Made by a program: the position numbers and the translations under genes. A DNA stretch of 64,000 nt from Eubacteriales bacterium. Lineage in GTDB: Bacteria > Bacillota > Clostridia > Oscillospirales > CAG-272. The notes below the pieces were generated by a model that saw only the letters and a list, made by a program, of their open reading frames with translations, made no database searches and was not told the origin of the DNA. This document shows, one piece after another, positions 1-64,000 of this stretch (positions are counted from its first letter, which is position 1; every line of letters begins with the position of its first letter). The stretch is from positions 28,345-92,344 of the forward strand of contig JAZLCA010000019.1 of NCBI GenBank assembly GCA_045613985.1. Direction: 5' to 3'.

Positions 1-5
1 ATTCT

Positions 6-395
6 ATGAAGGTGAACATCGCAGACGCCTTGATCTCTGTCGTCTTGGTGTGGTTTCTTCTTCCTATCTTTGGGATATACGGTTATGTTATAACCATCTA
101 CGTCACGGAGTTGATCAACGCAGCTTTGAGTATTCTGCGGCTGATAAATCTTGGAGAAATGAGACCACCTCTGACTTCATGGATAATCAAGCCGCTGGGC
201 AGTATTGTTGGAGCGACTTGTTTGACACGCCTGCTTTATCATTGGTTAATAAACAACGCTGCAAATTTTTCCGTTTCCACTCATTTTGCATTCTTGGTGG
301 TCATCGTCCTTTTTCTCTACGTCTCATTTTTATTGCTCCTCGGCGCTCTTGGCCGACAAGACATACAATGGATGAAATCATTTTTTTATTGTTAA
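6..395 (+). CDS. C-terminal part of a polysaccharide biosynthesis / SpoVB-like MOP flippase (5' end probably upstream of the window)
   Basis: Four hydrophobic helices with an 'LLPIFGIYGYVITIYVTELIN' pattern typical of SpoVB/MurJ C-termini; the frame is open to the window edge. Confidence 0.6.
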   Translation: MKVNIADALISVVLVWFLLPIFGIYGYVITIYVTELINAALSILRLINLGEMRPPLTSWIIKPLGSIVGATCLTRLLYHWLINNAANFSVSTHFAFLVVIVLFLYVSFLLLLGALGRQDIQWMKSFFYC

Positions 396-401
396 AAATC
401 G

Positions 402-440
402 TTGTGCCGCGAATCCAACAAGGATTCGCGGCACAATTTT
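402..440. terminator. Bidirectional intrinsic terminator between convergent genes
   Basis: Perfect 15-bp inverted repeat ttgtgccgcgaatcc / ggattcgcggcacaa with A/T tracts on both sides. Confidence 0.85.
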
Positions 441-444
441 AAAA

Positions 445-1275
445 TCATCTCATAAAAATTTCAGCCAGTTTAATCTTGAAAGCAGCAGCCAGTTCACGCA
501 GCATGGGACGGGTGATCGTCTGTAGCTTGCTATGTGAGATGGAGCGCACCTTCACAGCGACTTCTGCGCTCTTTTCGATGGTATGGCAAAGACCAAACGC
601 TTCATCAAAGGTGGTACCCGACACGAAGATACCGTGGTGAGCCCAAACAACTGCGTTGTAATCCTTCATCTTCTTGGAGGTAGCCACGGCGATCTCCTTC
701 TGACCGGGAACCATCCAAGGAAGGACTCCAATACCGTCAGGAAAAATGACAGGACATTCGGTCATCATCTGCCAAAGCTCCTTCGTAAAGGCCGCATCGG
801 TAAGAGGTAAAAGGAAGGTCAGAGCGATGAGATTAACAGGGTGACTATGGTAGATCACTCGGTTTTTGCCCCCTGTCGTTCCCTTCTTGACAGCGTGGTT
901 CATCAGGTGCGCCGGTAACTCACTTGTGGGACGCCCGCCGCTTTCGAAGCCCCAAAGAATGCGGAATTTCTCACCCGTGGAGTCCACTTCAATAATACCG
1001 CAGGTGTTGACGGTATCATCTTTGATATGGCGAAAGAAGCAACCCGTACCGCTGACGAGAAAATACTCGCCGGCCAGTTCCGGCACCTCGGTGCCAATGT
1101 CCATCCAAGGACGGTTGGGGATGAGTTGGGAACGCACCTCCGCAATTTCTTCGGGCAGGATCCAATAGGATAAATTACCGCCATTGCGCTCGTGATATCC
1201 GTGATTGTAACCGTCGTTTGCCATCTCAACAAACTGGCGGACAAATTTAGCCTGTAAAACTTCCATTGCACTCAT
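445..1275 (-). CDS. rhaD: Rhamnulose-1-phosphate aldolase
   Basis: HERNGGNLS, PTSELPAH, HSHP and WAHHG class II aldolase motifs; third gene of the rha operon. Confidence 0.93.
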   Translation of the reverse strand: MSAMEVLQAKFVRQFVEMANDGYNHGYHERNGGNLSYWILPEEIAEVRSQLIPNRPWMDIGTEVPELAGEYFLVSGTGCFFRHIKDDTVNTCGIIEVDSTGEKFRILWGFESGGRPTSELPAHLMNHAVKKGTTGGKNRVIYHSHPVNLIALTFLLPLTDAAFTKELWQMMTECPVIFPDGIGVLPWMVPGQKEIAVATSKKMKDYNAVVWAHHGIFVSGTTFDEAFGLCHTIEKSAEVAVKVRSISHSKLQTITRPMLRELAAAFKIKLAEIFMR

Positions 1276-1286
1276 ACTCCTTTTTC

Positions 1287-2534
1287 TCAGCGGGCGAGCA
1301 ATACGTCTTGCTCATATTTCATAATAGTCTCAAACCATCCACCGTCTTCAGGGACTCCTGCGCGGTGGCAAAATTCTGTCCAAATTTCACCCGTAGGCAG
1401 CATTTTCCACTCCTCTTGGCGAACGAGCAGCTCGGTCATCTTACCATCAGCCTGCAGCTGCTTCCATGCCGCGTGAGGCATCAGCATGGCCTCCAGAAGT
1501 GCCTTGCGGAAGTTGCGGGCACCTACAATCCATGCGGCCACACGGTTGATGCTGGCATCGAAGTAATCCAAAGCCAGCGCAAAATCGGAAACGCGGCCGC
1601 TGGCCACGATCTCTTTAGCGATCTCGCGGGTCTCATCGTCCAAGCGTACGACGTGATCAGAATCCCAGCGCACGGCTCTTGTCACGTGCAGAGCGACCTT
1701 TTCATTGAACAGAAGCAACGAGGAAATTTTGTCCGATACTACTTCGGTGGGATGATAGTGACCGTTATCCATCAAAGGCATAATACCCTTTTTAGCGGCG
1801 TAACTCAAAGTAAACTCGGCCGATCCTACCGTGTATGATTCCAAACCGATACCAAAGACTTTCGATTCTAAGCAAGGATAAACTAACGTGCGGTCATACG
1901 GTTCAGACAGCATTTCATCCAGCGATTTGGCAAAGCGGGCGCGAGGGGAGATGCGATCAGCGGGAATATCTTTATAACCGTCAGGAATCCAGATGTTCAT
2001 GACACAGGGGATGCCTGTTTCGCGAGCGAAATATTGCGAAATACGCAGACAGCATTTTCCATGCTCCACCCAGAATTTACGGATACTCTCATCAGGCGAG
2101 GACAGCGTGAATTCATTCGCCTTAGGGTGCGAGAAGAAGGTTGGATTGAAATCAATGCCCATACCTCTCTCTTTGGCAAAGGAAACCCAAGGGGCAAAAT
2201 GTTTGGGTTCAAGCGCGTCGCGGTCGGCATACTTGCCATCTTCAAAGATAGCGTAACTGGCGTGCAAATTGAGTTTGATCACGCCGCCGATATTTTTGAT
2301 GGCCACGTCCATGTCCGACATCAGCTGATCGGGGGTTTTAGCCTTTCCGGGATAGTTACCCGTTGTCTGAATACCGCCCGAAAGTGCCATGTCAGAATCA
2401 AAACCACCCACATCATCGCCCTGCCAGCAATGCAAAGAGATAGGAATATTTTTTACGGTTTCGATTACTGTATCTGTGTCAATACCCAAAGCAGCAAACT
2501 TTTCTTTTGCATAGTCATAAGCATTGAAAGCCAT
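1287..2534 (-). CDS. rhaA: L-rhamnose isomerase
   Basis: ISLHCWQGDDVGGF, GGIQTTGNYPG, ESKVFGIGLESYT and VRWDSDHVV motifs. Confidence 0.96.
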   Translation of the reverse strand: MAFNAYDYAKEKFAALGIDTDTVIETVKNIPISLHCWQGDDVGGFDSDMALSGGIQTTGNYPGKAKTPDQLMSDMDVAIKNIGGVIKLNLHASYAIFEDGKYADRDALEPKHFAPWVSFAKERGMGIDFNPTFFSHPKANEFTLSSPDESIRKFWVEHGKCCLRISQYFARETGIPCVMNIWIPDGYKDIPADRISPRARFAKSLDEMLSEPYDRTLVYPCLESKVFGIGLESYTVGSAEFTLSYAAKKGIMPLMDNGHYHPTEVVSDKISSLLLFNEKVALHVTRAVRWDSDHVVRLDDETREIAKEIVASGRVSDFALALDYFDASINRVAAWIVGARNFRKALLEAMLMPHAAWKQLQADGKMTELLVRQEEWKMLPTGEIWTEFCHRAGVPEDGGWFETIMKYEQDVLLAR

Positions 2535-2549
2535 GTTTATATCCTCACT

Positions 2550-3953
2550 TTATATCGTTACTACAGTTTGTTTAACGTCAAACGATCGTGCTACCGCCTC
2601 TCGTGCTTCACTTCGATCGACAAAAACACCGGTAGCGATCATCTGGCATAGCAGATTGCCCGTTGCCGTGGCTTCGATCACGCCAGTGAACACTTGACGG
2701 CCACTAATTTTAGCTGTCAATTCGTTCAAATATGTATCTTGACTGCCGCCACCTATAATGTATAAGGCTCCCAGCTTGCGTCCTGTGCGTTCTTCCAGAT
2801 CGTTCAGCGTATCGCGGTATGCTTCGGCAAGGCTGTAATATATCACGGCCAACAATTCGGGCAATTCCATTTTTTTACCGCAAACGGTTTCTATTGCCTG
2901 CATCATACTTTGTGGAGCAAGGAAAGCATCGTCGTTGACGTTCACCCGGCATTCGGGCTCGCCAAACGCTCTTGCCATCGCCGATAACTCACCAAAGCCA
3001 TATTGTCCGCCCAGTTCACGACGGACGGACTGGATCATCCAAAGTCCCATAATATTCTTTAAGTAGCGGTATCGCATATTATAGCCGCCCTCATTGGTGA
3101 AATTAGAGCGACGCGAATCTTCATCATTGGCAGGCTCGATGCGTTCAACCCCCATAAGCGACCACGTTCCCGAACTAAGATACGCGGCATCTTCCCTCTC
3201 CGTCGGCAAGGCCAGCACAGCCGAAGCGGTGTCGTGTGAAGGAGACATGATGACTTCCAGATCAAATCCAATCTCGCGCACGATATCTTGCTTCAAGCCT
3301 CCCAAAATCGTTCCGGGCTTGGAGATGGGAGGAAATATATCTTCAGGATAGCCTAATATAGTCAACAATTCCCTGTCCCAGTCGCCGGATCTAACGTCCA
3401 GCAACGCCGTTGTGGAAGCATCGGTATATTCAAGCGCCATTTTTCCTGTTAACAGATAGTTCAGATAATCGGGAACCATCAGAAAAGTTTTGGCTCGTGC
3501 AAGCTCGTCCGGCTTTTGCAATTTGTGAGCCATGAGCTGATAAACGGTATTGAAGGATAGCTTCTGAATCCCGGTACGCTTGTACAATTCTTCATCCGAA
3601 ACAAAGCACCGCACCTGGGTGTCCATGCCTGCGGTACGATCGTCTCTGTAAGCCGTCAAGGAGCCGATCAAAGCGCCTTTATGGTCCAACAGCGCATAAT
3701 CGACCCCCCAAGTATCAATGGCCATGTACGAGGGGATTTTGCCATTATCGCGGCAAGCTTTTAACCCCGCGATCAAATGGGAATACAATGCCTCGTTATC
3801 CCAGCAAAGCGCACCGTCCTTTTCCAAAGCACCATTAGGAAAGCGATATACCTCTTCAAGACAAAGCTTATCATTTTCCATCCAGCCCAGCATATGTCGA
3901 CCGCTGGACGCGCCGATATCCACGGCAAGATAATATGTAACACGATCCGACAT
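2550..3953 (-). CDS. rhaB: Rhamnulokinase
   Basis: FGGY-family motifs AVDIGASSGR, DTWGVDY, SHDTASA, FTNEGG and LKNIMGLW; upstream of rhaA. Confidence 0.93.
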   Translation of the reverse strand: MSDRVTYYLAVDIGASSGRHMLGWMENDKLCLEEVYRFPNGALEKDGALCWDNEALYSHLIAGLKACRDNGKIPSYMAIDTWGVDYALLDHKGALIGSLTAYRDDRTAGMDTQVRCFVSDEELYKRTGIQKLSFNTVYQLMAHKLQKPDELARAKTFLMVPDYLNYLLTGKMALEYTDASTTALLDVRSGDWDRELLTILGYPEDIFPPISKPGTILGGLKQDIVREIGFDLEVIMSPSHDTASAVLALPTEREDAAYLSSGTWSLMGVERIEPANDEDSRRSNFTNEGGYNMRYRYLKNIMGLWMIQSVRRELGGQYGFGELSAMARAFGEPECRVNVNDDAFLAPQSMMQAIETVCGKKMELPELLAVIYYSLAEAYRDTLNDLEERTGRKLGALYIIGGGSQDTYLNELTAKISGRQVFTGVIEATATGNLLCQMIATGVFVDRSEAREAVARSFDVKQTVVTI

Positions 3954-3989
3954 TTCTGCCCTCCTTGGCGGACAAAAGTATACAGATAT

Positions 3990-4018
3990 ATTGTATCATA
4001 AAATTATTTTTCCGTCAA
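3990..4018 (-). promoter_or_regulatory. sigmaA promoter of rhaBAD
   Basis: TTGACG-17 bp-TACAAT with a TGn extension on the minus strand. Confidence 0.6.
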
Positions 4019-4063
4019 GTAAAAAATCGCAAAAAACACCTAACGAAGCACTCGAATGTGCCG

Positions 4064-4106
4064 TAAAAAAAGAATATGGAGGCATATTTTTCAATATGCC
4101 TCCATA
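4064..4106 (-). terminator. Intrinsic terminator after smpB
   Basis: 14-bp inverted repeat tatggaggcatatt / aatatgcctccata followed by a U tract on the minus strand. Confidence 0.85.
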
Positions 4107-4109
4107 CCG

Positions 4110-4583
4110 TTAATCTTGATATTGTTTAGACTTCATCTGTCTGTCGATATCGCGGTTAGCCTGCTTTTCAGCGGCAGAATCGCGCTTATCGTACAACTTT
4201 TTACCGCGGCACAGTCCAACCTGCACTTTGACGTGCGATCCCTTAAAATACAACTGCAGTGGCACCAGGGTGTATCCCTTTTGCGCCACCAAGCCAAACA
4301 GCTTGAGTATCTCTTTTTTATGCATCAGCAGCTTGCGAGGGCGCATCGGATCGCGGTTGAAAATATTACCGTGCTCGTAGGGACTGACGTGCATCTGACG
4401 CACAAACAACTCCCCGTCGTCGATCGAACAGTAGGAATCCTTGAGATTGACGTTGCCCGCCCGCAAGCTCTTGACTTCGGTGCCGAACAGTTCGATGCCT
4501 GCCTCGTACGTCTCCTCGACGAAGTATTCGTGCCACGCCTTTTTATTCTGCGTAATGATTTTTCCATTTCCTTTTTTGTCCAT
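4110..4583 (-). CDS. smpB: SsrA-binding protein
   Basis: NKKAWHEY, EAGIELFGTEVKSLR, RKLLMHKKEI and GKKLYDKR motifs. Confidence 0.98.
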   Translation of the reverse strand: MDKKGNGKIITQNKKAWHEYFVEETYEAGIELFGTEVKSLRAGNVNLKDSYCSIDDGELFVRQMHVSPYEHGNIFNRDPMRPRKLLMHKKEILKLFGLVAQKGYTLVPLQLYFKGSHVKVQVGLCRGKKLYDKRDSAAEKQANRDIDRQMKSKQYQD

Positions 4584-4600
4584 GCTTCAACATCCTCCGA

Positions 4601-4924
4601 TTACGGCTGATTTCCCTGGCCCGAATATATAATGGTGTCGCCGGGAAAAACAAGATTGTATTTCTCCCGAGCGATGCGAACGATATCCTCATAATCAATG
4701 GAGCCGTCCAGATAATGATTCATCTTTTCGATTTGCGCTTGATACAGATCCTTTTTGTTTTCCAGATCCTTTTTTTGTTCTGTCAATTGATGATAGATCA
4801 GCATACGCGATGCAAAAATGACCACCGAAAGAATCAATATCAGCAAAAGAAAGAGACGAAGTCCCAGGCTGATCCGAGCGGACGGTCGATTTTTCTGTTC
4901 ATTCGTATGATCAAGATCATGCAT
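4601..4924 (-). CDS. divIC: Septum formation initiator (DivIC/FtsB family)
   Basis: One TM helix, a coiled coil and 'IAREKYNLVFPGD'; follows yabQ as in conserved synteny; start placed at the ATG after the GAAGGAG RBS. Confidence 0.75.
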   Translation of the reverse strand: MHDLDHTNEQKNRPSARISLGLRLFLLLILILSVVIFASRMLIYHQLTEQKKDLENKKDLYQAQIEKMNHYLDGSIDYEDIVRIAREKYNLVFPGDTIIYSGQGNQP

Positions 4925-4983
4925 GGTTGTTCTCTCCTTCCTCAATATGTTTTATCACAAAATCCGTGTTGTTTTCCAATTAG

Positions 4984-5694
4984 TTACGGGAGTTGCTTTT
5001 TTCCCGATACATAAACTTTTTTGCCATTTTGTCGTTCCCGCAGCACCGAAATCCTGTCCGGCTGTTGCTCTGCTTTTTCTTGACGTTTCACATCCATGAG
5101 GCGTTGTCTGCGACGTTGTATTTTTTGTTTGAGATATCTCCGTATAGCCTCCAAGCGAGCCAAAACCCACCGGCGGGGCCGAATCGTGCATTTCCACACG
5201 CGACGCAAGGGCCAAAACAACAGCCAACCGCCCCACAGCATCAAAGACTGTGTCAAAACGGCCACAATGGAACAAATTCGGTTCATTCCTTTTTTCAGCG
5301 TCAGCTGATAAAGAAAAATGCCGACAAGCATCATCAGTACGGCACTTAAACGAAATCCACCGTCGTTCATCATATAGAACAGCAACAATAATGATGCGGC
5401 CAAAATAATTGCAAAGAAAACGTCGTATATAAATTGCGCCGCCGACCGAAAAATTTGTCCTACGGTGCGGCTGAAACGATTACGAGTCTGATGTCTTTGA
5501 AGTGGCGATCTCCGACAGACAGGTATGATCGCGTGATAAAGACGCATCACGCGGGGAGAAAGTCGTTCCGGATCAATCGGTACTACTATCGCCACGATCG
5601 CCTGGCGAACGATATCTCGACCGCCTGCCAATAAAAATCCGCAAAATAATGCGCCAATCAAAAGGCGGGCGAGATCCCCTTGCGATACTTCCAT
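4984..5694 (-). CDS. yabQ: Spore cortex biosynthesis protein YabQ family
   Basis: Membrane protein with 'DVFF...NDGGFRLSAV...GIFLY' and a basic tail; lies between yabP and divIC. Confidence 0.75.
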   Translation of the reverse strand: MEVSQGDLARLLIGALFCGFLLAGGRDIVRQAIVAIVVPIDPERLSPRVMRLYHAIIPVCRRSPLQRHQTRNRFSRTVGQIFRSAAQFIYDVFFAIILAASLLLLFYMMNDGGFRLSAVLMMLVGIFLYQLTLKKGMNRICSIVAVLTQSLMLWGGWLLFWPLRRVWKCTIRPRRWVLARLEAIRRYLKQKIQRRRQRLMDVKRQEKAEQQPDRISVLRERQNGKKVYVSGKKQLP

Positions 5695-5696
5695 AT

Positions 5697-5987
5697 TTAG
5701 TGGAACAGCCTTCCAAAGAGTCCTTTGGAATCATTGGAAGACGGGGGATCCGAATAATAGATGCTGTCGATATGTCCATCGACCGTTACGGTTCCTTCTC
5801 TGATATCCAACACGTTCACATGAAGTCCGGCTCCCTCGATGATCATACGCCCACTGGTAGTTGCCAGTGATACGTTACTTTCATCAAAGCTGACGACTTC
5901 CGTAATCCCTTTGATCTCCACATGCGCCCGCTCACGAACAATAAATCCATGTTCCGTCGGCGCAGTCTCTTTTCTAATTTCGCTCAT
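5697..5987 (-). CDS. yabP: Sporulation protein YabP
   Basis: 'ER..VEIKGITEVVSFDE...G.GLHV..LD...G.IDSIYY' and a C-terminal GLFGRLF. Confidence 0.9.
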   Translation of the reverse strand: MSEIRKETAPTEHGFIVRERAHVEIKGITEVVSFDESNVSLATTSGRMIIEGAGLHVNVLDIREGTVTVDGHIDSIYYSDPPSSNDSKGLFGRLFH

Positions 5988-5994
5988 AACAGCC

Positions 5995-6044
5995 CTCCCG
6001 CATACATTCTTGATGAAATATATGCGGGAGTATTCACTGTTTAT
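5995..6044 (-). promoter_or_regulatory. Putative sigmaE promoter of yabP overlapping an RBS-sequestering hairpin
   Basis: Minus strand ATA (6044-6042)-17 bp-CATATATT (6024-6017); inverted repeat 5995-6008 / 6017-6030 covers the GGGAG RBS. Confidence 0.6.
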
Positions 6045-6283
6045 TCCACGACCTCGTAAAGTTCGGTCGCGCCGGCCTTGGTAACGTGCTCCTGCACGGC
6101 AAGGACGCGGATTTTCAGAGTGCGCTCACCAAAGGTAATCTCCAGAATGTCTCCAACCTTGACATCATACGACGCTTTGGCAGGACGGCCGTTGGCGGTA
6201 ACATGGGCGTTATCACACGCTTCATTTGCTACGGTCCGACGCTTAATGACACGAGATACCTTTAGAAACTTGTCCAATCTCAT
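6041..6283 (-). CDS. yabO: S4-domain RNA-binding protein YabO/RqcP
   Basis: MRLDKFLKVSRVIKRRTVANEACD N-terminus; conserved synteny. Confidence 0.93.
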   Translation of the reverse strand: MRLDKFLKVSRVIKRRTVANEACDNAHVTANGRPAKASYDVKVGDILEITFGERTLKIRVLAVQEHVTKAGATELYEVVE

Positions 6284-6328
6284 ATGGGACAGTCAAATGC
6301 CGATCTTTGTGATCTGCAAGAGGTAAAA

Positions 6329-6601
6329 TCAGTTGAGCTGATCCTTCAGAGCCTTGCTGGCGCTGAACGAGGGGTGCTTGCTTGCAGCAACCGTAATGGT
6401 CTCGCCCGTCTTAGGGTTGCGACCGGTTCTTTCGCCACGAGTCTTCACCTCAAAGGTACCAAAACCAACCAGCTGAACCTTCTCATCATTCTTCAGAGCC
6501 TCTGTAATAGCAGCGGTCAAAGCGTTGACAGCAGCCTCAGCGTCCTTTTTCTTCAAGCCGCTATTCTGAGCAACAGCATCGATCAATTGAGATTTGTTCA
6601 T
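6329..6601 (-). CDS. hup: DNA-binding protein HU
   Basis: MNKSQLIDAVA...VQLVGFGTFEV...RTGRNPKTGE; start placed after the GAAAGGA RBS. Confidence 0.97.
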   Translation of the reverse strand: MNKSQLIDAVAQNSGLKKKDAEAAVNALTAAITEALKNDEKVQLVGFGTFEVKTRGERTGRNPKTGETITVAASKHPSFSASKALKDQLN

Positions 6602-6663
6602 GTTTTTATATATCCTTTCACGTGTTGTATGAATGTACTGCATCTGCAGTTCACTTCGTCGGT

Positions 6664-6692
6664 ATTATATCATATTTTTCCTGTATTTTCAA
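6664..6692 (-). promoter_or_regulatory. sigmaA promoter of hup
   Basis: TTGAAA-17 bp-TATAAT with TGn. Confidence 0.7.
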
Positions 6693-6769
6693 GAGTTTTT
6701 GGGATTTTTCTTTTATTTTTCAAGGGTTTTTTCAACGTTAAAGCAGGTAAAATCATCCAATTTATCGTC

Positions 6770-7495
6770 TTACTCCGCCGTATCAATTACCTTTGCAACT
6801 TCTGCACTCAGAGCCTCTTCCGCTTCGATTCCCAAGCGTCTGGAAATCGAAGTCATTCGGAATAAAACCTCTCCCAATACGCTCTGTTTTTCCTTCGGAT
6901 CACAGGCGTCTCCTAAATAGCACAAGCGTTCCGACGTTTCTTTTAGCAATTGCTCCAGCGTAATATCGGCGAAGGCATCCGTCTTTTTACCTACCTTCTG
7001 AGCCCGCATCAAGGCCGGTAATATGACCGGAATCGCTTTGAGTTGATCTGACAGCGAGGTACGCTGTTTTTCTTCGGTTTTGATCACTTCCCAGTTCGCA
7101 AGCACCTGCTCAGAAGTATCAACTTTGAGCTGTCCAAATACGTGCGGATGACGGTGAATCATCTTAACGCATTCGTCATTGGCCACGTCATCGATATTGA
7201 ATCGGCCAACATCTTTTTCGATGTCCGCATGAAAAACGATCTGAAGCAAAACGTCGCCTAGCTCCTCCTGCAGCAAAGCAGCATCATCCGTATCAATGGC
7301 CTCCACCACTTCATAACATTCTTCGATCATTCCCTTACGGATAGAGTGATGATCCTGCTCTCTGTCCCACGGACATCCCCCCTCCCCGCGCAGAATGGTG
7401 ACTACGTCACACAGGTCGGAAAAATTGTAACGACTTTTAGAGAGCAACTCCTTGATCTTTTCGTCCCGCCAAGCGGCATAGTTTTGCAAATCCAT
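6770..7495 (-). CDS. mazG: MazG-family nucleoside triphosphate pyrophosphohydrolase (YabN-like, without the N-terminal methylase domain)
   Basis: GCPWDREQ, EECYEVVEAI, EELGDVLLQ and RHPHVF motifs; the second MazG repeat is degenerate; start after AAGGAG. Confidence 0.88.
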   Translation of the reverse strand: MDLQNYAAWRDEKIKELLSKSRYNFSDLCDVVTILRGEGGCPWDREQDHHSIRKGMIEECYEVVEAIDTDDAALLQEELGDVLLQIVFHADIEKDVGRFNIDDVANDECVKMIHRHPHVFGQLKVDTSEQVLANWEVIKTEEKQRTSLSDQLKAIPVILPALMRAQKVGKKTDAFADITLEQLLKETSERLCYLGDACDPKEKQSVLGEVLFRMTSISRRLGIEAEEALSAEVAKVIDTAE

Positions 7496-7548
7496 AGAAA
7501 TCTCCTTTTTATGTACTTTCTTATTTTGAGGGAGGCCGTAGCCTCCGT

Positions 7549-9261
7549 TTATTCCGTTCTTTTTTGAATACGGCATACCTTTGACAATCGTAATGCTATT
7601 TTGGAAGGTAACATTGACAATTCATTTTCTCCAAGTAATCCGCCCCGCAAACACAAGATTAAATAAAGCGCCATCGTTACGGGAACCGCGGCAAAAAACA
7701 AGCGGATATATGAAAAGCCTCCTTGTACCAACAATGCGTAGAAAGCACCGGGAATTCCAACCGCAACAAATGATATGATCAGCGGACGGATCAGAGCTGT
7801 ACGCAAGGAAGACAGCACGTCGGTATATTTAGCAATCAAGGTAAAATTGATCGCAACGATTACAGTATCGCACAAAAAAGTGCTGATAGGGGCCCCGTAA
7901 ATATGAACGCCGGGCAAACCGATCAGCGCATACGCACCCAACAGTTTCACACCAGATCCAATGAGCATGGAAAAAATTGGGGCTCCCGCATGTCCATAAG
8001 CTTGTAAGATAGCGTTCGTCGTGGTAATAATGCCAGAGAAAAAGATCGACACCGCCAAAATTGACAGCATTGGAGCGGCTGCTGTTACCTCAGGATCATT
8101 GCCGAACAGTAGGGCTAAAATGCTTTTACTATAAATAACTACGGCAAAAGAGGCCGGAAGTGACAAAATGGCGGTCAATCGAATTGCGCTTTGCGTCGAT
8201 GCCCTTTGCGTTTGACTGTCCCCCGTTTTAATGGCGACCGACAGCGTTGGTACCAATGCAAGAGCAACCGAAGTAATCAACGAAGGGATCAAATTGAAGA
8301 TTGGAACAGCCATAGTTGTATAACTTCCGTACAACGCGGTTGCGGCTGCGGTATCATATCCAATATATTGTAACCGGCGCAAGATCATAGCCGTATCAAA
8401 CAGCCGAGTGACGTTCATCACGGAAGAACTGATCGTCACGGGAACAGCGATACTTAAAAGCTGGATTAGGGGCGACCGTCGAAAGGAAAACAACTCCGGT
8501 GAATCCATGGGATGCGCATCCTTCACATTTGAGTGATAAAACTTGCGCGCTGCTATAAGATAAAGCAACGAAACGGCAACTCCCAAAGACAAGCCCAGCA
8601 TTGCCCAAGCTGCAATGTGAGGTGAGGAAAGTCCACGTTGCTTGGCAATGTGAGCAAATATCAATCCAAGTATCAACTTCCCCGCCGCTTCGATCACTTG
8701 CGAAACTGCTGTTGGGACCATATCGCGATGTCCTTGGAAATAACCGCGATATGCACCGCTAAGACAAGAAAAAAGTATTGTGGGAGCAACTGCCGCAATA
8801 GCGTATTTAGTATCATGACTTCCTATAGCGCGAGCAATCCCGGAAGCACCGAAAAACAAAAACAGTGTCCCAAGAACCCCCAATATACTGAACACCCGCA
8901 TCGAAAGCCGCTCAATTTTTTGAATTTTCTTTGGATGTCCCATAACGCCTGCAATCAGTATGGAGCTTGCCAGAGGTAAGCCCGAGGTTGAAATCACGCA
9001 CAACGCTCCGTACCATTCATAGGCTGCATTGAAATATCCCATTCCCTCACTGCCAAGATAATGCAGCATGGGAATCTTGTAAAATAGACCGATTACTTTG
9101 ACCAAAATAGTCGAAAGCGTCAAAACCATCACACCGGACAAAAACACACGCCCTTGCGGTGTTCTCTCGCTCGGTTGTCGGGGCGTCTGTGCAACGTTAT
9201 CGGTCATGGTTTTGACGCTATATTTCATAATGGCCTTGCTCCTTCGCTCATGATACTTCAA
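7549..9261 (-). CDS. yabM: YabM/SpoVB-like polysaccharide biosynthesis flippase (MurJ-like MOP family); true start probably a little downstream
   Basis: KVIGLFYKIP, GMGYF and RGYFQG..M.PTAVSQVIE motifs; about 14 TM helices; upstream of mazG. Confidence 0.8.
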   Translation of the reverse strand: MKYHERRSKAIMKYSVKTMTDNVAQTPRQPSERTPQGRVFLSGVMVLTLSTILVKVIGLFYKIPMLHYLGSEGMGYFNAAYEWYGALCVISTSGLPLASSILIAGVMGHPKKIQKIERLSMRVFSILGVLGTLFLFFGASGIARAIGSHDTKYAIAAVAPTILFSCLSGAYRGYFQGHRDMVPTAVSQVIEAAGKLILGLIFAHIAKQRGLSSPHIAAWAMLGLSLGVAVSLLYLIAARKFYHSNVKDAHPMDSPELFSFRRSPLIQLLSIAVPVTISSSVMNVTRLFDTAMILRRLQYIGYDTAAATALYGSYTTMAVPIFNLIPSLITSVALALVPTLSVAIKTGDSQTQRASTQSAIRLTAILSLPASFAVVIYSKSILALLFGNDPEVTAAAPMLSILAVSIFFSGIITTTNAILQAYGHAGAPIFSMLIGSGVKLLGAYALIGLPGVHIYGAPISTFLCDTVIVAINFTLIAKYTDVLSSLRTALIRPLIISFVAVGIPGAFYALLVQGGFSYIRLFFAAVPVTMALYLILCLRGGLLGENELSMLPSKIALRLSKVCRIQKRTE

Positions 9262-10559
9262 TCAAAATAATGTCGAATCACCTGTCTTGCTTCAAAACGC
9301 AGACATTCAATATCAATCGAAGTATACTCGCCATTCTCGAAAAGTATACGTCCGTCGCACATGGTAAGTAATACATTGGAAGTATTGGCACTGTACGCGA
9401 GCGTAGTGGCAAGATCGTAGCAAGGAATATTATTGATGGCATTGAGGTCGATTAGAATCAGATCGGCCTTGGCACCGACGGCAAGTTGACCGCAATCCTC
9501 TCGTCCTTGCGCCAAGGCACCGTTGCGGGTGGCAAGAGCAGGAAGCTGGCAAGCACGGATATTCTCGGGATCACGATGTACCCCTTTGTGCAGAATAGCG
9601 GCCGTCTGTAATTCACGCAATACACTCAGTTGATTGTTCGAAGCAACGCCGTCCGTGCCCAGCGCAACGGTCAAACCTGCATCCAACATATCGCGAAGAC
9701 GCATTACACCGCTGCCCAATTTAAGGTTGCTAACAGGATTGTGCGCCAAAACGACTTGTTTTTCTTTCAGAATGGAAACATCCTCATCCGTTACGTACAC
9801 ACAATGAGCCAGTGTTGCAGGAACATCCAGAACCCCCATCGAAGCAAAGTATGCCGTAGGTGTCATTCCGTGACGTTCGATACACTGCTCATGCTCGGAT
9901 TGCGTCTCGGACAAGTGAAGCTGCATACGCAGCTGATTTTCTTTTGCGTATTCAGCAACGTAACGACAGCAAGCATCAACATTGGAATATTCCGCATGGA
10001 GCGACATATCAACCAGCAACCGACCGTTACCTGCTCCATGATATTGCTCCACCAAACGAAGGGCCTCAGCAAAGCGAGTATCTTGCTCACGCTTGATGTT
10101 GGGATCAAAAGAAACGATACTGCGTGCAATATTAGCCTTCACTCCTGCTTCAAGCACAGCCTCCGCCGTAGCATCCTGGAAAAAATACATATCGCTGAAG
10201 GATACGACACCGTTGCGAATCATCTCAGCAATGGCTAACTTGGCACCATAATAAACACGACGGAAATTCAGTCTGTCCTCGGCCGGAAGGATCTTTTCGT
10301 CTAACCAGCGGCGCAGAGGCAAATCTTCGCCATAACCGCGGAACAACGTCATAGCCGCATGGCAATGCGCGTTATAAAAGGCGGGCATAAGCAAATTCTC
10401 TTGACAATCGATCACGCGGTCAAAAGAATCCTCTGGCATATCCATACCGATGTGTGTGATTTTTTCATCCGTTACCGTGACGTTTACCGTATCTTCTTTG
10501 CGGCAGCCTGCGGGCATAGCCTCAGGAAAAATGCGGGCATTTTTAAAAAGTATTTTCAT
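9258..10559 (-). CDS. Amidohydrolase, MTA/SAH deaminase (MtaD-like)
   Basis: NAHCHAAMTLFRG, HLSET, HNPVSNLKLGSG and GTDG motifs. Confidence 0.85.
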   Translation of the reverse strand: MKILFKNARIFPEAMPAGCRKEDTVNVTVTDEKITHIGMDMPEDSFDRVIDCQENLLMPAFYNAHCHAAMTLFRGYGEDLPLRRWLDEKILPAEDRLNFRRVYYGAKLAIAEMIRNGVVSFSDMYFFQDATAEAVLEAGVKANIARSIVSFDPNIKREQDTRFAEALRLVEQYHGAGNGRLLVDMSLHAEYSNVDACCRYVAEYAKENQLRMQLHLSETQSEHEQCIERHGMTPTAYFASMGVLDVPATLAHCVYVTDEDVSILKEKQVVLAHNPVSNLKLGSGVMRLRDMLDAGLTVALGTDGVASNNQLSVLRELQTAAILHKGVHRDPENIRACQLPALATRNGALAQGREDCGQLAVGAKADLILIDLNAINNIPCYDLATTLAYSANTSNVLLTMCDGRILFENGEYTSIDIECLRFEARQVIRHYFD

Positions 10560-10587
10560 ATTTCAAATATCCTTTCGTCGGGTACAT

Positions 10588-11529
10588 TCAGTTTGGATTC
10601 AGAGGTACAAATTCCCGATACAATGCATGAGGTGGGAGAATTCCGGCAGACAACGGCTGCACACCTGCAATGTCGCTTAGAATTGTTTCTGCGTGCGGAC
10701 GATATATGCTTGACGGAGGCAATTGACCAAGGATCTTCTCCAAATGAGGCTTGAGCATACCGATTTCATAGCCCATCAATGAATCCAATTGCTCATCGCA
10801 GGCATCTACATACGGGAAAATGCTGTTTTCTTCGTTCTCTCTTACGCTATCCCAAGCAAAAAAGGTAAACGCTGCCTCTGTAGATCGGAAGTAATAATCT
10901 CTCACCAATCGTCGCAACAGCCTTATTTCGTTCGGCTCGTACAAGCTACCTCCAACTCGGAGTGTCTGGGCGGGACGAATAAAGATGCTTCGATAGTCAT
11001 ATTGGCACAGAAGCTCATTGATTTCGGGATAGACCACCTGAATACCTTCAATCAAAAAGACATCTTCTTTGCCAGGAGCGTTCAACTCCACAAACCCCTC
11101 ACGTACCCCCGCACCGATGTTAAAACGAGGCATCATGGCGCAGCCGGTTGTCATCAATGTATCCATAAATTTGGAAAACAATTCAAAATCCAACGCATCA
11201 ATGGAATCAAAGTCCAATTTTTTTGCGCCATCGGGATCGTTCATCAAATCCCTGCCATGTGGTTGTTCACGAAAAAAATCGTCCACCGAGATAATATGCA
11301 CACGCCGTCCTGCACGTTGCAATTGATCGGTAATGATGGCAGCCGCCGTGGTTTTTCCGGCACACGTAGGCCCTGACAATCCAATCAAATGAAGTTCCGG
11401 ATGCGAGATCAATCGGTTCGTCAAGGCAACAACTTGTCGACGAAAGCCTTCTTCGCACTCCGCGATATAACGCGCAGCTGCTTCTGTATCGGCAAAGCAA
11501 TGAGGTGCATTTTTGATGGTCATGAGCAA
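10588..11529 (-). CDS. Uridine kinase-family nucleoside kinase
   Basis: P-loop GPTCAGKTT, SVDDFF, EGI and RLLRRLVRD motifs. Confidence 0.8.
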   Translation of the reverse strand: MLMTIKNAPHCFADTEAAARYIAECEEGFRRQVVALTNRLISHPELHLIGLSGPTCAGKTTAAAIITDQLQRAGRRVHIISVDDFFREQPHGRDLMNDPDGAKKLDFDSIDALDFELFSKFMDTLMTTGCAMMPRFNIGAGVREGFVELNAPGKEDVFLIEGIQVVYPEINELLCQYDYRSIFIRPAQTLRVGGSLYEPNEIRLLRRLVRDYYFRSTEAAFTFFAWDSVRENEENSIFPYVDACDEQLDSLMGYEIGMLKPHLEKILGQLPPSSIYRPHAETILSDIAGVQPLSAGILPPHALYREFVPLNPN

Positions 11530-11535
11530 GCCTCC

Positions 11536-13029
11536 TTATCCGAGGAGACCGCGCTCCTCATAAAATTTTTCGATAAATGCGATTTTCTCGTCAAATGCAT
11601 GATCTCTCAGATACTCATACGGATACTTATGATTAAAATAGCGATCGATCATGGGCGGCTTGCCGGGCTCAGGACAATAATCAACAACCTTGCTGACAGC
11701 ACCTGCACCTGCCGCAAAAATCGAATGGTATTCTTCCATCATGTAAATATTGTATTTTCCTTCGGTTCCGGGAAGCGCAAACCCGACGTTCTCAAAGTTG
11801 CCGACCGTATTCTTCTGACGATACATATAGTAAGGAATATACCCTCTCTTGGGAGCGCGGATCTGGGTATAGTCCACACACTTACCGGCATCGCCGCCTT
11901 GACGAGAATAGACGTCACTCTGCTGAACGATATCCGCGGCCTTTTTCACACAGAAGGTATGTACCGTAATATTTTCCGGATTAAGATCCAAAATCTTATC
12001 AAAGGAACGGGCAAACGTTGTGAAACGATCCCCGGGCAGACCGACAATCAGGTCGGTGTTGATACATTGTATGCCGGAAGCACGCGCAACGTCAAAAGCT
12101 CGCAGGAAATCATCCGAGTTATGATCTCTACCAATTCGCTGTAATACATCGTTACAAAGCGTTTGGGGATTGACGCTCACACGGGTAATACCGTATTCCT
12201 TTGCCACGGCAAATTTCTCCGCCGTAATCGTATCGGGACGTCCCGATTCCAACGTATACTCTTCCAGTTGAGACACGTCACATCCTTCGGCAACCGTAGA
12301 CAAAAGCAATCGCAATTGATCCGGTTCCAGAATGGTGGGCGTCCCTCCACCGATGTATACCGTTTTCAGATTCAGTTTGAGCTTATGAATCTCATCCAAG
12401 AGACGCTTGATATCGGCCGTCAAAACGGTAAGATATTCGGGAATGAGTGACAGCAGCCGAGGAGAAGTATAAGAAACAAAAGAACAGTAGGAACAACGCG
12501 TCGGGCAAAACGGAATCGAAATATACATACTGCAATCCCGCTTATCCGGTGTTCCCACCAATGCACGCTCCGTCAGAGCAACCTCAGTCGCCAATGCGGC
12601 CTTTTTGGGAATAGCAAAATAATCCTTAACCAGCGTACGACGTACTTCCTGAGGAGTTTTTCCTTTAGCCAGAAGATCCATCGCCATCTTGGCAGGACGG
12701 ACACCGGTGATAATCCCCCATGCCGGACGATAGCCAAGCAATTTTCCACCTGCGGCAATAATAGCAGCACCAACTGCCAGCTTGGCCGTTTTTTCTTTGG
12801 TGCGATCTGTCCGGAACGGAGTAAATTGCTCTCCGTCAGCACTTTTACCATCAGCAGACATCGTAGCAAAGGCATGACACCCGTCTTCATTTTCGGTCAC
12901 ACGCAAATAAAGCGAAGGCTCTCCCTCCAATTCTTGCGTCTGAACCTTAAAATTCGTTCCAGGAAAAAAAATCATACACAGCATTTGTACGTAATAGCTG
13001 TTAATCTTTCCTTCAATTTGTACTTTCAT
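11536..13029 (-). CDS. hemZ: HemZ-type radical SAM protein (coproporphyrinogen dehydrogenase-like)
   Basis: WGIITGVRP, CPTRCSYC, YIGGGTPT, GRPDTIT and PYYMYRQKN motifs. Confidence 0.9.
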   Translation of the reverse strand: MKVQIEGKINSYYVQMLCMIFFPGTNFKVQTQELEGEPSLYLRVTENEDGCHAFATMSADGKSADGEQFTPFRTDRTKEKTAKLAVGAAIIAAGGKLLGYRPAWGIITGVRPAKMAMDLLAKGKTPQEVRRTLVKDYFAIPKKAALATEVALTERALVGTPDKRDCSMYISIPFCPTRCSYCSFVSYTSPRLLSLIPEYLTVLTADIKRLLDEIHKLKLNLKTVYIGGGTPTILEPDQLRLLLSTVAEGCDVSQLEEYTLESGRPDTITAEKFAVAKEYGITRVSVNPQTLCNDVLQRIGRDHNSDDFLRAFDVARASGIQCINTDLIVGLPGDRFTTFARSFDKILDLNPENITVHTFCVKKAADIVQQSDVYSRQGGDAGKCVDYTQIRAPKRGYIPYYMYRQKNTVGNFENVGFALPGTEGKYNIYMMEEYHSIFAAGAGAVSKVVDYCPEPGKPPMIDRYFNHKYPYEYLRDHAFDEKIAFIEKFYEERGLLG

Positions 13030-13071
13030 AAGACAGTCTCCAGCCTTTCCTTTTGCAAATAGGATAAACGT

Positions 13072-13524
13072 TTATTTTTTGTAATCCGCCGAATTCATAA
13101 TGATAGTCACAGGACCATCGTTGAGGAGTGACACCTCCATGTGCGCTCCAAACACACCGGATTCTACGGGGATGTTTTCCGCGCGGATCATATCAATAAA
13201 CTTTTCATATAGTTCGTTCGCGTGGGCAGGACTTCCCGCTCCGATAAAACTTGGACGGTTGCCATGAGAGGTGTCCGCCAACAGGGTAAATTGAGAAATG
13301 ATCAGCATTTCGCCCCCGATATCTCGAACAGAGAGATTCATTTTATCGTTTTCATCTCTGAAAATGCGAAGTTTGACCAGTTTTTGAGCAAGTGCGCGGG
13401 CATCCGCCTCCGTGTCTTCACCGGCAACGCCCAACAATACCATCAAACCGTGGCCACATTTACCGACCACTTTTTCATCAACAACTACCTGCGCGTGGGC
13501 GACGCGCTGTACAACAGCAACCAT
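13072..13524 (-). CDS. dtd: D-aminoacyl-tRNA deacylase
   Basis: VVQRV, SQFTL, GNRPSF and NDGPVT motifs. Confidence 0.96.
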   Translation of the reverse strand: MVAVVQRVAHAQVVVDEKVVGKCGHGLMVLLGVAGEDTEADARALAQKLVKLRIFRDENDKMNLSVRDIGGEMLIISQFTLLADTSHGNRPSFIGAGSPAHANELYEKFIDMIRAENIPVESGVFGAHMEVSLLNDGPVTIIMNSADYKK

Positions 13525-13553
13525 ATGAACTCCTTTGGAAATATGTAAATATG

Positions 13554-15797
13554 TTATGTAGCAAAACCGCGAACAACGTCCAGAACACCGGAAAGGCTCT
13601 TGAGGCGAGAAACGATCGAATCGTAATGCTCTGTGTTCTTACAGCTAACCTTCATCGAAAGTGTAGCCGTATCGTCAGCACGAGACACACAATTGACCTG
13701 CAAAATAGACACCTTCATCTCAGCCAATGCCGTTGTAACGTCGGCAAGCATACCGATTCTGTTCTCGGTATGGATTTGGAGATGAGCCTCGTAAAGATCT
13801 TTACCCGACATATTGGAGCCGCGCTCCCAATCCGCCGTAATCCAGCGTCCCTCGTTTTCGGGTTTATTCAGTCCGTCCATGACATTGGGACAGTCTCTCT
13901 TATGGACAGAAACGCCGTATCCCTTGGTAATAAATCCGATGATGTTGTCACCCGGCAAGGGATTACAGCACTTTGCAAATTTGACCTGACAACCACTCTC
14001 ACCATCGATGATAATACCGCTGTTGGACCGCAGGTTCTTAGGTTTGGTAGAGGCGGCGGCACTTTCGTTGGTCGCTTTGGCCTGTGCTTCGTTATCCAGC
14101 GGTTCAACCGTTTCACGGGCACGGAAGGTGCGAACATATTCGTCGTGCAACTTGATCGCTATTTTGGAGATTGCCATACCGCCGTAGCCAATCGTGTTGT
14201 ACAAATCGTCAGCGGTGGCAAATCCAGCCTTTTTCGCGATGCCGTTGACAACCTCTGCCATTTCGGTCTCGGTCAGCGAACGGGCATACTTCTTCATTTC
14301 GGCATCGATAATATTCTTGCCGGCCGCAACGTTTTCTACTCGCGTTTCTTTCTTGAACCACTGGCGGATCTTATTGCGAGCTTCGCTTGTGCGAACGATA
14401 TTAAGCCAATCGCGGCTGGGGCCCTTACTGTTAGATGCCGTAATAATTTCAACGATCTCGCCATTTTCTGGACAACGATCAATCGGAACGATCATGCCGT
14501 TGATCTTCGCGCCAATCATCTTGTTACCAACAGCCGAATGAATAGAATAAGCGAAGTCAATGACAGTCGCCCCCTGCGGCAAAGCAATAACGTCACCCTT
14601 AGGTGTGAAAACAAACACTTCGTCCTGGAAGATATCTGTTTTCAAAGCATGCAAAAATTCGTCGGGGTCACGGGTGCCGTCCTCAGTTTCGATCAAACGA
14701 GCGATCCATTCCAGCTTCTTATTCATTTCCTCGCGAGAGGATGCACCTGATTTATACTTCCAGTGCGCCGCCATACCGTATTCAGCAAACTGATGCATCT
14801 CCCATGTACGGATCTGAACCTCGAAGGGAATACCGTCATGACCGATAACGGTGGTGTGCAAGGAACGGTACATATTGGGTTTGGGCGTTGAAATATAATC
14901 TTTAAAACGACCCGGGATGGACTTGAACATCTCGTGAATGTAGCCCAATACGGAATAGCATTCTGCTTCGTTTTCTACAATAACACGCAACGCGTAAAAA
15001 TCGTAGATCTCATCGAAACTCTTATTCTGGTTGTACATCTTTCGATATACCGAATAGACGGATTTGATACGCCCTTCCAATTCAAAATGAATATGGTTTT
15101 CTTTGAGCTTTTCTACCACCATGTGTCGGACGTTTTCAATGAAATCAACGTTCTGGCCGTATTTCTTTTCAATATCGTCCTTGACCTCGGTATAGCCAAT
15201 GGGATCAAGGTAGGAAAGGCTGAGATTTTCCAATTCCAACTTGAGCTTATGAATGCCGAGACGATGCGCTAAGGGAGCATAGACCTGCATGGTCTCAAGA
15301 GCCGTCAAACGGCGCTTGTTATCCGGCTTGGCATCCAACGTTCTCATGTTGTGCAGACGGTCGCAAAGCTTGATGAAAATGACGCGGACGTCATGCGACA
15401 TAGCAAGCAGCATTTTGCGCAAATTCTCTATGTGCGCTTCTTCCTTATCGTCCACCTGAAGCATGACGATTTTGGTCAAGCCGTCTACAAGCAAGGCTAC
15501 ATCTTTACCAAACTTCTTCTCTATCTCTTTGAGATTGGTTTTTTCTGCACAGTCTTCCACTGTGTCGTGAAGCAGAGCGGCACAAATGGAGTCCGTGTCC
15601 AACTCCAAACTTCCCACAATTTCAGCCACCGCAATAGGATGCGAAATATAAGCCTCACCGCTGGCGCGGCTCTGACCTTCGTGCAAAGCATTGGCATATT
15701 CAAATGCTCGTTGTATTTTTTCGGTATCATAATTTTTGCCGGTCGCGGCAAGCATTACAAGCAACCGTGAAATGTCAGTATGTATTGGACTGGCCAT
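13554..15797 (-). CDS. relA: Bifunctional (p)ppGpp synthetase/hydrolase Rel
   Basis: HD hydrolase LLHDTVED; synthetase GRIKS...FKDYI..PKPNMYRSLHT; TGS, CC and ACT domains. Confidence 0.96.
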   Translation of the reverse strand: MASPIHTDISRLLVMLAATGKNYDTEKIQRAFEYANALHEGQSRASGEAYISHPIAVAEIVGSLELDTDSICAALLHDTVEDCAEKTNLKEIEKKFGKDVALLVDGLTKIVMLQVDDKEEAHIENLRKMLLAMSHDVRVIFIKLCDRLHNMRTLDAKPDNKRRLTALETMQVYAPLAHRLGIHKLKLELENLSLSYLDPIGYTEVKDDIEKKYGQNVDFIENVRHMVVEKLKENHIHFELEGRIKSVYSVYRKMYNQNKSFDEIYDFYALRVIVENEAECYSVLGYIHEMFKSIPGRFKDYISTPKPNMYRSLHTTVIGHDGIPFEVQIRTWEMHQFAEYGMAAHWKYKSGASSREEMNKKLEWIARLIETEDGTRDPDEFLHALKTDIFQDEVFVFTPKGDVIALPQGATVIDFAYSIHSAVGNKMIGAKINGMIVPIDRCPENGEIVEIITASNSKGPSRDWLNIVRTSEARNKIRQWFKKETRVENVAAGKNIIDAEMKKYARSLTETEMAEVVNGIAKKAGFATADDLYNTIGYGGMAISKIAIKLHDEYVRTFRARETVEPLDNEAQAKATNESAAASTKPKNLRSNSGIIIDGESGCQVKFAKCCNPLPGDNIIGFITKGYGVSVHKRDCPNVMDGLNKPENEGRWITADWERGSNMSGKDLYEAHLQIHTENRIGMLADVTTALAEMKVSILQVNCVSRADDTATLSMKVSCKNTEHYDSIVSRLKSLSGVLDVVRGFAT

Positions 15798-15847
15798 ACC
15801 TAACTTCCCTTTCCGTCGCGCTGATGCGCGACACCCTTAAAACGTGA

Positions 15848-18082
15848 TTATTTTTTCCGACACTGGCTCTTGAGTTTCTTCAAAATGGATGACTTATCGA
15901 TTGAACTCTTGGTCGGAGAAAAATAAATATCGAAAATATAGTATCCTTCATCCGGTTCCGTAACACCGCAAATCTGCAGCTCCTGGAGCACGCGGATAAC
16001 GTACTTCAACTTAATATAGTTAATTGTCCCTGGGTACTCGCTTTCCAACACCATCAGCAGTTCGTGATCCGAAAAGGTCGTATTTCCCTGACGGAATTCG
16101 CGGCGTAAGAACGTATAGACACGAGCAAAGTCCTCTCGCGTAGGGATATAAGTTTCTTCATGCTCCTCGAGCATAGCGCCTGCGCGGATCTCTTCATAGC
16201 GGTCGCGCAATTTCTTTTGCTCGGCAACATACGTTTCGCTCTTACGGATATCCTGTATGATCATCTGCAAACTGCGCTCATTTTGAAACTCGTTGATATT
16301 TAACTGGAACAAAACATCCACACGCTCGCCTGCGGCGATATGAAGCTGGACGGGTGAAATACCGAAATAAACCGCGTAGATTGAAAAATCGCCTTTGGTC
16401 AAAAGCAACTTTGTATGCTTGCCGCCTCCCATTGCGACTACGCGCTGAAGAGTCATGTCACGGGCGATAAATTGAGGTACGGGGTTTGCAACGCCAAACG
16501 GCTCCATGCGTTCCAATTCCTCAACCAATCTCATGGTCATGTCCTGCGTCTGCAATTCACACTCGGCATTGAGCTGAACCACCAGTTGCTCCTCTCCCAA
16601 CTGAGCGCGGGCAACCTCATTGATACGACGGCGGAATCGCTCAATATTTCCGCGAGCAATAGACATTCCCGCAGCTAATTCATGCCCACCGTAGCGCAAC
16701 AAGAGATCATCGCAAGCCATTAGAGATTCCACAAGATTCATTCCCTTGATACTGCGTCCCGATCCCTTGCCAATGTCGTTAGAGCAAGGAATATCGTTCT
16801 GAATCGAGCCATCAAAGGAAATCAGGATAGAAGGCAATCCATAGCGCTCGGTCACGCGGGAAGAAACGATACCTACGATGCCCTGCGGCCAGTGATCGCC
16901 ATCCAAAACAATAATACGATCGTTTTCAAAATCTACCGTTTGCTCGATCATTTGATAGGCCTGCTCCGCGACTCGGTTCTCTTCTACCTGGCGACGGACG
17001 TTGATCTCGCAAAGCTCGCGGGCCAACTCTCTTGCTTGCTCCTCAGTATCTGCCAGTAAAAGCTCCACCGCTTTGGAGGCAGTGCTGATGCGACCTGCGG
17101 CATTGATTCTGGGTGCAAGACCAAACCCGACAAAACCGGAATTGATGCGCTTTTTGCGTTGCTGTGCGAGCTCGTCCGGTGTCAGAGGAATCTGGTATCC
17201 CCCCCGCATACGGGTGGAAGGCAGAGCAGCATCAATCAGCGCCGATAGTCCCAGACGCTTGGTGTGAGCAATCATATGAAGACCGTAGGAAACAATAATA
17301 CGGTTCTCGTCGACGATAGGCATGACGTCAGCAATCGTGCCCAATGCCACAAGGTCGGCATACTCGGAGCACACGCGATGCGCGCCCTCGATCATGGCCC
17401 GTCCGCGCTCTTTGCACTCGGTCATTTCGTATGCGCAAAGCAGTTTAAATACGACACCTACACCTGCCAGATCTTTGAATGGATATTCGCAATCGGGGCG
17501 ATGAGGATTGACAACGGCGGCTGCCTCGGGCAGCTCCGCATGACATTCGTGATGGTCGGTGATAACCATATCAATACCGCGCTCCGTTGCATGACGAACC
17601 TCATCAATCGCAGTAATGCCGGTATCGACGGTGATAATCAATTTGACTCCGCGCTCGTCTGCCAACATATCGATAGCCGAGGTCGTCAAACCGTACCCGT
17701 CACGGATACGACTGGGAATATAGTAGCCCACGTCGGCGCCGCGCTCGGACAAAAACAGGTACAGTACGCTTACTGCTGTAACACCGTCGACGTCATAGTC
17801 ACCGTAAATGGCAATTCGTTCTTTATTTTCAATCGCCTGGCGAATACGGGCGACGGCACGATCCACGTCTTTGAGCAAAAAGGGATCGTGCATTTTTTCT
17901 TCGCTCTGCTCCAAAAAAGCTTTGGCACTGACAGCATCGCAGCATCCGCGGTTATATAACACCTGTGCCGTACGGCGCGTCAGGCCAAGACTGGATGCAA
18001 TATCGCCAATCGCTGCCTCAGAGGCATCATTCGGCGAATATCGCTCCACCCAAACTTTATTTCTCTTAATCTTACTATCCAT
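15848..18082 (-). CDS. recJ: Single-stranded-DNA exonuclease RecJ
   Basis: YGDYDVDG, TVDTG, TDHH, PRINAAGR, GSGRS and GGHELAAG motifs; start placed at MDSKIK. Confidence 0.95.
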   Translation of the reverse strand: MDSKIKRNKVWVERYSPNDASEAAIGDIASSLGLTRRTAQVLYNRGCCDAVSAKAFLEQSEEKMHDPFLLKDVDRAVARIRQAIENKERIAIYGDYDVDGVTAVSVLYLFLSERGADVGYYIPSRIRDGYGLTTSAIDMLADERGVKLIITVDTGITAIDEVRHATERGIDMVITDHHECHAELPEAAAVVNPHRPDCEYPFKDLAGVGVVFKLLCAYEMTECKERGRAMIEGAHRVCSEYADLVALGTIADVMPIVDENRIIVSYGLHMIAHTKRLGLSALIDAALPSTRMRGGYQIPLTPDELAQQRKKRINSGFVGFGLAPRINAAGRISTASKAVELLLADTEEQARELARELCEINVRRQVEENRVAEQAYQMIEQTVDFENDRIIVLDGDHWPQGIVGIVSSRVTERYGLPSILISFDGSIQNDIPCSNDIGKGSGRSIKGMNLVESLMACDDLLLRYGGHELAAGMSIARGNIERFRRRINEVARAQLGEEQLVVQLNAECELQTQDMTMRLVEELERMEPFGVANPVPQFIARDMTLQRVVAMGGGKHTKLLLTKGDFSIYAVYFGISPVQLHIAAGERVDVLFQLNINEFQNERSLQMIIQDIRKSETYVAEQKKLRDRYEEIRAGAMLEEHEETYIPTREDFARVYTFLRREFRQGNTTFSDHELLMVLESEYPGTINYIKLKYVIRVLQELQICGVTEPDEGYYIFDIYFSPTKSSIDKSSILKKLKSQCRKK

Positions 18083-18160
18083 GAAAATCCTCGTATATAT
18101 CGTACAAGGGCGCCCAAAAAGCAACGCCTTGATTCTATTCAATCAATGATAAACTGTGAT

Positions 18161-19804
18161 TCATTCGGTCCAAGCACCATACTTTGCCATGATAGCCTGA
18201 GCTATTCTCAATCCGTCAACTGCCGCGCTGGTAATACCTCCGGCATATCCCGCACCTTCGCCGCAGGGATAGACACACTCATGTCCTAAAGCAGTAAAAT
18301 TTTCTCCGCGCAAAATGCGAACGGGAGCGGACGTGCGGGTTTCAGGTGCGGTTAAAATTGCATCCGGAACGGCAAAGCCCGCGATTTTACGATCAAAAGA
18401 TGCAAGACCATAACGCAGAGATTGTATTACCCCCTGCGGCAATACGCGGCTCAAATTTGCGACGCGGACGTGCTCACCGTTTCTGTAGGTCGGTAAAACG
18501 CGGGATGGCTCGTGCTTAACCACATCTTGCATAAAGTCTCCGAGTGTCTGTATAGGTGCGCAGTAATTATTTCCACCGACAGCAAACGCCGCCTGTTCGA
18601 TGTTTCTTTGATAAGCAATCGCGCCAAGTGCGGCATTGCCATCGACAGTTCCATATTCGTGAGGATCCACCGATACAGCTACAGCACAGTTGGCATTTTT
18701 GCCATCGCGGGCGTGGTAACTCATACCGTTCACCACTACGCCCCCTTCCTCGGAGGCCGCCGCTACTACTTGTCCGCCCGGACACATGCAAAACGTATAA
18801 ACGCCGCGATCACCTTTCGTATCTGAAAGAGTATATTCTGCCGGTCCCAGAGCTGGATGACCTGCATATTTTCCGTACAGAGCACGATCGATATCCTCTT
18901 GCAGATGCTCAATACGAACTCCCACCGACATAGGCTTCGGTTCAATAGCAAATTGCTGCTCGATCAGCATACGATAAGTATCTCTCGCGCTGTGTCCCAA
19001 GGCCAAAACCAAGGCTCCGCAAACAAAATCGCCACGATTTGTTCTAACCGTTACGGTGCCGTCTCTGTTTTCCGTAAGCGCATCCATGCGAGTGCGATAG
19101 TGGACTTGTCCGCCGCACTCCTCGATACGAGCAAGGATACGATCAACCACGTTTCTTAACACATCGGTGCCGATATGGGGCTTGGCCTTTGTCAAAATAT
19201 CTTCCGGTGCGCCAAACTCGTGTAACCGTTCGAGAACATAACCGCAACGAGCATCGCTGATGCGAGTAACCAGTTTTCCATCGGAAAAGGTCCCTGCTCC
19301 GCCTGCACCGAATTGAACGTTACTGTCCGTATCAAGAATACCGTTATTGGAAAAATGCTCCACCGCGCGAACACGATCAGCAACACAATCTCCACGGTCA
19401 ATTAAAATAGGAGAATAACCGTTTTCTGCAAGCAACAGCGCGCAAAACAACCCTGCAGGTCCCATCCCGACGACCAAAGGGCGTTGCTTCATAAGGGCAG
19501 TTCCCTTGGTCAAATTGAGCATTTCTTTCTTGGATACACGAATTCCAGGCAGGTCGGAAATGCGGGCAACCAAGGCATCCGACAACGGCTCGGTTGGTTG
19601 GGCAAGCACCGTGCAGACCAATCGAACGGCATCTTGCTTGCGTGCGTCAACCGACTTTTTATACAAACGGAAATGAAGCGAGGAAACCGGAATACCGGCC
19701 CGCTTCATCACCCTTTTCGCTAGTTCTGTAATTTGATGCTCTGGGGCATCCGGCGACACACGAATGTCGCCGATCAGTATATTCAGCTGATGATCCATCG
19801 ACAT
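18161..19804 (-). CDS. FAD-dependent oxidoreductase (conserved uncharacterised family)
   Basis: VVGMGPAG Rossmann motif, GAGTFSDGKL, TFCMCPGG, ETRTSAP and GEGAGYAGGITSAAVDG. Confidence 0.88.
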   Translation of the reverse strand: MSMDHQLNILIGDIRVSPDAPEHQITELAKRVMKRAGIPVSSLHFRLYKKSVDARKQDAVRLVCTVLAQPTEPLSDALVARISDLPGIRVSKKEMLNLTKGTALMKQRPLVVGMGPAGLFCALLLAENGYSPILIDRGDCVADRVRAVEHFSNNGILDTDSNVQFGAGGAGTFSDGKLVTRISDARCGYVLERLHEFGAPEDILTKAKPHIGTDVLRNVVDRILARIEECGGQVHYRTRMDALTENRDGTVTVRTNRGDFVCGALVLALGHSARDTYRMLIEQQFAIEPKPMSVGVRIEHLQEDIDRALYGKYAGHPALGPAEYTLSDTKGDRGVYTFCMCPGGQVVAAASEEGGVVVNGMSYHARDGKNANCAVAVSVDPHEYGTVDGNAALGAIAYQRNIEQAAFAVGGNNYCAPIQTLGDFMQDVVKHEPSRVLPTYRNGEHVRVANLSRVLPQGVIQSLRYGLASFDRKIAGFAVPDAILTAPETRTSAPVRILRGENFTALGHECVYPCGEGAGYAGGITSAAVDGLRIAQAIMAKYGAWTE

Positions 19805-19837
19805 ATGCGTCCTCCGTCGAAGTTGTTTATTGCGAAG

Positions 19838-20050
19838 TTATCCAGCTTGCTCCTGCGCAGGCTTTTCCGGCTCCTGGTGATCCGGCAATTGGCTGCTTTG
19901 GTTGATGGCTCCTGAAATGAGCCAAATCAAAAATGCCAGCACTAAACTGACAAGCTTGAGTTTCCAGTAGCTGTGTCTCTTTTGTCTGTTGACGATCACC
20001 TCTTCGCGGTTGTGATCGACGTATAAAATTTCAAAATTGGTGTTTTTCAT
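19838..20050 (-). CDS. Small single-TM protein in the cdaR position (CdaR N-terminus-like, no YbbR domains)
   Basis: AAGGAGG RBS directly after the cdaA stop; KLVSLVLAFLIWL helix resembles the CdaR/YbbR TM segment; 70 aa. Confidence 0.55.
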   Translation of the reverse strand: MKNTNFEILYVDHNREEVIVNRQKRHSYWKLKLVSLVLAFLIWLISGAINQSSQLPDHQEPEKPAQEQAG

Positions 20051-20060
20051 GTTGGCCTCC

Positions 20061-20954
20061 TTACTTGTCCTCGTTTTCACGAGATTCAGCAGTAAAGCTG
20101 CGGTTTGTTTTTTTGCTTTCTTGCTCGGTAGCGCCGGTCAAAAGCAAAAACAAATCGTCTTTTAACGTACCGGAATTGTATCCGCGCTTCAAAATACCGT
20201 TATTGGCAATAGAAATAATACCGGTCTCTTCACTGACAACGATAACGACAGCATCACTCTGTTCGCTGATTCCTACCGCTGCGCGATGACGGGTCCCCAA
20301 TTCCTTGGGAAGCGCCGTACTCTTGGAAGAAGGCAAAATGCAGCCGGCCGCCGCAATCTTTCCGTCTCTTACAATAACGGCACCGTCGTGCAAAGGCGAA
20401 CGGTTGAAGAACAGGTTACCGAACAATTCGCAAGACATTTCTGCATTCAGTTCAATGCCTGTTTTGACATAGTCTCCAAGCTTGGTATTACGCTCAATGA
20501 CGATCAACGCGCCGCACTTTTCGCGGGCGAGATCAAACGCCGCATCTGAAAGAACGCCGATGGTTGCGGTGATATTAGCGACAGACTGATTGGGCGTTCC
20601 AAAATGTCTGAGTTGAAGAACAGACCCACCGATCTTTTCCAATGCATCACGGATCTCCCGCTGAAAAATGACGATAATAAATACGACATACATGCTAAAG
20701 AAGGCGCGCAACACCATATTCACCGTCCGCAAGCCCAACAGCTGCGTCAGTATGTAGAATCCGCCCAAGACAGCGAAGCCCACCAGCAGCGTCCACGCAC
20801 GGCGATCGCGCACAAAGCGGAGAATGTAGTAAATAATAACCGCCAGCAGCAAAATGTCAACGATGTCGCGCCAACCGATATTCCGTATCGGTTCCAATAT
20901 ACACGAAGAAAAAAATTCGCCTAGTTTATTCATAAAGGAGACTGCAAAGGTCAT
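20061..20954 (-). CDS. cdaA: Diadenylate cyclase CdaA
   Basis: Three N-terminal TM helices; FQREIR, SPLHDGA, GTRHRAA and VSEETG motifs. Confidence 0.95.
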   Translation of the reverse strand: MTFAVSFMNKLGEFFSSCILEPIRNIGWRDIVDILLLAVIIYYILRFVRDRRAWTLLVGFAVLGGFYILTQLLGLRTVNMVLRAFFSMYVVFIIVIFQREIRDALEKIGGSVLQLRHFGTPNQSVANITATIGVLSDAAFDLAREKCGALIVIERNTKLGDYVKTGIELNAEMSCELFGNLFFNRSPLHDGAVIVRDGKIAAAGCILPSSKSTALPKELGTRHRAAVGISEQSDAVVIVVSEETGIISIANNGILKRGYNSGTLKDDLFLLLTGATEQESKKTNRSFTAESRENEDK

Positions 20955-21061
20955 AGCAAAATCACCATCCTAACTTCAAAAATCCATATTTAAACGCCGA
21001 AAGCGTATGCAAAATTCCTCAAACAATGGGTATCGGGCGCACCAAGACACAGTTATTTTAT

Positions 21062-21090
21062 ATTATATCATATCTTCTGTACAATTTCAA
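21062..21090 (-). promoter_or_regulatory. sigmaA promoter of cdaA
   Basis: TTGAAA-17 bp-TATAAT with TGn. Confidence 0.7.
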
Positions 21091-21205
21091 CACATTTTAG
21101 GATTTTTTAAAACTATTTTTCACGGCATTTTCACGGCAAAGTAAAAAAAGAAGAGCCCGAAGCCCTTCTTTTTATTTGCATATGCAATTATGGTTTGTTC
21201 CGACA

Positions 21206-22210
21206 TTACAGGTCTTCACAAAGCGTGGCTGCCATGACCGCTTTGATGGTATGCATTCTGTTCTCTGCTTCATCGAAGATGATGGATGCTTCACTCTCGA
21301 AAACCTCGTCCGTGACCTCCATGCAGTCAAGTCCGAATTTGTCGAAAATTTCCTTTCCGGTTGCCGTTTTCAAATCATGGAATGCAGGCAAACAATGCAT
21401 AAAGCGGCACTGCTCACCGGCACAAGCCATCAATTCGGACGTCACACGATACGGCATCAAGTCCGCAATACGCTCCTTCCACACCTCTGAGGGTTCACCC
21501 ATGGAAACCCAAACATCCGTATATATAACGTGAGCCCCACGCACCGCCTGCCAAGGATCTTCAACGAACTCCAAAACGGCCCCGGTTTCCGCAGCAACAG
21601 CGCGGCACTGATCGATCAGATTCTGATCAGGAAAATACTTAGCAGGAGCACAAGCTACAAAATGCATTCCCATTTTGGCACAACCAACCATCAGCGAGTT
21701 ACCCATATTATAGCGAGCATCTCCCATGTAAACCAGCTTAATACCATTCAACGAGCCAAAATGCTCCTTAATCGTCATAAAATCCGCCAGAATCTGCGTA
21801 GGATGGAACTCGTTGGTCAAGCCATTCCACACAGGGACACCGGCGTGATTTGCCAGTTCTTCCACGATTTCCTGACCGTAGCCACGATATTCGATACCAT
21901 CGAACATGCGGCCGAGAACGCGTGCCGTGTCTGCAATACTTTCTTTTTTTCCGATTTGCGATCCAGCCGGATCCAAGTATACGGGATGCATGCCAAGATC
22001 TGCGCCGGCGACTTCAAAGGCGCAGCGAGTTCTGGTGCTGGTCTTTTCAAAGATCAACGCAATATTTTTCCCCTCGCACAAGCGATGCGCAACACCGTTT
22101 TTCTTTTTTGCCTTCAACTCAAGAGCCAAATCAATCAAGCCCCCGATCTGTTCAGGAGTAAAATCCAATAGCTTAAGGAAGTGCTTCCCTTTCAGTCCAA
22201 TCATACTCAT
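21206..22210 (-). CDS. argF: Ornithine carbamoyltransferase
   Basis: [22 protein letters not shown] and AENR motifs. Confidence 0.96.
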
Positions 22211-22248
22211 GTTTCTCTCCGTAAATTGTTCATTTTTTAAAAATATTA

Positions 22249-23622
22249 TTATTCGATCATCTTCGCAACATATTCAATTTGTGCTTGAATCGACGCAGGC
22301 GACGTGCCACCCTCGGAATTTCGTTTTGCCACGCAGGTTGCAAGATCAATCTCTTCAAAAATATCCTCTTCGATCAAATCACTGAATGTACGGTACTCTT
22401 GAAGAGTCAGTTCTTCCAACACCTTACCCTCGGAAATGCATTTAGCCACTACCCCACCTGCAATTTTATAGGCAGAACGGAAAGGCATTCCTTTCTTAAC
22501 CAGATAATCGGCCAAGTCAGTTGCGTTGATAAACCCTTTTTGCGCAGCCTGCTTCATGTTGTCCTTCAACACAGTCATAGTGGCAAGCATCGGGATCAGC
22601 ACCTGCAAACACTGTACAACAGTATCCGCTGCATCAAAGACGCTCTCCTTATCTTCCTGCATATCCTTATTGTACGCCAACGGCAGGCCCTTGAGCGTCG
22701 TGAGCAGAGCTATAAGATCGCCATAAACTCGGCCGGTCTTGCCACGGATCAACTCGGCCATATCCGAATTTTTCTTTTGTGGCATGATAGAGGATCCTGT
22801 AGTATAAGCGTCGGAAAGCTCAACGAATTTGAACTCCCAACTGGACCAAAGAATGATTTCCTCTGAAAGTCTGGACAAATGCATCATCAAAATGGAACAA
22901 AAAGCCATAAATTCCGCGCAAAAATCACGGTCCGACACACCGTCAAGGCTGTTACGGCTGATATCGTTAAAGCCAAGTTGCTTCGCCTCAAACCAACGGT
23001 CTGTATCATACGTTGTTCCCGCCAGAGCACAGCAACCGATCGGAGAGACGTTCATGCGCTTGATGCAATCACGCAAGCGATCAACATCGCGCAAAAGCAT
23101 CATGGCATAGGCCAACAGATGCTGAGCAAACGTGATGGGTTGAGCTCTTTGCAAATGCGTATAGCCGGGCATAATCGTGTTCTTATGCTCCCGCGCCTGC
23201 TCGACAATAACACCCAACAATTCATTCAATTGAACGAGAATCCCCTCCGACACCGAGCGCAAATACATCCGCAGATCCAACGCAACCTGGTCGTTACGGC
23301 TGCGGGCTGTGTGTAGCTTTTTACCTACGTCGCCCAATCGTTCCGTCAGCACTTGCTCAACGAACATATGGATATCTTCACAGCTCATGTCGATCTCAAG
23401 CTTATCTGCTTCGATATCCTCGAGAATTCCCTCAAGTCCCGAAATTAGCTGTTCCGCTTCGTTTTGCGTAATGATACCGCGTGCGCCCAGCATAGCGGCA
23501 TGGGCCATGGAGCCGGTAATATCTTCGCGGTACATACGGGAATCAAAATGAATGGAAGAATTGAAATCGTCCGCGATACGATCCGTCTCGCCCGACGTTC
23601 TTCCCGCCCACATTTTAGCCAT
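22249..23622 (-). CDS. argH: Argininosuccinate lyase
   Basis: [18 protein letters not shown] and [11 protein letters not shown] motifs. Confidence 0.97.
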
Positions 23623-23685
23623 AATTTACTCCTTCATTTAGAAAACACCGCCCGCTCAGGACGGTGTTTTCCGTAATACGTCATA

Positions 23686-24912
23686 TTATTTCTTTGCGTT
23701 CTTGGCGTCAACCATAGCCTGAACCTTGATGGGCAGACCATAGAGGTTAATGAAGCCTGCACTGTCCTTCTGATCGTAATCAGACTCACCGAAGGTTGCA
23801 ATCTCTTCGCTGTACAAAGAATAATCACTCCAAACGCCTGCATTGATCATATTGCCCTTATACAGCTTGAGGCGAACCTTACCGGTAACCTTTTCCTGCG
23901 TCTTATCAACGAAGGCGGCAAGAGCCTCACGCAAGGGGGTGAACCACTGGCCGTTGTAAACCAACTCAGCGTAAGTAATGGCCAGCTTCTGCTTTTCATG
24001 CAACGTCATCTTGTCAAGGCAGATGCTCTCCAGAACGCTGTGTGCCTTGTACAGAATGGTTCCGCCGGGCGTTTCGTAAACACCGCGGCACTTCATGCCT
24101 ACCAGTCTGTTCTCGACGATATCAAGAAGACCGATACCATTCTTTCCGCCCAGTTCATTGAGCTTCAAAATGATGTTCTTGGCACTCATCTTTTCGCCGT
24201 CAAGTGCTACGGGAACACCTTGTACAAAGTCGATCTCTACGTAGGTAGGAACATCGGGTGCCTGCAAGGGAGAGACGCCCATCTCAAGGAAGCCGGGCTT
24301 TTCATACATAGGCTCGTTGCCCGTATCCTCCAGATCCAGGCCTTCATGAGACAAATGCCACAGGTTCTTGTCCTTGGAATAGTTGGTCTCGCGGTTGATC
24401 TTCAAAGGAACGTTGTGAGCCTCTGCATAGTCGATCTCTTCTTCGCGAGACTTGATATCCCACTCTCTCCAAGGAGCGATGATGGGCATATCGGGGCAGA
24501 AATGCTTGAGAGTCAATTCGAAACGAACCTGGTCATTGCCCTTACCGGTACAACCGTGACAAATGGCATCAGCACCTTCCTTGATTGCGATCTCAGCCAA
24601 ACCCTTGGCGATGCAAGGACGTGCATGAGAAGTACCCAACAGGTATTCTTCATAAATGGCACCGGCTTTCATACAAGGAATAATGTATTCATCTACATAT
24701 TCCTCGGTCAAATCCAACACGTACAGTTTTGATGCGCCCGTCTTGAGTGCCTTTTCTTCCAGACCTTCAAGTTCATCCGCCTGGCCAACGTTACCCGACA
24801 CAGCAACAACTTCACAATTGTTATAATTTTCCTTGAGCCACGGAATGATAATGGACGTATCCAAGCCTCCCGAATATGCAAGTACAACCTTTTTGATGTT
24901 TTCCTTATTCAT
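23686..24912 (-). CDS. argG: Argininosuccinate synthase
   Basis: [24 protein letters not shown] and RGVYETPGG motifs. Confidence 0.97.
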
Positions 24913-24924
24913 AGTAAACCTCCA

Positions 24925-24993
24925 CAGGAATAAAAATCCATTTGTTTCAAATGCAACGTCCTCAATTATACACGTTCCGCCTCAATTTGTCAA
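24925..24993 (-). promoter_or_regulatory. sigmaA promoter of argGHF with a possible ARG box
   Basis: TTGACA (24993-24988)-17 bp-TATAAT (24970-24965); GGAAT-AAAA-ATCCA at about 24927-24940 resembles the TGAAT-W4-ATTCA ArgR site. Confidence 0.6.
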
Positions 24994-25148
24994 TACCGTT
25001 TTCAAACATTTCTTCTTGTTTTTCAATTAAATTTTCCTCGTTTCGTTTTGTGTGTTTATTTATTCGCGATTTTATGCATAATATTCACTTCTTGGCAAAA
25101 TTTTAAAGAAAAAAAGCAAAAATCAGACAGAAAAATCAATCAAAAGTA

Positions 25149-25177
25149 TTGACATCGTTTGTTGTTTATGCTATAAT
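25149..25177 (+). promoter_or_regulatory. sigmaA promoter of the T-box operon
   Basis: Consensus TTGACA-17 bp-TATAAT with a TGn extension. Confidence 0.85.
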
Positions 25178-25194
25178 ATCGGCATATTTCAAAT

Positions 25195-25478
25195 ACTGTG
25201 AAGGAATTACGTATGGCACGTCAGATGTTGCAGAGAGTTGACGGTTGGTGTAAGTCAACACATCGGTACCTATATGGTCTCATTCCTGAGTAGAGCTTCC
25301 GAACTTTGCACCTTTCGCATCATTAAGAAGCTCCGGCAGCCCCGTTACCATGGCTGACGGCTTTATACGAGCCGAACAAAGTGATCGCCCTATAGGCGAT
25401 AATTTCGTGGGTGGTACCGCGGCATTTACGTGTCGTCCCTGAAGCAGATGCTGTATCTGCGTCGGGGCGTTTTTTTAT
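25195..25478 (+). ncRNA. T-box riboswitch leader with a probable Leu (CUC) specifier
   Basis: AGAGA (25232) and GGTG-TAA (25247) stem I motifs; AGGAA/TTCCT base of stem I with CTC-A at 25279-25282; T-box GGGTGGTACCGCG at 25409-25421; terminator with a U tract at about 25434-25478. Confidence 0.9.
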
Positions 25479-25505
25479 TACATCATTTCTCGGAGGTAAC
25501 TATTT

Positions 25506-26912
25506 ATGAAGCAAATTTTCATCAACGATGCTACCCTGTGCGGTAAGCGTATGGCAACCATGAGTTTCCGCGAAAAGTTGGAAATTGCTAAACTACTTGA
25601 TAAAATGAAGGTGGATTGTATCGATTTCGGCACAATCCAAAATGAAAAAACGGATCCCCTACTTGTCTCTACCATTGCCCCCCTTCTTGCGCACAGCAAG
25701 CTCTGCATTTCCGTTGGGTTAGAGGAACACGACGTTGTTGTGGCCGGAAAGGCCCTTTCCAATCTCGCAGCTGCAAGACTTGCCGTCACTCTCCCCGTTT
25801 CTACCGTTGGTATGGAATATACCTGCCACAAAAAGCCAACGGCCGTATTGGAAGCAGTGATCGCACAGATTGCGCGCTGCAAACAATATGCTTGCGAGGT
25901 TGAACTTTGCGCGCTGGATGCTACTCGCAGCGAACCCGAATTTTTACGGCAATTGATTGTTGCTGCCATCGAGGCGGGCATCACTCATCTCACACTTTGC
26001 GACAACGCGGGCCGCACGCTTCCCGAAGAAGCTGCCGCATTTGTCGCTGATACGCTCAAAAATTTACCCGCTCTTGACGGATTGACCGTGTGTGTTTCTT
26101 TTCCCAACCGTATGCAACTGTCCGTCGCTTGTGCCACCGCCGCTTTACAGGCAGGCGCTGACGGCGTAAAGACCGGTGTCGGCTGTGATGATTACACTGA
26201 TGTCGCTCCTTTGTCCGAGATTTTACGCGACCGTGGGGAGACTTTGGGATTCTATTGCTCACTGAACATGACTGAGCTGCACCGTTGCATCCGTCAAATC
26301 GAAACCCTCACCCGTCCGACAGGCGAAATGGCAGGAGCTGCCACCACCGGACTGGCGGCAGATAACGAAATCCTTTCGCTGGATAAAAACGATGATTGCG
26401 TTTCTGTTGCCCGTGCCGTCCGCAAGCTCGGCTACGATCTGAATCCCGAGGATGAAGCACACGTTTATGAGGCATTTGTGCGGGTTGCAGAAAAAAAGGC
26501 CGTCAATGCCAGAGAACTTGAGGCTATCATTGCAAGTACCGCTTTGCAGGTCCCGCCCACTTATCGTTTGGTCAGCTATTTGACCAACAGCGGTAACATT
26601 ATCAGCTCTTCTGCTCACATTCAATTAGAAAAGAACGGACAAATGCTGGAAGGAATCACCATCGGTGACGGCCCCATTGATGCTGCTTTTATGGCCATTG
26701 AGCAGATCATCGGACACCATTACGATTTGGATGATTTCCAGATTCAGTCCGTCACCCAGGGACATGAGGCTATGGGTAACGCTCTGGTTCGTTTGCGTAA
26801 CGGCGGAAAGATTTACTCCGGTAATGGCATTTCCACCGATATCATCGGTGCAAGTATCCGTGCATATTTGAACGCTTTAAATAAGATTGTCTACGAGGAG
26901 GCTGCAGAATGA
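25506..26912 (+). CDS. 2-isopropylmalate synthase (LeuA) homolog with a degenerate active site and an intact C-terminal regulatory domain
   Basis: DRE-TIM-like N-terminus, but TLRDGEQ reads TLCGKRM and HxHND reads SFPNR; regulatory-domain motifs GDGPIDA and STDIIGASIRAYLNALN are conserved. Confidence 0.85.
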   Translation: MKQIFINDATLCGKRMATMSFREKLEIAKLLDKMKVDCIDFGTIQNEKTDPLLVSTIAPLLAHSKLCISVGLEEHDVVVAGKALSNLAAARLAVTLPVSTVGMEYTCHKKPTAVLEAVIAQIARCKQYACEVELCALDATRSEPEFLRQLIVAAIEAGITHLTLCDNAGRTLPEEAAAFVADTLKNLPALDGLTVCVSFPNRMQLSVACATAALQAGADGVKTGVGCDDYTDVAPLSEILRDRGETLGFYCSLNMTELHRCIRQIETLTRPTGEMAGAATTGLAADNEILSLDKNDDCVSVARAVRKLGYDLNPEDEAHVYEAFVRVAEKKAVNARELEAIIASTALQVPPTYRLVSYLTNSGNIISSSAHIQLEKNGQMLEGITIGDGPIDAAFMAIEQIIGHHYDLDDFQIQSVTQGHEAMGNALVRLRNGGKIYSGNGISTDIIGASIRAYLNALNKIVYEEAAE

Positions 26913-29401
26913 AACTCTCCTTTTCCACCAAAGGCTGGCAACAGCTTGGCTGGCAACGTTTATATGAATTGGCGCGCGACGTCAAGCTCTCCGGCATGGA
27001 AATACATAATCCGCTCGATCCCGTGATGAGAGATCGGGTACTGGATACCCAAAACGTGCCCCTTTCCCGCCGTCAGTTGCAGGAGGCGGGATTACAGATC
27101 GCCTGCGTGGATCTGCCCGTTGATCTGACGGACGAGAGCGATGATTTCCTCGCCAAATTAGATCGTGCCATCACGGCAGCTGTGAATATGAGAACCTCTC
27201 ATATCCGTATTCACACCATGGCTTCAAGCGAAAACGGCAAGGTTCCCGAGACGACCATGTCTCTGTTGGCTCTCGCCCTGGATAAGGCTGAAAAAGCCAA
27301 TGTTACACTGTTACTCGAAACCGCAGGTATGTTTTCTGACACAAACCTGCTCAAAAACACGCTCGATATCTTTGCCAGCGATTATCTGGCGGCTCTTTGG
27401 GATATGCATAACACCTACTTTCTGTCGGGGGAGACGGCACAAATCTCCATTGAACATTTAGGAGCTTACGTCAAGCACGTGCATATCAAGGACGCACAGC
27501 CTATGGGCGACGGGCACCAGTATTGCCTGATTGGAAGCGGTACACTTCCCATTGAGGATATGATGCGCGCCTTGCGTTCAGTCAATTATGACGGCTTTGT
27601 TTCATTGGAATGGAATCCCGATTGGTTGCCCGATATCGATGATCCCGAGATCATTTTTTCTCATTTCGTTCACGTCATGAGCCGCTTCGATCCCACATCA
27701 CGCAAAAAAAGCACGCTCTTTTCCAACGCAACCGGCACAGGCGTATTCCCTTGGAAAAAGGACACTCTTCTTGACTGTACGTTCGCCGAGGTGCTGGATC
27801 GAGTGGCAGAAGAATTTCCTGACCAGTATGCTTTTCGCTATACAACGTTGGACTACACCCGCACCTATGCACAATTCCGTGACGATGTGGATGATTTTGC
27901 CCGCGTTTTGATATCCATGGGAGTACGCGCAGGACAGAAAGTAACCGTGTGGCTGACAAACCTGCCTCAATGGTATATTGCCTTTTGGGCAACGACTAAA
28001 ATCGGCGCAATACTAGTCACCATGAACACAGCATATAAGATTCACGAAGCAGAATACCTGCTTCGTCAATCGGATACGCACACCCTCATTATGATCGAGG
28101 ATTACCGCGACTCCAATTACAAGGCCATTATGCAGGAGCTTTGCCCGGAGCTCAAAACTACTCGTCCCGGCCAGCCCTTACATGCCAAAAAACTTCCCTT
28201 CCTTCGCAATATCATTACGGTTGGTTTCCGCATGGATGGTTGCTTGACGTGGGAAGAAAGTTTGACGCGAAAGAACCTGATTCCCGTAGAAGAGGTTCAC
28301 CGCATGGCCGCGGCTGTTAACAAAAATGATGTCTGCAATATGCAGTATACGTCCGGTACGACAGGCTTTCCCAAGGGCGTTATGTTGACACACTATAATG
28401 TTGTCAACAACGGAAAATATATCGGAGATCATATGGATCTTTCCACGGCTGACCGCATGATGATCCAAGTCCCCATGTTCCATTGCTTCGGCATGGTACT
28501 TTCCATGACCGCTTCCATGACGCACGGCGCTACTATGTGCCCGCTTCCCTACTTTTCACCCAAATCGGCACTTGCCTGCATCAACCAGGAAAAGATCACT
28601 GCATTCAACGGCGTTCCTACCATGTTCATCGCCATGATGCAACACGCCGATTTCGCCAAAACCGATTTTTCTCACATCCGCACGGGCATTATGGCGGGTG
28701 CCAACTGTCCCGCTGATCTGATGAAAAAGGCCGCAGACGTTATGAACATGAAGCAGATTGTCAGCGTTTACGGTCAGACTGAGGCAGCCCCCGGCTGTAC
28801 CATGAGTAGCTTCACCGATCCGCTCGACGTTCGTACCGAAACGGTCGGCTCTGCTTTCGCCAACGTCGAGTGTAAAATCATTGATCCCGAAACCGGCGAG
28901 GAATGCCCCATTGGTGTCAACGGTGAATTCGTTGCCCGCGGTTACAATATTATGAAAGGCTATTACAAAATGCCTGCTGCCACAGCGGCCGCTATTGATG
29001 CAGATGGCTGGTTGCACACGGGCGACCTTGCCGCGAAAGATGAAAACGGCAACTATCGCATCACGGGAAGACTCAAGGACATGATTATCCGCGGCGGTGA
29101 AAACCTTTATCCCAAGGAAATCGAAGAGTTTTTCTACACGCACCCCAAGGTACGCGACGTTCAGGTGATCGGCGTGCCGGATGAACGCTACGGTGAAGAA
29201 GCCATGGCTTGCATCATCCTCAAGGAAGGAACCGAGGCCACCATCGAGGAGTTCCGCGATTATGCCAACGCGCATATGGCCCGCCACAAAGTTCCCCGCT
29301 ACCTTGAGTTTGTCCGTGAATTCCCCATGAACGCCGCGGGGAAAATTCTCAAATATAAAATGCGCGAGCAAGCGATCGAGCGGCTCGGGCTCAAAAAGTA
29401 A
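26909..29401 (+). CDS. Fusion of a xylose-isomerase-like (AP endonuclease 2) TIM barrel and an AMP-forming acyl-CoA ligase
   Basis: About aa 1-260: LLLET, WDMHN, HVHIKD and VSLEW; remainder: YTSGTTGFPKG, YGQTE, WLHTGD, DMIIRGGEN and GKILK; ATGA overlap with the upstream gene. Confidence 0.9.
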   Translation: MKLSFSTKGWQQLGWQRLYELARDVKLSGMEIHNPLDPVMRDRVLDTQNVPLSRRQLQEAGLQIACVDLPVDLTDESDDFLAKLDRAITAAVNMRTSHIRIHTMASSENGKVPETTMSLLALALDKAEKANVTLLLETAGMFSDTNLLKNTLDIFASDYLAALWDMHNTYFLSGETAQISIEHLGAYVKHVHIKDAQPMGDGHQYCLIGSGTLPIEDMMRALRSVNYDGFVSLEWNPDWLPDIDDPEIIFSHFVHVMSRFDPTSRKKSTLFSNATGTGVFPWKKDTLLDCTFAEVLDRVAEEFPDQYAFRYTTLDYTRTYAQFRDDVDDFARVLISMGVRAGQKVTVWLTNLPQWYIAFWATTKIGAILVTMNTAYKIHEAEYLLRQSDTHTLIMIEDYRDSNYKAIMQELCPELKTTRPGQPLHAKKLPFLRNIITVGFRMDGCLTWEESLTRKNLIPVEEVHRMAAAVNKNDVCNMQYTSGTTGFPKGVMLTHYNVVNNGKYIGDHMDLSTADRMMIQVPMFHCFGMVLSMTASMTHGATMCPLPYFSPKSALACINQEKITAFNGVPTMFIAMMQHADFAKTDFSHIRTGIMAGANCPADLMKKAADVMNMKQIVSVYGQTEAAPGCTMSSFTDPLDVRTETVGSAFANVECKIIDPETGEECPIGVNGEFVARGYNIMKGYYKMPAATAAAIDADGWLHTGDLAAKDENGNYRITGRLKDMIIRGGENLYPKEIEEFFYTHPKVRDVQVIGVPDERYGEEAMACIILKEGTEATIEEFRDYANAHMARHKVPRYLEFVREFPMNAAGKILKYKMREQAIERLGLKK

Positions 29402-29427
29402 TCCGATAAGACAAGGAGAAAACAACG

Positions 29428-30498
29428 ATGGAAATCAGAATTGAAAGAACAAGCACACCTGCAAATAAGCCGGACAGTTCCAAATTGGGCTTTGGCCGCT
29501 ATTTTACAGATCATATGTTTATCATGGATTATTCGCCCGACCAGGGGTGGCACGACGCTCGCATCGTTCCGTTTGGCAACCTTTCTCTTCATCCTGCCGC
29601 TACCGTTTTTCATTACGGCGCCGAAGTATTTGAGGGTATGAAGGCTTACCGTCGTGCGGACGGCGTTGTGCAGTTGTTCCGCCCGATGGAAAACGTCAAG
29701 CGCCTCAACTCCTCCGCAGAACGTCTGTGTCTGCCCGAAATTGACGAGCAGGATGCGCTGGATGCGATCATGAAGTTCGTTGAAGTCGAGCAGGATTGGG
29801 TCCCCTCCAATCCCGGTACCTCGCTGTATTTGCGTCCTTTCCTGTTTGGTTCGGACGAGCAGCTTGGTCTCCACACCATTCAAAATGCCATGTTTATCAT
29901 TATTGCCTCCCCTGTCGGCAGCTACTACGCTGCAGGCATCAACCCCGTTCGCATTATGATCGAAACCGAAGACGTTCGTGCCGTCAAGGGCGGTACGGGA
30001 TATACCAAGTGTGGCGGTAACTATGCAGCCAGCAACCGTGCGGCAGCTCGCGCAGAACAAAAAGGATATTCTCAGGTATTGTGGCTGGACGGTATCCACC
30101 GCAAGTATATCGAGGAAGTCGGTGCGATGAACGTTATGTTCCGCATCGGTGATGAGATCGTCACTCCTGAATTGTCCGGATCTATTTTGCCCGGTATTAC
30201 CCGTAAATCCTGTCTGGACGTCCTGCGCGCCGAAGGTTATAAGGTCAGCGAACGTAAAATCAGCGTAGATGAGCTTGTTGACGCTATGAAAAACGGAACG
30301 CTTAAAGAAGCTTGGGGTTGTGGTACCGCCGCTGTCGTATCTCCCATTGGAGAATTGGCCTTTGGCGATATGAAGTATACGGTAAACAACTTTGAGATTG
30401 GCGAGATCACACACCATCTGTACGACACACTGACCGGTATTCAGTGGGGTAAGGTATCCGACACCTACGGCTGGACAGTCGAAATTCCCGCAAACTAA
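29428..30498 (+). CDS. ilvE: Branched-chain amino acid aminotransferase
   Basis: FGRYFTDHM, HYG..VFEGMKAY, LYLRPF, KCGGNYA, EEVGAMN and ILPGITR motifs. Confidence 0.96.
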   Translation: MEIRIERTSTPANKPDSSKLGFGRYFTDHMFIMDYSPDQGWHDARIVPFGNLSLHPAATVFHYGAEVFEGMKAYRRADGVVQLFRPMENVKRLNSSAERLCLPEIDEQDALDAIMKFVEVEQDWVPSNPGTSLYLRPFLFGSDEQLGLHTIQNAMFIIIASPVGSYYAAGINPVRIMIETEDVRAVKGGTGYTKCGGNYAASNRAAARAEQKGYSQVLWLDGIHRKYIEEVGAMNVMFRIGDEIVTPELSGSILPGITRKSCLDVLRAEGYKVSERKISVDELVDAMKNGTLKEAWGCGTAAVVSPIGELAFGDMKYTVNNFEIGEITHHLYDTLTGIQWGKVSDTYGWTVEIPAN

Positions 30499-30507
30499 GG
30501 AGCTATC

Positions 30508-33500
30508 ATGTCTGAACACAAGCATTTTCCTATGGCGACCATGGATGGTAACGAAGCCGCCGCCTACGTTGCCTATGCTTTTACCGAGATCGCAGCCATC
30601 TATCCCATCACTCCCTCATCCCCCATGGCGGGCAAGACGGATGCATGGAGTGCGCACGGTAAGAAAAACTTATTTGGTCAGCCCGTAAGCCTGATTGAAA
30701 TGCAATCCGAGGCGGGCGCAGTAGCAGCCGTTCACGGCGCACTGGAAACGGGCGCTTTAGCAACCACCTTTACATCCTCACAGGGTCTGATGCTCATGAT
30801 TCCCGTCATGCACCGTATTTCGGGTGAGCGTCTTCCCGGTGTGCTTCACGTAGCGTCCCGTACTGTTGGAACCCACGCTCTGTCCATCTTCGGAGATCAC
30901 AGCGACGTAATGAATTGCCGCCAGACCGGTTTTGCCCTGCTCTCCACCGCGAGCGTTCAGGAGATCATGGATCTGGCTCCCGTGGCACATCTTTCGGCGA
31001 TCAAGGGGAGAATTCCCTTCCTTCATTTCTTCGACGGCTTGCGCACCTCGCACGAAATCAACAAGATCGAAACCATTCCTCACGAAGAAATGGGAAAGCT
31101 GTTGGATCGTGACGCGCTGGATGCCTTCCGCGCTCAAGCGCTCAATCCCGAGCATCCAAAACTGCGGGCAACCGTTCAAAACGGCGACGTTTATTTCCAG
31201 GTGCGCGAGGCTAACAACGGCTTCTACGATGCCCTGCCGGATATCGTCGAAAATTATATGAACGAAATTGCCACGCTGACCGGACGGAAATATCACCTTT
31301 TTGATTACTACGGTGATCCCGATGCGACCGATGTAGTTGTAGCTATGGGATCGGTCAGCGGTACCGTCCGTGAGGCCGTAGATGCGCTTCGCGCGAAGGG
31401 ACGCAAGGTTGGTTTTTTGCAGGTCCATCTGTTCCGTCCTTTCTCCATCAAGCATTTCGTATCCGCACTTCCGGCAAGCGTTCGCCGCATCGCGGTGTTG
31501 GATCGTTGCAAAGAGATGGGGGCTTTGGGCGAGCCCTTATATCAAGATGTTTGCACCGTCTTCTCGGGACGCTCAGACGTTACCGTCGTCGGCGGTCGTT
31601 ACGGCCTTTCCTCCAAGGATACCGATCCTTCCCAGATCGTTGCCGTATTCGATAACCTCGCCGCTGAGCATCCCAAAAATTCCTTTAGCATCGGCATCGT
31701 TGATGACGTGACCTTCCGTTCTCTGCCCATCGGTGCTCCCGTTGCGGAAAAGGCCGATACCTTCTCTTGCAAATTCTGGGGTCTGGGATCCGACGGTACG
31801 GTCGGTGCCAACAAAAACACGGTCGAGATCATCAACGATCATACCGATCGCTACGCACAGGCCTATTTTGAATACGATGCTAAAAAATCCTTTGGCGTCA
31901 CAAAATCTCACCTCCGCATCAGTCCAACTCCGATCACCTCTTCTTACTACGTCAAAAGTGCCGATCTGGTTGCTTGCCATCATCAAAGCTATGTTGGCAA
32001 ATACGACATGGTCAGCGAGCTCAAGCAAGGCGGTATCTTCCTTCTCAACTGCACTTGGGCTGCAAACGAGCTGGAGGAAAATTTGCCTGCCGACGTCCGT
32101 CGTACACTGGCGCAAAAAAATGCTCGCCTCTATCTAATCAATGCCAGCGAGATCGCTTCTCGCTTAGGACTTGGCTCGCACACCAACACCGTGCTTCAAG
32201 CCGCTTTCTTCCATATCGCCTCCATTCTGGATGAGCAAACCGTTATTGGATACATGAAGGACGCCGCTCGAAAGACCTATTTCGCCAAGGGTGATGCCGT
32301 TGTCGAGCGCAATTTGTCCGCCATTGATGCAGGTGTTGAGGGTGTATATCGTGTGGATATTCCCGCTCATTGGGCAAATGCGGCGGATACTCCCATCGCA
32401 ACAGACGAAATCAAGCCCGCCGTTGTACGTAATATTCTCGAGCCAATCAACGCGCAAAAGGGCGACGATCTGCCCGTCAGTGCCTTCCGCGGCTATGAGG
32501 ATGGTACCATTGACGTAGGTCTTACCGCTTATGAAAAGCGCAACATTGCAGCCAAGGTTCCCGTGTGGAACAGCACGGTCTGCTTACAGTGCAACCGATG
32601 CTCACTGGTCTGCCCCCACGCCGCCATCCGTCCGTATCTTCTGACGGAAGAAGAATTGTCCAACGCTCCCGAAGGACTGGTCGCTGTTGCTGCCAAGGGC
32701 GCTGCAGCCAAGGGCTACTATTACACGCTTCAAATCAGTACCGCAGATTGTACCGGATGTGGTAGCTGTGTGGCCTCTTGTCCGGCCAAGGACAAGGCGA
32801 TTGAGATGGTGGGTAACACCTTCCCCATTGCTTCTCCCGCTTGGGCATACACGTTAAGACTGGATGACAAGAACAACCTGTTCGACCGCTATACCGTCAA
32901 GGGTAGTCAGTTCTGCCGTCCGTTGCTTGAATTCTCTGCCGCCTGCGCAGGCTGCGGTGAAACCCCATACGCCAAGTTGCTCACTCAGTTGTTTGGTGAC
33001 CGCGTCTATTGGGCCAACGCCACCGGATGCTCCCAGGCTTGGGGTTCTCCCATGCCGGGTATTCCCTACACAACCAACAAGCAAGGCCACGGCCCTGCCT
33101 GGTCCAACTCGCTGTTTGAAAACAACGCTGAGTTCAGTTTGGGAATGTTTTTGTCCGTCCGTCAACAAAGAGAGGCACAGAAAATGCGTGTGGAACAGCT
33201 GATGGCTATAGCCGACGGAGCGGTGCGCGAAAATACGAAGGCTTGGCTGGATGGCTTTGATAATTACGAGGCCTCTCCCGCTCTGACCGAAGACTTGTGT
33301 AACGTTCTGCAAGAGGCTCGTCCCACGATGACTGCTGAACAGGCCACACTTGCCGCTGACATTCTCCGTTACCGCGACCAGCTGACCAAAAAGTGCTTTT
33401 GGATGTTCGGCGGCGACGGCTGGGCGTACGATATCGGCTTTGGCGGTTTGGATCACGTGGTGGCAAGCGGCGAGGACGTCAATATGTTCATCGTCGATAC

Positions 33501-34017
33501 CGAAGTGTATTCCAACACGGGCGGTCAGTCTTCCAAGGCAACCCCGATCGGTGCAGTCGCTCAGTTTGCCAACTCGGGTAAAAAGACACTCAAGAAGGAT
33601 CTTGGCGCTATGCTCATGACCTACGGCAACGTATACGTTGCGCAGGTCGCTATGGGTGCCGATCCCAACCAGCTGATGAAGGCACTCAAAGAAGCCGCCT
33701 CCTATCCCGGTCCTTCTGTCATCATCGCCTATACGCCCTGTACCGCTCACGGCATCAAGGGCGGTATGAGTGGTGTTCAGGCCGAGATGAAGCGCGCCGT
33801 GGATGCCGGCTACTGGCACTTGTACCGCTACGATCCCAGAAAAGATCAGCCCTTCGTCCTGGATAGCGGCGAAGCTACCCTGTCCTACCGTGACTTTCTG
33901 GACGGCGAAGTTCGTTACAGCGCACTCATCCGCACCTTCCCCAACGAGGCCGCCACGCTGTTTGAGCAAGGCGCCGAAGCGGCGAAGAAGAAGTATGAAA
34001 ATTATAAGAAAATGTAA
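30508..34017 (+). CDS. Single-chain pyruvate/2-oxoacid:ferredoxin oxidoreductase (NifJ/PFOR family)
   Basis: YPITPSS, MQSEAGA, GSDGTVGANK, two CxxCxxCxxxCP motifs, ACAGCGE, GGDGWAYDIG and YSNTGGQ. Confidence 0.93.
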   Translation: MSEHKHFPMATMDGNEAAAYVAYAFTEIAAIYPITPSSPMAGKTDAWSAHGKKNLFGQPVSLIEMQSEAGAVAAVHGALETGALATTFTSSQGLMLMIPVMHRISGERLPGVLHVASRTVGTHALSIFGDHSDVMNCRQTGFALLSTASVQEIMDLAPVAHLSAIKGRIPFLHFFDGLRTSHEINKIETIPHEEMGKLLDRDALDAFRAQALNPEHPKLRATVQNGDVYFQVREANNGFYDALPDIVENYMNEIATLTGRKYHLFDYYGDPDATDVVVAMGSVSGTVREAVDALRAKGRKVGFLQVHLFRPFSIKHFVSALPASVRRIAVLDRCKEMGALGEPLYQDVCTVFSGRSDVTVVGGRYGLSSKDTDPSQIVAVFDNLAAEHPKNSFSIGIVDDVTFRSLPIGAPVAEKADTFSCKFWGLGSDGTVGANKNTVEIINDHTDRYAQAYFEYDAKKSFGVTKSHLRISPTPITSSYYVKSADLVACHHQSYVGKYDMVSELKQGGIFLLNCTWAANELEENLPADVRRTLAQKNARLYLINASEIASRLGLGSHTNTVLQAAFFHIASILDEQTVIGYMKDAARKTYFAKGDAVVERNLSAIDAGVEGVYRVDIPAHWANAADTPIATDEIKPAVVRNILEPINAQKGDDLPVSAFRGYEDGTIDVGLTAYEKRNIAAKVPVWNSTVCLQCNRCSLVCPHAAIRPYLLTEEELSNAPEGLVAVAAKGAAAKGYYYTLQISTADCTGCGSCVASCPAKDKAIEMVGNTFPIASPAWAYTLRLDDKNNLFDRYTVKGSQFCRPLLEFSAACAGCGETPYAKLLTQLFGDRVYWANATGCSQAWGSPMPGIPYTTNKQGHGPAWSNSLFENNAEFSLGMFLSVRQQREAQKMRVEQLMAIADGAVRENTKAWLDGFDNYEASPALTEDLCNVLQEARPTMTAEQATLAADILRYRDQLTKKCFWMFGGDGWAYDIGFGGLDHVVASGEDVNMFIVDTEVYSNTGGQSSKATPIGAVAQFANSGKKTLKKDLGAMLMTYGNVYVAQVAMGADPNQLMKALKEAASYPGPSVIIAYTPCTAHGIKGGMSGVQAEMKRAVDAGYWHLYRYDPRKDQPFVLDSGEATLSYRDFLDGEVRYSALIRTFPNEAATLFEQGAEAAKKKYENYKKM

Positions 34018-34042
34018 CGAAACCGATTTTTAACATAAAGTT

Positions 34043-34080
34043 AGCCTCCGCCAAGGTTTTCCCTTGACGGAGGCTGTTTT
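34043..34080. terminator. Intrinsic terminator ending the T-box operon
   Basis: agcctccg-ccaagg...ccttg-acggaggct hairpin followed by gtttt. Confidence 0.8.
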
Positions 34081-34090
34081 ACTTTCAAAC

Positions 34091-34936
34091 TTACCCTTCT
34101 GTCTTCGCCAACCAATCGGCAACGACGAAGTCCTGTAGCTTGCGCAACGTGACGGGATCTTGGCCGCCGACCGAAGCGCCATCAAGTTCACACACCGACA
34201 GACACAGCGAGCCCGCGCTGGAGACGATGATCTCGTCCGCGTCGCGCAGCTCCTGCATAGTGAAAATACGCTCCTCGACCGGAATACCGAGCGTCTTACT
34301 CGCCGCGATCAGGTGAGCGCGACCGATGCCGGGAAGAATATATTCGTCCGCCGGTGGCGTAATGAAAACGCCATTTTTGAGAATGGACACGTTGGAATGC
34401 GAGCATTCGGTCACGCGGTCGCCGCGGTGCATGACCGTCTCGTCCACGCCTGCTTTGTTGGCCATCTCGGCCGTCAGTACACTGGGCAAAAGATTGAGCG
34501 TTTTAATGTTGCAATACAGATATCTTCTGTCCTCGGCACTGATCAGGCGAATGGGGCGATAGACCGGCTTGATCTTCACGGGGCGTAGCATGATCATGAG
34601 ATTGGATTTAGGCTGTCCTGCAGGAAAGACGTGATCTCTCAAGGCACTGCCTCGCGTTACTTGCCAATAAACGAACTGCTCACCATCGTCTACGCGGCGT
34701 ACGAGATCGATCAAAAGTGCACGTAATTCTTCGGCAGGCATCGGCTCCGCAATCTCCAGGCGCTTCAGATTGACGTAAAAGCGCGCGATATGCTCATCAA
34801 GCGCATAGATAACGTGATTTCTCGAGTAAGCGGCATCATAAATGCCATCTCCAAAATAAAGACCGCGGTCCGTCATAGGAACCTTCATCTCCTCAATAGA
34901 CCCGATCTCTCCGTTGTAGTATCCTAAATTAAGCAT
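34091..34936 (-). CDS. Class IV aminotransferase, D-amino acid aminotransferase-like
   Basis: DRGLYFGDGIY, YWQVTRG, RDHVFP, IKTLNLL and ILPGI motifs. Confidence 0.85.
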   Translation of the reverse strand: MLNLGYYNGEIGSIEEMKVPMTDRGLYFGDGIYDAAYSRNHVIYALDEHIARFYVNLKRLEIAEPMPAEELRALLIDLVRRVDDGEQFVYWQVTRGSALRDHVFPAGQPKSNLMIMLRPVKIKPVYRPIRLISAEDRRYLYCNIKTLNLLPSVLTAEMANKAGVDETVMHRGDRVTECSHSNVSILKNGVFITPPADEYILPGIGRAHLIAASKTLGIPVEERIFTMQELRDADEIIVSSAGSLCLSVCELDGASVGGQDPVTLRKLQDFVVADWLAKTEG

Positions 34937-35140
34937 ATATGTATCTCCTCGCCAAAAAGGATTTTACTCATTCTTTAACATTATATCATGGATCGGCACA
35001 AGTTGCAACCACATTACGAAAATTTATTTCAGCAATTAAAAATATTTATCTGGAAATAACGATCGTTTCTCATAAAACATTTCCGTTCGACGAATCAAGA
35101 AAAAACATATGGCATTTTTCACAAAAAGTTGAGTAACACC

Positions 35141-35169
35141 TTTACATATTTATTAAAATATGTTAGAAT
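35141..35169 (+). promoter_or_regulatory. Probable sigmaA promoter of the 1119-aa lipoprotein
   Basis: TTTACA-17 bp-TAGAAT with TGn. Confidence 0.5.
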
Positions 35170-35199
35170 GAATCATTAAAAATATGTTGGAGGTTTTGT

Positions 35200-38100
35200 A
35201 TGATACATCCCGCCAAAACGTCACGTTTCAGACGCTTCTGCCGATATCTTGCTTTCATATTGGCACTTCTTATGGTTCCAACGGCACTTATCTCCTGCCA
35301 GACGCCCTCGGATACGCCACCACCGGACGATATTCCCCCTACCGATGACGGCACGAACGACACGCCCTCGGACAAGCTGCCAGAAGAAGAGGATCCCGGA
35401 ACGAAGCCGCCGGAAGATGATCCTCCCAAGGAAGATGATCCTCCCAAGGAAGACGAGCCATATGTTCCGAACGAAGCGCCCCTGATACGCGAGGAAGGTG
35501 GACTATATCTCTATTCTTCCGGAACATATCTGTGCAATTCCGCCAATCAGGACAAGGAATTTCTTTTCCGTCAGTTCGGAAACGCGTTGGACTATTGCCG
35601 CTTTGCCGACGGATATTCTACCATTGTATATCGCTTCAATATTCACGATAAATATGAGCCTTTGCTCGAGTTCACTATTGGTAACGATTACAAGATCGAA
35701 ATTTCAACCGACGGAAAAAGCTGGACCAAAGTATATAACTGGCTGGACGAGCATCCTACCTGCCGCGACCGCAGTAACCAAGCAGTATTTACCATCAATC
35801 CCTACGATTTTGAGGTGTACGATATGTGCTACATCCGTTTCTCCGACCCTTCCACGTCGGACGGATGCGGACCTTGTCTAACACAACTTACATTTTCTTA
35901 CTACGAGGACAGTAAAATGGAAGACTTGAACATTTTTGATTTGAATGAAAACATGTACGACATCTTGGATGATCTCAATTACACTACCGAAGATCCCTCG
36001 ACTGTTGACACCTATGCCATCGCCTCCGACGGCGGTCTCATTTACAATCCCATTTCGCGTGAAAAAGCAGAAGAGCTGACCAAATACGATGCAGCCGAAT
36101 GCTACACCGGAAGCATCAAAAAGACGGTCAGCGGCATCGAATATACCCTCACCTATAAAATCCCCAAGCAGGCGACCGCTTACGATGCATTGCCGATTTG
36201 GTATGAAATCACCTCCTCCAAAAATTCTTCTGCCATCGTCTACGTTAATGCAACTGCATTTGAGGACAAAGAGCGCGAGGGCGGAAACCTTTACTATGAC
36301 CTGACGCTTCCTGGCACGGTCGATATTACTTGGGATTATCTGGGATACGTCGGCGGTATGGATAGGCTGAGTAACCGCGCACAGGTCACCGGTGATTTTG
36401 AAAAGGATAAGCTTGGCAAACAATATCCCCAGTACAATGCTACTGACGTTATCTTATCCGGCAATGTCAAATCATCTTCTATCTTATGGTGGAAGTTCCG
36501 TTATACCAATACGGGTAATACGGTGCTGGACGGCGACGGCAACGGCACCTTCTGCTTCGAAGGCTTTTTGTATCGTAAAAACGGCGACAACTGGGAAAAG
36601 TACGCCAAGATGGAAAACAACTACAACCGTATCATCGATGAGGTCTATCCCGGTGAAAGCGGCGAGATGTACTTCATTTTTGACGGCACCTACAATCTCC
36701 AACCCGGCGAATACAAGATTGTCATCAACAGTCTGGTACGCAACGAGACCTCCAATCCCGAAAATTACTTCACCAAGATTTGGGGCGGTGCTACCGCTTC
36801 GCAATCCGAGTTTACCTTTACCGTCAGCAACAGCGACGATATTACCTCTCCTGCCGCTGTCAAAAAATCTGCTCCTGCGTCTACGGTCCGCAACCGATGG
36901 TTGCACACCTATGAAGAGTTCATGACCAGCTTCGACAGCTATCTGAGAGGTATCACCGGCAAAAAGGTGACGGGCACCATGTATCTGCAGTGTGCTCCCT
37001 GGACCAATCAGGTCGTTCTTCGCCTGATCGTAGGTGACGGTGACACGATGGAGGCTGTTTCCATTCCCATCCAGATTGAGACCGACTCGATCAAAATCCA
37101 ATTCAACCCCGACAACAACAATTACGTTGTGCTGGAAGACGGCACACGCTTCCCCGCCATTACGGCGCAGTCCATGGCGGATATGCGCGGTAACGTCCAA
37201 CTCGGCCCGGATGCTGCCTTTAACGTCATCGATAATCTCCTGGCCATGCAGGAGATTGGCATCAACGTCATCAACACCACGGCCGCATTCGAATTTGATG
37301 CCTCTTTTGGCAAGAACCGTGCCAACAACATCGACGCCTGCTGGTTCTCTTTGGACGTCGCCCGCATTTTGGGTATCAAGCTGCAGGGCTGGATCTGCTA
37401 TCCCTATGAGTCGACAAACTCGCTGAATCAGGCCAACAAGCTGTTCGGCACCAAGTTTGCCGAAACGGGCTTTGGATCCAAGGATCTGGCAGAAGCCAAC
37501 GGCATGAATGCCGTTTGGCAGTATGAGCGCTGGGGCGACAACTACTGGATCGGCGGCGATGACACGGTGCTGCTTGATATTGAGGATACCCGCGGTTGGA
37601 TGCGCGTTGATTTCAACGCCCGTTATCGCATCGATGCATCTTCCAAGCAGTATTTCAGATTCTTCCTGATGGATCTGTATGGCAGTGACATTGATGAGCT
37701 TAACGATGATTGGGGTACGGAATACGAATCCTTTGAAGAGATTGATCCCGAGATTGGAACAGCAGACGACCACGGCTGGGCAAGCTACAAGGTTGACGGT
37801 ATCGTTTTTGAAGAATGGAGTCGTCCCCTTGAGGTACTGGATATGTTCCGTACGCTGGAGCGTATTCAGGACTATCAGAGAATACTGGAAGTAGCCAAGG
37901 AAACCATTCCCACCGGCAAGATCAGCCTGAGAACGGAAGGTGCCAACTGGCTGGCCACCGTTGATCCCTCTACTACCAATCCCCACCTGCGCCACGTATA
38001 TTACAGCCAGCGTCGCTGTGGTATTATTCCCGAATTGATGGCAGAGTCGGAGATTCTGTACGCCGCTTCGGACTACACCACACTTCCCTACACTCCCAGC

Positions 38101-38559
38101 GAGGTCGCCGAATTGACTGCTTCCAGCATTGAAAACGGTATCGTTCCCATGCTGCTGCCTCAGTTCAACCGTATGCGTGACATCGCCATAAATGAAAGAT
38201 ACGGTACCGACTTCACCTATGATTATAACCTCGATCCCGAAAAAGCAACCAAGGGTGCTTACATCAGCACCGTATGCTCCGTCTTTGAATGGTTCCGCGC
38301 CACCTACGAAAACGGCGGCGTTCCCGGCATTCTCTGGCAGGATTACCTGTGCGATGGTTACGCGACCGCCACTCAGCGCAAGGAAATTGCTTTCTTCACC
38401 GAGAAGCTGATTGAGGCGCTGAACACTCCCGAAGGTCAAGAATGGGCCAAGAACTTTACCCAGGACACCTCCGTTCTGGACGGTTCCTCCGCTTGCTGGA
38501 CCTTTGATCAGGAGATGGTCAAGGATTTGATCGAGCAGGCTAAGGAAAAGAGAAACTAA
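35200..38559 (+). CDS. Large lipoprotein with a Pro/Asp linker, beta-sandwich modules and a GH42-like glycoside hydrolase domain
   Basis: Lipobox LISC (Cys33); P/D/E-rich linker; 'LYGSDIDELNDDWGTEYESFEEIDP' resembles the GH42-type Y.....LN..WGT...SF..I.P motif. Confidence 0.65.
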   Translation: MIHPAKTSRFRRFCRYLAFILALLMVPTALISCQTPSDTPPPDDIPPTDDGTNDTPSDKLPEEEDPGTKPPEDDPPKEDDPPKEDEPYVPNEAPLIREEGGLYLYSSGTYLCNSANQDKEFLFRQFGNALDYCRFADGYSTIVYRFNIHDKYEPLLEFTIGNDYKIEISTDGKSWTKVYNWLDEHPTCRDRSNQAVFTINPYDFEVYDMCYIRFSDPSTSDGCGPCLTQLTFSYYEDSKMEDLNIFDLNENMYDILDDLNYTTEDPSTVDTYAIASDGGLIYNPISREKAEELTKYDAAECYTGSIKKTVSGIEYTLTYKIPKQATAYDALPIWYEITSSKNSSAIVYVNATAFEDKEREGGNLYYDLTLPGTVDITWDYLGYVGGMDRLSNRAQVTGDFEKDKLGKQYPQYNATDVILSGNVKSSSILWWKFRYTNTGNTVLDGDGNGTFCFEGFLYRKNGDNWEKYAKMENNYNRIIDEVYPGESGEMYFIFDGTYNLQPGEYKIVINSLVRNETSNPENYFTKIWGGATASQSEFTFTVSNSDDITSPAAVKKSAPASTVRNRWLHTYEEFMTSFDSYLRGITGKKVTGTMYLQCAPWTNQVVLRLIVGDGDTMEAVSIPIQIETDSIKIQFNPDNNNYVVLEDGTRFPAITAQSMADMRGNVQLGPDAAFNVIDNLLAMQEIGINVINTTAAFEFDASFGKNRANNIDACWFSLDVARILGIKLQGWICYPYESTNSLNQANKLFGTKFAETGFGSKDLAEANGMNAVWQYERWGDNYWIGGDDTVLLDIEDTRGWMRVDFNARYRIDASSKQYFRFFLMDLYGSDIDELNDDWGTEYESFEEIDPEIGTADDHGWASYKVDGIVFEEWSRPLEVLDMFRTLERIQDYQRILEVAKETIPTGKISLRTEGANWLATVDPSTTNPHLRHVYYSQRRCGIIPELMAESEILYAASDYTTLPYTPSEVAELTASSIENGIVPMLLPQFNRMRDIAINERYGTDFTYDYNLDPEKATKGAYISTVCSVFEWFRATYENGGVPGILWQDYLCDGYATATQRKEIAFFTEKLIEALNTPEGQEWAKNFTQDTSVLDGSSACWTFDQEMVKDLIEQAKEKRN

Positions 38560-38568
38560 TTAGAGCAC

Positions 38569-38613
38569 AAAGGACAGAGAATTCGGGGGGCACCCCGTTC
38601 TCTGTCCTTTTTT
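38569..38613 (+). terminator. Intrinsic terminator
   Basis: aaaggacagagaa / ttctctgtccttt stem followed by a T tract. Confidence 0.85.
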
Positions 38614-38744
38614 CAATCCAAAATCGTCAAATTCAAAAAACATGGTATAATGTAAAAAATTTCCCTCAACCATTACACATTTTCCAATTTTTCGGTACTA
38701 CTCTTTATGAAGGGCCTTTCAAAAAAGCGGAAAGGAGGCAGGCT

Positions 38745-39341
38745 ATGGAACTTCAAACCAAACGGGCGACAAGATCGCCGCTGGATGACGAAACAATCAT
38801 AGAACTGTATTGGGCACGCGATGAAAAAGCAATCGCGGAGACCGATCTCAAATACAAAAGCTATTTGTATTCGATCGTCTATCGCGTACTGCACGACAGA
38901 CTGGACTGTGAGGAATGTGTCAACGACACCTATCTTGGGGCATGGAATGCCATTCCCCCGACAAGACCCAACGCTCTTAAGGCGTTTTTGGGTACCATCG
39001 CGCACAGAATTGCCATCAAGCGTTATCACAGCGCACTTCGGCAGCGTGCCGTACCGTCGGAAATGACGGTATCTCTGTCCGAGCTTGAAGATTTCATCGC
39101 CGGTGACGATGACGTCGCGGCTGATTTTGACGCCGAACGACTGGGCGGCATTATCAGTGACTTCATTCGTTCGCTCTCGGACCGTCGGCAGTTTATTTTT
39201 ATCAGCCGCTACTACATGGCCGAGCCAATTGCTACCATCGCCGGCAACTTGATGGTCAGCCGCTCGACGGTCAACAAGGAATTGGCCGCCATCCGAGCGA
39301 CACTGAAAGAAACATTGGAATGTGAGGGATATTTGATATGA
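38745..39341 (+). CDS. ECF-family RNA polymerase sigma factor
   Basis: DETIIELYWARDEKAI, D.EECVNDTYL.AWN.IPP (region 2) and a region 4 HTH; AAAGGAGG RBS. Confidence 0.92.
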   Translation: MELQTKRATRSPLDDETIIELYWARDEKAIAETDLKYKSYLYSIVYRVLHDRLDCEECVNDTYLGAWNAIPPTRPNALKAFLGTIAHRIAIKRYHSALRQRAVPSEMTVSLSELEDFIAGDDDVAADFDAERLGGIISDFIRSLSDRRQFIFISRYYMAEPIATIAGNLMVSRSTVNKELAAIRATLKETLECEGYLI

Positions 39342-40798
39342 AAAAACAAGAATGGACAGCGGGGCTTGGTCACATCGATCCCGCCCTGCTCGAGCAATAC
39401 GAAAAGCAAAAAGAAGCACTGACACAAAAGAAAAAGAAACGGAATTTTTGGCTTCGCGCGGGAGCGGTAGCCGCCTGCTTTGCGCTGATTCTTGGCACGG
39501 TTCTCGTATTTCCTATGTTAAAGGGAGAGGGAACGGGGGAATTGAACCACACTCCCATTATCTTTGATGCCACGGTTTCTCCGGAAAAGCTAAGCGGTAG
39601 CAGTCTTGAATTCATCCATGGCTCTTCCTTGGCCGGTAACGGCGGAGCGAATGAGCCACCGGATTTTAAGTTCAGTAAAACAAACTTTGTTGCTAAAGTC
39701 AGGGTAGTCAATAACCGTCCTGACGTGTATTACAAGCTTGACGTTAGTTCGGAGCGTAAGCCACAGACCTACCGCTTGATACAACTGGAATGCATTGAGG
39801 TCTTACACGGAAATGTTCCGCAGTATTTTCTTTATCTGATCCCCGAGTCTCGTTACGTGGATATGTCAGTGTATGATTCCTTATTGATGTCCATGTGGCA
39901 GCTTGGTACTGAAAATTACGTACTAAAAAATGCCACGAAGAATCAAATGGAAGCTTTCGAATTACCGATATTCGCAGACCCTCAAGATCATCCTGAGTTA
40001 GGGAACGTGATTGCATTCAGCGATGGTATATTTGACGAAAGTCTATGGCAGACGGAATCCTGGCTATATGGATATCAATTTGGAAGATTTTATCTTGAGA
40101 ACCCGGATCGGGGGGATCTTTGCGTAAGGCGCGGCGGTTCAGAAGAGGAAACCATTAAAAATATCAAAAGCAGCATTCAGGAATGGAAAGAATGGAGAGG
40201 CGAGCACTACGCAGCCCCGACGCTTGTAACTTTGGAATTTATCTCACAACAAGCCAAGGATGCCATCGAATACGTTTCACCCTTTGAAAACGGTGTCTTT
40301 TCACAGTATTTAATCATTTATAACAACACCCTTACTTTCCGCCGCTATATCAACGGATGCCAAACGGAAGAAACCATAACGATCAACCTTGAGACAGAAG
40401 AGGTCGTTTATTCTGACGTTCGCTATACCGAAGAGGACATGGCAAGCTTGGAGAACATCTCCATGTATCTTTCCGATATGGCAAAGGAATATGCTACGAA
40501 TCCCCCAACGCCCCCCCATACCAACCCCAAGGGCAAGACACTGTTATGTTTGAATCTTTACGCATGGTACGCCAAGGTAGATGGAAAGCTGTACGGAGTA
40601 ATCAAGACCGCTTGGAGATATCGAGATCGAGATGACAATGAGCGTTATTATGAGTACTACGATGATTCTTACGTCTTGTACGATATGCAAAACTCAATCG
40701 CAAGAAATATTTCAAGAGATGAGTTATCAACAATCGTTGGCGGTCGAAACGTATATAAAGGAGAATACGGAACAAAAATTTCGGTCCCTCTTGAATAA
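39338..40798 (+). CDS. Putative single-pass anti-sigma factor with a large extracytoplasmic domain
   Basis: ATGA overlap with the sigma gene; short 'LGHIDPALLE' N-terminus, basic stretch and one TM helix; paralog of 57488-58960. Confidence 0.72.
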   Translation: MKKQEWTAGLGHIDPALLEQYEKQKEALTQKKKKRNFWLRAGAVAACFALILGTVLVFPMLKGEGTGELNHTPIIFDATVSPEKLSGSSLEFIHGSSLAGNGGANEPPDFKFSKTNFVAKVRVVNNRPDVYYKLDVSSERKPQTYRLIQLECIEVLHGNVPQYFLYLIPESRYVDMSVYDSLLMSMWQLGTENYVLKNATKNQMEAFELPIFADPQDHPELGNVIAFSDGIFDESLWQTESWLYGYQFGRFYLENPDRGDLCVRRGGSEEETIKNIKSSIQEWKEWRGEHYAAPTLVTLEFISQQAKDAIEYVSPFENGVFSQYLIIYNNTLTFRRYINGCQTEETITINLETEEVVYSDVRYTEEDMASLENISMYLSDMAKEYATNPPTPPHTNPKGKTLLCLNLYAWYAKVDGKLYGVIKTAWRYRDRDDNERYYEYYDDSYVLYDMQNSIARNISRDELSTIVGGRNVYKGEYGTKISVPLE

Positions 40799-40803
40799 AA
40801 AAC

Positions 40804-40828
40804 AGGCGAGCGCCGATAGCGCTCGCCT
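40804..40828. terminator. Bidirectional intrinsic terminator
   Basis: aggcgagcgc-cgata-gcgctcgcct hairpin between convergent genes. Confidence 0.8.
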
Positions 40829-40845
40829 TTCTCTATGTTATTGCC

Positions 40846-41604
40846 TCATCCATCCGTCATCCAATACCACAGCACCGCCACACATTCACGCAGACAGCTG
40901 GGCACGACTAAGTACCACACGGTATCGCTGTGCGCGTGCTGAATATTTTCAAATCCTGCGTTCCGAGCAATTTGTCCCGCTCGGAAAATATGAAAATCGT
41001 TGGTAACGTATACAACCGAATATCTATCACCAAACCGCTCGTCGAGCAATGCCTTGGAAAAGGCAAAATTTTCCGCGGTGCTCGTCGATTGATCTTCTTT
41101 TATAATGCTCTCTTGTGGGATACCATGCTCGATCAGATAGCGCTCCATGGCCAAGGCTTCGCTGATATCCTCCTGCGGCCCTTGACCGCCGCTGACAACG
41201 ATAAGAACGTCCGAATTTTGTTCATAGTAATCAATCGCGGCGTTAAGACGATCCCGCAGCGTAAGGCTCACACGCTCGCCATGGATACCCGCGCCAAGCA
41301 CAATAATCGCATCCTCGTCGTGATTGACCGTATCAACGCGCCCAAGGACAAGGAGTGACGCGGCACACAGCATCACAAAAAACAGTGCGCACACAGAGGC
41401 AATCCACAGCCATCGTGGAAAACGTCGAAGGATGAAAGAGAGGAAAATGCCACAGAAAAACAGCGCGCCGCCAAGGAGAAAGGTCAACACGATTCCAAGA
41501 TTGAAGTTGGATGCCATCGATACGGCAAGCGCGTTCAAAAAAATCAACGTACCCAATATCATCAAAGTGTATTTGGCAATCCAAAACAAAATTTTCCGCT
41601 TCAT
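40846..41604 (-). CDS. YdcF/ElyC (DUF218) family membrane protein
   Basis: IIVLGAG, VSGGQG..E..SEA.AM, EDQSTSTAEN, VTNDFH and RE motifs. Confidence 0.9.
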   Translation of the reverse strand: MKRKILFWIAKYTLMILGTLIFLNALAVSMASNFNLGIVLTFLLGGALFFCGIFLSFILRRFPRWLWIASVCALFFVMLCAASLLVLGRVDTVNHDEDAIIVLGAGIHGERVSLTLRDRLNAAIDYYEQNSDVLIVVSGGQGPQEDISEALAMERYLIEHGIPQESIIKEDQSTSTAENFAFSKALLDERFGDRYSVVYVTNDFHIFRAGQIARNAGFENIQHAHSDTVWYLVVPSCLRECVAVLWYWMTDG

Positions 41605-41725
41605 TCTGCCCTCCGCCGTCTAATGATTTCATCTGTAAAAAAATTATAGCATATGAGCGGCAAATTTTCAATAGCATTTTTCCAAACATTGTTTTGGTCA
41701 AATGTGCCAAATTTCACCTCTCTTA

Positions 41726-41754
41726 TTGACTGTTTAACTGTTTTTCTGTATAAT
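41726..41754 (+). promoter_or_regulatory. sigmaA promoter of the 1300-aa lipoprotein
   Basis: TTGACT-17 bp-TATAAT. Confidence 0.7.
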
Positions 41755-41791
41755 ATAGATATCACTCACAAAAGCAAAGGAGAACCGATAT

Positions 41792-44700
41792 ATGAAATCA
41801 TGCAAGCTCCTGATCCGCGTTCTTTCCGCGTTATTATTGACCGCGTTTTTGCTTCCTCTTTTGGTTGGATGCAAAACACCGGATACTCCCGAACCGCCCT
41901 CGGACGATCCCGGAAACACACCGGATGATCCTCCCGTTCAAGAGGAGGAACTGCTTCAATTCATTCAAAACGGTGTGGTCACTCACACAGTCGTTCGTCC
42001 GGAAGCAGCCGAAAACGATCTAAAAAAGGCGGCCGTCCGCGTCTGTTCTGCCATCAAGGAAAAAACGGGCGTAAAAACGGTTTCGATCAGCGATGACTAC
42101 GTTCCCCGCGGCGAATCCGCACCGACGGATACGGCCGAGATTCTGGTCGGCCTAACCAACCGTGAGGAAAGTATCGCCGCACACGCTCAATTGGCGGAAA
42201 ACGAATACGTCATTGCTATTTTGAACAATCGCCTCGTCATCGTCGGCTACGATGACAATGCTACCATAGCGGCAGTGGATTATTTTGTGACCAATATTCT
42301 GGAAGCCTGCGGCAAAGAGGGCTCTCTTGCCCTGGAGGCCGATCTCGCCTTGAAAAACACTTACACTCCACAATCCCCCGATGGGCCCAAGCCTCCCATC
42401 CATTCCGATCCTGAGACTTACCCGGAGCAAAACAAGCCGACGGTCTCGCCTGCTGAATATATCAAGCCCAGCTACACCATCAAAGACGGTATGTATGTCC
42501 AGCAATATCGCGGCTTTGAGCTTGAAGGTGTGCGGACCACCTTCCAGGCCAGCCGCATTTACGCAGATATCTACAATATTCACACCGATTCGGTCATGGT
42601 GTACTCTTCTGCCGATGATAATTTCAAGAGTTGGTATCATGCGGGCGATTACGTCATCGATATGATGATCGCCATCAACCGTGCCGGCAAGGATTATTTG
42701 AATCTTGACAAAGATAATTACGACGATATCCAAATGGACGCTTCCGGCAATTATATCGTTCACACCGCCGATACTCAGTGGTATATGGTCCCCAGCGAAA
42801 GCTGGATCGAGTTCGCCTGGAGCAATCTGCTCGAGCCCGTCATTGAGAAATACCATCCTCAGTCCATCGCGCTGGAAGAGCCCGAAATGTGGATCCGATC
42901 GGGATACTCTGAGGCATTCAAACGGGAATGGGAAGATTACTACGGGGAGGAATGGCAAGCCCCCAACTCCTCTGCCGAAGCCAATCTCAAGGCTAATCTG
43001 CTCAAAACTTATCTATTTGAGCGCATACTGATCGAATTGTCTTCGCGCGTCAAGGAGCTCTCTCCCGGCACCCAGGTATACATCGCCAGCCACAGCACCG
43101 TCAACTATACCGCGTGGTCCATCACCGCGGGATTGAACACTTATCTGGCAACCGGTGCTATTGACGGCGTCATTGGACAGACCTGGGCTGACACCCACAA
43201 TTCGGCTTTTGCTTACAACGGCACAAACGTCAGAGACAACTTTACTAACGCATACATTGAGTACTGTTCCTACGTTGACAGCGTAGAAGGAACCAACTTC
43301 TATGCGCTGGCCGACCCCATGGCCGACGGCAAAAATTACAAAGAAGCAGATCTTCAGTATATTTACCGTCAGTCCATTGCGGCGCAGCTTATGCAGCCCG
43401 AGATCAACCGTTTCCAGGTTCTTCCCTGGGTTTCCCGCGCCTATGCCAACGTCTCACCGGATTACCGCACAGTACAGGCTCAGATCTTTGAAATGCTCAA
43501 CGATATCGGCGGACAAAAGATCAACATGAGTGCAGGAACGCCCGGCATCGCCTATCTTGCCTCCGATTCCCTGTCCTGGATGAACTCCGGCAATGGTTGG
43601 GCATTGAGCACGGCCAACGGGATGTACGGCATTTGCGCGCCCCTTGTCCGTGCCGGTGTTCCCGTCAAGATGAAGGCCATGGAGCAGATCTATACCGCCA
43701 AGGATCTGGAAGGTGTTAATCTTCTCATCGTAAGCTTCGACACCTCCGTTCCCCTCTCCGAAGAGGTCAATATAGCCATTGCAGACTGGGTAAAGGCGGG
43801 CGGCACGATGCTTTACGTCGGCGGCCACAATCAATACTGGAACATTGACGATCATTTCTTCTGGGCCAAGGATAAAACCCCTCTGGACAATCTATTCAAG
43901 CATCTTGGTCTTGATATTAAAATCAATACGAGCCCCGCATCCGTAACTGCACCTCTAAGCTCCAACGATCTTGCGCTCAAGAACAGCATCGGAGGCCTTC
44001 GTCTTCCTGCCACCTATTCCAACTATACCGTATCCTTTGAAGGCGCGGAATATCCCATTCTGAGCAGCGGCAACACGGTGCTCGGCTTTGATCAGCAAGT
44101 CGGCAGCGGATACGTCGTCGTTGTCGGTATTCCCTCCGCGGCCTTGTCCGGCTTCGAGGGCGGCTCCTCCTTGATGCGCGCACTGACCGATTATACCTGC
44201 TCTTACCTTGAAGACGGATACCTTGTGACATCGCCGATCATGGTCACCGAGCGCGGCAATTATACCATTGCTCATGCATTTGAAAGCGGAAAATCTCTCA
44301 AGGGCAGCTACATCGATCTGTTTGACAGCAACCTGACCATTCTGGACAATCCTACCATCCCCAAGGACGACAGCCTGATCCTTTACAACATTGCAAATAT
44401 CGACCGCTCCATTCCTCGTCTGGGCTATACCTCCGGACAGGTGCTGGAACTGGACGAAAAGACGGATAGCACCGTTATTCGTTTGACGAGTGCCGCCAAT
44501 ACCAATTTGTCTGTTCGCCTGCTCGCCCCCAACAATTGCTATCCCGCTTCTCTTGAAATCACGGACGAAAACGGCAAGACTTATCCCGTTCTCGGCTATT
44601 TTTGGGATGCCAAGCACAATTCCTGCTTGATCAAAATGGACGGCAATAAAAATTCCGTCACCCTGAAGGTTACTTGGGGAAAGAAACAAATCGATCTCGG

Positions 44701-45694
44701 CGTATCCTCCAAGGTGTTTGTGGAAGAAATTTACAAAACCAACCAGAACGATAACGAGGATGTGGATTTCATCGAGCCCGAGTCTACGGCGTCTGCCAAC
44801 CACGGCGTACGCTTCTGTGACGGTGCTCTCCAACTGATCTACAAGTTTGATCTGTTTGAATACGATACTCCCTTGTTCCGCTTCAACATCAGCCAAAACT
44901 ACATTTTGGAAATTTCGTCCGACAAAAAGCAATGGACCATCATCGCAGATTATTCGCAAGGCGGAACTCGCGATCGCGTGGTCAACGGTGCCAATGCAGA
45001 AACGTTCAGCATTGATCCTTCAGACTACGGTCTTGACGATGTGATGTACGTCCGTCTGCGCAATACGGATACCGTCAGCGGATTCGGCGGTGCCATTTCC
45101 TCCTTCAGCATCCGCCACCTGATCGATGCCGAGGATAGTACTACGACAAACGCTCCCGCCAACCGTTTGGAAGGTATCAACAACACCTCCGATATCAAGG
45201 ATAGTATCAAAATTTCCGAAGCAGATGAAGAAAGCAAATACATCGTCTCTACCAATCAGGCAACGGGCATTGCTACCTACCGTCGCAACGTTAAGACCAA
45301 CAGCCATGGCGAAGATGCATCCTTCATTTATTTCAATACCGCTGGAGCATCTGAAACGGTGCGCTTCTGCGACGGCGACCGTCAGCTGATCTATCTGTTT
45401 GACGTTTCAACCATGCTGACGGCAGAGTTTGAATTCAACTTATTCCAGAACTACATTTTAGAAGTCAGCACTGACGGTAAAAAATGGGCCATGGTTGCCG
45501 ACTATTCCAAGGGCGGAACGGTTCCCCACATCACCACGGGTCAGAACAAAACCAACATTCGCATCAATCCTTTCGATTACGGCTGCGAGGAGACGGGCAC
45601 TTGTTACGTCCGACTCCGCAACTCTGACACTTCCAAAGGGTGGGGTGGTTCCATTATTCAGTTCACACTTGATTACACCAGAAAAATCAAGTAA
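41792..45694 (+). CDS. Large multidomain lipoprotein, putative glycoside hydrolase (TIM barrel plus GATase-like domain) with two C-terminal repeated modules
   Basis: Lipobox LVGC (Cys27); Pro-rich linkers; 'EILVGLTNREES' hexosaminidase-N-like domain; 'IALEEPE...YSEAFKREW'; 'IADWVKAGGTMLYVG' trimerisation-like segment; two RFCDG modules. Confidence 0.62.
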   Translation: MKSCKLLIRVLSALLLTAFLLPLLVGCKTPDTPEPPSDDPGNTPDDPPVQEEELLQFIQNGVVTHTVVRPEAAENDLKKAAVRVCSAIKEKTGVKTVSISDDYVPRGESAPTDTAEILVGLTNREESIAAHAQLAENEYVIAILNNRLVIVGYDDNATIAAVDYFVTNILEACGKEGSLALEADLALKNTYTPQSPDGPKPPIHSDPETYPEQNKPTVSPAEYIKPSYTIKDGMYVQQYRGFELEGVRTTFQASRIYADIYNIHTDSVMVYSSADDNFKSWYHAGDYVIDMMIAINRAGKDYLNLDKDNYDDIQMDASGNYIVHTADTQWYMVPSESWIEFAWSNLLEPVIEKYHPQSIALEEPEMWIRSGYSEAFKREWEDYYGEEWQAPNSSAEANLKANLLKTYLFERILIELSSRVKELSPGTQVYIASHSTVNYTAWSITAGLNTYLATGAIDGVIGQTWADTHNSAFAYNGTNVRDNFTNAYIEYCSYVDSVEGTNFYALADPMADGKNYKEADLQYIYRQSIAAQLMQPEINRFQVLPWVSRAYANVSPDYRTVQAQIFEMLNDIGGQKINMSAGTPGIAYLASDSLSWMNSGNGWALSTANGMYGICAPLVRAGVPVKMKAMEQIYTAKDLEGVNLLIVSFDTSVPLSEEVNIAIADWVKAGGTMLYVGGHNQYWNIDDHFFWAKDKTPLDNLFKHLGLDIKINTSPASVTAPLSSNDLALKNSIGGLRLPATYSNYTVSFEGAEYPILSSGNTVLGFDQQVGSGYVVVVGIPSAALSGFEGGSSLMRALTDYTCSYLEDGYLVTSPIMVTERGNYTIAHAFESGKSLKGSYIDLFDSNLTILDNPTIPKDDSLILYNIANIDRSIPRLGYTSGQVLELDEKTDSTVIRLTSAANTNLSVRLLAPNNCYPASLEITDENGKTYPVLGYFWDAKHNSCLIKMDGNKNSVTLKVTWGKKQIDLGVSSKVFVEEIYKTNQNDNEDVDFIEPESTASANHGVRFCDGALQLIYKFDLFEYDTPLFRFNISQNYILEISSDKKQWTIIADYSQGGTRDRVVNGANAETFSIDPSDYGLDDVMYVRLRNTDTVSGFGGAISSFSIRHLIDAEDSTTTNAPANRLEGINNTSDIKDSIKISEADEESKYIVSTNQATGIATYRRNVKTNSHGEDASFIYFNTAGASETVRFCDGDRQLIYLFDVSTMLTAEFEFNLFQNYILEVSTDGKKWAMVADYSKGGTVPHITTGQNKTNIRINPFDYGCEETGTCYVRLRNSDTSKGWGGSIIQFTLDYTRKIK

Positions 45695-45760
45695 GATACT
45701 CCATCCGTTTTTGAACAAGACGCTCCACGGCATCTATATTCATCATCACCTTTGATACAA

Positions 45761-45797
45761 AAACACGGGAGAGCCCTCATCGGTCTCTCCCGTGTTT
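45761..45797. terminator. Bidirectional intrinsic terminator
   Basis: aaacacgggagag / ctctcccgtgttt inverted repeat between convergent genes. Confidence 0.8.
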
Positions 45798-45798
45798 G

Positions 45799-46701
45799 TT
45801 ATATCTGTTCTTTAAATGCCGCTTTGATAGCCGCGGTGTTATCTTCCGAGTATTCGATCTCCTCGGAAAGAATGCGGGCAAGCTCTGCAGCATCCGTGTT
45901 TTTATTTGCGATCATCATGCAAGCCATGAGGCGCTCGCAGAACAAGCAAAATCCCAGTGCGGCACGGTAGTCGATCTCGTCCTCTGCCTCGGTACAATGG
46001 CGGTAAATGAAATAGGCAAGCGCCCGCTCTAAGGTCTTTTCTTTTCCCATCGGTGTGATCAAATCTGAAGTATAGACCTCAAACAGCTTGCGGTGACTCT
46101 CGTCCAGATATTCGAGCGAGTCCAGCAAAGAGCGCCAAGCCTCATCCGATAGGAGCGACGGTGCCACAGCACCAGCCGCGTAGATATTCTCCAAGCGTTG
46201 CTCGTAGAGGAGATTTTGATCGCCAAGCATAGCATATAAAGCCGCGCGGATTGGGGTAGTATCCCATTCCCTATCGGGCTCTCCTGCAACCTCACCTATC
46301 TCGATCACATCATCATAATCATCCGACGTAAGGATCAGGCGGCAAGCCTCTTCGCAAGCCATACCCAGCCCAACCTCGCGGCCATTGGGCGTATCATTAT
46401 AAAAGCGGGGGTGCTCACGGCAGATGTCACACAGGTAGTCCTCCCCACAGGACAGGATGATGCGGCAAAGCCCTCGGTCGTTCAAATGAGGACACCGCTC
46501 GCCTGTCGCTAGACGAAAATGAGGCGTGTCGGTTGTTTCAATGCTGTCCCTGATGGTATTGGCATACGGGCCTGTCAGCGCCGCATATCTTTGCAGGGTG
46601 TTTTCGTCCACGTCAATCTCCCAGCCGATGCAACAGCTGTGGCGGCAACAGTCGGCGATGCAGCGAAATTCTCTATAATATTTTGGGGCATATAGTTTCA
46701 T
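45799..46701 (-). CDS. Flagellin lysine-N-methylase (FliB)-like Cys-cluster protein
   Basis: P.YY..F.CIA..C..SCC.GW.I.VD, CP.L...GLC.I, C..HPR and G..CEEA motifs; start at MKLYAP after GAGGT. Confidence 0.8.
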   Translation of the reverse strand: MKLYAPKYYREFRCIADCCRHSCCIGWEIDVDENTLQRYAALTGPYANTIRDSIETTDTPHFRLATGERCPHLNDRGLCRIILSCGEDYLCDICREHPRFYNDTPNGREVGLGMACEEACRLILTSDDYDDVIEIGEVAGEPDREWDTTPIRAALYAMLGDQNLLYEQRLENIYAAGAVAPSLLSDEAWRSLLDSLEYLDESHRKLFEVYTSDLITPMGKEKTLERALAYFIYRHCTEAEDEIDYRAALGFCLFCERLMACMMIANKNTDAAELARILSEEIEYSEDNTAAIKAAFKEQI

Positions 46702-46712
46702 GAACACCTCTG

Positions 46713-47480
46713 TTAAAATGCGCCGCACTCAATGCGGCAACGCTGATACATAGGATGCATCTGCACTTGGTCGTCAAATTGCCAGCCGATGCAGTGTCCA
46801 TCCTCGGAGAACAGCATTTGGGTACGATGCGGTTCGCGCAAAAGTCCCTCTTCAATGCTGGTAAGATTGCCAAGGCCGAAGGACAAGCCCATATCCACAT
46901 AAACAAAGCGCAACAGGCAATCAATCTCGTGACGGTACTCGACCGTGGCAGGACGCAGATAGATCACCTCTGAGGGGCGATAATAGGCCGTATAGAACTC
47001 ACGGAAGGTGGCGGGGCTGTTGCCATTGGGGCGGTACAAAGGTCCGTATTCCCGTCCTTCGATGGCAGGTCGGAAGCCAAAGCGACCGTATAAATCGGTG
47101 ATATCTTTACTTCCCGTCGTGCACAAAAAGCACAGCGGCGGTTCGGTCACGTTCTGAAAATCATCGTACCACAGCTTGAGCAAACCTCCGCCATAGCCCC
47201 GTCCGCGGGATTCCTCACGGGTAAAAAAGTTGCCCCAGTTACCGATGGCATCCTTGTGCTTGCCCCATCCCATCCAAAGACGGGAATGCGCCTTGCCGTT
47301 TTCATGCGCAACGTAATAAGTATCGTTGCACTGCCCCGCCACGTCTCCACGGACGCGGCAGGCCATCATACTGGCATAGGAATGACCGTCTTTGATGCCG
47401 CCGACCATGTCAGATATGGCTTCGTACGCGGCATTTTTTTCTTGCCCTGGGATATATTTTTCAAACTTCATGCGATACAC
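46713..47480 (-). CDS. GNAT-family N-acetyltransferase
   Basis: FFTREESRGRGYGGGLL acetyl-CoA motif and LYGRFGF. Confidence 0.7.
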   Translation of the reverse strand: MYRMKFEKYIPGQEKNAAYEAISDMVGGIKDGHSYASMMACRVRGDVAGQCNDTYYVAHENGKAHSRLWMGWGKHKDAIGNWGNFFTREESRGRGYGGGLLKLWYDDFQNVTEPPLCFLCTTGSKDITDLYGRFGFRPAIEGREYGPLYRPNGNSPATFREFYTAYYRPSEVIYLRPATVEYRHEIDCLLRFVYVDMGLSFGLGNLTSIEEGLLREPHRTQMLFSEDGHCIGWQFDDQVQMHPMYQRCRIECGAF

Positions 47481-47488
47481 CGCCTTTT

Positions 47489-48925
47489 TTATTGATTCAA
47501 GCCTCGCGCATAAGCGAGCGTTTGCTTTAACGCGGTTGCCTTATCGACTCCTGCAAGTCGCAGCTTGTGCGCATACTGTAAAATCTCAGTAAAATGTGCA
47601 TTGGGTTGTAGTCCCGCCTCGATCAGATCACGCCCCATGACATAGGGCTGCTCCATCGTTTTTTGATAGATCTCCAGGCGCTGTTGTAAAAAGTTGTTAT
47701 AATCGGTAGTCTCTCCATCAAACAGCCGACCGAGGTGATCAGCCTTGGCAAAGAGAAGAAGATCCCCGGGAGACATAGCAAGATCAAACATTTTGTTCGT
47801 TGCCTTGACAGAGGAAATCTGTGCCGCCAGCGTATTGGGCCTCATATGGTGTTCGACCATATTCAGCACGTATTGCGTTACCTTGTTTTCGCTCGTAATG
47901 CGGTGCAAAAACGCTTTGACAAGAGGAAGTCCCTTAGTCTCATGATGGTAGGAGCATATTTTTCCATCTCGCCACTCGGTGCAAATAGCCTTTCCAAAAT
48001 CGTGCGTCAAGGCAGTCAGCATGAAAGCAACTGGATATTGAGTCCGCTCTCTGAGCGTAGCGGCTGCATCCAACACCATCATGGTGTGATTCCACACGTC
48101 GCCCTCCGCGTGATATTTCGGATTTTGCTCGATGCCGATCAGTGACTCCAGTTCGGAAAACCATTCGGACAGTTGATCCATCGCTCGCAAAGTCTCGAAA
48201 AACACGGACGGTTTCTCTGCCTTCAACAAAGCTTTTTTCATCTCGCCTTCCACTCGCTCACGGGAAAGATCCTTCAAGGAGATGCCTTTGCAAAGAGCCA
48301 CGGTTTCCTCGGCCACGACGAAGTCAAATCTCGCCGCAAATTGAGCCGCTCGTAACACGCGAAGAGCATCCTCCGGGAAGGATTCGCCGCTGACGTGACG
48401 CAAAATTTTGCTCTGTAGATCTTGTATACCGCCAAAATGATCGACAATTTCCTCCGTCAGAACGTCCATCATCAGGGCGTTGACCGTAAAATCCCGCCGC
48501 ATTGCCGCTTTTTCTGTGCCAATAAACGGATCGACAAACATTTCAAAGTCGCGGTGGCCTCGCCCCCGTAACTTTTCTTTTCTCGGCATTGCAATGTCCA
48601 GCGTATAACCCTTGAGCCCGAAAATGCCAAAGCTCTCGCCCATCGAAAGACGCTGGCCGAGGGCATCCAAAATCTCCGTCAATTCTCCGAGCGTGATGCC
48701 GTGAACTTCAATATCGATATCTTTGTTTTCGATTCCAAGTAGCTTGTCGCGCACGTATCCGCCAACGTAATAGACCGTTCCGCCCTTTTGCTTGACAGCA
48801 AGGGCGATTTTTTTTGCCATACGCACGTCATCTCCGCAGAGCGTCTCGCGATCCGGCAAAGCTTGCTCGTCACGTCTTATATATTCAGTTGAAGTTGGGT
48901 TTTCAATGACAAAATCAGACATCAT
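47489..48925 (-). CDS. cca: CCA tRNA nucleotidyltransferase with an HD domain
   Basis: VGGYVRD, DIDIE, RRDFTVNAL, EDALRVLRAAQF, H.EGDVW.HT and HDFGK motifs. Confidence 0.88.
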   Translation of the reverse strand: MMSDFVIENPTSTEYIRRDEQALPDRETLCGDDVRMAKKIALAVKQKGGTVYYVGGYVRDKLLGIENKDIDIEVHGITLGELTEILDALGQRLSMGESFGIFGLKGYTLDIAMPRKEKLRGRGHRDFEMFVDPFIGTEKAAMRRDFTVNALMMDVLTEEIVDHFGGIQDLQSKILRHVSGESFPEDALRVLRAAQFAARFDFVVAEETVALCKGISLKDLSRERVEGEMKKALLKAEKPSVFFETLRAMDQLSEWFSELESLIGIEQNPKYHAEGDVWNHTMMVLDAAATLRERTQYPVAFMLTALTHDFGKAICTEWRDGKICSYHHETKGLPLVKAFLHRITSENKVTQYVLNMVEHHMRPNTLAAQISSVKATNKMFDLAMSPGDLLLFAKADHLGRLFDGETTDYNNFLQQRLEIYQKTMEQPYVMGRDLIEAGLQPNAHFTEILQYAHKLRLAGVDKATALKQTLAYARGLNQ

Positions 48926-48949
48926 GACCTCAAGTTCAAGTATATTGGT

Positions 48950-49402
48950 TTATATATTTGCCAGTATTTCCGCCGCGTTGGTATCGGGCTTGACACGGGG
49001 CATGACCGCCTCGATCGTTCCCTCTTCGTTAATAATAAACGTCGTACGGACAACACCGAAGCTGACCTTTCCGTACAGCTTTTTCTCTTGCCATACGCCG
49101 TACGCTTTGATGACATCCAACTCGGGATCGGACAGAAGGATAAACGGAAGTCCGTATTTTTCAGCAAATTTTGCGTGGGAGGACACGCTATCGCGGCTGA
49201 TACCGATGACCTCAATGTTCTTTTTTTGAAATTCCCCGTAAAGTCCCGCAAACGCACAGGCTTGTCTGGTACAACCGGGAGTATTGTCCTTCGGGTAAAA
49301 ATAAAGTACAACCTTTTTGCCCCTGAAATCTGAAATACTTACTAAATTGCCATCTTTGTCGGGAAGCGAAAAATCCGGAGCGCGATCACCGATTTTTAAC
49401 AT
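48950..49402 (-). CDS. bcp: Thioredoxin-dependent thiol peroxidase (BCP)
   Basis: [17 protein letters not shown] motif. Confidence 0.95.
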
Positions 49403-49509
49403 TGCTTTTTCTCCTTATTTATGCTTTTGGAAGATTTTCGAAAAAACCTTCCCGAAGGTTATCCGAGAAGGTTTTTGTAAAATGAATCGGCGGTTCGATG
49501 TCCGCACCT

Positions 49510-49929
49510 TCATTGAACGGAAACAGAATTCTTTTGAAGGTAGTAACGCGCTACGATTTCTTCTCCTTCGAAATCCACGTCGCAGCACTGCTTGCGCTTA
49601 CCGTTTCCTATCAAAAGCTTAAAATGATCATTGTCGATCCACTCACCAAAAAGCCGTGCGCTTTTCTTGGTGAACACGACGAGCTTGCAATTGTCTTCGC
49701 TGTCTTCCGTCATGGCTTTGATGCGAATAAAAGTAAGCCCCTTTGCGGTTTTGGAAGAGCCATACGACAGTGTCACAAAATGATCACCGTCGGGAGACGT
49801 AAAGCTATGCTCACAAAGATCACCCTTGATCTCTTTTGCGACCTTGTTGATCGCTATCGCTCCCGCAACTGTAGTTGCGACACCAACAGCAACGCCTGCG
49901 ACAAATTCAAATACGCCGTTTTTCTTCAT
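49510..49929 (-). CDS. Hypothetical protein with an N-terminal membrane anchor
   Basis: GGAGGA RBS before MKKNGV; hydrophobic Gly/Ala-rich N-terminal helix; downstream hairpin at about 49442-49475. Confidence 0.6.
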   Translation of the reverse strand: MKKNGVFEFVAGVAVGVATTVAGAIAINKVAKEIKGDLCEHSFTSPDGDHFVTLSYGSSKTAKGLTFIRIKAMTEDSEDNCKLVVFTKKSARLFGEWIDNDHFKLLIGNGKRKQCCDVDFEGEEIVARYYLQKNSVSVQ

Positions 49930-50044
49930 AACCATCCTCCACAAGATCTTTTTGTTTATTATAACACACCCCAGCATCAATTGCAACAAGTTTGAGCAAA
50001 GAAAAATCAATGCGAGCAATAGATAACTTGAATTCACCGAATCA

Positions 50045-50078
50045 AAAACCGCCATTTGCAAATGCAAATGGCGGTTTT
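50045..50078 (-). terminator. Intrinsic terminator
   Basis: Perfect inverted repeat aaaaccgccatttgca-aa-tgcaaatggcggtttt. Confidence 0.85.
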
Positions 50079-50091
50079 AAGATCTTTAATT

Positions 50092-51075
50092 TTACTTCTT
50101 GCGAGCTGCAATCGTAGCCCATGCGCCTGCCAGGATCATGGTCAAAATTGCGCCCATAGACAGCGCACCCTTGCAACCCTTCTTAGCGGGTTCTTCAGGA
50201 GTCTCGGGAGTCTGGGGAGTCTCGGGAGTCTCGGGAGTCTCGGGAGTTTCAGGAGTCTCGGGAGTCTCGGGGTTTTCGGGAGTTTCGGGAGTTTCAGGAG
50301 TTTCAGGAGTCTCGGGAGTTTCGGGAGTTTCAGGAGTTTCAGGAGTCTCGGGAGTTTCGGGAGTCTCGGGAGTTTCGGGAGTCTCGGGAGTTTCGGGAGT
50401 CTCGGGAGTTTCAGGAGTCTCGGGGGTTTCAACTACTTCTTCAATGTCCCAAAGCTCGATCTCGGAAACGCGGAAACGGTTGTCGTTGCCAGTCAAATTG
50501 CAGTAAGTACCGTAAATACGGACGGCCTTTGCCTCAACAGGCTCCTCAAAGAAAACAGCATAGCCATCTTCGTTGGAGATTTCATCGGTAGTCTTTTCAG
50601 CAATCTTGACCCACTCGGTCAAAGGCTTTTCGAGATCATCGGTAGCATAAGCTTCCCAGTGATAGATAGCGGCTTCGTTGACCAGAGTACCGACGCGAAT
50701 ACCGTCGATCTCGCAAATCTCGTCCAGGTTGACCTGGAACCAAGCGCCGCAATCTTCGTTGGAGCAAGAAGGACACGTCTGTCCAATGGGATTTTCTACA
50801 GGTACAGAGTGACCACCGTGGCCGGCAGTCCAGTAATTATCACTTGCTCTGTCGCCAACGAAACCATCGGTGATTTCGGGCATCTCGTATCCTGCGGTTT
50901 TTCTGTCGGTCTTGATAACGCAAGATCTGTTGCCTGCGATGATGTTGGTGCCGTTTTCGGGAGCCTCCCAAGGCTCAGCCGTCAAGGGAGCATCTTCTGC
51001 TGCGGCCGTAAAGGTAAACGTCAAAACCATTACCAACGACAAAACCACAGCAAGAATTCTTCTCGTATTTTTCAT
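50092..51075 (-). CDS. Secreted surface protein with a discoidin/F5-8C (CBM32-like) domain, a PET-repeat stalk and a C-terminal TM anchor
   Basis: Signal peptide ending TAAA|E; ITDG...W...WFQVNL...AKAVRIY...VSEIELW discoidin pattern; (PET)n; KKGC-TM-RKK tail. Confidence 0.78.
50198..50431. repeat. Coding 9-bp tandem repeat, 26 units (PET tripeptide)
   Basis: GGAGT(C/T)TC(G/A) units spanning 234 bp, with mostly synonymous variation. Confidence 0.95.
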
Positions 51076-51171
51076 GATTTTTCTCCTTAAAAAAGTGTTT
51101 TGGGAATATTCACTTCATTCATGACAAAATCATTCCCGAAATAAACCCCCATTGGAACTTGGCTTGGACTA

Positions 51172-51200
51172 ATTATATCGCAGTTAAAAAATTTTGTCAA
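51172..51200 (-). promoter_or_regulatory. sigmaA promoter of the discoidin protein
   Basis: TTGACA-17 bp-TATAAT on the minus strand. Confidence 0.75.
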
Positions 51201-51235
51201 TAGCTATATTTTATCTTAAATCTACAATTTCAACG

Positions 51236-52270
51236 TCAAAGAAAAGAAAGGAGAGTATCGACCGCTTCCTCTGTAGTTGCCCAGCTTGTGGTTATTCTTA
51301 CCAGTCTCATATCATCGCTCACATCGCCGTATGGCCCCCAATCGTCAAGAGCAATCTTCCCTTCCAATGAATCCAGCGTTTTCTTTGAAATGATCGGGAA
51401 CTGCTGATTGGTATAGGAATCATTGTAAAAATTGTATCCTTTGGCTTTCAGTTCGCTTTTGATTCGCATGGCAAGCTTAACCGCGTGATCGGCAATCTTT
51501 TCATAAAGACCATCCGTAAATAATTCGTCAAACTGTATGCCGAGCATACGCCCTTTGGCCAAAAGCGCGCCGTGCTGCTTGATTTCCGTAAAAAAGGAAT
51601 CTCCAAGATCGGGACTGGTAAATGCCACCGCCTCACCGAAAAGAGCTCCTACCTTTGTTCCGCCGATATAAAAGACGTCGCAAAGCTCGGCAATATCCGA
51701 AAGAGTCAGATCACTCCCCTGTGACACAAGACCGTATCCGAGGCGTGCGCCATCAAGAAACAGTCTCATTCCATATTCATCGCAAAGAGAGCGCAACGAA
51801 GCCAGTTCGTCCTTGGAATAGAGCGTACCATACTCCGAAGGATGAGAAACGTAGATCGCACCGGGACGAACCATATGCTGCCACGCCCCGTCAGCATAAA
51901 AGCTCTCGAGGAATGCCTTTGCCCTGTCGTAAGCCACCTTTCCGTCCTTCTCGGGGATGGTGATGACTTTGTGTCCCGAATACTCGATCGCACCGGCCTC
52001 GTGAACGGCAACGTGTCCCGTGTCGGCCGCCAGCACACCTTCATATCTTTTAAGTATAGAATCCAGAACCGTATAATTGGTCTGCGTTCCGCCAACCATG
52101 AAGTACACCTTGGCGTCAGGAGCATTGCACGCGGCACGGATCTTGTCCTTCGCGCTGTCGCTTATGGGATCAAGACCGTATCCGGGCGTCTGTATGAAAT
52201 TCGTCTTTACAAGTCTGTCAATGATGTTGGGATGCGCTCCCTCAAGATAATCGCTGTTAAATCTGTACAT
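51236..52270 (-). CDS. Low-specificity threonine aldolase family PLP enzyme
   Basis: F.SDY.EGAHP, GGTQTN, HEAGAIE, DGARLGY and YIGGTK motifs. Confidence 0.88.
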   Translation of the reverse strand: MYRFNSDYLEGAHPNIIDRLVKTNFIQTPGYGLDPISDSAKDKIRAACNAPDAKVYFMVGGTQTNYTVLDSILKRYEGVLAADTGHVAVHEAGAIEYSGHKVITIPEKDGKVAYDRAKAFLESFYADGAWQHMVRPGAIYVSHPSEYGTLYSKDELASLRSLCDEYGMRLFLDGARLGYGLVSQGSDLTLSDIAELCDVFYIGGTKVGALFGEAVAFTSPDLGDSFFTEIKQHGALLAKGRMLGIQFDELFTDGLYEKIADHAVKLAMRIKSELKAKGYNFYNDSYTNQQFPIISKKTLDSLEGKIALDDWGPYGDVSDDMRLVRITTSWATTEEAVDTLLSFL

Positions 52271-52431
52271 ATTCTTTCCTTTTCTGTTGCTTGTTGAAAA
52301 TTCAAGATGCGGATAGACTCATCCTCCGGCGGTGATGAGTCGTTAAAAAGGCGAAAGATATTAGAATTTTCACTTCTATGCCGGTAAACGAATCCATGTA
52401 CTATTACACTTTCGTATTTTAGAATATTACA

Positions 52432-53469
52432 TCACATCAATCCCATACACCAAATAACACCAAGTGCTGTTAGTGTTACCAGCGTATCAATAGTGATTCC
52501 ATAGAACATAGGTTTAAGACCGGCTTTCTTGAAATCTGTAATGCTCGTTCCCAAACCAATAGCAGCTAATGCAGTAACCATCAAAAACTTACTGGTGTTT
52601 TTGAGAATCTCCGAGGCTGCCACAGGGATGCATCCGACACTGTTCAAGATTGCCAACAACAAGAAACCGCAGATAAACCAAGGAATAATCTTCACCAAAT
52701 TTACTTTCTGGCCCTTATTCGCTTCTTTCAATTCTTTTTGCTTCATGCGAGTGCCGATATATGCAAAAACCAACACGGTAGGGATGATGGCAATCGTTCT
52801 TGTGAGTTTAACCATTGTGGCAAAGTCGCCTGCTATCTCGGAGAAAGCATATCCGGAGGCAACAACACTTGCCGTATCATTTACGGATGTTCCGGCCCAA
52901 ATGCCGTAAGCGATGTCTGACATTCCAAGTGCTCTTCCCATGATGGGATATAATGCGATCATCGCCATATCGAAAAGGAAGGTAGAGGACATAGCAAAAG
53001 CAATATCTTTATCATCAGCATCGATCACGGGAGCGATAGCTGCTACAGCGGAACCGCCACAAATACCTGTGCCTGCCGAAATAAGGTTGCTCAACTTCCA
53101 GTTTAAGCCGAAAAGTTTGCGAATAAAATATCCTCCGCCAAAACACACGGTAAACGTAAATATCATCACAAAAAACGTCATCTTGCCTACGGACATGATC
53201 GTGTTGATGGATAATGAAGCGCCCAAAAGGATAATTGCAACCTTCAATATCTTTTTGGAGGTAAATTTGAGCGCGGGCTTCATCCATGCCGGATGAAAAA
53301 AACTGTTTATGATAGTGCCCATAAACAAAGCGATAATGGACGCGCCAAGTAACTCCCCAGGTATCAGTTTCTCCACTAAAATGGACAAACCGGCTACTGT
53401 AAAGCAAATAACAATTCCCAGTATAAACATACCTCGTTCTTTGATTTTAGATATCATAATGTAATACAT
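52432..53469 (-). CDS. YeiH / putative sulfate exporter family membrane protein
   Basis: AGTGICGGSAVAA, WAGTSVND and VKLTR motifs. Confidence 0.9.
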   Translation of the reverse strand: MYYIMISKIKERGMFILGIVICFTVAGLSILVEKLIPGELLGASIIALFMGTIINSFFHPAWMKPALKFTSKKILKVAIILLGASLSINTIMSVGKMTFFVMIFTFTVCFGGGYFIRKLFGLNWKLSNLISAGTGICGGSAVAAIAPVIDADDKDIAFAMSSTFLFDMAMIALYPIMGRALGMSDIAYGIWAGTSVNDTASVVASGYAFSEIAGDFATMVKLTRTIAIIPTVLVFAYIGTRMKQKELKEANKGQKVNLVKIIPWFICGFLLLAILNSVGCIPVAASEILKNTSKFLMVTALAAIGLGTSITDFKKAGLKPMFYGITIDTLVTLTALGVIWCMGLM

Positions 53470-53547
53470 CTCCCGAGTTTTTCTTGTTTTAGATTTTTCC
53501 TTTTGTTTTATTAAGCCGGAGGAGCAAACGAAGCTATGTAATAAACT

Positions 53548-54021
53548 TTACCAAGGTCTATCTTCGCGCAAATTGTTCCAATAGTAACTGACTTCGGGCG
53601 CGGATATCTTCATGATACACTCTTTGCGGCGTGGCTTTTTATCAAATTTAAGCTCGCACTCAACCATTCTGGCATGGTATTCAATGTATTGAGACAAAAA
53701 TTCCAATTTGCATTTTCCGTTATTGACTTCATTCACCAATTTCTGAACCGTCCATTCGGTTCGAATTGTTTTTTTAAAAAAGGATTTTTCAAATACATAT
53801 ACGGTAACATCGTAGTCCTCACCATCCTCTAAGGTGTACTCCACCTTGGAAAAATCCGTTCTCACAAGTTTGGATAGATTACTTTCGGGGTGGTCGGGCG
53901 AGACCCAAAATCCATCATTAAATTCGAATCCTAACTTGCCGTTTTCGAAATATGCTCGTTCAGCAATACAATCGTGTAAAGTTAGGTGTTCTTCGTTATG
54001 ATCACAATGGGAAAATTTCAT
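53548..54021 (-). CDS. Hypothetical protein (AT-rich)
   Basis: 157-aa ORF with a GGTG RBS-like site; no family recognised. Confidence 0.55.
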   Translation of the reverse strand: MKFSHCDHNEEHLTLHDCIAERAYFENGKLGFEFNDGFWVSPDHPESNLSKLVRTDFSKVEYTLEDGEDYDVTVYVFEKSFFKKTIRTEWTVQKLVNEVNNGKCKLEFLSQYIEYHARMVECELKFDKKPRRKECIMKISAPEVSYYWNNLREDRPW

Positions 54022-54139
54022 ATCAATTCAGCACCGCCTTTCTTCATTCATTGTACCACAAATCCGTGGGGAGTGCAAGGGGGGAATAAAAAATGTATCG
54101 TCTGCGGCAAAATGATGTTGTGTCCTGCGGACACAAATG

Positions 54140-54340
54140 AAAAAATCCAAGTCGAATTTCGACTTGGATTTTTTGGCAGGGGCAGGGGGATTCTGAACCC
54201 CGAACTCGCCTGCGGCGAGTTCATCAAGCCGCACCGAGATAACAGAAACGAGAGTGTTAGAGGCGGCTTGAACGCATCTTCTCAAGCTCCCACCGCTTGC
54301 CAAAACAAAAAACCACCGATAAATCGGTGGTTTTTTGTTT
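54140..54340 (-). repeat. Duplicated tRNA-Trp 3' end (att-like) with an intervening structured segment and two terminator hairpins
   Basis: TGGCAGGGGCAGGGGGATTCTGAACCC (54174-54200) versus TGGCAGGGGCAGGAGGATTCGAACCC (54341-54366); palindromes at 54140-54174 and 54298-54345. Confidence 0.8.
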
Positions 54341-54416
54341 TGGCAGGGGCAGGAGGATTCGAACCCGCGACCCACGGTTTTGGAGACCGGTACTCTACCA
54401 GCTGAGCTATACCCCT
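54341..54416 (-). tRNA. tRNA-Trp (CCA)
   Basis: Reverse complement AGGGGTATAGCTCAGCTGGTAGAGTACCGGTCTCCAAAACCGTGGGTCGCGGGTTCGAATCCTCCTGCCCCTGCCA: 76 nt, CCA anticodon, encoded 3' CCA; upstream TTGCAT-17-TATAAT promoter at 54443-54471. Confidence 0.97.
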
Positions 54417-54598
54417 GTGGTTGTGATTTTCACAACAGCGGTATTATAACACAACTCAAATAAAAATGCAAGAGGTTTTTGAAAATTTCTTTCAATTCTT
54501 TTTATTTTCTTTTGATTATTCGTAAAAAACACCGCTAAAACACAGACAGAGCGAAAAAACCGCATGATTTTCCGCCCTGTCTATGCAATTTTTGAGGG

Positions 54599-55156
54599 TT
54601 AGATCTCGGTGCCGTCCGCGCGGAATAGGGGTAACACCTGAAGATACTGAATATCTTCTCTGTCCTTAGCATCGCCTTCTGCCAGCACGGCCATTTTACC
54701 AACGACAATACCGCCTGCATGTGCAACAAGCTCCTCTATGGCTCGCAGAGAATCGCCCGTGCTGATCACGTCGTCAACGATCAGAACACGTTTGCCACGC
54801 ATGAACTCCGCATCCTTGCCATCAAGGTAAAGCGTCTGTTTTTTTGCTGTCGTGATGGAGTTGACTTCGCAGGAGAAGGTATCACTCATATACAGCTTTT
54901 GCATTTTTCTTGCTACGATATAGTTATTCTCCCCCGCCTGACGAGCCATCTCATAAAGAAGCGGAATTCCTTTGCTTTCGGAAGTGATCATGATGTCGTG
55001 CTCCGGCGCAATTTTAAGAAGCTCACGGGCGCAAGCGACCGTCAGCTCAACGTCGCCGAATATGATGAATGCTCCAATATACAGCTCCTCATTCAGCGGA
55101 CATAGGGGAAGTTCCCTTTTAAGACCGGCAATCTGGATAGGATAAAAATTTCTCAT
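54599..55156 (-). CDS. Purine (adenine/xanthine-type) phosphoribosyltransferase family protein
   Basis: ESKGIP, ARK and VLIVDDVISTGDS PRPP-binding motif; start at MRNFYP after GGAGGAG; divergent from the NCS2 permease. Confidence 0.85.
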   Translation of the reverse strand: MRNFYPIQIAGLKRELPLCPLNEELYIGAFIIFGDVELTVACARELLKIAPEHDIMITSESKGIPLLYEMARQAGENNYIVARKMQKLYMSDTFSCEVNSITTAKKQTLYLDGKDAEFMRGKRVLIVDDVISTGDSLRAIEELVAHAGGIVVGKMAVLAEGDAKDREDIQYLQVLPLFRADGTEI

Positions 55157-55195
55157 TTGGATGCTCCTCCGCAATTTCAATATTTTGCTACTATA

Positions 55196-55304
55196 ATTGT
55201 AAGGTAAACTTGACCGAATGTCAAGAATTACAACAATAAAAAACCAAAAATTTCCGCATAATTTGTTCAAATATATTGATTTTTGTGAACGAATCGTGTA
55301 TAAT
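55196..55304. promoter_or_regulatory. Divergent sigmaA promoters for the PRTase and the NCS2 permease
   Basis: Minus strand TTGACA (55224-55219)-17-TACAAT; plus strand TTGATT (55276)-17-TATAAT (55299). Confidence 0.65.
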
Positions 55305-55338
55305 GTGTTTACTATTTAAAAAGGAGGTCGAAAAATTT

Positions 55339-56787
55339 ATGGACAAATTTTTCAAAATCACCGAACGGGGATCCAACATTAGAAAAGAGATCGTCGGCGG
55401 TCTTACCACATTTTTTGCCATGGCGTACATCATCTTCGTCAACCCCGCTCAAGTAGCAGCGGAAGGCGCAGGTGGATGGTTAGCCGGTGCAGGTGCTGAT
55501 GCCGTTGCTTTGGGCAGAATCTGGAATTCTGTCTTCGTCGCTTCCGTACTCATTGCTTGCATTGGTACCTTGCTGTACGCTTTCTACGCAAAGCTCCCCT
55601 ACGCGCAGGCCTGCGGTATGGGTTTGAACTCCTTCTTCTGCACTTGCTTTATCTCGGGTGCATACTTTGCAGGCGTTGACCTCATCGGCGGCTACCATTC
55701 CGGTATGGTCATCGTATTCATTTCCGGTATCATCTTCATGCTGCTTTCCGTCACAGGCGCAAGACAGTACATTGCCAAAGCAATGCCCGACTGCCTCAAA
55801 AAGTCCATTCCCGCAGGTATCGGTCTGTTCATTGCTTTCATCGGCTTTAAGAACGCCGGACTGGTCACCGCTAACCAGTACACCTTCGTTCAGTTTATCG
55901 ACGTTAAGAGTGCACTTGCCGGTGGCGCTGAAGGCTGGCGCAATCTGCTCGCTCCCGCTCTTATCGCCTTCCTTGGCCTGATCATCATTTCCGTTCTCAC
56001 CAAAAAGGCCGTCAAGGGTGCTGTTATTCTCGGCATTCTGGCTTCCGCTGTTCTTTACTACCTGTTCACCTGGCAGCTTCCCCAGTTTGACTTCTCCTCC
56101 ATCGGCCAGTCCTTCAAGGACTTTGGCGAGATCGGTGTGACCGGTTTGTTCGACCCTGAAGCGTGGAATCTCGCCTTCAACGGCGCACACATCGGTGGTA
56201 TCTTCTCTGCTATCGTTCTGATCATCTCCTTCTGCATCGTCGATATGTTTGACACCGTCGGTACGCTGTACGGTACGGCAACCGAGGCAGGTATGTTGGA
56301 CGAAAACGGTGACCCCATCGACATGGACAAGGCTATGACTTGCGACTCCATCGGTACTCTGACCGGTGCCGCTCTGGGTACTTCCACCTGCACGACCTTC
56401 GTTGAGAGTGCCTCCGGCGTTGCCGCAGGTGCCAGAACCGGTCTTGCCAGCCTGGTAACCTCGATTTGCTTCCTGGCTTGCCTGTTCCTGACTCCTTTGG
56501 CAAGCATCGTTCCCTCTTGCGCAACTGCTCCCGCTCTTATCTTCGTCGGCGTTCTGATGCTCAAAAATTTTGCGAACGTAGATATGTCTGATATAAGAAG
56601 TGCCGTTCCCGCCTTCTTTACTCTGATCATGATGCCTCTGACCTACTCCATTTCCAACGGTATCGGTATCGGTTGCATCTCCTACGTTCTCATCACTCTG
56701 CTGACCGGCAAGTTCACCAAGAAGGATATTGTTGCAACGCTGATTGCCGTTATCTTCCTGGCTAAGTTTGCATTTGTAACCATGTAA
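55339..56787 (+). CDS. NCS2/AzgA-family purine permease
   Basis: EIVGGLTTFFAMAYIIFVNP, GMGLN, DMFDTVGT and ESASGVAAGARTG motifs; start after AAGGAGG. Confidence 0.93.
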   Translation: MDKFFKITERGSNIRKEIVGGLTTFFAMAYIIFVNPAQVAAEGAGGWLAGAGADAVALGRIWNSVFVASVLIACIGTLLYAFYAKLPYAQACGMGLNSFFCTCFISGAYFAGVDLIGGYHSGMVIVFISGIIFMLLSVTGARQYIAKAMPDCLKKSIPAGIGLFIAFIGFKNAGLVTANQYTFVQFIDVKSALAGGAEGWRNLLAPALIAFLGLIIISVLTKKAVKGAVILGILASAVLYYLFTWQLPQFDFSSIGQSFKDFGEIGVTGLFDPEAWNLAFNGAHIGGIFSAIVLIISFCIVDMFDTVGTLYGTATEAGMLDENGDPIDMDKAMTCDSIGTLTGAALGTSTCTTFVESASGVAAGARTGLASLVTSICFLACLFLTPLASIVPSCATAPALIFVGVLMLKNFANVDMSDIRSAVPAFFTLIMMPLTYSISNGIGIGCISYVLITLLTGKFTKKDIVATLIAVIFLAKFAFVTM

Positions 56788-56802
56788 TCATCACGAGCAA
56801 TC

Positions 56803-56850
56803 CCAATCTGCCGAAAAGGTCGAGTTACTTTTTCGGCAGATTTTTTCCTT
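56803..56850 (+). terminator. Intrinsic terminator
   Basis: aatctgccgaaaa / ttttcggcagatt stem followed by a T tract. Confidence 0.8.
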
Positions 56851-56933
56851 TTTTATCAAAAATGCTGTAACCTTCTTGATGAGAATTTTGTGTATAGTAG
56901 TGAAAGGCCTTATCAATGAACGAAAGGAGTACC

Positions 56934-57491
56934 ATGATGCAGGACTGTAACATCGTAGAATTATATTGGCAGCGAGACGAGAAAGCAATCAAGGAAACCG
57001 CCGAAAAATACGGCGGATACTGCTATCGCATCGCTTACAATATTCTGTATTCCGACCTTGATGCCGAGGAATGTGTCAACGACACCTACGTCAAGGCTTG
57101 GGAGAGTATGCCGCCCGCAAAGCCCGAGAAGCTGTCGACCTATCTTGGCAAGCTCACCCGCCACATTGCCCTCAACCGCTACATACACGACCGCGCGCAA
57201 AAACGCAACAAGGCGGCAGATCTCGTATTCGACGAGATCGCGGAGCTGATTCCCGACGGTGCGACGAGCAATCTTCCCGACGAAGTGGCGCTCAAAGACG
57301 TCATCAACCGTTTTGTCGGCGCGCTTCCCTCCTTGACGCGTGTTGTTTTCGTGCGCCGCTACTGGTACGTAAGCACGATCAAGAACATCGCCAAGGACTA
57401 CGGATTGAGTGAAAGCAACGTCAAGGTCATGCTGCTCCGAACCAGAAACAAATTCAAAGCATTTTTGGAGAAAGAAGGTATTACGCTATGA
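56934..57491 (+). CDS. ECF-family RNA polymerase sigma factor
   Basis: D.NIVELYWQRDEKAI, DAEECVNDTY.KAW...PP and VKV.L.RTR; start after AAAGGAG; paralog of 38745-39341. Confidence 0.92.
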   Translation: MMQDCNIVELYWQRDEKAIKETAEKYGGYCYRIAYNILYSDLDAEECVNDTYVKAWESMPPAKPEKLSTYLGKLTRHIALNRYIHDRAQKRNKAADLVFDEIAELIPDGATSNLPDEVALKDVINRFVGALPSLTRVVFVRRYWYVSTIKNIAKDYGLSESNVKVMLLRTRNKFKAFLEKEGITL

Positions 57492-58960
57492 CGAAAGATC
57501 AACTGCTATTATCTTTTGACCTGTTAGACGAGCAATATATAGAGGAAGCATCGCCAACGGCCGCCAAGCCGCACCGCCGCCGCATCCAGCTGGTGCGCGC
57601 GGCCACTTGCGCTGTGCTGATCGCCATCCTCGTGCCTGCGATCCTGCTCGTCCTTCCCCTCTTCCGAACGCCGACAGAGGTGCCGCCCGTGGTATACGAC
57701 CCGCCCACAATCTTTAATGCGCTGGAGTCGCCCGAATTGCTGTACGGCAACGGAAACCCGTTCGTTGTCGGTGATACGACGGAAGTCGTCGATTTCAGTG
57801 ATACGACAGAGCCTCTGTCGAAGGGCTTTGGTCATGGATACTACATCGTCCATGCTGAGATCATTAGTATTCTTCCCGATGTCTATTATCCTCTAAATAG
57901 AAGTCCTAACTTTGCTCCGAATGCATATCAACTGATCCGCTTTCGGACGTTGGAAGCATTACACGGCAATGTTCCGGAAGAATTTCTTTATCTAATGCCC
58001 ATGGGCGTAGTCGATAACTCGTTTGACTCGTATGACACCTTTATTATTTCAATGGGTCTGCGCGGTACAGAAAATTATATTTTGAGAAATGGAAGCAAAC
58101 AAAAGTTGGAAGCCTTTCCACTCCTTCTGTTTGCCGACCCAAACAATTGTCCGGAGATAGGAAATTTCATCTCATTTACCGATGGAGTTTTCAATGAAAA
58201 CGTTTTTCACTACTACGACACTGACCTTGTGCAACCAGGGTACACGGTAGAATATACCCTAACACGCGTCAAAGAACGAATAAAAGAATCGAAGCAAGAA
58301 ATTGAAGACAGCGGATACTACTCCTTTCCTATTGATATCTTGACGTATAGCACCGATTTTACGACAGAAGAAGCAAGAGCTGCGTTTGCTTACGTTCAAG
58401 CATTTGAAAACGGTGTATTCGTGCAAAGCATCTGCTCCTACTTTGATGCCGCGTATCCAACGCTCACTTACACCCGCTACATCGGCGAATGTCAAACCGA
58501 AGAGGTCATCTCAATCAATCTTGAAACGGAAGAAGTCACCTATTCTGAGGTGCGTTATAGCGAAGAAGAATTGCGCAGTATTGTTAATGTATCGGAATAT
58601 GCCGCAAATTTGAGAGAAAAATACGCCGCTCAACTCCCCGTGCCCCCTCATACCGACACGCAAGGAAAGGAGTTATACTCGCTAAACGTTTTCGGTTGGT
58701 ATCTTAAGATCGACGGCAATATTTACGGCATTGTTAAAACGACCTGGCTGTACCATGAAAAGCGGTATGATGAAGAGTATCACTGTAACGTGCTCTATCG
58801 TTATTATGATGACAGTTTTATTCTGCTTGATGCACAAAACCTAACAGTACGCGAGGTTTCACGTGATGAATTGTTGGAGCTGACGGGCGGCCAAGATTTC
58901 CATAATTACATTCATCAGTACCGCTATAATTATGCCTATAAAGCAGGATATTTCTTTTAA
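57488..58960 (+). CDS. Putative single-pass anti-sigma factor
   Basis: ATGA overlap with the sigma gene; 'LLDEQYIEEA' N-terminus and one TM helix; shares many blocks with 39338-40798. Confidence 0.75.
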   Translation: MTKDQLLLSFDLLDEQYIEEASPTAAKPHRRRIQLVRAATCAVLIAILVPAILLVLPLFRTPTEVPPVVYDPPTIFNALESPELLYGNGNPFVVGDTTEVVDFSDTTEPLSKGFGHGYYIVHAEIISILPDVYYPLNRSPNFAPNAYQLIRFRTLEALHGNVPEEFLYLMPMGVVDNSFDSYDTFIISMGLRGTENYILRNGSKQKLEAFPLLLFADPNNCPEIGNFISFTDGVFNENVFHYYDTDLVQPGYTVEYTLTRVKERIKESKQEIEDSGYYSFPIDILTYSTDFTTEEARAAFAYVQAFENGVFVQSICSYFDAAYPTLTYTRYIGECQTEEVISINLETEEVTYSEVRYSEEELRSIVNVSEYAANLREKYAAQLPVPPHTDTQGKELYSLNVFGWYLKIDGNIYGIVKTTWLYHEKRYDEEYHCNVLYRYYDDSFILLDAQNLTVREVSRDELLELTGGQDFHNYIHQYRYNYAYKAGYFF

Positions 58961-59000
58961 CTAATTGCAGGTACAATCTTGTCCCTTTTCCCCATCCCCA

Positions 59001-59029
59001 TTGACATCCAAAACCGATTGTGATACAAT
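59001..59029 (+). promoter_or_regulatory. sigmaA promoter
   Basis: TTGACA-17 bp-TACAAT with TGn. Confidence 0.75.
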
Positions 59030-59066
59030 AAATGCAACGTAAAACCTTAGTTGAAGGAGCGTTTGC

Positions 59067-60053
59067 ATGAACTCGTTTTTGTTCGCACTCGGAGCGGTCG
59101 CGCCTATTATGATCATGGTGGCGATCGGTTATTTGATCAAAAAAATCAAGCTTGCAAACGCGGATATCGCCAAGACGCTCAACCGTCTGGTGTTCCGCGT
59201 TTTCTTGCCGTGTATGCTGTTTTTGAACGTATATAAGATCGAAAGCATCGGAGAAATCGACCTTGGATACGTGGCCTTTGCGCTGATCTGCTTGTTGGTC
59301 CTCTTTTTGCTGGCCATTCCTGCCGTCATGCTTGTGACAAGGCAAGGGGCGCGGCGCGGAGTATTGTTGCAGGCCACGTTTCGATCCAACTATGCCCTGA
59401 TCGGCATACCGCTGGCACAGTCACTGTTTGGCGAGGAGGGCTTGGCCATTGCCACGCTGCTCTCGGCCGCGGCTATTCCAGCGTTCAATATTCTGGCGGT
59501 CATTTCGCTGTCCGTGTTCCGCGATGACGAGCAAAAGATGAGCATCAAGAAAATTCTCTTGGACATCATTAAAAATCCGCTGATATTGAGCGTGCTTGCA
59601 GGTGTTGCGGCGCTGGGGATCCGTGCGCTGTTTGTCCGCGCGGGTATTCCCTTCCGCCTGACCGATGCAGGCCCCATCTACACCGTGCTTGGTTATCTTT
59701 CAGGTCTTGCGACGCCGCTGGCGCTCTTGACACTTGGCATTCAGTTTGAATTTTCCGCGGTTAAAGAGATGAAAAAGGAAATCATTTTCGGCACGCTTGC
59801 GCGAACCGTTGCCGCGCCCGCGATTGCCATTGGCGTAGCTTACGCCTTGTTTTGTGAGCAGTTTAACGGCGCACATTTTGCCGCCTTCGTTGCTATGTTT
59901 GCCACTCCCGTGGCCGTTTCAAGTGTCCCCATGGCACAGGAGATGAAGGGCGATACTGTCCTTGCGGGACAGCTGGTCGTTTGGACAACGCTGTCGTCGG
60001 CACTTTCCGTATTTATCGCGTCGTGGCTGCTCAAGCTCGCAAGCGTTTTTTGA
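59067..60053 (+). CDS. AEC (auxin efflux carrier) family transporter
   Basis: N.LVFRVFLP, FRSNYALIGIPL, IIKNPLI and TPVAV motifs; about 10 TM helices. Confidence 0.9.
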   Translation: MNSFLFALGAVAPIMIMVAIGYLIKKIKLANADIAKTLNRLVFRVFLPCMLFLNVYKIESIGEIDLGYVAFALICLLVLFLLAIPAVMLVTRQGARRGVLLQATFRSNYALIGIPLAQSLFGEEGLAIATLLSAAAIPAFNILAVISLSVFRDDEQKMSIKKILLDIIKNPLILSVLAGVAALGIRALFVRAGIPFRLTDAGPIYTVLGYLSGLATPLALLTLGIQFEFSAVKEMKKEIIFGTLARTVAAPAIAIGVAYALFCEQFNGAHFAAFVAMFATPVAVSSVPMAQEMKGDTVLAGQLVVWTTLSSALSVFIASWLLKLASVF

Positions 60054-60139
60054 CATATTTTTTTATAATCCTCCTTGTAATTTTTTCTGTAATGCGCTAT
60101 AATATAGCCAATAAATTTCGAATCGAAGGAACGATAATT

Positions 60140-61126
60140 ATGAGCATAAGAATTGGAATCATGGGATACGGCAATCTGGGACGCGGCATCGAGTGTGCTA
60201 TTCGCCAGAATCCGGATATGGAGCTGGTGGCAGTATTTACTCGCCGCTCGCCCGAGACTGTTCGCATTCTGACGCCCTGCGTGCCGGTATATCACGTCGA
60301 CGCGGCCACCGAAAAAAAGGATGCGATCGACGTACTCATTTTGTGCGGAGGAAGCGCAACCGACCTACCTATGCAGACTCCCGAATATGCTAAGCATTTC
60401 ACTGTTATTGACAGCTTTGATACCCACGCCAAGATTCCCGAGCATTTCTCCGCAGTGGATACCGCCGCTCAAGCAGGCGGCAATGTTGCCGTTATTTCCT
60501 GCGGTTGGGATCCCGGTATGTTCTCCATCAACCGCCTGTATGCAGGAGCGATCCTGCCCGAGGGCAAGGACTATACCTTCTGGGGTAAGGGTGTCAGCCA
60601 GGGACACTCGGACGCTATTCGCCGCATTGAAGGTGTAATTGATGCCAAGCAGTATACCATTCCGATCGATACGGCACTGCAGGCGGTCCGAAGCGGCGAA
60701 ACGCCCGACTTCACCGTAAGAGAAAAGCATCTGCGCGAGTGCTTCGTCGTAGCTGCCGATGATGCAGACAAGGACAAAATTGAGCATGAAATTAAGACCA
60801 TGCCCAACTATTTTGCTGATTACGATACCATCGTTCATTTCATTACGCTTGACGAGCTGAAGCGCGATCACAGCGGCATTCCTCATGGCGGATTCGTCAT
60901 CCGCTCGGGTAAAACGGGGGCGAATAGCGAGCATACTCATATCATTGAGTACAGTCTCAAGCTGGACTCCAATCCCGAGTTTACCGCCAGCGTCATCGTT
61001 GCCTGCGCCCGCGCCGCCCATCGTATGAAAAACGAAGGCATGGTGGGCTGCAAGACCATTTTCGATTTGCCGCCTTCTTACCTCTCCCCTATGTCGGGTG
61101 AAGAGCTGCGCAAAAATCTGTTATGA
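60140..61126 (+). CDS. ddh: meso-diaminopimelate D-dehydrogenase
   Basis: GYGNLG, CGGSATDL, DSFDTHA, GWDPGMFS, FWGKGVSQGHSDA and NPEFTAS motifs; start at MSIRIG. Confidence 0.96.
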   Translation: MSIRIGIMGYGNLGRGIECAIRQNPDMELVAVFTRRSPETVRILTPCVPVYHVDAATEKKDAIDVLILCGGSATDLPMQTPEYAKHFTVIDSFDTHAKIPEHFSAVDTAAQAGGNVAVISCGWDPGMFSINRLYAGAILPEGKDYTFWGKGVSQGHSDAIRRIEGVIDAKQYTIPIDTALQAVRSGETPDFTVREKHLRECFVVAADDADKDKIEHEIKTMPNYFADYDTIVHFITLDELKRDHSGIPHGGFVIRSGKTGANSEHTHIIEYSLKLDSNPEFTASVIVACARAAHRMKNEGMVGCKTIFDLPPSYLSPMSGEELRKNLL

Positions 61127-61635
61127 TTATCCGCAAAGCCAATACAACAAACCTTGCCGCGCTGACGGAGCTGTTTGACGAAGCGCGCGCAACCATTGCC
61201 ACGCTCGGCATTGACCAGTGGCAAAACGGTTATCCTTCCCGAGAAGTGGTGAATGAGGATCTGTGCAAGGAGCGCTCGTACATCGTCGAGATACAAGATG
61301 AGGTGGTTGGCACGTTTGTGCTGATTACCGACGGCGAGCCCACGTACGACCGCATTTATGACGGAGAATGGCTGACCAGTAACAGCCAGAATTATATTGC
61401 CATTCATCGTGTTGCCGTATCGGTTGTTCGTCGCGGCAGTGGCATATCGACCGCCATACTGGACTACGCGGCCGATATGGCAAAAAAATTGGGCCGCACT
61501 TCCCTGCGCATCGACACCCACACAGGCAACGTCGTTATGCGAAGAATGCTCGAGAAGCACGGCTTTATTCATTGCGGCAGCATTTATTTGGAAAACGGTG
61601 ACCACCGTGTCGCTTATGAAAAACTTGTGAGGTGA
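61123..61635 (+). CDS. GNAT-family N-acetyltransferase
   Basis: IDQWQNGYP, IHRVAV...RGSG and RIDTH..N..M...LEK.GF motifs. Confidence 0.9.
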   Translation: MIIRKANTTNLAALTELFDEARATIATLGIDQWQNGYPSREVVNEDLCKERSYIVEIQDEVVGTFVLITDGEPTYDRIYDGEWLTSNSQNYIAIHRVAVSVVRRGSGISTAILDYAADMAKKLGRTSLRIDTHTGNVVMRRMLEKHGFIHCGSIYLENGDHRVAYEKLVR

Positions 61636-61639
61636 TCGT

Positions 61640-62977
61640 ATGAACAAGCAAGTATTCAATTATATCGTTTGTCCAGCCGTCGTCCGCGCGGATGAGGTCA
61701 GCACCGTCCGCATCCGTCCTTTGGGCGAAAATACGGCCTTTATGGCGGGAGAGACTTATACCGTGGTCATTCGTGAAGTACAGACCGCCCACGGCGATTA
61801 CAGCGTGTTTACGGGCACCACGTACGAATTGACCCCCGACGAGCGGGGCGAGCTTGTCATCACTCACCGTTTTGCGGGTGAGCAAAAGCACGTCATAACG
61901 CTGACCCGCCCCGAGACTGATCTCCGCTCGCCGCATTACGACATCACCCACCGCGTCAAATACCGCGAAAACGTCACGGCAGTGCTTGGTGTCTATTCCC
62001 TGCACCCCGATCTGTACGGTCTGCGCGCCTTTAAGGGTGAGGTACATTGTCACACCTATGAATCGGACGGCACGCAGGACGTGTGCCATACGGTCGGCAA
62101 CTACCGTGCTGCCGGCTATGATTTCATGGCCATCACCGACCACTATATTACTATGTCCTCCGAAAAAAGCATGCGCCTCTTTGCCGACGCTCCCGTGGAT
62201 ATGACGCTGATGTTGGGAGAAGAGGTCCATATGCCCACTGAGCACATCCACATCGTGCATTTGGGCGGTCGCGAGAGCGTCAATGCTTATTTCCGCGCCC
62301 ACAAGGAGCAGGCTCGTGCCGAGGTTGATATCATTAAAGCTAAGCTGACACTACCCGAGGGTGTATCCGCGGAAGACTACGCATGGCGAGTTTGGATCGC
62401 CAGAAAGTCGCACGAGTTTGGCGGCTTGTCCATTCTTGCGCATCCTCACTGGATTTGGAACGGCGTGTTCTTCATGGGTGAGGAAACCACCATGCAGTTG
62501 CTCCGTGACGGCGTACACGACGCGCTGGATCTGAGTGATGATGGACTCGATATCCATCAAACGGATACCACCGTCGCCCTTTGGAACGAGATGCGTATCC
62601 AAGGCGCACGTGTGCCTGTCGTGGCATCGACGGACTCGCACTACACCGATGCATCCAATCCCCATCGCCCGGCCATTGGCGGCTACACCTTAGTATTCGC
62701 TCCCGACCGCTCCCCCGCATGCTTAATGCAGGCGGTGCGCGACGAAAGGTCGCTGGCAGTGTTCAACCACTGCACGCCCGAGGCCATCCACGGCCCGTAT
62801 CGCCTGGTAAAATTCGCACGTTTCTTGCTGGATCATTACTATCCTGTATACATGAGATTGTGTCAAGGGCAAGGCGTTTTGATGTCTGATTGGCCATTGA
62901 ACAGCGAAGAATTGCAGGCACTCTCCGCACTTAATCGACGCAGTGAGGCATTCGCCAAAGAATTTTATGGATATTGA
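61640..62977 (+). CDS. PHP-domain metallohydrolase with an N-terminal beta domain
   Basis: KGEVHCHT..SDG, DFMAITDH, AHPHW and STDSH motifs. Confidence 0.85.
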   Translation: MNKQVFNYIVCPAVVRADEVSTVRIRPLGENTAFMAGETYTVVIREVQTAHGDYSVFTGTTYELTPDERGELVITHRFAGEQKHVITLTRPETDLRSPHYDITHRVKYRENVTAVLGVYSLHPDLYGLRAFKGEVHCHTYESDGTQDVCHTVGNYRAAGYDFMAITDHYITMSSEKSMRLFADAPVDMTLMLGEEVHMPTEHIHIVHLGGRESVNAYFRAHKEQARAEVDIIKAKLTLPEGVSAEDYAWRVWIARKSHEFGGLSILAHPHWIWNGVFFMGEETTMQLLRDGVHDALDLSDDGLDIHQTDTTVALWNEMRIQGARVPVVASTDSHYTDASNPHRPAIGGYTLVFAPDRSPACLMQAVRDERSLAVFNHCTPEAIHGPYRLVKFARFLLDHYYPVYMRLCQGQGVLMSDWPLNSEELQALSALNRRSEAFAKEFYGY

Positions 62978-62990
62978 CAGGAGATTTTGC

Positions 62991-63608
62991 ATGAAAGTTT
63001 TGATACTCAATGGAAGCCCCCATGAAAACGGAAACACCGCTTTGGCTTTGCGCGAAATGATGCCGATTTTTGAGCAAGCGGGGATTGAAGTCGATTACGT
63101 GCAGGTCGGGCAGCTGACCATCAAGGGTTGTACAGGATGCGCTGCCTGCTTTAAGCTCGGCAAATGTGTCACGGACGATATCGTTAATGAAATTTCGCAA
63201 AAATTCAAAGAGTGCGACGGCATGATCATCGCCAGCCCCGTCTATTACGCATCAGCCAACGGCGCGCTCGTCGCTCTGCTTGACCGCCTGTTTTACAGCT
63301 CGCGCTTTGACAAGCGCATGAAGGTCGGCGCGTCGGTGGCGGTCGCACGCCGCGGCGGTTGCTCTGCGACTTTTGATCAGCTCAACAAGTACTTCACCAT
63401 CAGCGGTATGCCCGTCGCGTCCAGCCAGTACTGGAACAGCGTACACGGGGCGCTCCCCGGCCAGGCCGCCGAGGACGGAGAGGGGTTGCAAACCATGCGG
63501 ACCCTTGCCCGCAATATGATTTTTTTGATGAAGAGCATCGCGCTGGGCAAAGAGGCGTTTGGGCTTCCCGAGAAGGAAAAGTCCGTTTGGACGAATTTTG
63601 TGAGATAA
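62991..63608 (+). CDS. Flavodoxin-like / iron-sulfur flavoprotein family protein
   Basis: LNGSPH..GNT, CxxCxxC...C, SPVYYAS and RRGG motifs; start after AGGAG. Confidence 0.9.
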   Translation: MKVLILNGSPHENGNTALALREMMPIFEQAGIEVDYVQVGQLTIKGCTGCAACFKLGKCVTDDIVNEISQKFKECDGMIIASPVYYASANGALVALLDRLFYSSRFDKRMKVGASVAVARRGGCSATFDQLNKYFTISGMPVASSQYWNSVHGALPGQAAEDGEGLQTMRTLARNMIFLMKSIALGKEAFGLPEKEKSVWTNFVR

Positions 63609-63612
63609 AAGC

Positions 63613-63654
63613 AAGGCAGAGCCACAAAAAACGTGACTCTGCCTTTTTATTTTT
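63613..63654. terminator. Bidirectional intrinsic terminator
   Basis: aaggcagag...ctctgcctt stem followed by a T tract, between convergent genes. Confidence 0.75.
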
Positions 63655-63669
63655 CGGCGATCGCAATCG

Positions 63670-63999
63670 TTACCAATGCCACCATCTCTCGCCAGTATTA
63701 TACTCATAGAAGATCGAAAGAACGTTATCTTCACCAATATAGGTGCTTAATTCGTCTCTTTCCATGATTTGATACGTACCATCGGGCATAACGAGATAAT
63801 ACAGATCGTCATAATATATATATTGATCCTTGTCTACCTGCTGCAACAGCTGCCAGTGAATCCGAACCACACCGTATACCGTTCCCTCGTTCTTCACGTA
63901 TTTGCCAAACGCAAAGCGGCGATAGACTTGCATCTGCTCGTGATTTTCCGTGTGCGGCGGAACAAGGGCCGTCATATCGAGAGATGATATAAAAGCTCC
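63670..63999 (-). CDS. C-terminal part of a third putative anti-sigma paralog (5' end beyond the window)
   Basis: PPHT...Y.K..G.VYGVV...W...YYDD.Y.L...RDELST matches the C-termini of 39338-40798 and 57488-58960; the frame is open to the window edge. Confidence 0.75.
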   Translation of the reverse strand, partial: GAFISSLDMTALVPPHTENHEQMQVYRRFAFGKYVKNEGTVYGVVRIHWQLLQQVDKDQYIYYDDLYYLVMPDGTYQIMERDELSTYIGEDNVLSIFYEYNTGERWWHW

Positions 64000-64000
64000 C

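Follow-up and report, generated by a model that had tools for sequence, protein, structure and literature searches.

A leucine-responsive T-box operon in a clostridial genome: a candidate pathway for making leucine from a branched C5 acid

Why should a fatty-acid ligase and a ferredoxin-dependent oxidoreductase be placed under the control of a leucine T-box? The question is raised by an operon in a window of 64,000 nt from the Eubacteriales bacterium GCA_045613985.1 (contig JAZLCA010000019.1, positions 28,345-92,344 of the forward strand), within which all coordinates below are given. We consider it probable that this operon is switched on by leucine starvation and encodes the conversion of a branched C5 acid to leucine. 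A literature search found no paper describing these genes and, if our reading is true, the set would explain in genetic terms, as has long been sought, why rumen and gut anaerobes require branched acids.

A predicted transcript under leucine control

In order, the operon consists of a promoter, a Leu T-box, a gene for a LeuA homologue, a gene for a TIM-barrel::ligase fusion, the gene for IlvE, the gene for a NifJ-type PFOR, and a terminator. The sigma-70-type promoter (25149..25177, + strand; TTGACA and TATAAT at a spacing of 17 nt, with a TG extension) matches the consensus at 12 of 12 positions. At the other end lies a bidirectional intrinsic terminator (34043..34075; a 14-bp hairpin with nine GC pairs), common to the operon and the gene for a class IV aminotransferase that converges on it. 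Across the region, sites resembling terminators show no excess over shuffled sequences (10 observed vs 11.9 expected). The LeuA-like gene and the fusion gene overlap in an ATGA (-4 nt), and distances of 26 nt before IlvE and 9 nt before the PFOR likewise leave no room for internal promoters; the four genes are presumably co-transcribed. The initial annotation had described one promoter, a Leu (CUC) T-box, four tightly spaced genes and a single terminator, and each of these elements lies where it had been placed.

The leader (25189..25476, + strand) is matched by Rfam RF00230 over 25189-25443 with 99.1 bits (gathering score 93, E 1.3e-20); its specifier, T-box sequence and terminator were assigned by reading the sequence. 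The specifier CUC occupies 25279-25281 and is followed by an A and the closing helix UUCC, the T-box sequence GGGUGGUACCGCG lies at 25409-25421, and the terminator hairpin with its U-run extends over approximately 25434-25476, with seven T by 25476. The genome encodes tRNA-Leu(GAG), which matches the CUC specifier, and across 48 orthologous leaders (41 in alignment A2 and 7 by eye) the specifier column holds CUC in 34, CUG in 14, and nothing else. T-boxes turn genes on when their cognate tRNA is uncharged. Here, uncharged tRNA-Leu(GAG) would stabilise the antiterminator and thereby allow all four genes to be expressed on one mRNA. Candidates for the activating step, for 2-oxoacid synthesis and for transamination occur together under the control of the cognate amino acid.

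Proposed route, genome content and conserved neighbourhood

What could these enzymes produce in concert? In the first step, the ligase part of the fusion would convert isovalerate and ATP to isovaleryl-CoA, which a specialised PFOR paralogue, drawing on CO2 and reduced ferredoxin, would turn into 2-ketoisocaproate by reductive carboxylation; IlvE would then yield leucine by transamination. We infer both the substrates and the direction of the oxidoreductase. Such a route would stand in for a missing LeuABCD, with valine and isoleucine still being made via IlvC and IlvD. The genome content agrees with this, as ilvC and ilvD are present, but no leuA, leuB or leuC scores above cut-off in this 99.48%-complete genome, the only matches being a citrate-synthase-like/aconitase/IDH-like cluster on contig C54; the absence of leuB, leuC and leuD from the window, noted at the outset, holds and extends genome-wide.

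The phyletic profile points in the same direction. Among 301 genomes of the order, 173 carry the ligase (62 with leuB, 111 without) and 128 lack it (104 with leuB, 24 without), an odds ratio of 0.13 that overstates the support, since related genomes are not independent; for the fused form of the ligase, 82 of 115 genomes are without leuB. Replacement cannot be the whole story, given that leuB is also found in 62 of the 173 ligase-bearing genomes. The 24 genomes of the order with neither ligase nor leuB are an observation that counts against the scheme. More broadly, of 399 genomes sampled from the class, 154 have the fused ligase gene, and relatives of the fusion protein occur in at least 593 species genomes.

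Could the cluster instead be catabolic, taking leucine via 2-ketoisocaproate and isovaleryl-CoA to isovalerate, like porA/nifJ of other gut bacteria? PFOR-superfamily enzymes (PorA/NifJ) do take branched 2-oxoacids in Clostridium sporogenes and Akkermansia muciniphila, and the known genetics of such enzymes on these substrates concern the oxidative direction. However, induction by uncharged cognate tRNA is ill-suited to the degradation of that very amino acid, an AMP-forming ligase conserves no energy in reverse, and the ligase is anti-correlated with leuB, so that we regard a catabolic role as very improbable.

We surveyed 80 loci, 75 of which have at least 1500 nt of upstream DNA. In 73 of these 75, the ligase gene is immediately preceded by that for the LeuA-like protein, and a T-box stands upstream of the LeuA-like gene in 47 of the 80, the remaining loci having none in this position at the Rfam gathering score. 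An oxidoreductase accompanies the pair in 39 of the 80 loci, of VorB type in 30 and of NifJ type in 9, never both; it is not visible in the other 41, many of which are short. The neighbouring VOR alpha subunit passes the VorB cut-off (546 vs 399), and IlvE is found in 26 of the 80 loci.

In relatives, second ligases next to these loci carry T-boxes of their own, 19 with an AUC (Ile) and 8 with a GUC or GUA (Val) specifier, and have MbcS as their best NCBIfam match. In the four genomes with Leu, Ile and Val ligases, ilvD and leuB are both absent. Purified MbcS is reported to activate 2-methylbutyrate and isobutyrate and to be poor on isovalerate (PMC10026030), which fits a separate ligase family for leucine. 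By analogy with these Ile and Val ligases, and from its Leu T-box, we propose that the fusion protein is an isovalerate-CoA ligase.

MbcS also provides the precedent for a different purpose, in which the isovaleryl-CoA made by the ligase would prime the synthesis of branched-chain membrane fatty acids under leucine scarcity, with leucine synthesis not being the point. This is the job reported for the related enzyme in Staphylococcus aureus (PMC10026030; PMC11167679), and it would make sense to detect the shortage of a leucine-derived primer through a Leu T-box. Yet the IlvE and the oxidoreductase on the same leucine-controlled transcript would then run from leucine to acyl-CoA just when leucine is short, and both the anti-correlation with leuB and the loss of ilvD upon gain of Ile and Val ligases are predicted by a supply of amino acids rather than of lipids. 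We therefore think a primer function quite unlikely.

The oxidoreductase and the additional domains

IlvE (29428..30498, + strand) is a clear branched-chain aminotransferase, with 477.7 bits against NF009897 (cut-off 307) and 402.7 bits against TIGR01123 (cut-off 250), and a tblastn search of the genome returned it as the one hit. Placing the sole IlvE of a genome behind a leucine-specific switch, although valine and isoleucine need it as well, counts against the scheme.

The oxidoreductase (30508..34017, + strand) scores 1698.1 bits against TIGR02176 (cut-off 911.35) over profile positions 1-1165 of 1167. The genome holds a second NifJ-type PFOR, the presence of which the initial annotation had left to be checked; it is 52% identical and split across two contig ends. 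Operon-linked PFORs form a clade separate from this other PFOR with a support of 1.0 and are set apart by 17 clade-specific positions, among them the equivalents of Ala219 and Ile843 of DaPFOR, in which Leu121, Ala219, Ile843, Asn996 and Met1202 line the pocket for the methyl group of pyruvate (PMC5020499). In the window enzyme, V223 replaces Ala219 and A844 replaces Ile843; both exchanges recur in 9 of 9 operon-linked PFORs, and Ile and Ala are kept in 4 of 4 housekeeping paralogues and in both solved enzymes. The equivalents of Thr31 and Arg114, both of which bind the carboxylate, are retained, as are those of Leu121 and Asn996. The comparison covered the named pocket residues other than Met1202, which resides in a C-terminal extension, and the enzyme differs from the narrow pocket of DaPFOR at two of the five. 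The exchange of Ala219 for Val makes this residue larger, not smaller, which counts against the pocket argument. On the basis of these sequence features, and given that enzymes of the PFOR superfamily take branched 2-oxoacids in C. sporogenes and A. muciniphila, we propose that the operon PFOR is a 2-ketoisocaproate synthase, although it may also serve pyruvate in those two of five genomes checked in which the operon-linked enzyme is the only one of NifJ type.

This latter observation would also suit a grouping without pathway meaning, in which the leucine control serves ilvE, while a housekeeping PFOR and a ligase of unrelated function happen to be carried on its transcript. Against such a coincidence stand the recurrence of the association with two unrelated oxidoreductase architectures, the pocket residues peculiar to the PFOR clade, and the retention of the Leu T-box by the ligase even where it does not have ilvE and PFOR beside it; it is hardly to be believed. 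The isovalerate-to-leucine reading is supported by comparative evidence at the level of sequence. First put forward in the initial annotation, it now draws on the genome content, on the synteny and leuB anti-correlation that had been named there as checks, and, beyond these, on the ligases that relatives keep under Ile and Val T-boxes, the interchange of VOR and PFOR beside the conserved gene pair, and the remodelled PFOR pocket.

Two parts of the operon are left unaccounted for by a scheme of three enzymes, the LeuA homologue and the TIM domain. The former (25506..26912, + strand; 468 aa) combines a degenerate HMGL-like barrel (87.7 bits) with an intact LeuA_dimer domain (PF08502, 106.6 bits over profile positions 2-130 of 131), and falls far below all NCBIfam LeuA cut-offs (258.9 vs 532 for NF002086; 222.3 vs 598.7 for TIGR00973). 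In alignment with the Neisseria IPMS structure 3rmj, RDGEQ has become LC-GKRM, HCHND has become SFPNR, and the HxH metal motif is lost. The RDGEQ and HxH motifs, which we take to be the metal- and substrate-binding catalytic residues of LeuA, are absent across the family, and conservation among 65 of its members is concentrated in the C-terminal domain; the early designation as a dead LeuA homologue is thereby borne out.

The TIM domain forms the N-terminal part (residues ~1-280) of the fusion protein (26909..29401, + strand) and is xylose-isomerase-like (AP_endonuc_2, PF01261: 81.3 bits vs a gathering score of 31.1), followed by the AMP-forming acyl-CoA ligase (~285-830; AMP-binding 310.2 bits, AMP-binding_C 63 bits). 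The best NCBIfam match of the protein, NF009233, reaches 673.9 bits where 832 would be needed to pass the cut-off. A Glu-Asp-His-Glu motif, presumably the metal tetrad of the xylose-isomerase-like TIM family and placed here by a partial alignment to 3p6l, is intact in the window.

The scheme of three enzymes has no use for the dead LeuA, for the TIM domain or for the Amidohydro_2 protein that, at 25 of 72 loci, is encoded after the ligase, and the substrate could therefore differ from free isovalerate. Leucine might then be made by other de novo or salvage chemistry, with the TIM barrel, and Amidohydro_2 in relatives, making the acid for the ligase. The intact tetrad would fit this, as would the restriction of TIM domain and dead LeuA to the leucine ligase, both being missing from the Ile and Val ligases, the ability of the host to make 2-ketoisovalerate, and the position of its own Amidohydro_2 homologue after ilvA and ridA. 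However, 9 of 23 orthologues have substitutions in the tetrad while retaining the rest of the system, some orthologous ligases without a TIM domain or a nearby dead-LeuA gene are still under Leu T-boxes, the corresponding modules for Ile and Val consist of plain ligases, and we found no chemically plausible route from 2-ketoisovalerate via these families. On balance, we deem an alternative chemistry unlikely.

If isovalerate is the substrate after all, what might the additional parts do? One tentative answer is that the dead LeuA, with its conserved leucine-binding regulatory domain, and the TIM domain make up a module through which leucine, when present, turns the ligase off; the dead LeuA would bind the fusion protein and inhibit the activation of isovalerate. 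Clostridia losing the isopropylmalate pathway could, in this still speculative scenario, have retained the regulatory half of LeuA, the first enzyme of that pathway, and put it to new use as an allosteric brake on the route that took over, in combination with the partly degenerate TIM barrel joined to the ligase. The route would then be controlled at two levels, by the T-box on transcription and by the pseudoenzyme on activity.

Relation to known systems

How does the operon compare with what is known of its parts? Its leader has the canonical specifier, T-box sequence and terminator of the T-box regulons that govern amino acid supply in Firmicutes (RF00230), but these usually comprise synthetase, transporter or classical biosynthetic genes, whereas here a fatty-acid ligase is controlled alongside a ferredoxin oxidoreductase. 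With 2-isopropylmalate synthase, the LeuA-like protein shares the HMGL-like barrel and the strongly conserved leucine-binding LeuA_dimer domain; unlike LeuA, its family lacks the metal-binding and catalytic motifs and always adjoins an acyl-CoA ligase, not leuBCD. MbcS of S. aureus, as described in PMC10026030, is likewise an AMP-forming short branched-chain acyl-CoA synthetase but feeds fatty-acid primers, whereas the window ligase belongs to another AMP-binding subfamily (NF009233), carries a TIM barrel as a fused domain and stands under a Leu T-box. The PFORs of Desulfovibrio africanus (1b0p) and Moorella thermoacetica (6cin) have the same full-length, single-chain NifJ architecture as the window enzyme, which differs from them and from the branched-acting PorA/NifJ in being under amino-acid control and in the biosynthetic direction proposed for it.

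The closest parallel is classical reductive carboxylation, in which rumen and gut anaerobes convert isovalerate, 2-methylbutyrate and isobutyrate to leucine, isoleucine and valine (Allison and co-workers, as cited in PMC7709123), and which has been described for isoleucine in a methanogen (PMC2812497); the reverse reaction was termed 'not proven yet' in 2020 (PMC7709123). The proposed chemistry is the same, leading from acid to acyl-CoA, 2-oxoacid and amino acid, and so is the habitat, as most related loci derive from rumen and gut metagenome-assembled genomes. Two parts found here, the dead LeuA and the TIM domain, are not predicted by the classical scheme. The operon of this gut or rumen bacterium offers candidate genes for a pathway that labelling studies had brought to light: where the classical work, as represented in PMC7709123, consists of physiology and isotope tracing with no genes named, we describe a defined, T-box-controlled gene set known from its sequence.

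The operon and the proposed leucine pathway of its host

What could a leucine riboswitch be doing in front of a pyruvate:ferredoxin oxidoreductase (PFOR)? Gene content and comparison with relatives make it probable that the operon encodes a T-box-controlled pathway from isovalerate to leucine, in which the acyl-CoA ligase would first activate isovalerate, reductive carboxylation would follow, and a transamination would then yield leucine, the whole substituting for the missing LeuABCD. The elements described in the initial annotation, namely a promoter, a leucine T-box, four genes and one terminator, are all present in the region. On the forward strand, a promoter with a perfect extended -10 element (25149-25177, consensus match) precedes a T-box leader (25189-25443) that scores 99.1 bits in Rfam against a gathering score of 93. 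Within this leader, the annotated leucine specifier CUC can be read at 25279-25281, followed by an A and the closing helix, with the T-box sequence at 25409-25421 and a terminator hairpin with seven T ending at 25476; the corresponding tRNA-Leu(GAG) is encoded in the genome. The four co-directional genes, with junctions of -4, 26 and 9 nt, encode a LeuA-like protein (HMGL-like barrel and LeuA_dimer domain, 25506-26912), a fusion of an AP_endonuc_2 TIM barrel to an AMP-forming acyl-CoA ligase (26909-29401), IlvE (29428-30498) and a full-length NifJ-type PFOR (30508-34017), and a 14-bp terminator acting on both strands (34043-34075) closes the operon. Divergently from it, argH and argG (22249-24912, reverse strand) are served by a second perfect promoter (12/12, 24993-24965). 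Downstream, a 1119-residue protein (35200-38559, forward strand) has as its sole domain match a weak, sub-threshold bacterial Ig-like Big_14 domain (24.2 bits, gathering score 27).

The initial annotation had suggested looking in the genome for leuABCD and for a second PFOR. In the source assembly (2.17 Mb, 99.48% complete), profile searches found no leuA, leuB or leuC over cut-off, the only matches being a citrate-synthase-like, aconitase and isocitrate-dehydrogenase-like cluster (contig 54) whose scores fall well short of the cut-offs. A second PFOR does exist, 52% identical to that of the operon, its gene broken across two contig ends (contigs 64 and 20). As ilvC exceeds its cut-off and ilvD is present (602 bits, in a copy truncated where its contig stops), and leuA, leuB and leuC were not found, the organism appears able to make 2-ketoisovalerate, with no known route onward to 2-ketoisocaproate. 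The operon's IlvE is the sole copy in the genome by tblastn. Because this copy sits behind a leucine switch, the transamination of valine and isoleucine might fall to a convergent class IV aminotransferase (34091-34936, reverse strand), which also uses the operon's terminator and resembles D-amino-acid transaminase at a score below the cut-off (209.6 against 277). Elsewhere in the genome, downstream of a second AMP-forming ligase (contig 33, locus L102, 1736-4668), the contig breaks off within an oxidoreductase alpha-like gene; no T-box is recorded at this ligase locus.

Conservation of the ligase, the LeuA-like protein and the TIM domain

The fusion protein has at least 593 confirmed relatives, counting one genome per species, which the databases, where they name them, call 'AMP-binding protein' or 'AMP-dependent synthetase'. 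Cultured bacteria among the carriers are Neobittarella massiliensis and Anaerobacterium chartisolvens DSM 27016. Among the 80 loci retained for the study of gene order, mostly from rumen and gut metagenome-assembled genomes, the proposed synteny is borne out most strictly by the LeuA-like gene, which is the immediate upstream neighbour of the ligase in 73 of the 75 loci whose upstream sequence reaches 1500 nt or more; of the two misses, one (L038) does show the gene in a separate analysis, and in the other (L101, Anaerobacterium chartisolvens) it is absent from the locus. A T-box motif precedes the LeuA-like gene at 44 loci and Rfam supplies three more, giving 47, with none at the Rfam gathering score in the remaining loci. 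In all 48 leaders read, that of the window included, the specifier column varies solely between synonymous leucine codons (CUC in 34, CUG in 14). Other riboswitches and small RNAs near the cluster in relatives (L064, 4166-4266; L046, 10656-10842; L101, 3877-3988; L050, 11296-11376) are THF, cobalamin, ZMP/ZTP and Gut-1 RNA.

IlvE is found in 26 of the 80 loci and an oxidoreductase in 39, either a three-subunit enzyme (30 loci), with an alpha subunit scoring 546 against the VorB cut-off of 399, or the NifJ-type PFOR (nine), never both together. As these two unrelated architectures share a neighbourhood without co-occurring, we read them as functional replacements of each other. Two further proteins recur for which there is no NCBIfam family: an Amidohydro_2 protein encoded directly after the ligase in 25 of 72 loci, and a conserved 227-residue protein before the VorB-type alpha subunit in 31 loci (for example L088, 2011-2694), whose only match is a weak CbiA/MinD-type one below threshold (Pfam, 20.6 bits, gathering score 25.4). 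A homologue of the former in the source genome (contig 44, L103, 1642-4319) follows ilvA (PALP and ACT domains) and ridA, which gives a second link between the Amidohydro_2 family and genes for branched-chain amino acids.

The anti-correlation with leucine biosynthesis genes that had been put forward for testing emerges for leuB in a sample of 301 genomes of the order. Defined by E <= 1e-150, a ligase orthologue occurs in 173 of them (115 fused, 54 unfused, 4 ambiguous), and leuB exceeds its cut-off in 166. Of the ligase carriers, 62 have leuB and 111 do not; for the 128 genomes without the ligase these numbers are 104 and 24, and for the 115 with the fused form 33 and 82. The direction of the resulting association (odds ratio 0.13) is clear, while the test statistic overstates the case, since there are related genomes in the sample and these are not independent. 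At class level, 399 genomes from 217 genera were scored, and the fused form (E <= 1e-240) is present in 154 of these genomes and 81 of the genera.

The unfused ligase, which was kept in the counts and listed apart from the fused form, likewise has leucine T-boxes (CUC or CUU), and no LeuA-like gene was found near it in the four genomes inspected. For this reason, we take the ligase to be the leucine-linked core, and the LeuA-like protein and the TIM domain to travel together as an add-on. We also considered a split form of the fusion, consisting of a ligase 52% identical to it and a stand-alone TIM protein. As the four inspected genomes have no LeuA-like gene nearby and the TIM gene is often on another contig than the ligase (in G022, G164 and G211; on the same contig in G025 and adjacent in G010), these TIM proteins are probably unrelated to the fusion, and the split form was rejected.

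What, then, does the add-on do? The initial annotation regarded the LeuA homolog as dead, in agreement with its scores under every LeuA cut-off and with the loss of the RDGEQ and HxH motifs in the alignment to the Neisseria enzyme (3rmj). A de novo route from 2-ketoisovalerate through this protein was rejected, because the catalytic motifs are gone. Throughout the family the barrel is without metal motifs, and it is mainly the C-terminal LeuA_dimer domain that is conserved. In the window, the TIM domain retains an intact Glu-Asp-His-Glu tetrad, which we take to be the one expected for its fold. Because the tetrad is substituted in 9 of 23 orthologues (Lys or Arg for Glu, Asn for Asp, Val for Glu), at loci that still keep the T-box and the LeuA-like gene, canonical catalysis by this domain seems dispensable in several lineages. 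Sequence searches against solved structures gave weak matches only for the TIM domain (best E 2.3e-05) and no close characterised relative for the ligase domain; a TIM homologue, P0098, falls into generic 'sugar phosphate isomerase/epimerase' Atlas clusters with scores of 0.87-0.88, which serve as leads only. A tentative and rather doubtful guess is that the LeuA-like protein and the TIM domain jointly sense leucine and hold the ligase back, possibly a case of a pseudoenzyme kept for its sensor domain.

The substrate pocket of the oxidoreductase

The nine operon-linked PFORs share 60-74% identity with each other and 46-56% with four housekeeping paralogues, from which they separate with a support of 1.0, and 17 positions are fixed differently between the two groups. 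In gapless alignments to the Desulfovibrio africanus enzyme (1b0p), V223 of the window protein corresponds to Ala219 and A844 to Ile843, and the residues equivalent to Thr31, Arg114, Leu121 and Asn996 are kept. Ala and Ile are what both solved pyruvate enzymes carry at the two altered positions. The wall of the pyruvate-methyl pocket consists of Leu121, Ala219, Ile843, Asn996 and Met1202, and specificity in an archaeal enzyme depends on the counterparts of Ile843 and Asn996 (PMC5020499). That two of these five residues should be among 17 of about 1170 positions by chance is unlikely; a caution is that one of the two changes gives the larger residue. For PFOR-type enzymes acting on branched 2-oxoacids there is genetic precedent in the oxidative direction (bioRxiv 10.1101/401489, PMC12867394). 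If the proposed pathway is true, the operon-linked enzymes would be a natural case in which a few pocket changes adapted a PFOR to a branched substrate. Caution also comes from five genomes with an operon-linked PFOR, which divide into three with a second PFOR and two with none. In G302 (L076) and G303 (L078), the ligase-adjacent enzyme is the single NifJ-type PFOR; there it may act on pyruvate as well as on the branched substrate, or else the assemblies are incomplete.

Sister modules and the known chemistry

Parallel modules for isoleucine and valine exist in relatives. Many of the loci are adjoined by further ligases with T-boxes of their own, five of these leaders being confirmed by Rfam, and the specifiers of 27 sister leaders are AUC in 19 and GUC or GUA in eight, one of which has a 2-nt insertion that makes its register uncertain. 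Among NCBIfam families the sister ligases match MbcS best, below cut-off and with partial sequence scored. In purified form, MbcS is active on 2-methylbutyrate and isobutyrate and poor on isovalerate (PMC10026030). Four genomes with leucine, isoleucine and valine ligases have neither ilvD nor leuB, and a fifth, with the leucine and isoleucine ligases, has ilvD and lacks leuB, all five being of unstated completeness. Seven T-box-free loci (L074, L075, L080, L083, L086, L087 and L092) have an HTH and cupin protein, either ahead of an MbcS-like ligase or fused to it, which suggests protein-based control replacing the riboswitch.

Many fibre-degrading bacteria of the rumen and gut require isovalerate, 2-methylbutyrate or isobutyrate, which is why 'isoacids' are fed to cattle, and decades-old tracer work established that these acids end up as leucine, isoleucine and valine, reportedly, in the work of Allison et al. 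from 1984, by reductive carboxylation. If the proposed pathway is true, this gene set would make the need for branched acids predictable from genomes, and pathway-gap tools that call its carriers leucine auxotrophs would misjudge the actual requirement. In the open-access and bioRxiv literature searched, the genes for this conversion were not pinned down, and full-text searching turned up no description of the cluster and its control by a T-box, of the fusion or of the LeuA-like pseudoenzyme; it may have been published elsewhere. The chemistry itself is old, and at the level of genes two papers regard it as probable or not proven (PMC2812497, PMC7709123). Set beside it, what would be new, as far as the searched full-text literature shows, is the gene set, its regulation and breadth, the retuned PFOR clade and the add-on of pseudoenzyme and TIM domain.

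Follow-up and report, generated by a model that had tools for sequence, protein, structure and literature searches.

Introduction

HisZ is a catalytically dead paralogue of histidyl-tRNA synthetase that acts as the regulatory subunit of the short-form ATP phosphoribosyltransferase HisG, and both the complex and the inhibition by histidine have been shown experimentally. It has been known since the 1960s that Clostridia of the rumen and gut, cellulolytic ones among them, require branched-chain volatile fatty acids and build leucine from isovalerate. The carboxylation of isovalerate as a pathway to leucine in rumen bacteria was described by Allison and co-workers in that decade, as cited in PMC7356843. 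Outside the subscription journals, our searches of the literature turned up neither an assignment of genes, T-box control, or a LeuA-like component to this route nor any account of a LeuA that has lost catalysis or of the operon presented below.

The described proteins with which the present one is best compared are the bacterial LeuAs (TIGR00973/NF002086; structures 3rmj, 3eeg, 1sr9, and 3fig), and a Leu T-box is also found upstream of some leuA genes, as reported in PMC2494555. Plant methylthioalkylmalate synthase (6e1j) is a LeuA descendant with a function that was likewise changed at the level of domains; there it is the regulatory domain that is gone and catalysis that remains. As to ligases, PMC10026030 and PMC11167679 describe MbcS of Staphylococcus aureus, a CoA synthetase for branched-chain carboxylic acids. 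Here we describe a LeuA-like protein, which we call pseudo-LeuA, encoded in a 64,000-nt stretch of DNA (the window) from a Eubacteriales bacterium, together with its operon and its relatives in other genomes.

Results and Discussion

The pseudo-LeuA gene (25506..26912, plus strand) encodes 468 aa, and its open reading frame, profile matches, and AlphaFold2 model support a product with the two-domain architecture and fold of LeuA. Residues 1–270 (25506–26315) make up a degenerate DRE-TIM barrel, of which residues 17–225 match HMGL-like in Pfam (PF00682, 87.7 bits); residues 271–330 are a linker from which subdomain I is deleted; and residues 331–468 (26496–26909) are the LeuA regulatory domain, matched by LeuA_dimer at residues 333–461 (PF08502, 106.6 bits, 129 of 131 profile positions). 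In the NCBIfam profile search no enzyme family model reached its cut-off with pseudo-LeuA, the top LeuA equivalog being NF002086 at 258.9 bits against a cut-off of 532 and TIGR00973 giving 222.3 bits against 598.7, which places the protein at about half of every curated LeuA cut-off. The model has a mean pLDDT of 84.7, with values above 90 across most of the barrel. Its best Foldseek matches are full-length Mycobacterium tuberculosis LeuA, including the leucine-bound form 3fig (E ∼1e-23), and the modelled barrel aligns to 3eeg with a TM score of 0.93 and an rmsd of 1.8 Å. The plant methylthioalkylmalate synthase matches the barrel structurally as well, although in what was kept and what was lost pseudo-LeuA is its mirror image.

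An earlier sequence-only reading of this gene had described an uninterrupted frame, a retained C-terminal LeuA allosteric domain, and replacement of all DRE-TIM signatures. The first two are borne out by the open frame and by the PF08502 match, along with the motifs GDGPIDA, STDIIGAS, and AYLNALNK, which are also found in real LeuAs; in the alignment, GDGPxDAxF, SVTEG, GxSTDI, and AYxNAxNK are common to the real and the pseudo proteins. Following the LeuA literature, we take these motifs to be the leucine site. As for the signatures, each replacement is seen when pseudo-LeuA is aligned to the solved LeuAs 3rmj, 3eeg, and 3ewb and to five real LeuAs from the same bacterial order: TLRDGEQ has become TLCGKRM, HCHND has become SFPNR, and GIGERAGN has become GCDDYTD. 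At the level of residues, the metal-binding Asp of RDGxQ is replaced by Gly and its Arg by Cys, the two His residues of HxH are replaced by Ser and Pro, respectively, and GERAGN reads DDYTD. We note a further loss that the earlier reading did not contain, a 29-residue deletion in subdomain I that removes HESGIH of the HxSGIHQ motif. All four catalytic motifs are intact in the five real LeuAs of the order. With the metal ligands, the substrate residues, and subdomain I gone, pseudo-LeuA should no longer make isopropylmalate, as had been proposed. Judged from these positions, it is unable to bind the catalytic metal or to run the Claisen condensation, and we have high confidence that it is a non-catalytic LeuA paralogue. 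LeuA-like matches of 312–355 bits, which we considered as evolutionary intermediates, were rejected as such; they are ordinary LeuAs with all motifs.

Within the pseudo-LeuA family, the metal-ligand positions vary, as do those where HxH and GERxGN once stood, so no new active site has arisen in their place. The barrel residues that are conserved group at the C-terminal ends of strands 1, 2, 4, 5, and 6, the usual ligand face, and N46, K48, D50, E104, K110, D138, R141, and D166 are invariant or nearly so; this cluster could serve to bind a ligand or a partner and have nothing to do with the sensing of leucine. Taken with the purifying selection on the barrel described below, such a pattern might suggest that the barrel serves as a carrier or channel for a bound acyl-CoA or 2-oxo acid, or that it catalyses a reaction that needs no metal. 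Against this, all known metal and 2-oxo acid residues are lost, no family of enzymes claims the protein at its model's cut-off, and D138, R141, and D166 are conserved in real LeuAs too and may therefore be structural; we regard a new ligand or reaction of this kind as improbable.

The identical catalytic losses recur throughout the family, which comprises at least 120 protein clusters, so the feature is not due to chance. The family is large and intact and is found in Oscillospirales-like MAGs from gut and rumen. Homologues that evolve neutrally or carry frameshifts, which the earlier reading had named as evidence that would count against it, are not what the family contains. Across the window and 80 related loci, 76 of 76 full-length ORFs are intact, at 43–52% identity to the window's protein, and the comparison of dN/dS per domain that had been proposed gives purifying selection in both domains, with values of 0.058–0.161 for the barrel and 0.010–0.071 for the regulatory domain in 11 close pairs (dN < 0.15; most pairs at dS 0.1–1.5 were near saturation and were set aside). 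Relative to real LeuAs, the constraint on the two domains is inverted. Mean identity within the pseudo family is 37.7% for the barrel and 68.0% for the regulatory domain (41.5% and 70.7% over 76 sequences), whereas the real LeuAs of the order have 55.8% and 50.7%, the regulatory domain being the more conserved part in the former and the less conserved part in the latter.

Upstream of pseudo-LeuA and on the same plus strand, a sigma-70-type promoter (25149..25177; TTGACA, a 17-nt spacer, and TATAAT with a TG extension, 12 of 12 consensus matches) ends 12 nt before the start of a T-box leader (25189..25443; Rfam RF00230, 99.1 bits against a gathering score of 93). The cmscan alignment places the specifier codon CUC (Leu) at 25279–25281. 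The T-box core GGGTGGTACCGCG lies at about 25409–25421, and a probable terminator hairpin followed by a T run, which was recognized by eye from the sequence and is missing from the output of a simple terminator scan, lies at 25432..25477. All 16 leaders in the alignment read CUC in the specifier column, and the Rfam-aligned leaders of related loci likewise carry CUC (10 of 10). A T-box is found directly 5′ of pseudo-LeuA in 55 of the 71 loci with enough upstream DNA, with CUC in 52 and CUG in 3. Pseudo-LeuA is the first gene of an operon that is turned on by uncharged tRNA-Leu through the CUC T-box. The signals for translation are as the sequence-only reading had given them: GGAGG (25492–25496) precedes the pseudo-LeuA ATG by 9 nt, and the pseudo-LeuA stop overlaps the ligase start in ATGA (26909–26912). 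The ligase has its own ribosome-binding site, GAGGAGG (26895–26901), inside the last pseudo-LeuA codons.

Using tblastn with the order's own LeuC, LeuD, and LeuB together with TIGR02083, we found no leuB, leuC, or leuD in the genome that contains the window, which is 99.5% complete and has ilvBNCD. TIGR00170 is unsuited to leuC here, since the order has the TIGR02083 type and 0 of 151 genomes matched TIGR00170. Both leuB and leuC occur in 82 of the 151 genomes of the order; they are missing from 32 of the 33 sampled genomes with pseudo-LeuA and present in 81 of the 118 others. A LeuA-like gene on contig C54 was considered as a hidden real leuA and set aside, as it has no regulatory-domain match and lies beside genes for aconitate hydratase (983.7 bits) and NADP-isocitrate dehydrogenase (654.9 bits). 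A citrate-synthase-type enzyme, presumably the Re-citrate synthase, is its more likely product.

The absence of the canonical pathway from 32 of 33 genomes, together with a ligase ribosome-binding site in the last pseudo-LeuA codons and a stop that overlaps the ligase start, would fit a functionless leuA relic that is kept merely because translation of the ligase needs an upstream frame. This is contradicted already by the selection data, with purifying selection acting at the amino acid level along the whole length (dN/dS 0.01–0.16) and every one of the 76 ORFs intact at 43–52% identity to the window's protein. In the one sampled pseudo-LeuA genome that has leuB/leuC (G091), the gene coexists with the full pathway, so pseudo-LeuA is more than a leftover from loss of the pathway, and this genome suggests that the paralogue arose before leuBCD disappeared. 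We consider it extremely improbable that the gene is without function. A leucine-related role is supported by the Leu T-box, the absence of leuB/leuC, and the conservation of the regulatory domain.

The gene that overlaps pseudo-LeuA (26909..29401, plus strand) encodes an 830-aa fusion of a xylose-isomerase-like TIM barrel (residues 1–285, 26909–27763; AP_endonuc_2, 81.3 bits in Pfam) and an AMP-forming acyl-CoA ligase (residues 286–830; AMP-binding, 310.2 bits, and AMP-binding_C, 63 bits). In carrying this TIM barrel and in belonging to another subfamily (NF009233, on which it scores 673.9 bits, under the cut-off of 832), this TIM-ligase differs from MbcS, and no near solved homologue with a matching substrate was found for it. 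Where leuA might be expected with leuBCD, pseudo-LeuA is linked to an acyl-CoA ligase instead. The close linkage of the two genes, from whose overlap the earlier reading had suggested translational coupling, extends across species: the TIM-ligase gene lies directly 3′ of pseudo-LeuA in 75 of 80 related loci, the remaining five of which end within 600 nt, and at most 12 nt separate the two genes in 51 of 60 related loci, with 16 overlapping, counts that are approximate because alignment was used to set the starts. The TIM-ligase is present in each of the 33 sampled genomes with pseudo-LeuA. The converse does not hold: of the 55 sampled genomes that have a full-length TIM-ligase, 22 are without pseudo-LeuA (9 of the 22 are also without leuB), and in these the ligase is a solitary gene preceded by a Leu T-box of its own. 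This weakens the case for a strict partnership, and the idea that the ligase barrel exists to dock pseudo-LeuA was rejected as a general rule. The stand-alone TIM-ligases keep the metal-ligand motifs of the barrel, and these canonical motifs are degraded in the barrels of the ligases associated with pseudo-LeuA; a FastTree of the ligases covered 32 of the 63 associated sequences and 8 of the 12 that stand alone. A search for fusions of pseudo-LeuA to the ligase, as proteins of at least 820 aa with the regulatory domain, found none, which is weak evidence. Prediction of a complex between ligase residues 1–285 and full pseudo-LeuA, with 47-row alignments, gave a median score of 0.35, with one control at 0.26, values that we count neither for nor against binding.

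The degraded metal motifs also fit a structural role for both barrels, in which pseudo-LeuA would be a scaffold or assembly factor that senses nothing and holds the ligase, perhaps with the oxidoreductase and aminotransferase described below, in an oligomer or metabolon. The coupling of the genes is strict, the two TIM barrels evolve at similar rates (41.5% mean identity and dN/dS of about 0.06–0.16 for pseudo-LeuA; 45% and about 0.04–0.13 in close pairs for the ligase), and the deletion of subdomain I should bare a face of the pseudo-LeuA barrel. However, the strongest constraint falls on the regulatory domain and not on the barrel, that domain keeps motifs of feedback-regulated LeuAs that mere dimerisation would not need, and the stand-alone TIM-ligases do without pseudo-LeuA. 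A pure scaffold is therefore unlikely in our view.

Two further enzymes follow on the plus strand: a branched-chain amino acid aminotransferase of IlvE type II (BCAT; 29428..30498; NF009897, 477.7 bits against 307), which is the sole tblastn match to its own sequence in the genome, and a single-chain pyruvate/2-oxoacid:ferredoxin oxidoreductase of NifJ type (PFOR; 30508..34017; TIGR02176, 1698.1 bits against 911), of which a 52%-identical paralogue is found on contig C64. A class-IV aminotransferase at 34091–34936 scored as a D-amino-acid transaminase. The window operon thus holds together the three enzyme types needed for carboxylation of isovalerate, namely, an acyl-CoA ligase, a 2-oxoacid:ferredoxin oxidoreductase, and BCAT, and its hosts are rumen and gut Clostridia without leuB/leuC. 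Elsewhere BCAT and PFOR vary in position and presence, with BCAT in 30 of the 80 related loci and PFOR after the ligase in 5; loci L021 and L074 have VorB (549 bits against 399) together with the beta and gamma subunits.

PFOR or VorABC and BCAT being frequent neighbours, a leucine-binding pseudo-LeuA might act, in place of the ligase, on the oxidoreductase, on the aminotransferase, or on some target beyond the operon. The conservation of the regulatory domain and the Leu T-box context would fit this equally well, and so would the TIM-ligases that occur without pseudo-LeuA. The ligase gene alone, however, is an invariable neighbour (in 75 of 80 loci) that usually overlaps pseudo-LeuA, in contrast to the shifting BCAT and PFOR, and we hold a target other than the ligase to be distinctly unlikely.

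Many of the loci carry a second ligase under a Leu T-box beside VorABC and BCAT. Neighbouring ligases in the related loci fit the MbcS model best (about 410–445 bits, below the cut-off of 850), carry HTH and cupin domains, and have T-box specifiers for Leu, Val, or Ile, namely, CUC (20), GUA (5), AUC (3), and GUC (2). Their likeness to MbcS supports branched short-chain acids as the substrates in such clusters. Because a second, MbcS-like ligase stands beside VorABC/BCAT, the TIM-ligase may not be the isovalerate ligase in those loci.

Proposed Role of Pseudo-LeuA

We are confident that the operon serves leucine supply, and it probably does so by making leucine from isovalerate, the substrate of the ligase being suggested by the specificity of the T-box and by context. 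The acyl-CoA ligase would activate isovalerate to isovaleryl-CoA, the oxidoreductase would reductively carboxylate this to 2-ketoisocaproate, and BCAT would transaminate 2-ketoisocaproate to leucine. In a genome without leuB, leuC, and leuD, this route (or uptake) would be the only source of leucine. Pseudo-LeuA would contribute its TIM-barrel fold and, above all, a leucine-binding regulatory domain; from its sequence we lean toward the view that it binds leucine, which would sit in the regulatory-domain dimer. It would then relay end-product inhibition to the ligase, which is the first committed enzyme and the product of the overlapping gene. That pseudo-LeuA is a regulatory subunit of the ligase, with which it would be in contact and which it would inhibit, is a tentative suggestion. 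Since the T-box already provides leucine-dependent expression, a second layer of control is not demanded by logic. Our preferred reading as a whole, in which a non-catalytic LeuA paralogue acts as a leucine sensor that inhibits the ligase of an isovalerate-to-leucine route, has somewhat less than even odds of being correct.

The proposed logic is that of HisZ, in that the pseudoenzyme descends from a protein with a site for the end product and serves the first enzyme of the pathway. The differences are that the parent of pseudo-LeuA is a synthase and not a synthetase, that its putative partner is an acyl-CoA ligase, and that contact and inhibition are in its case putative as well.

Conclusions

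The locus and its relatives provide a testable set of genes, comprising a ligase, an oxidoreductase, and an aminotransferase, with each ligase behind an amino-acid-specific T-box and with a conserved LeuA pseudoenzyme as an unexpected extra component. Some sources call proteins of the pseudo-LeuA family "2-isopropylmalate synthase", a label that would wrongly predict leucine prototrophy by the canonical pathway. Should pseudo-LeuA sense leucine, the finding would bear on pseudoenzyme evolution, annotation, rumen nutrition, and metabolic models of the microbiome. It is conceivable, at a lower level of confidence than the role proposed above, that a dead LeuA was recruited as a leucine-sensing allosteric subunit of the ligase and marks the isovalerate-pathway genes within a wider system of T-boxes and branched-chain fatty acid ligases. 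If this is true, pseudo-LeuA would represent a new HisZ-like class of pseudoenzyme regulator, and the long-sought genes of isovalerate carboxylation would be marked, with each branched-chain fatty acid ligase under its own Val-, Ile-, or Leu-T-box. Leucine made from fermentation acids in Clostridia that lack leuBCD would then be under two layers of end-product control, one of RNA and one of protein. If leucine is indeed sensed, an allosteric domain would have outlived its own enzyme and been re-used on a non-homologous pathway to the same product.

Loss of the Active Site and Retention of the Regulatory Domain

The pseudo-LeuA gene (25506..26912, +) is uninterrupted and has a ribosome-binding site, as the sequence-only reading had stated; it encodes 468 aa, and the site is GGAGG, 9 nt 5' of the start. 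By Pfam, residues 17-225 match an HMGL-like TIM barrel (87.7 bits) and residues 333-461 the LeuA allosteric/dimerisation domain (106.6 bits, 129 of 131 profile positions). No curated LeuA model is reached, with all scores at about half of the cut-off (best, NF002086, 258.9 bits vs 532; TIGR00973, 222.3 bits vs 598.7). The protein was aligned with the solved LeuAs 3rmj, 3eeg, and 3ewb and with five bona fide LeuAs from its own bacterial order. All three motif replacements claimed earlier recur in these alignments: TTLRDGEQ has become ATLCGKRM, the metal-binding HCHND has become SFPNR, and GIGERAGN has become GCDDYTD. A 29-residue deletion additionally takes out the HESGIH motif of subdomain I, and none of the metal ligands Asp, His, His is left. 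Judged from the alignments, the catalytic residues have been lost. The C-terminal domain is retained, again as claimed, and has the GDGPxDAxF, SVTEG, GxSTDI, and AYxNAxNK motifs in common with real LeuAs. The GxGP loop is where feedback-resistant LeuA mutations lie. An AlphaFold2 model (mean pLDDT 84.7, poor only at 272-288 and 417-420) is closest in fold to full-length M. tuberculosis LeuA, the leucine-bound entry 3fig among the matches, and superposition of its barrel on 3eeg gives an rmsd of 1.8 Å.

At least 120 clusters of relatives (439-519 aa, 48-83% identity) came up in a protein search. The family is already in databases under generic names, "hypothetical protein" or [quoted passage not shown], or as "2-isopropylmalate synthase", which is wrong. 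In a 38-member alignment there is almost no variation over the last 140 residues. The positions that were once catalytic do vary, and hence no new residue constellation stands in place of the old active site; that the protein has taken on a new ligand-binding function seems improbable to us.

We compared the window with 80 loci from species-representative rumen and gut MAGs (Oscillospiraceae, Acutalibacteraceae, and Ruminococcus). All 76 full-length copies are intact, and five more are truncated at contig ends. Pairwise identity averages 41.5% for the barrel, 40% for the linker, and 70.7% for the regulatory domain. Genuine LeuAs of the order show the reverse constraint (barrel 55.8%, regulatory domain 50.7%, vs 37.7% and 68.0% for six pseudo-LeuAs in the same alignment). 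The per-domain dN/dS that had been proposed as a check was calculated from 11 pairs with dN < 0.15, most other pairs being near synonymous saturation, and indicates purifying selection on both the barrel (0.058-0.161) and the regulatory domain (0.010-0.071). By these sequence comparisons pseudo-LeuA is a conserved family and not a decaying gene, and we give almost no credence to the view that it is a relic.

A Leucine T-Box Operon and Its Relatives

The window has a perfect promoter (25149-25177) and, after it, a T-box leader (25189-25443, 99.1 bits vs a gathering score of 93) whose specifier codon at 25279-25281 is CUC (Leu). Pseudo-LeuA is the first of four genes with no gaps of note. It is followed by the 830-aa TIM-ligase (26909..29401), a xylose-isomerase-like TIM barrel fused to an AMP-forming acyl-CoA ligase, then by a type II branched-chain aminotransferase (BCAT; 477.7 bits, cut-off 307) and a single-chain pyruvate/2-oxoacid:ferredoxin oxidoreductase (PFOR; 1698 bits, cut-off 911). 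The reported overlap of the pseudo-LeuA stop with the ligase start is indeed present (ATGA, 26909-26912), and the GAGGAGG site of the ligase lies within the final pseudo-LeuA codons. Upstream and divergent are argG, argH, argF, and cdaA. Convergent to the operon end is a class-IV aminotransferase (34091-34936, -) that scores as a D-amino-acid transaminase at ∼210 bits, below cut-offs, and further downstream is a 1119-aa protein (35200-38559, +) with weak Big_14 and F5/8-type-C matches.

The TIM-ligase gene lies immediately 3' of pseudo-LeuA in 75 of the 80 loci, and the remaining five end within 600 nt. The distance is approximately 12 nt or less in 51 of 60 loci, with 16 overlaps. Such an arrangement would also suit a scaffold, a role that we consider unlikely though the strongest of the alternatives. 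A strict T-box core motif occurs 77-185 nt 5' of pseudo-LeuA in 53/80 loci. Of 20 short loci, 10 have a T-box by Rfam, in each case with CUC, and five of the ten misses have <230 nt of upstream DNA. With a stem-I HMM, 55 of 71 loci with >330 nt upstream carry a T-box directly 5' of pseudo-LeuA (52 CUC, 3 CUG); in several of the other 16, pseudo-LeuA sits deeper within a longer cluster.

BCAT is present in 30/80 loci and PFOR in 5/80. VorB, with beta and gamma subunits alongside, occurs in L021 and L074 (549 and 545 bits, cut-off 399). The neighbors also include one or two acyl-CoA synthetases of the MbcS-like type, with HTH_3 and Cupin_2 domains fused at the N terminus (L021:2533-4830; L072:14086-16455 and 18178-20559; L030:14328-16598). 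The 37 T-boxes 5' of MbcS-like ligases read CUC (20), GUA (5), AUC (3), GUC (2), CUA (1), and UUC (1), with five unreadable; except for the single UUC, all readable specifiers are branched-chain amino acid codons. They are an amino-acid-specific switch for each ligase, the pattern expected if each ligase channels one branched-chain fatty acid to one amino acid.

Other genes also recur in these clusters. An Amidohydro_2 gene directly follows the TIM-ligase at L021:13389-14237 and L068:13875-14726 (282-283 aa, 129.6 and 146.7 bits), and a 43% identical homologue lies elsewhere in the window's own genome, on C44. Several clusters have a small CbiA/ParA-like P-loop protein between an MbcS-like ligase and VorB (L021:4842-5507, L074:15020-15715, L030:16870-17526), possibly an Fe-S or assembly factor that serves the oxidoreductase. 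Between two T-box-controlled ligases, L072:16498-17934 encodes an ACT domain and metallo-beta-lactamase fold protein, possibly a further amino-acid sensor.

Absence of the Canonical Leucine Pathway

Profile searches of the window's own assembly (2.17 Mb, 99.5% complete) gave no LeuA at or above cut-off and only 33.6 bits for leuB. LeuC in this order is of the TIGR02083 type, and TIGR00170 matched none in 151 of its genomes; the search was therefore made by tblastn with LeuC, LeuD, and LeuB sequences from the order itself. The sole match was a cluster on C54 (∼32760-37840; L003, L005, L006), which encodes aconitate hydratase (983.7 bits) and NADP-isocitrate dehydrogenase (654.9 bits). Its third gene encodes a 481-aa LeuA/homocitrate-synthase-like protein in which no regulatory domain is matched, probably a Re-type citrate synthase, and the three together would probably form the oxidative branch to 2-oxoglutarate. 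With ilvB, ilvN, ilvC, and ilvD on C7 and the leu genes missing, the organism can make 2-ketoisovalerate but not turn it into leucine by the usual route. The genome has no VorB and a second PFOR paralogue. On C33 (∼2057-4113), an AMP-forming ligase precedes a 369-aa 2-oxoacid oxidoreductase alpha-like subunit, and the two may be a further pair for acid-to-2-oxoacid carboxylation, serving a different amino acid.

Among the 151 genomes (each at least 90% complete), pseudo-LeuA occurs in 33, distributed across a dozen families (≥499 bits, full length, free of stops), and leuB and leuC (TIGR02083) co-occur in the same 82. These two genes are found in 1/33 pseudo-LeuA genomes vs 81/118 others, the genomes being related and the counts not independent. 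The one exception, G091, carries a full salvage cluster at L093 (G091:C2:44000-59000) with OFOR subunits, BCAT, pseudo-LeuA, and TIM-ligase. The pseudo-LeuA of this genome, in which the RDGEQ Arg and the first HxH His persist, may be an early-branching form and suggests that the paralogue arose before the canonical pathway was gone.

TIM-Ligases without Pseudo-LeuA

Full-length TIM-ligase is present in 55/151 genomes, namely, all 33 with pseudo-LeuA and 22 without (leuB in 13, none in 9); a 56th copy (G098) is cut by a contig end. At 12 such stand-alone loci (L099-L110), in genomes often having leuB and leuC, BCAT, VOR, and pseudo-LeuA are all absent within 6 kb. A Leu T-box precedes the stand-alone gene in 5/9 loci by Rfam and 8/12 by the stem-I HMM, all CUC. 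In a FastTree phylogeny built from 32 of the 63 associated TIM-ligases and 8 of the 12 stand-alone ones, the latter form a single clade (support 100). The canonical E / WDxHH / HxKD / LEW metal-ligand motifs of the xylose-isomerase-like barrel are intact in all eight and degraded in several associated enzymes. From the stand-alone occurrence, T-boxes, clade, and barrel motifs, it follows that the leucine-controlled TIM-ligase is the older unit and that pseudo-LeuA came in as an accessory to one branch, which is nearly confined to genomes without leuBCD. At L102:8116-11252 (G077), a genuine leuA and a citramalate-synthase-like (cimA) gene lie directly 5' of the promoter and Leu T-box that serve a stand-alone TIM-ligase, an adjacency that could resemble the ancestral arrangement. 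The stand-alone enzymes limit the idea of a ligase/pseudo-LeuA partnership. A leucine sensor acting on another target would fit them, a reading that we hold doubtful and slightly less likely than a scaffold.

Proposed Role of Pseudo-LeuA

An isovalerate carboxylation route to leucine has been described for rumen bacteria (PMC7356843), and the operon enzymes fit it. In this operon, induced by uncharged tRNA-Leu, the ligase would convert isovalerate, its likely substrate, to isovaleryl-CoA; reductive carboxylation to 2-ketoisocaproate by PFOR here, and by VorABC elsewhere, would be followed by transamination by BCAT. A search of full-text literature, with most subscription journals outside its reach, brought up no paper dealing with a catalytically dead LeuA, with this operon, or with genes of the isovalerate route, and "CoA" appears nowhere in a T-box survey (PMC2494555). 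Pseudo-LeuA is a pseudoenzyme that belongs to the LeuA family, and we propose for it a role that by analogy would be like that of HisZ. Leucine would bind in its regulatory-domain dimer, and through contact with the ligase the committed step would be restrained. Fast protein-level feedback would thereby be added to slow RNA-level control, and this would be most important where the route is the sole one to leucine.
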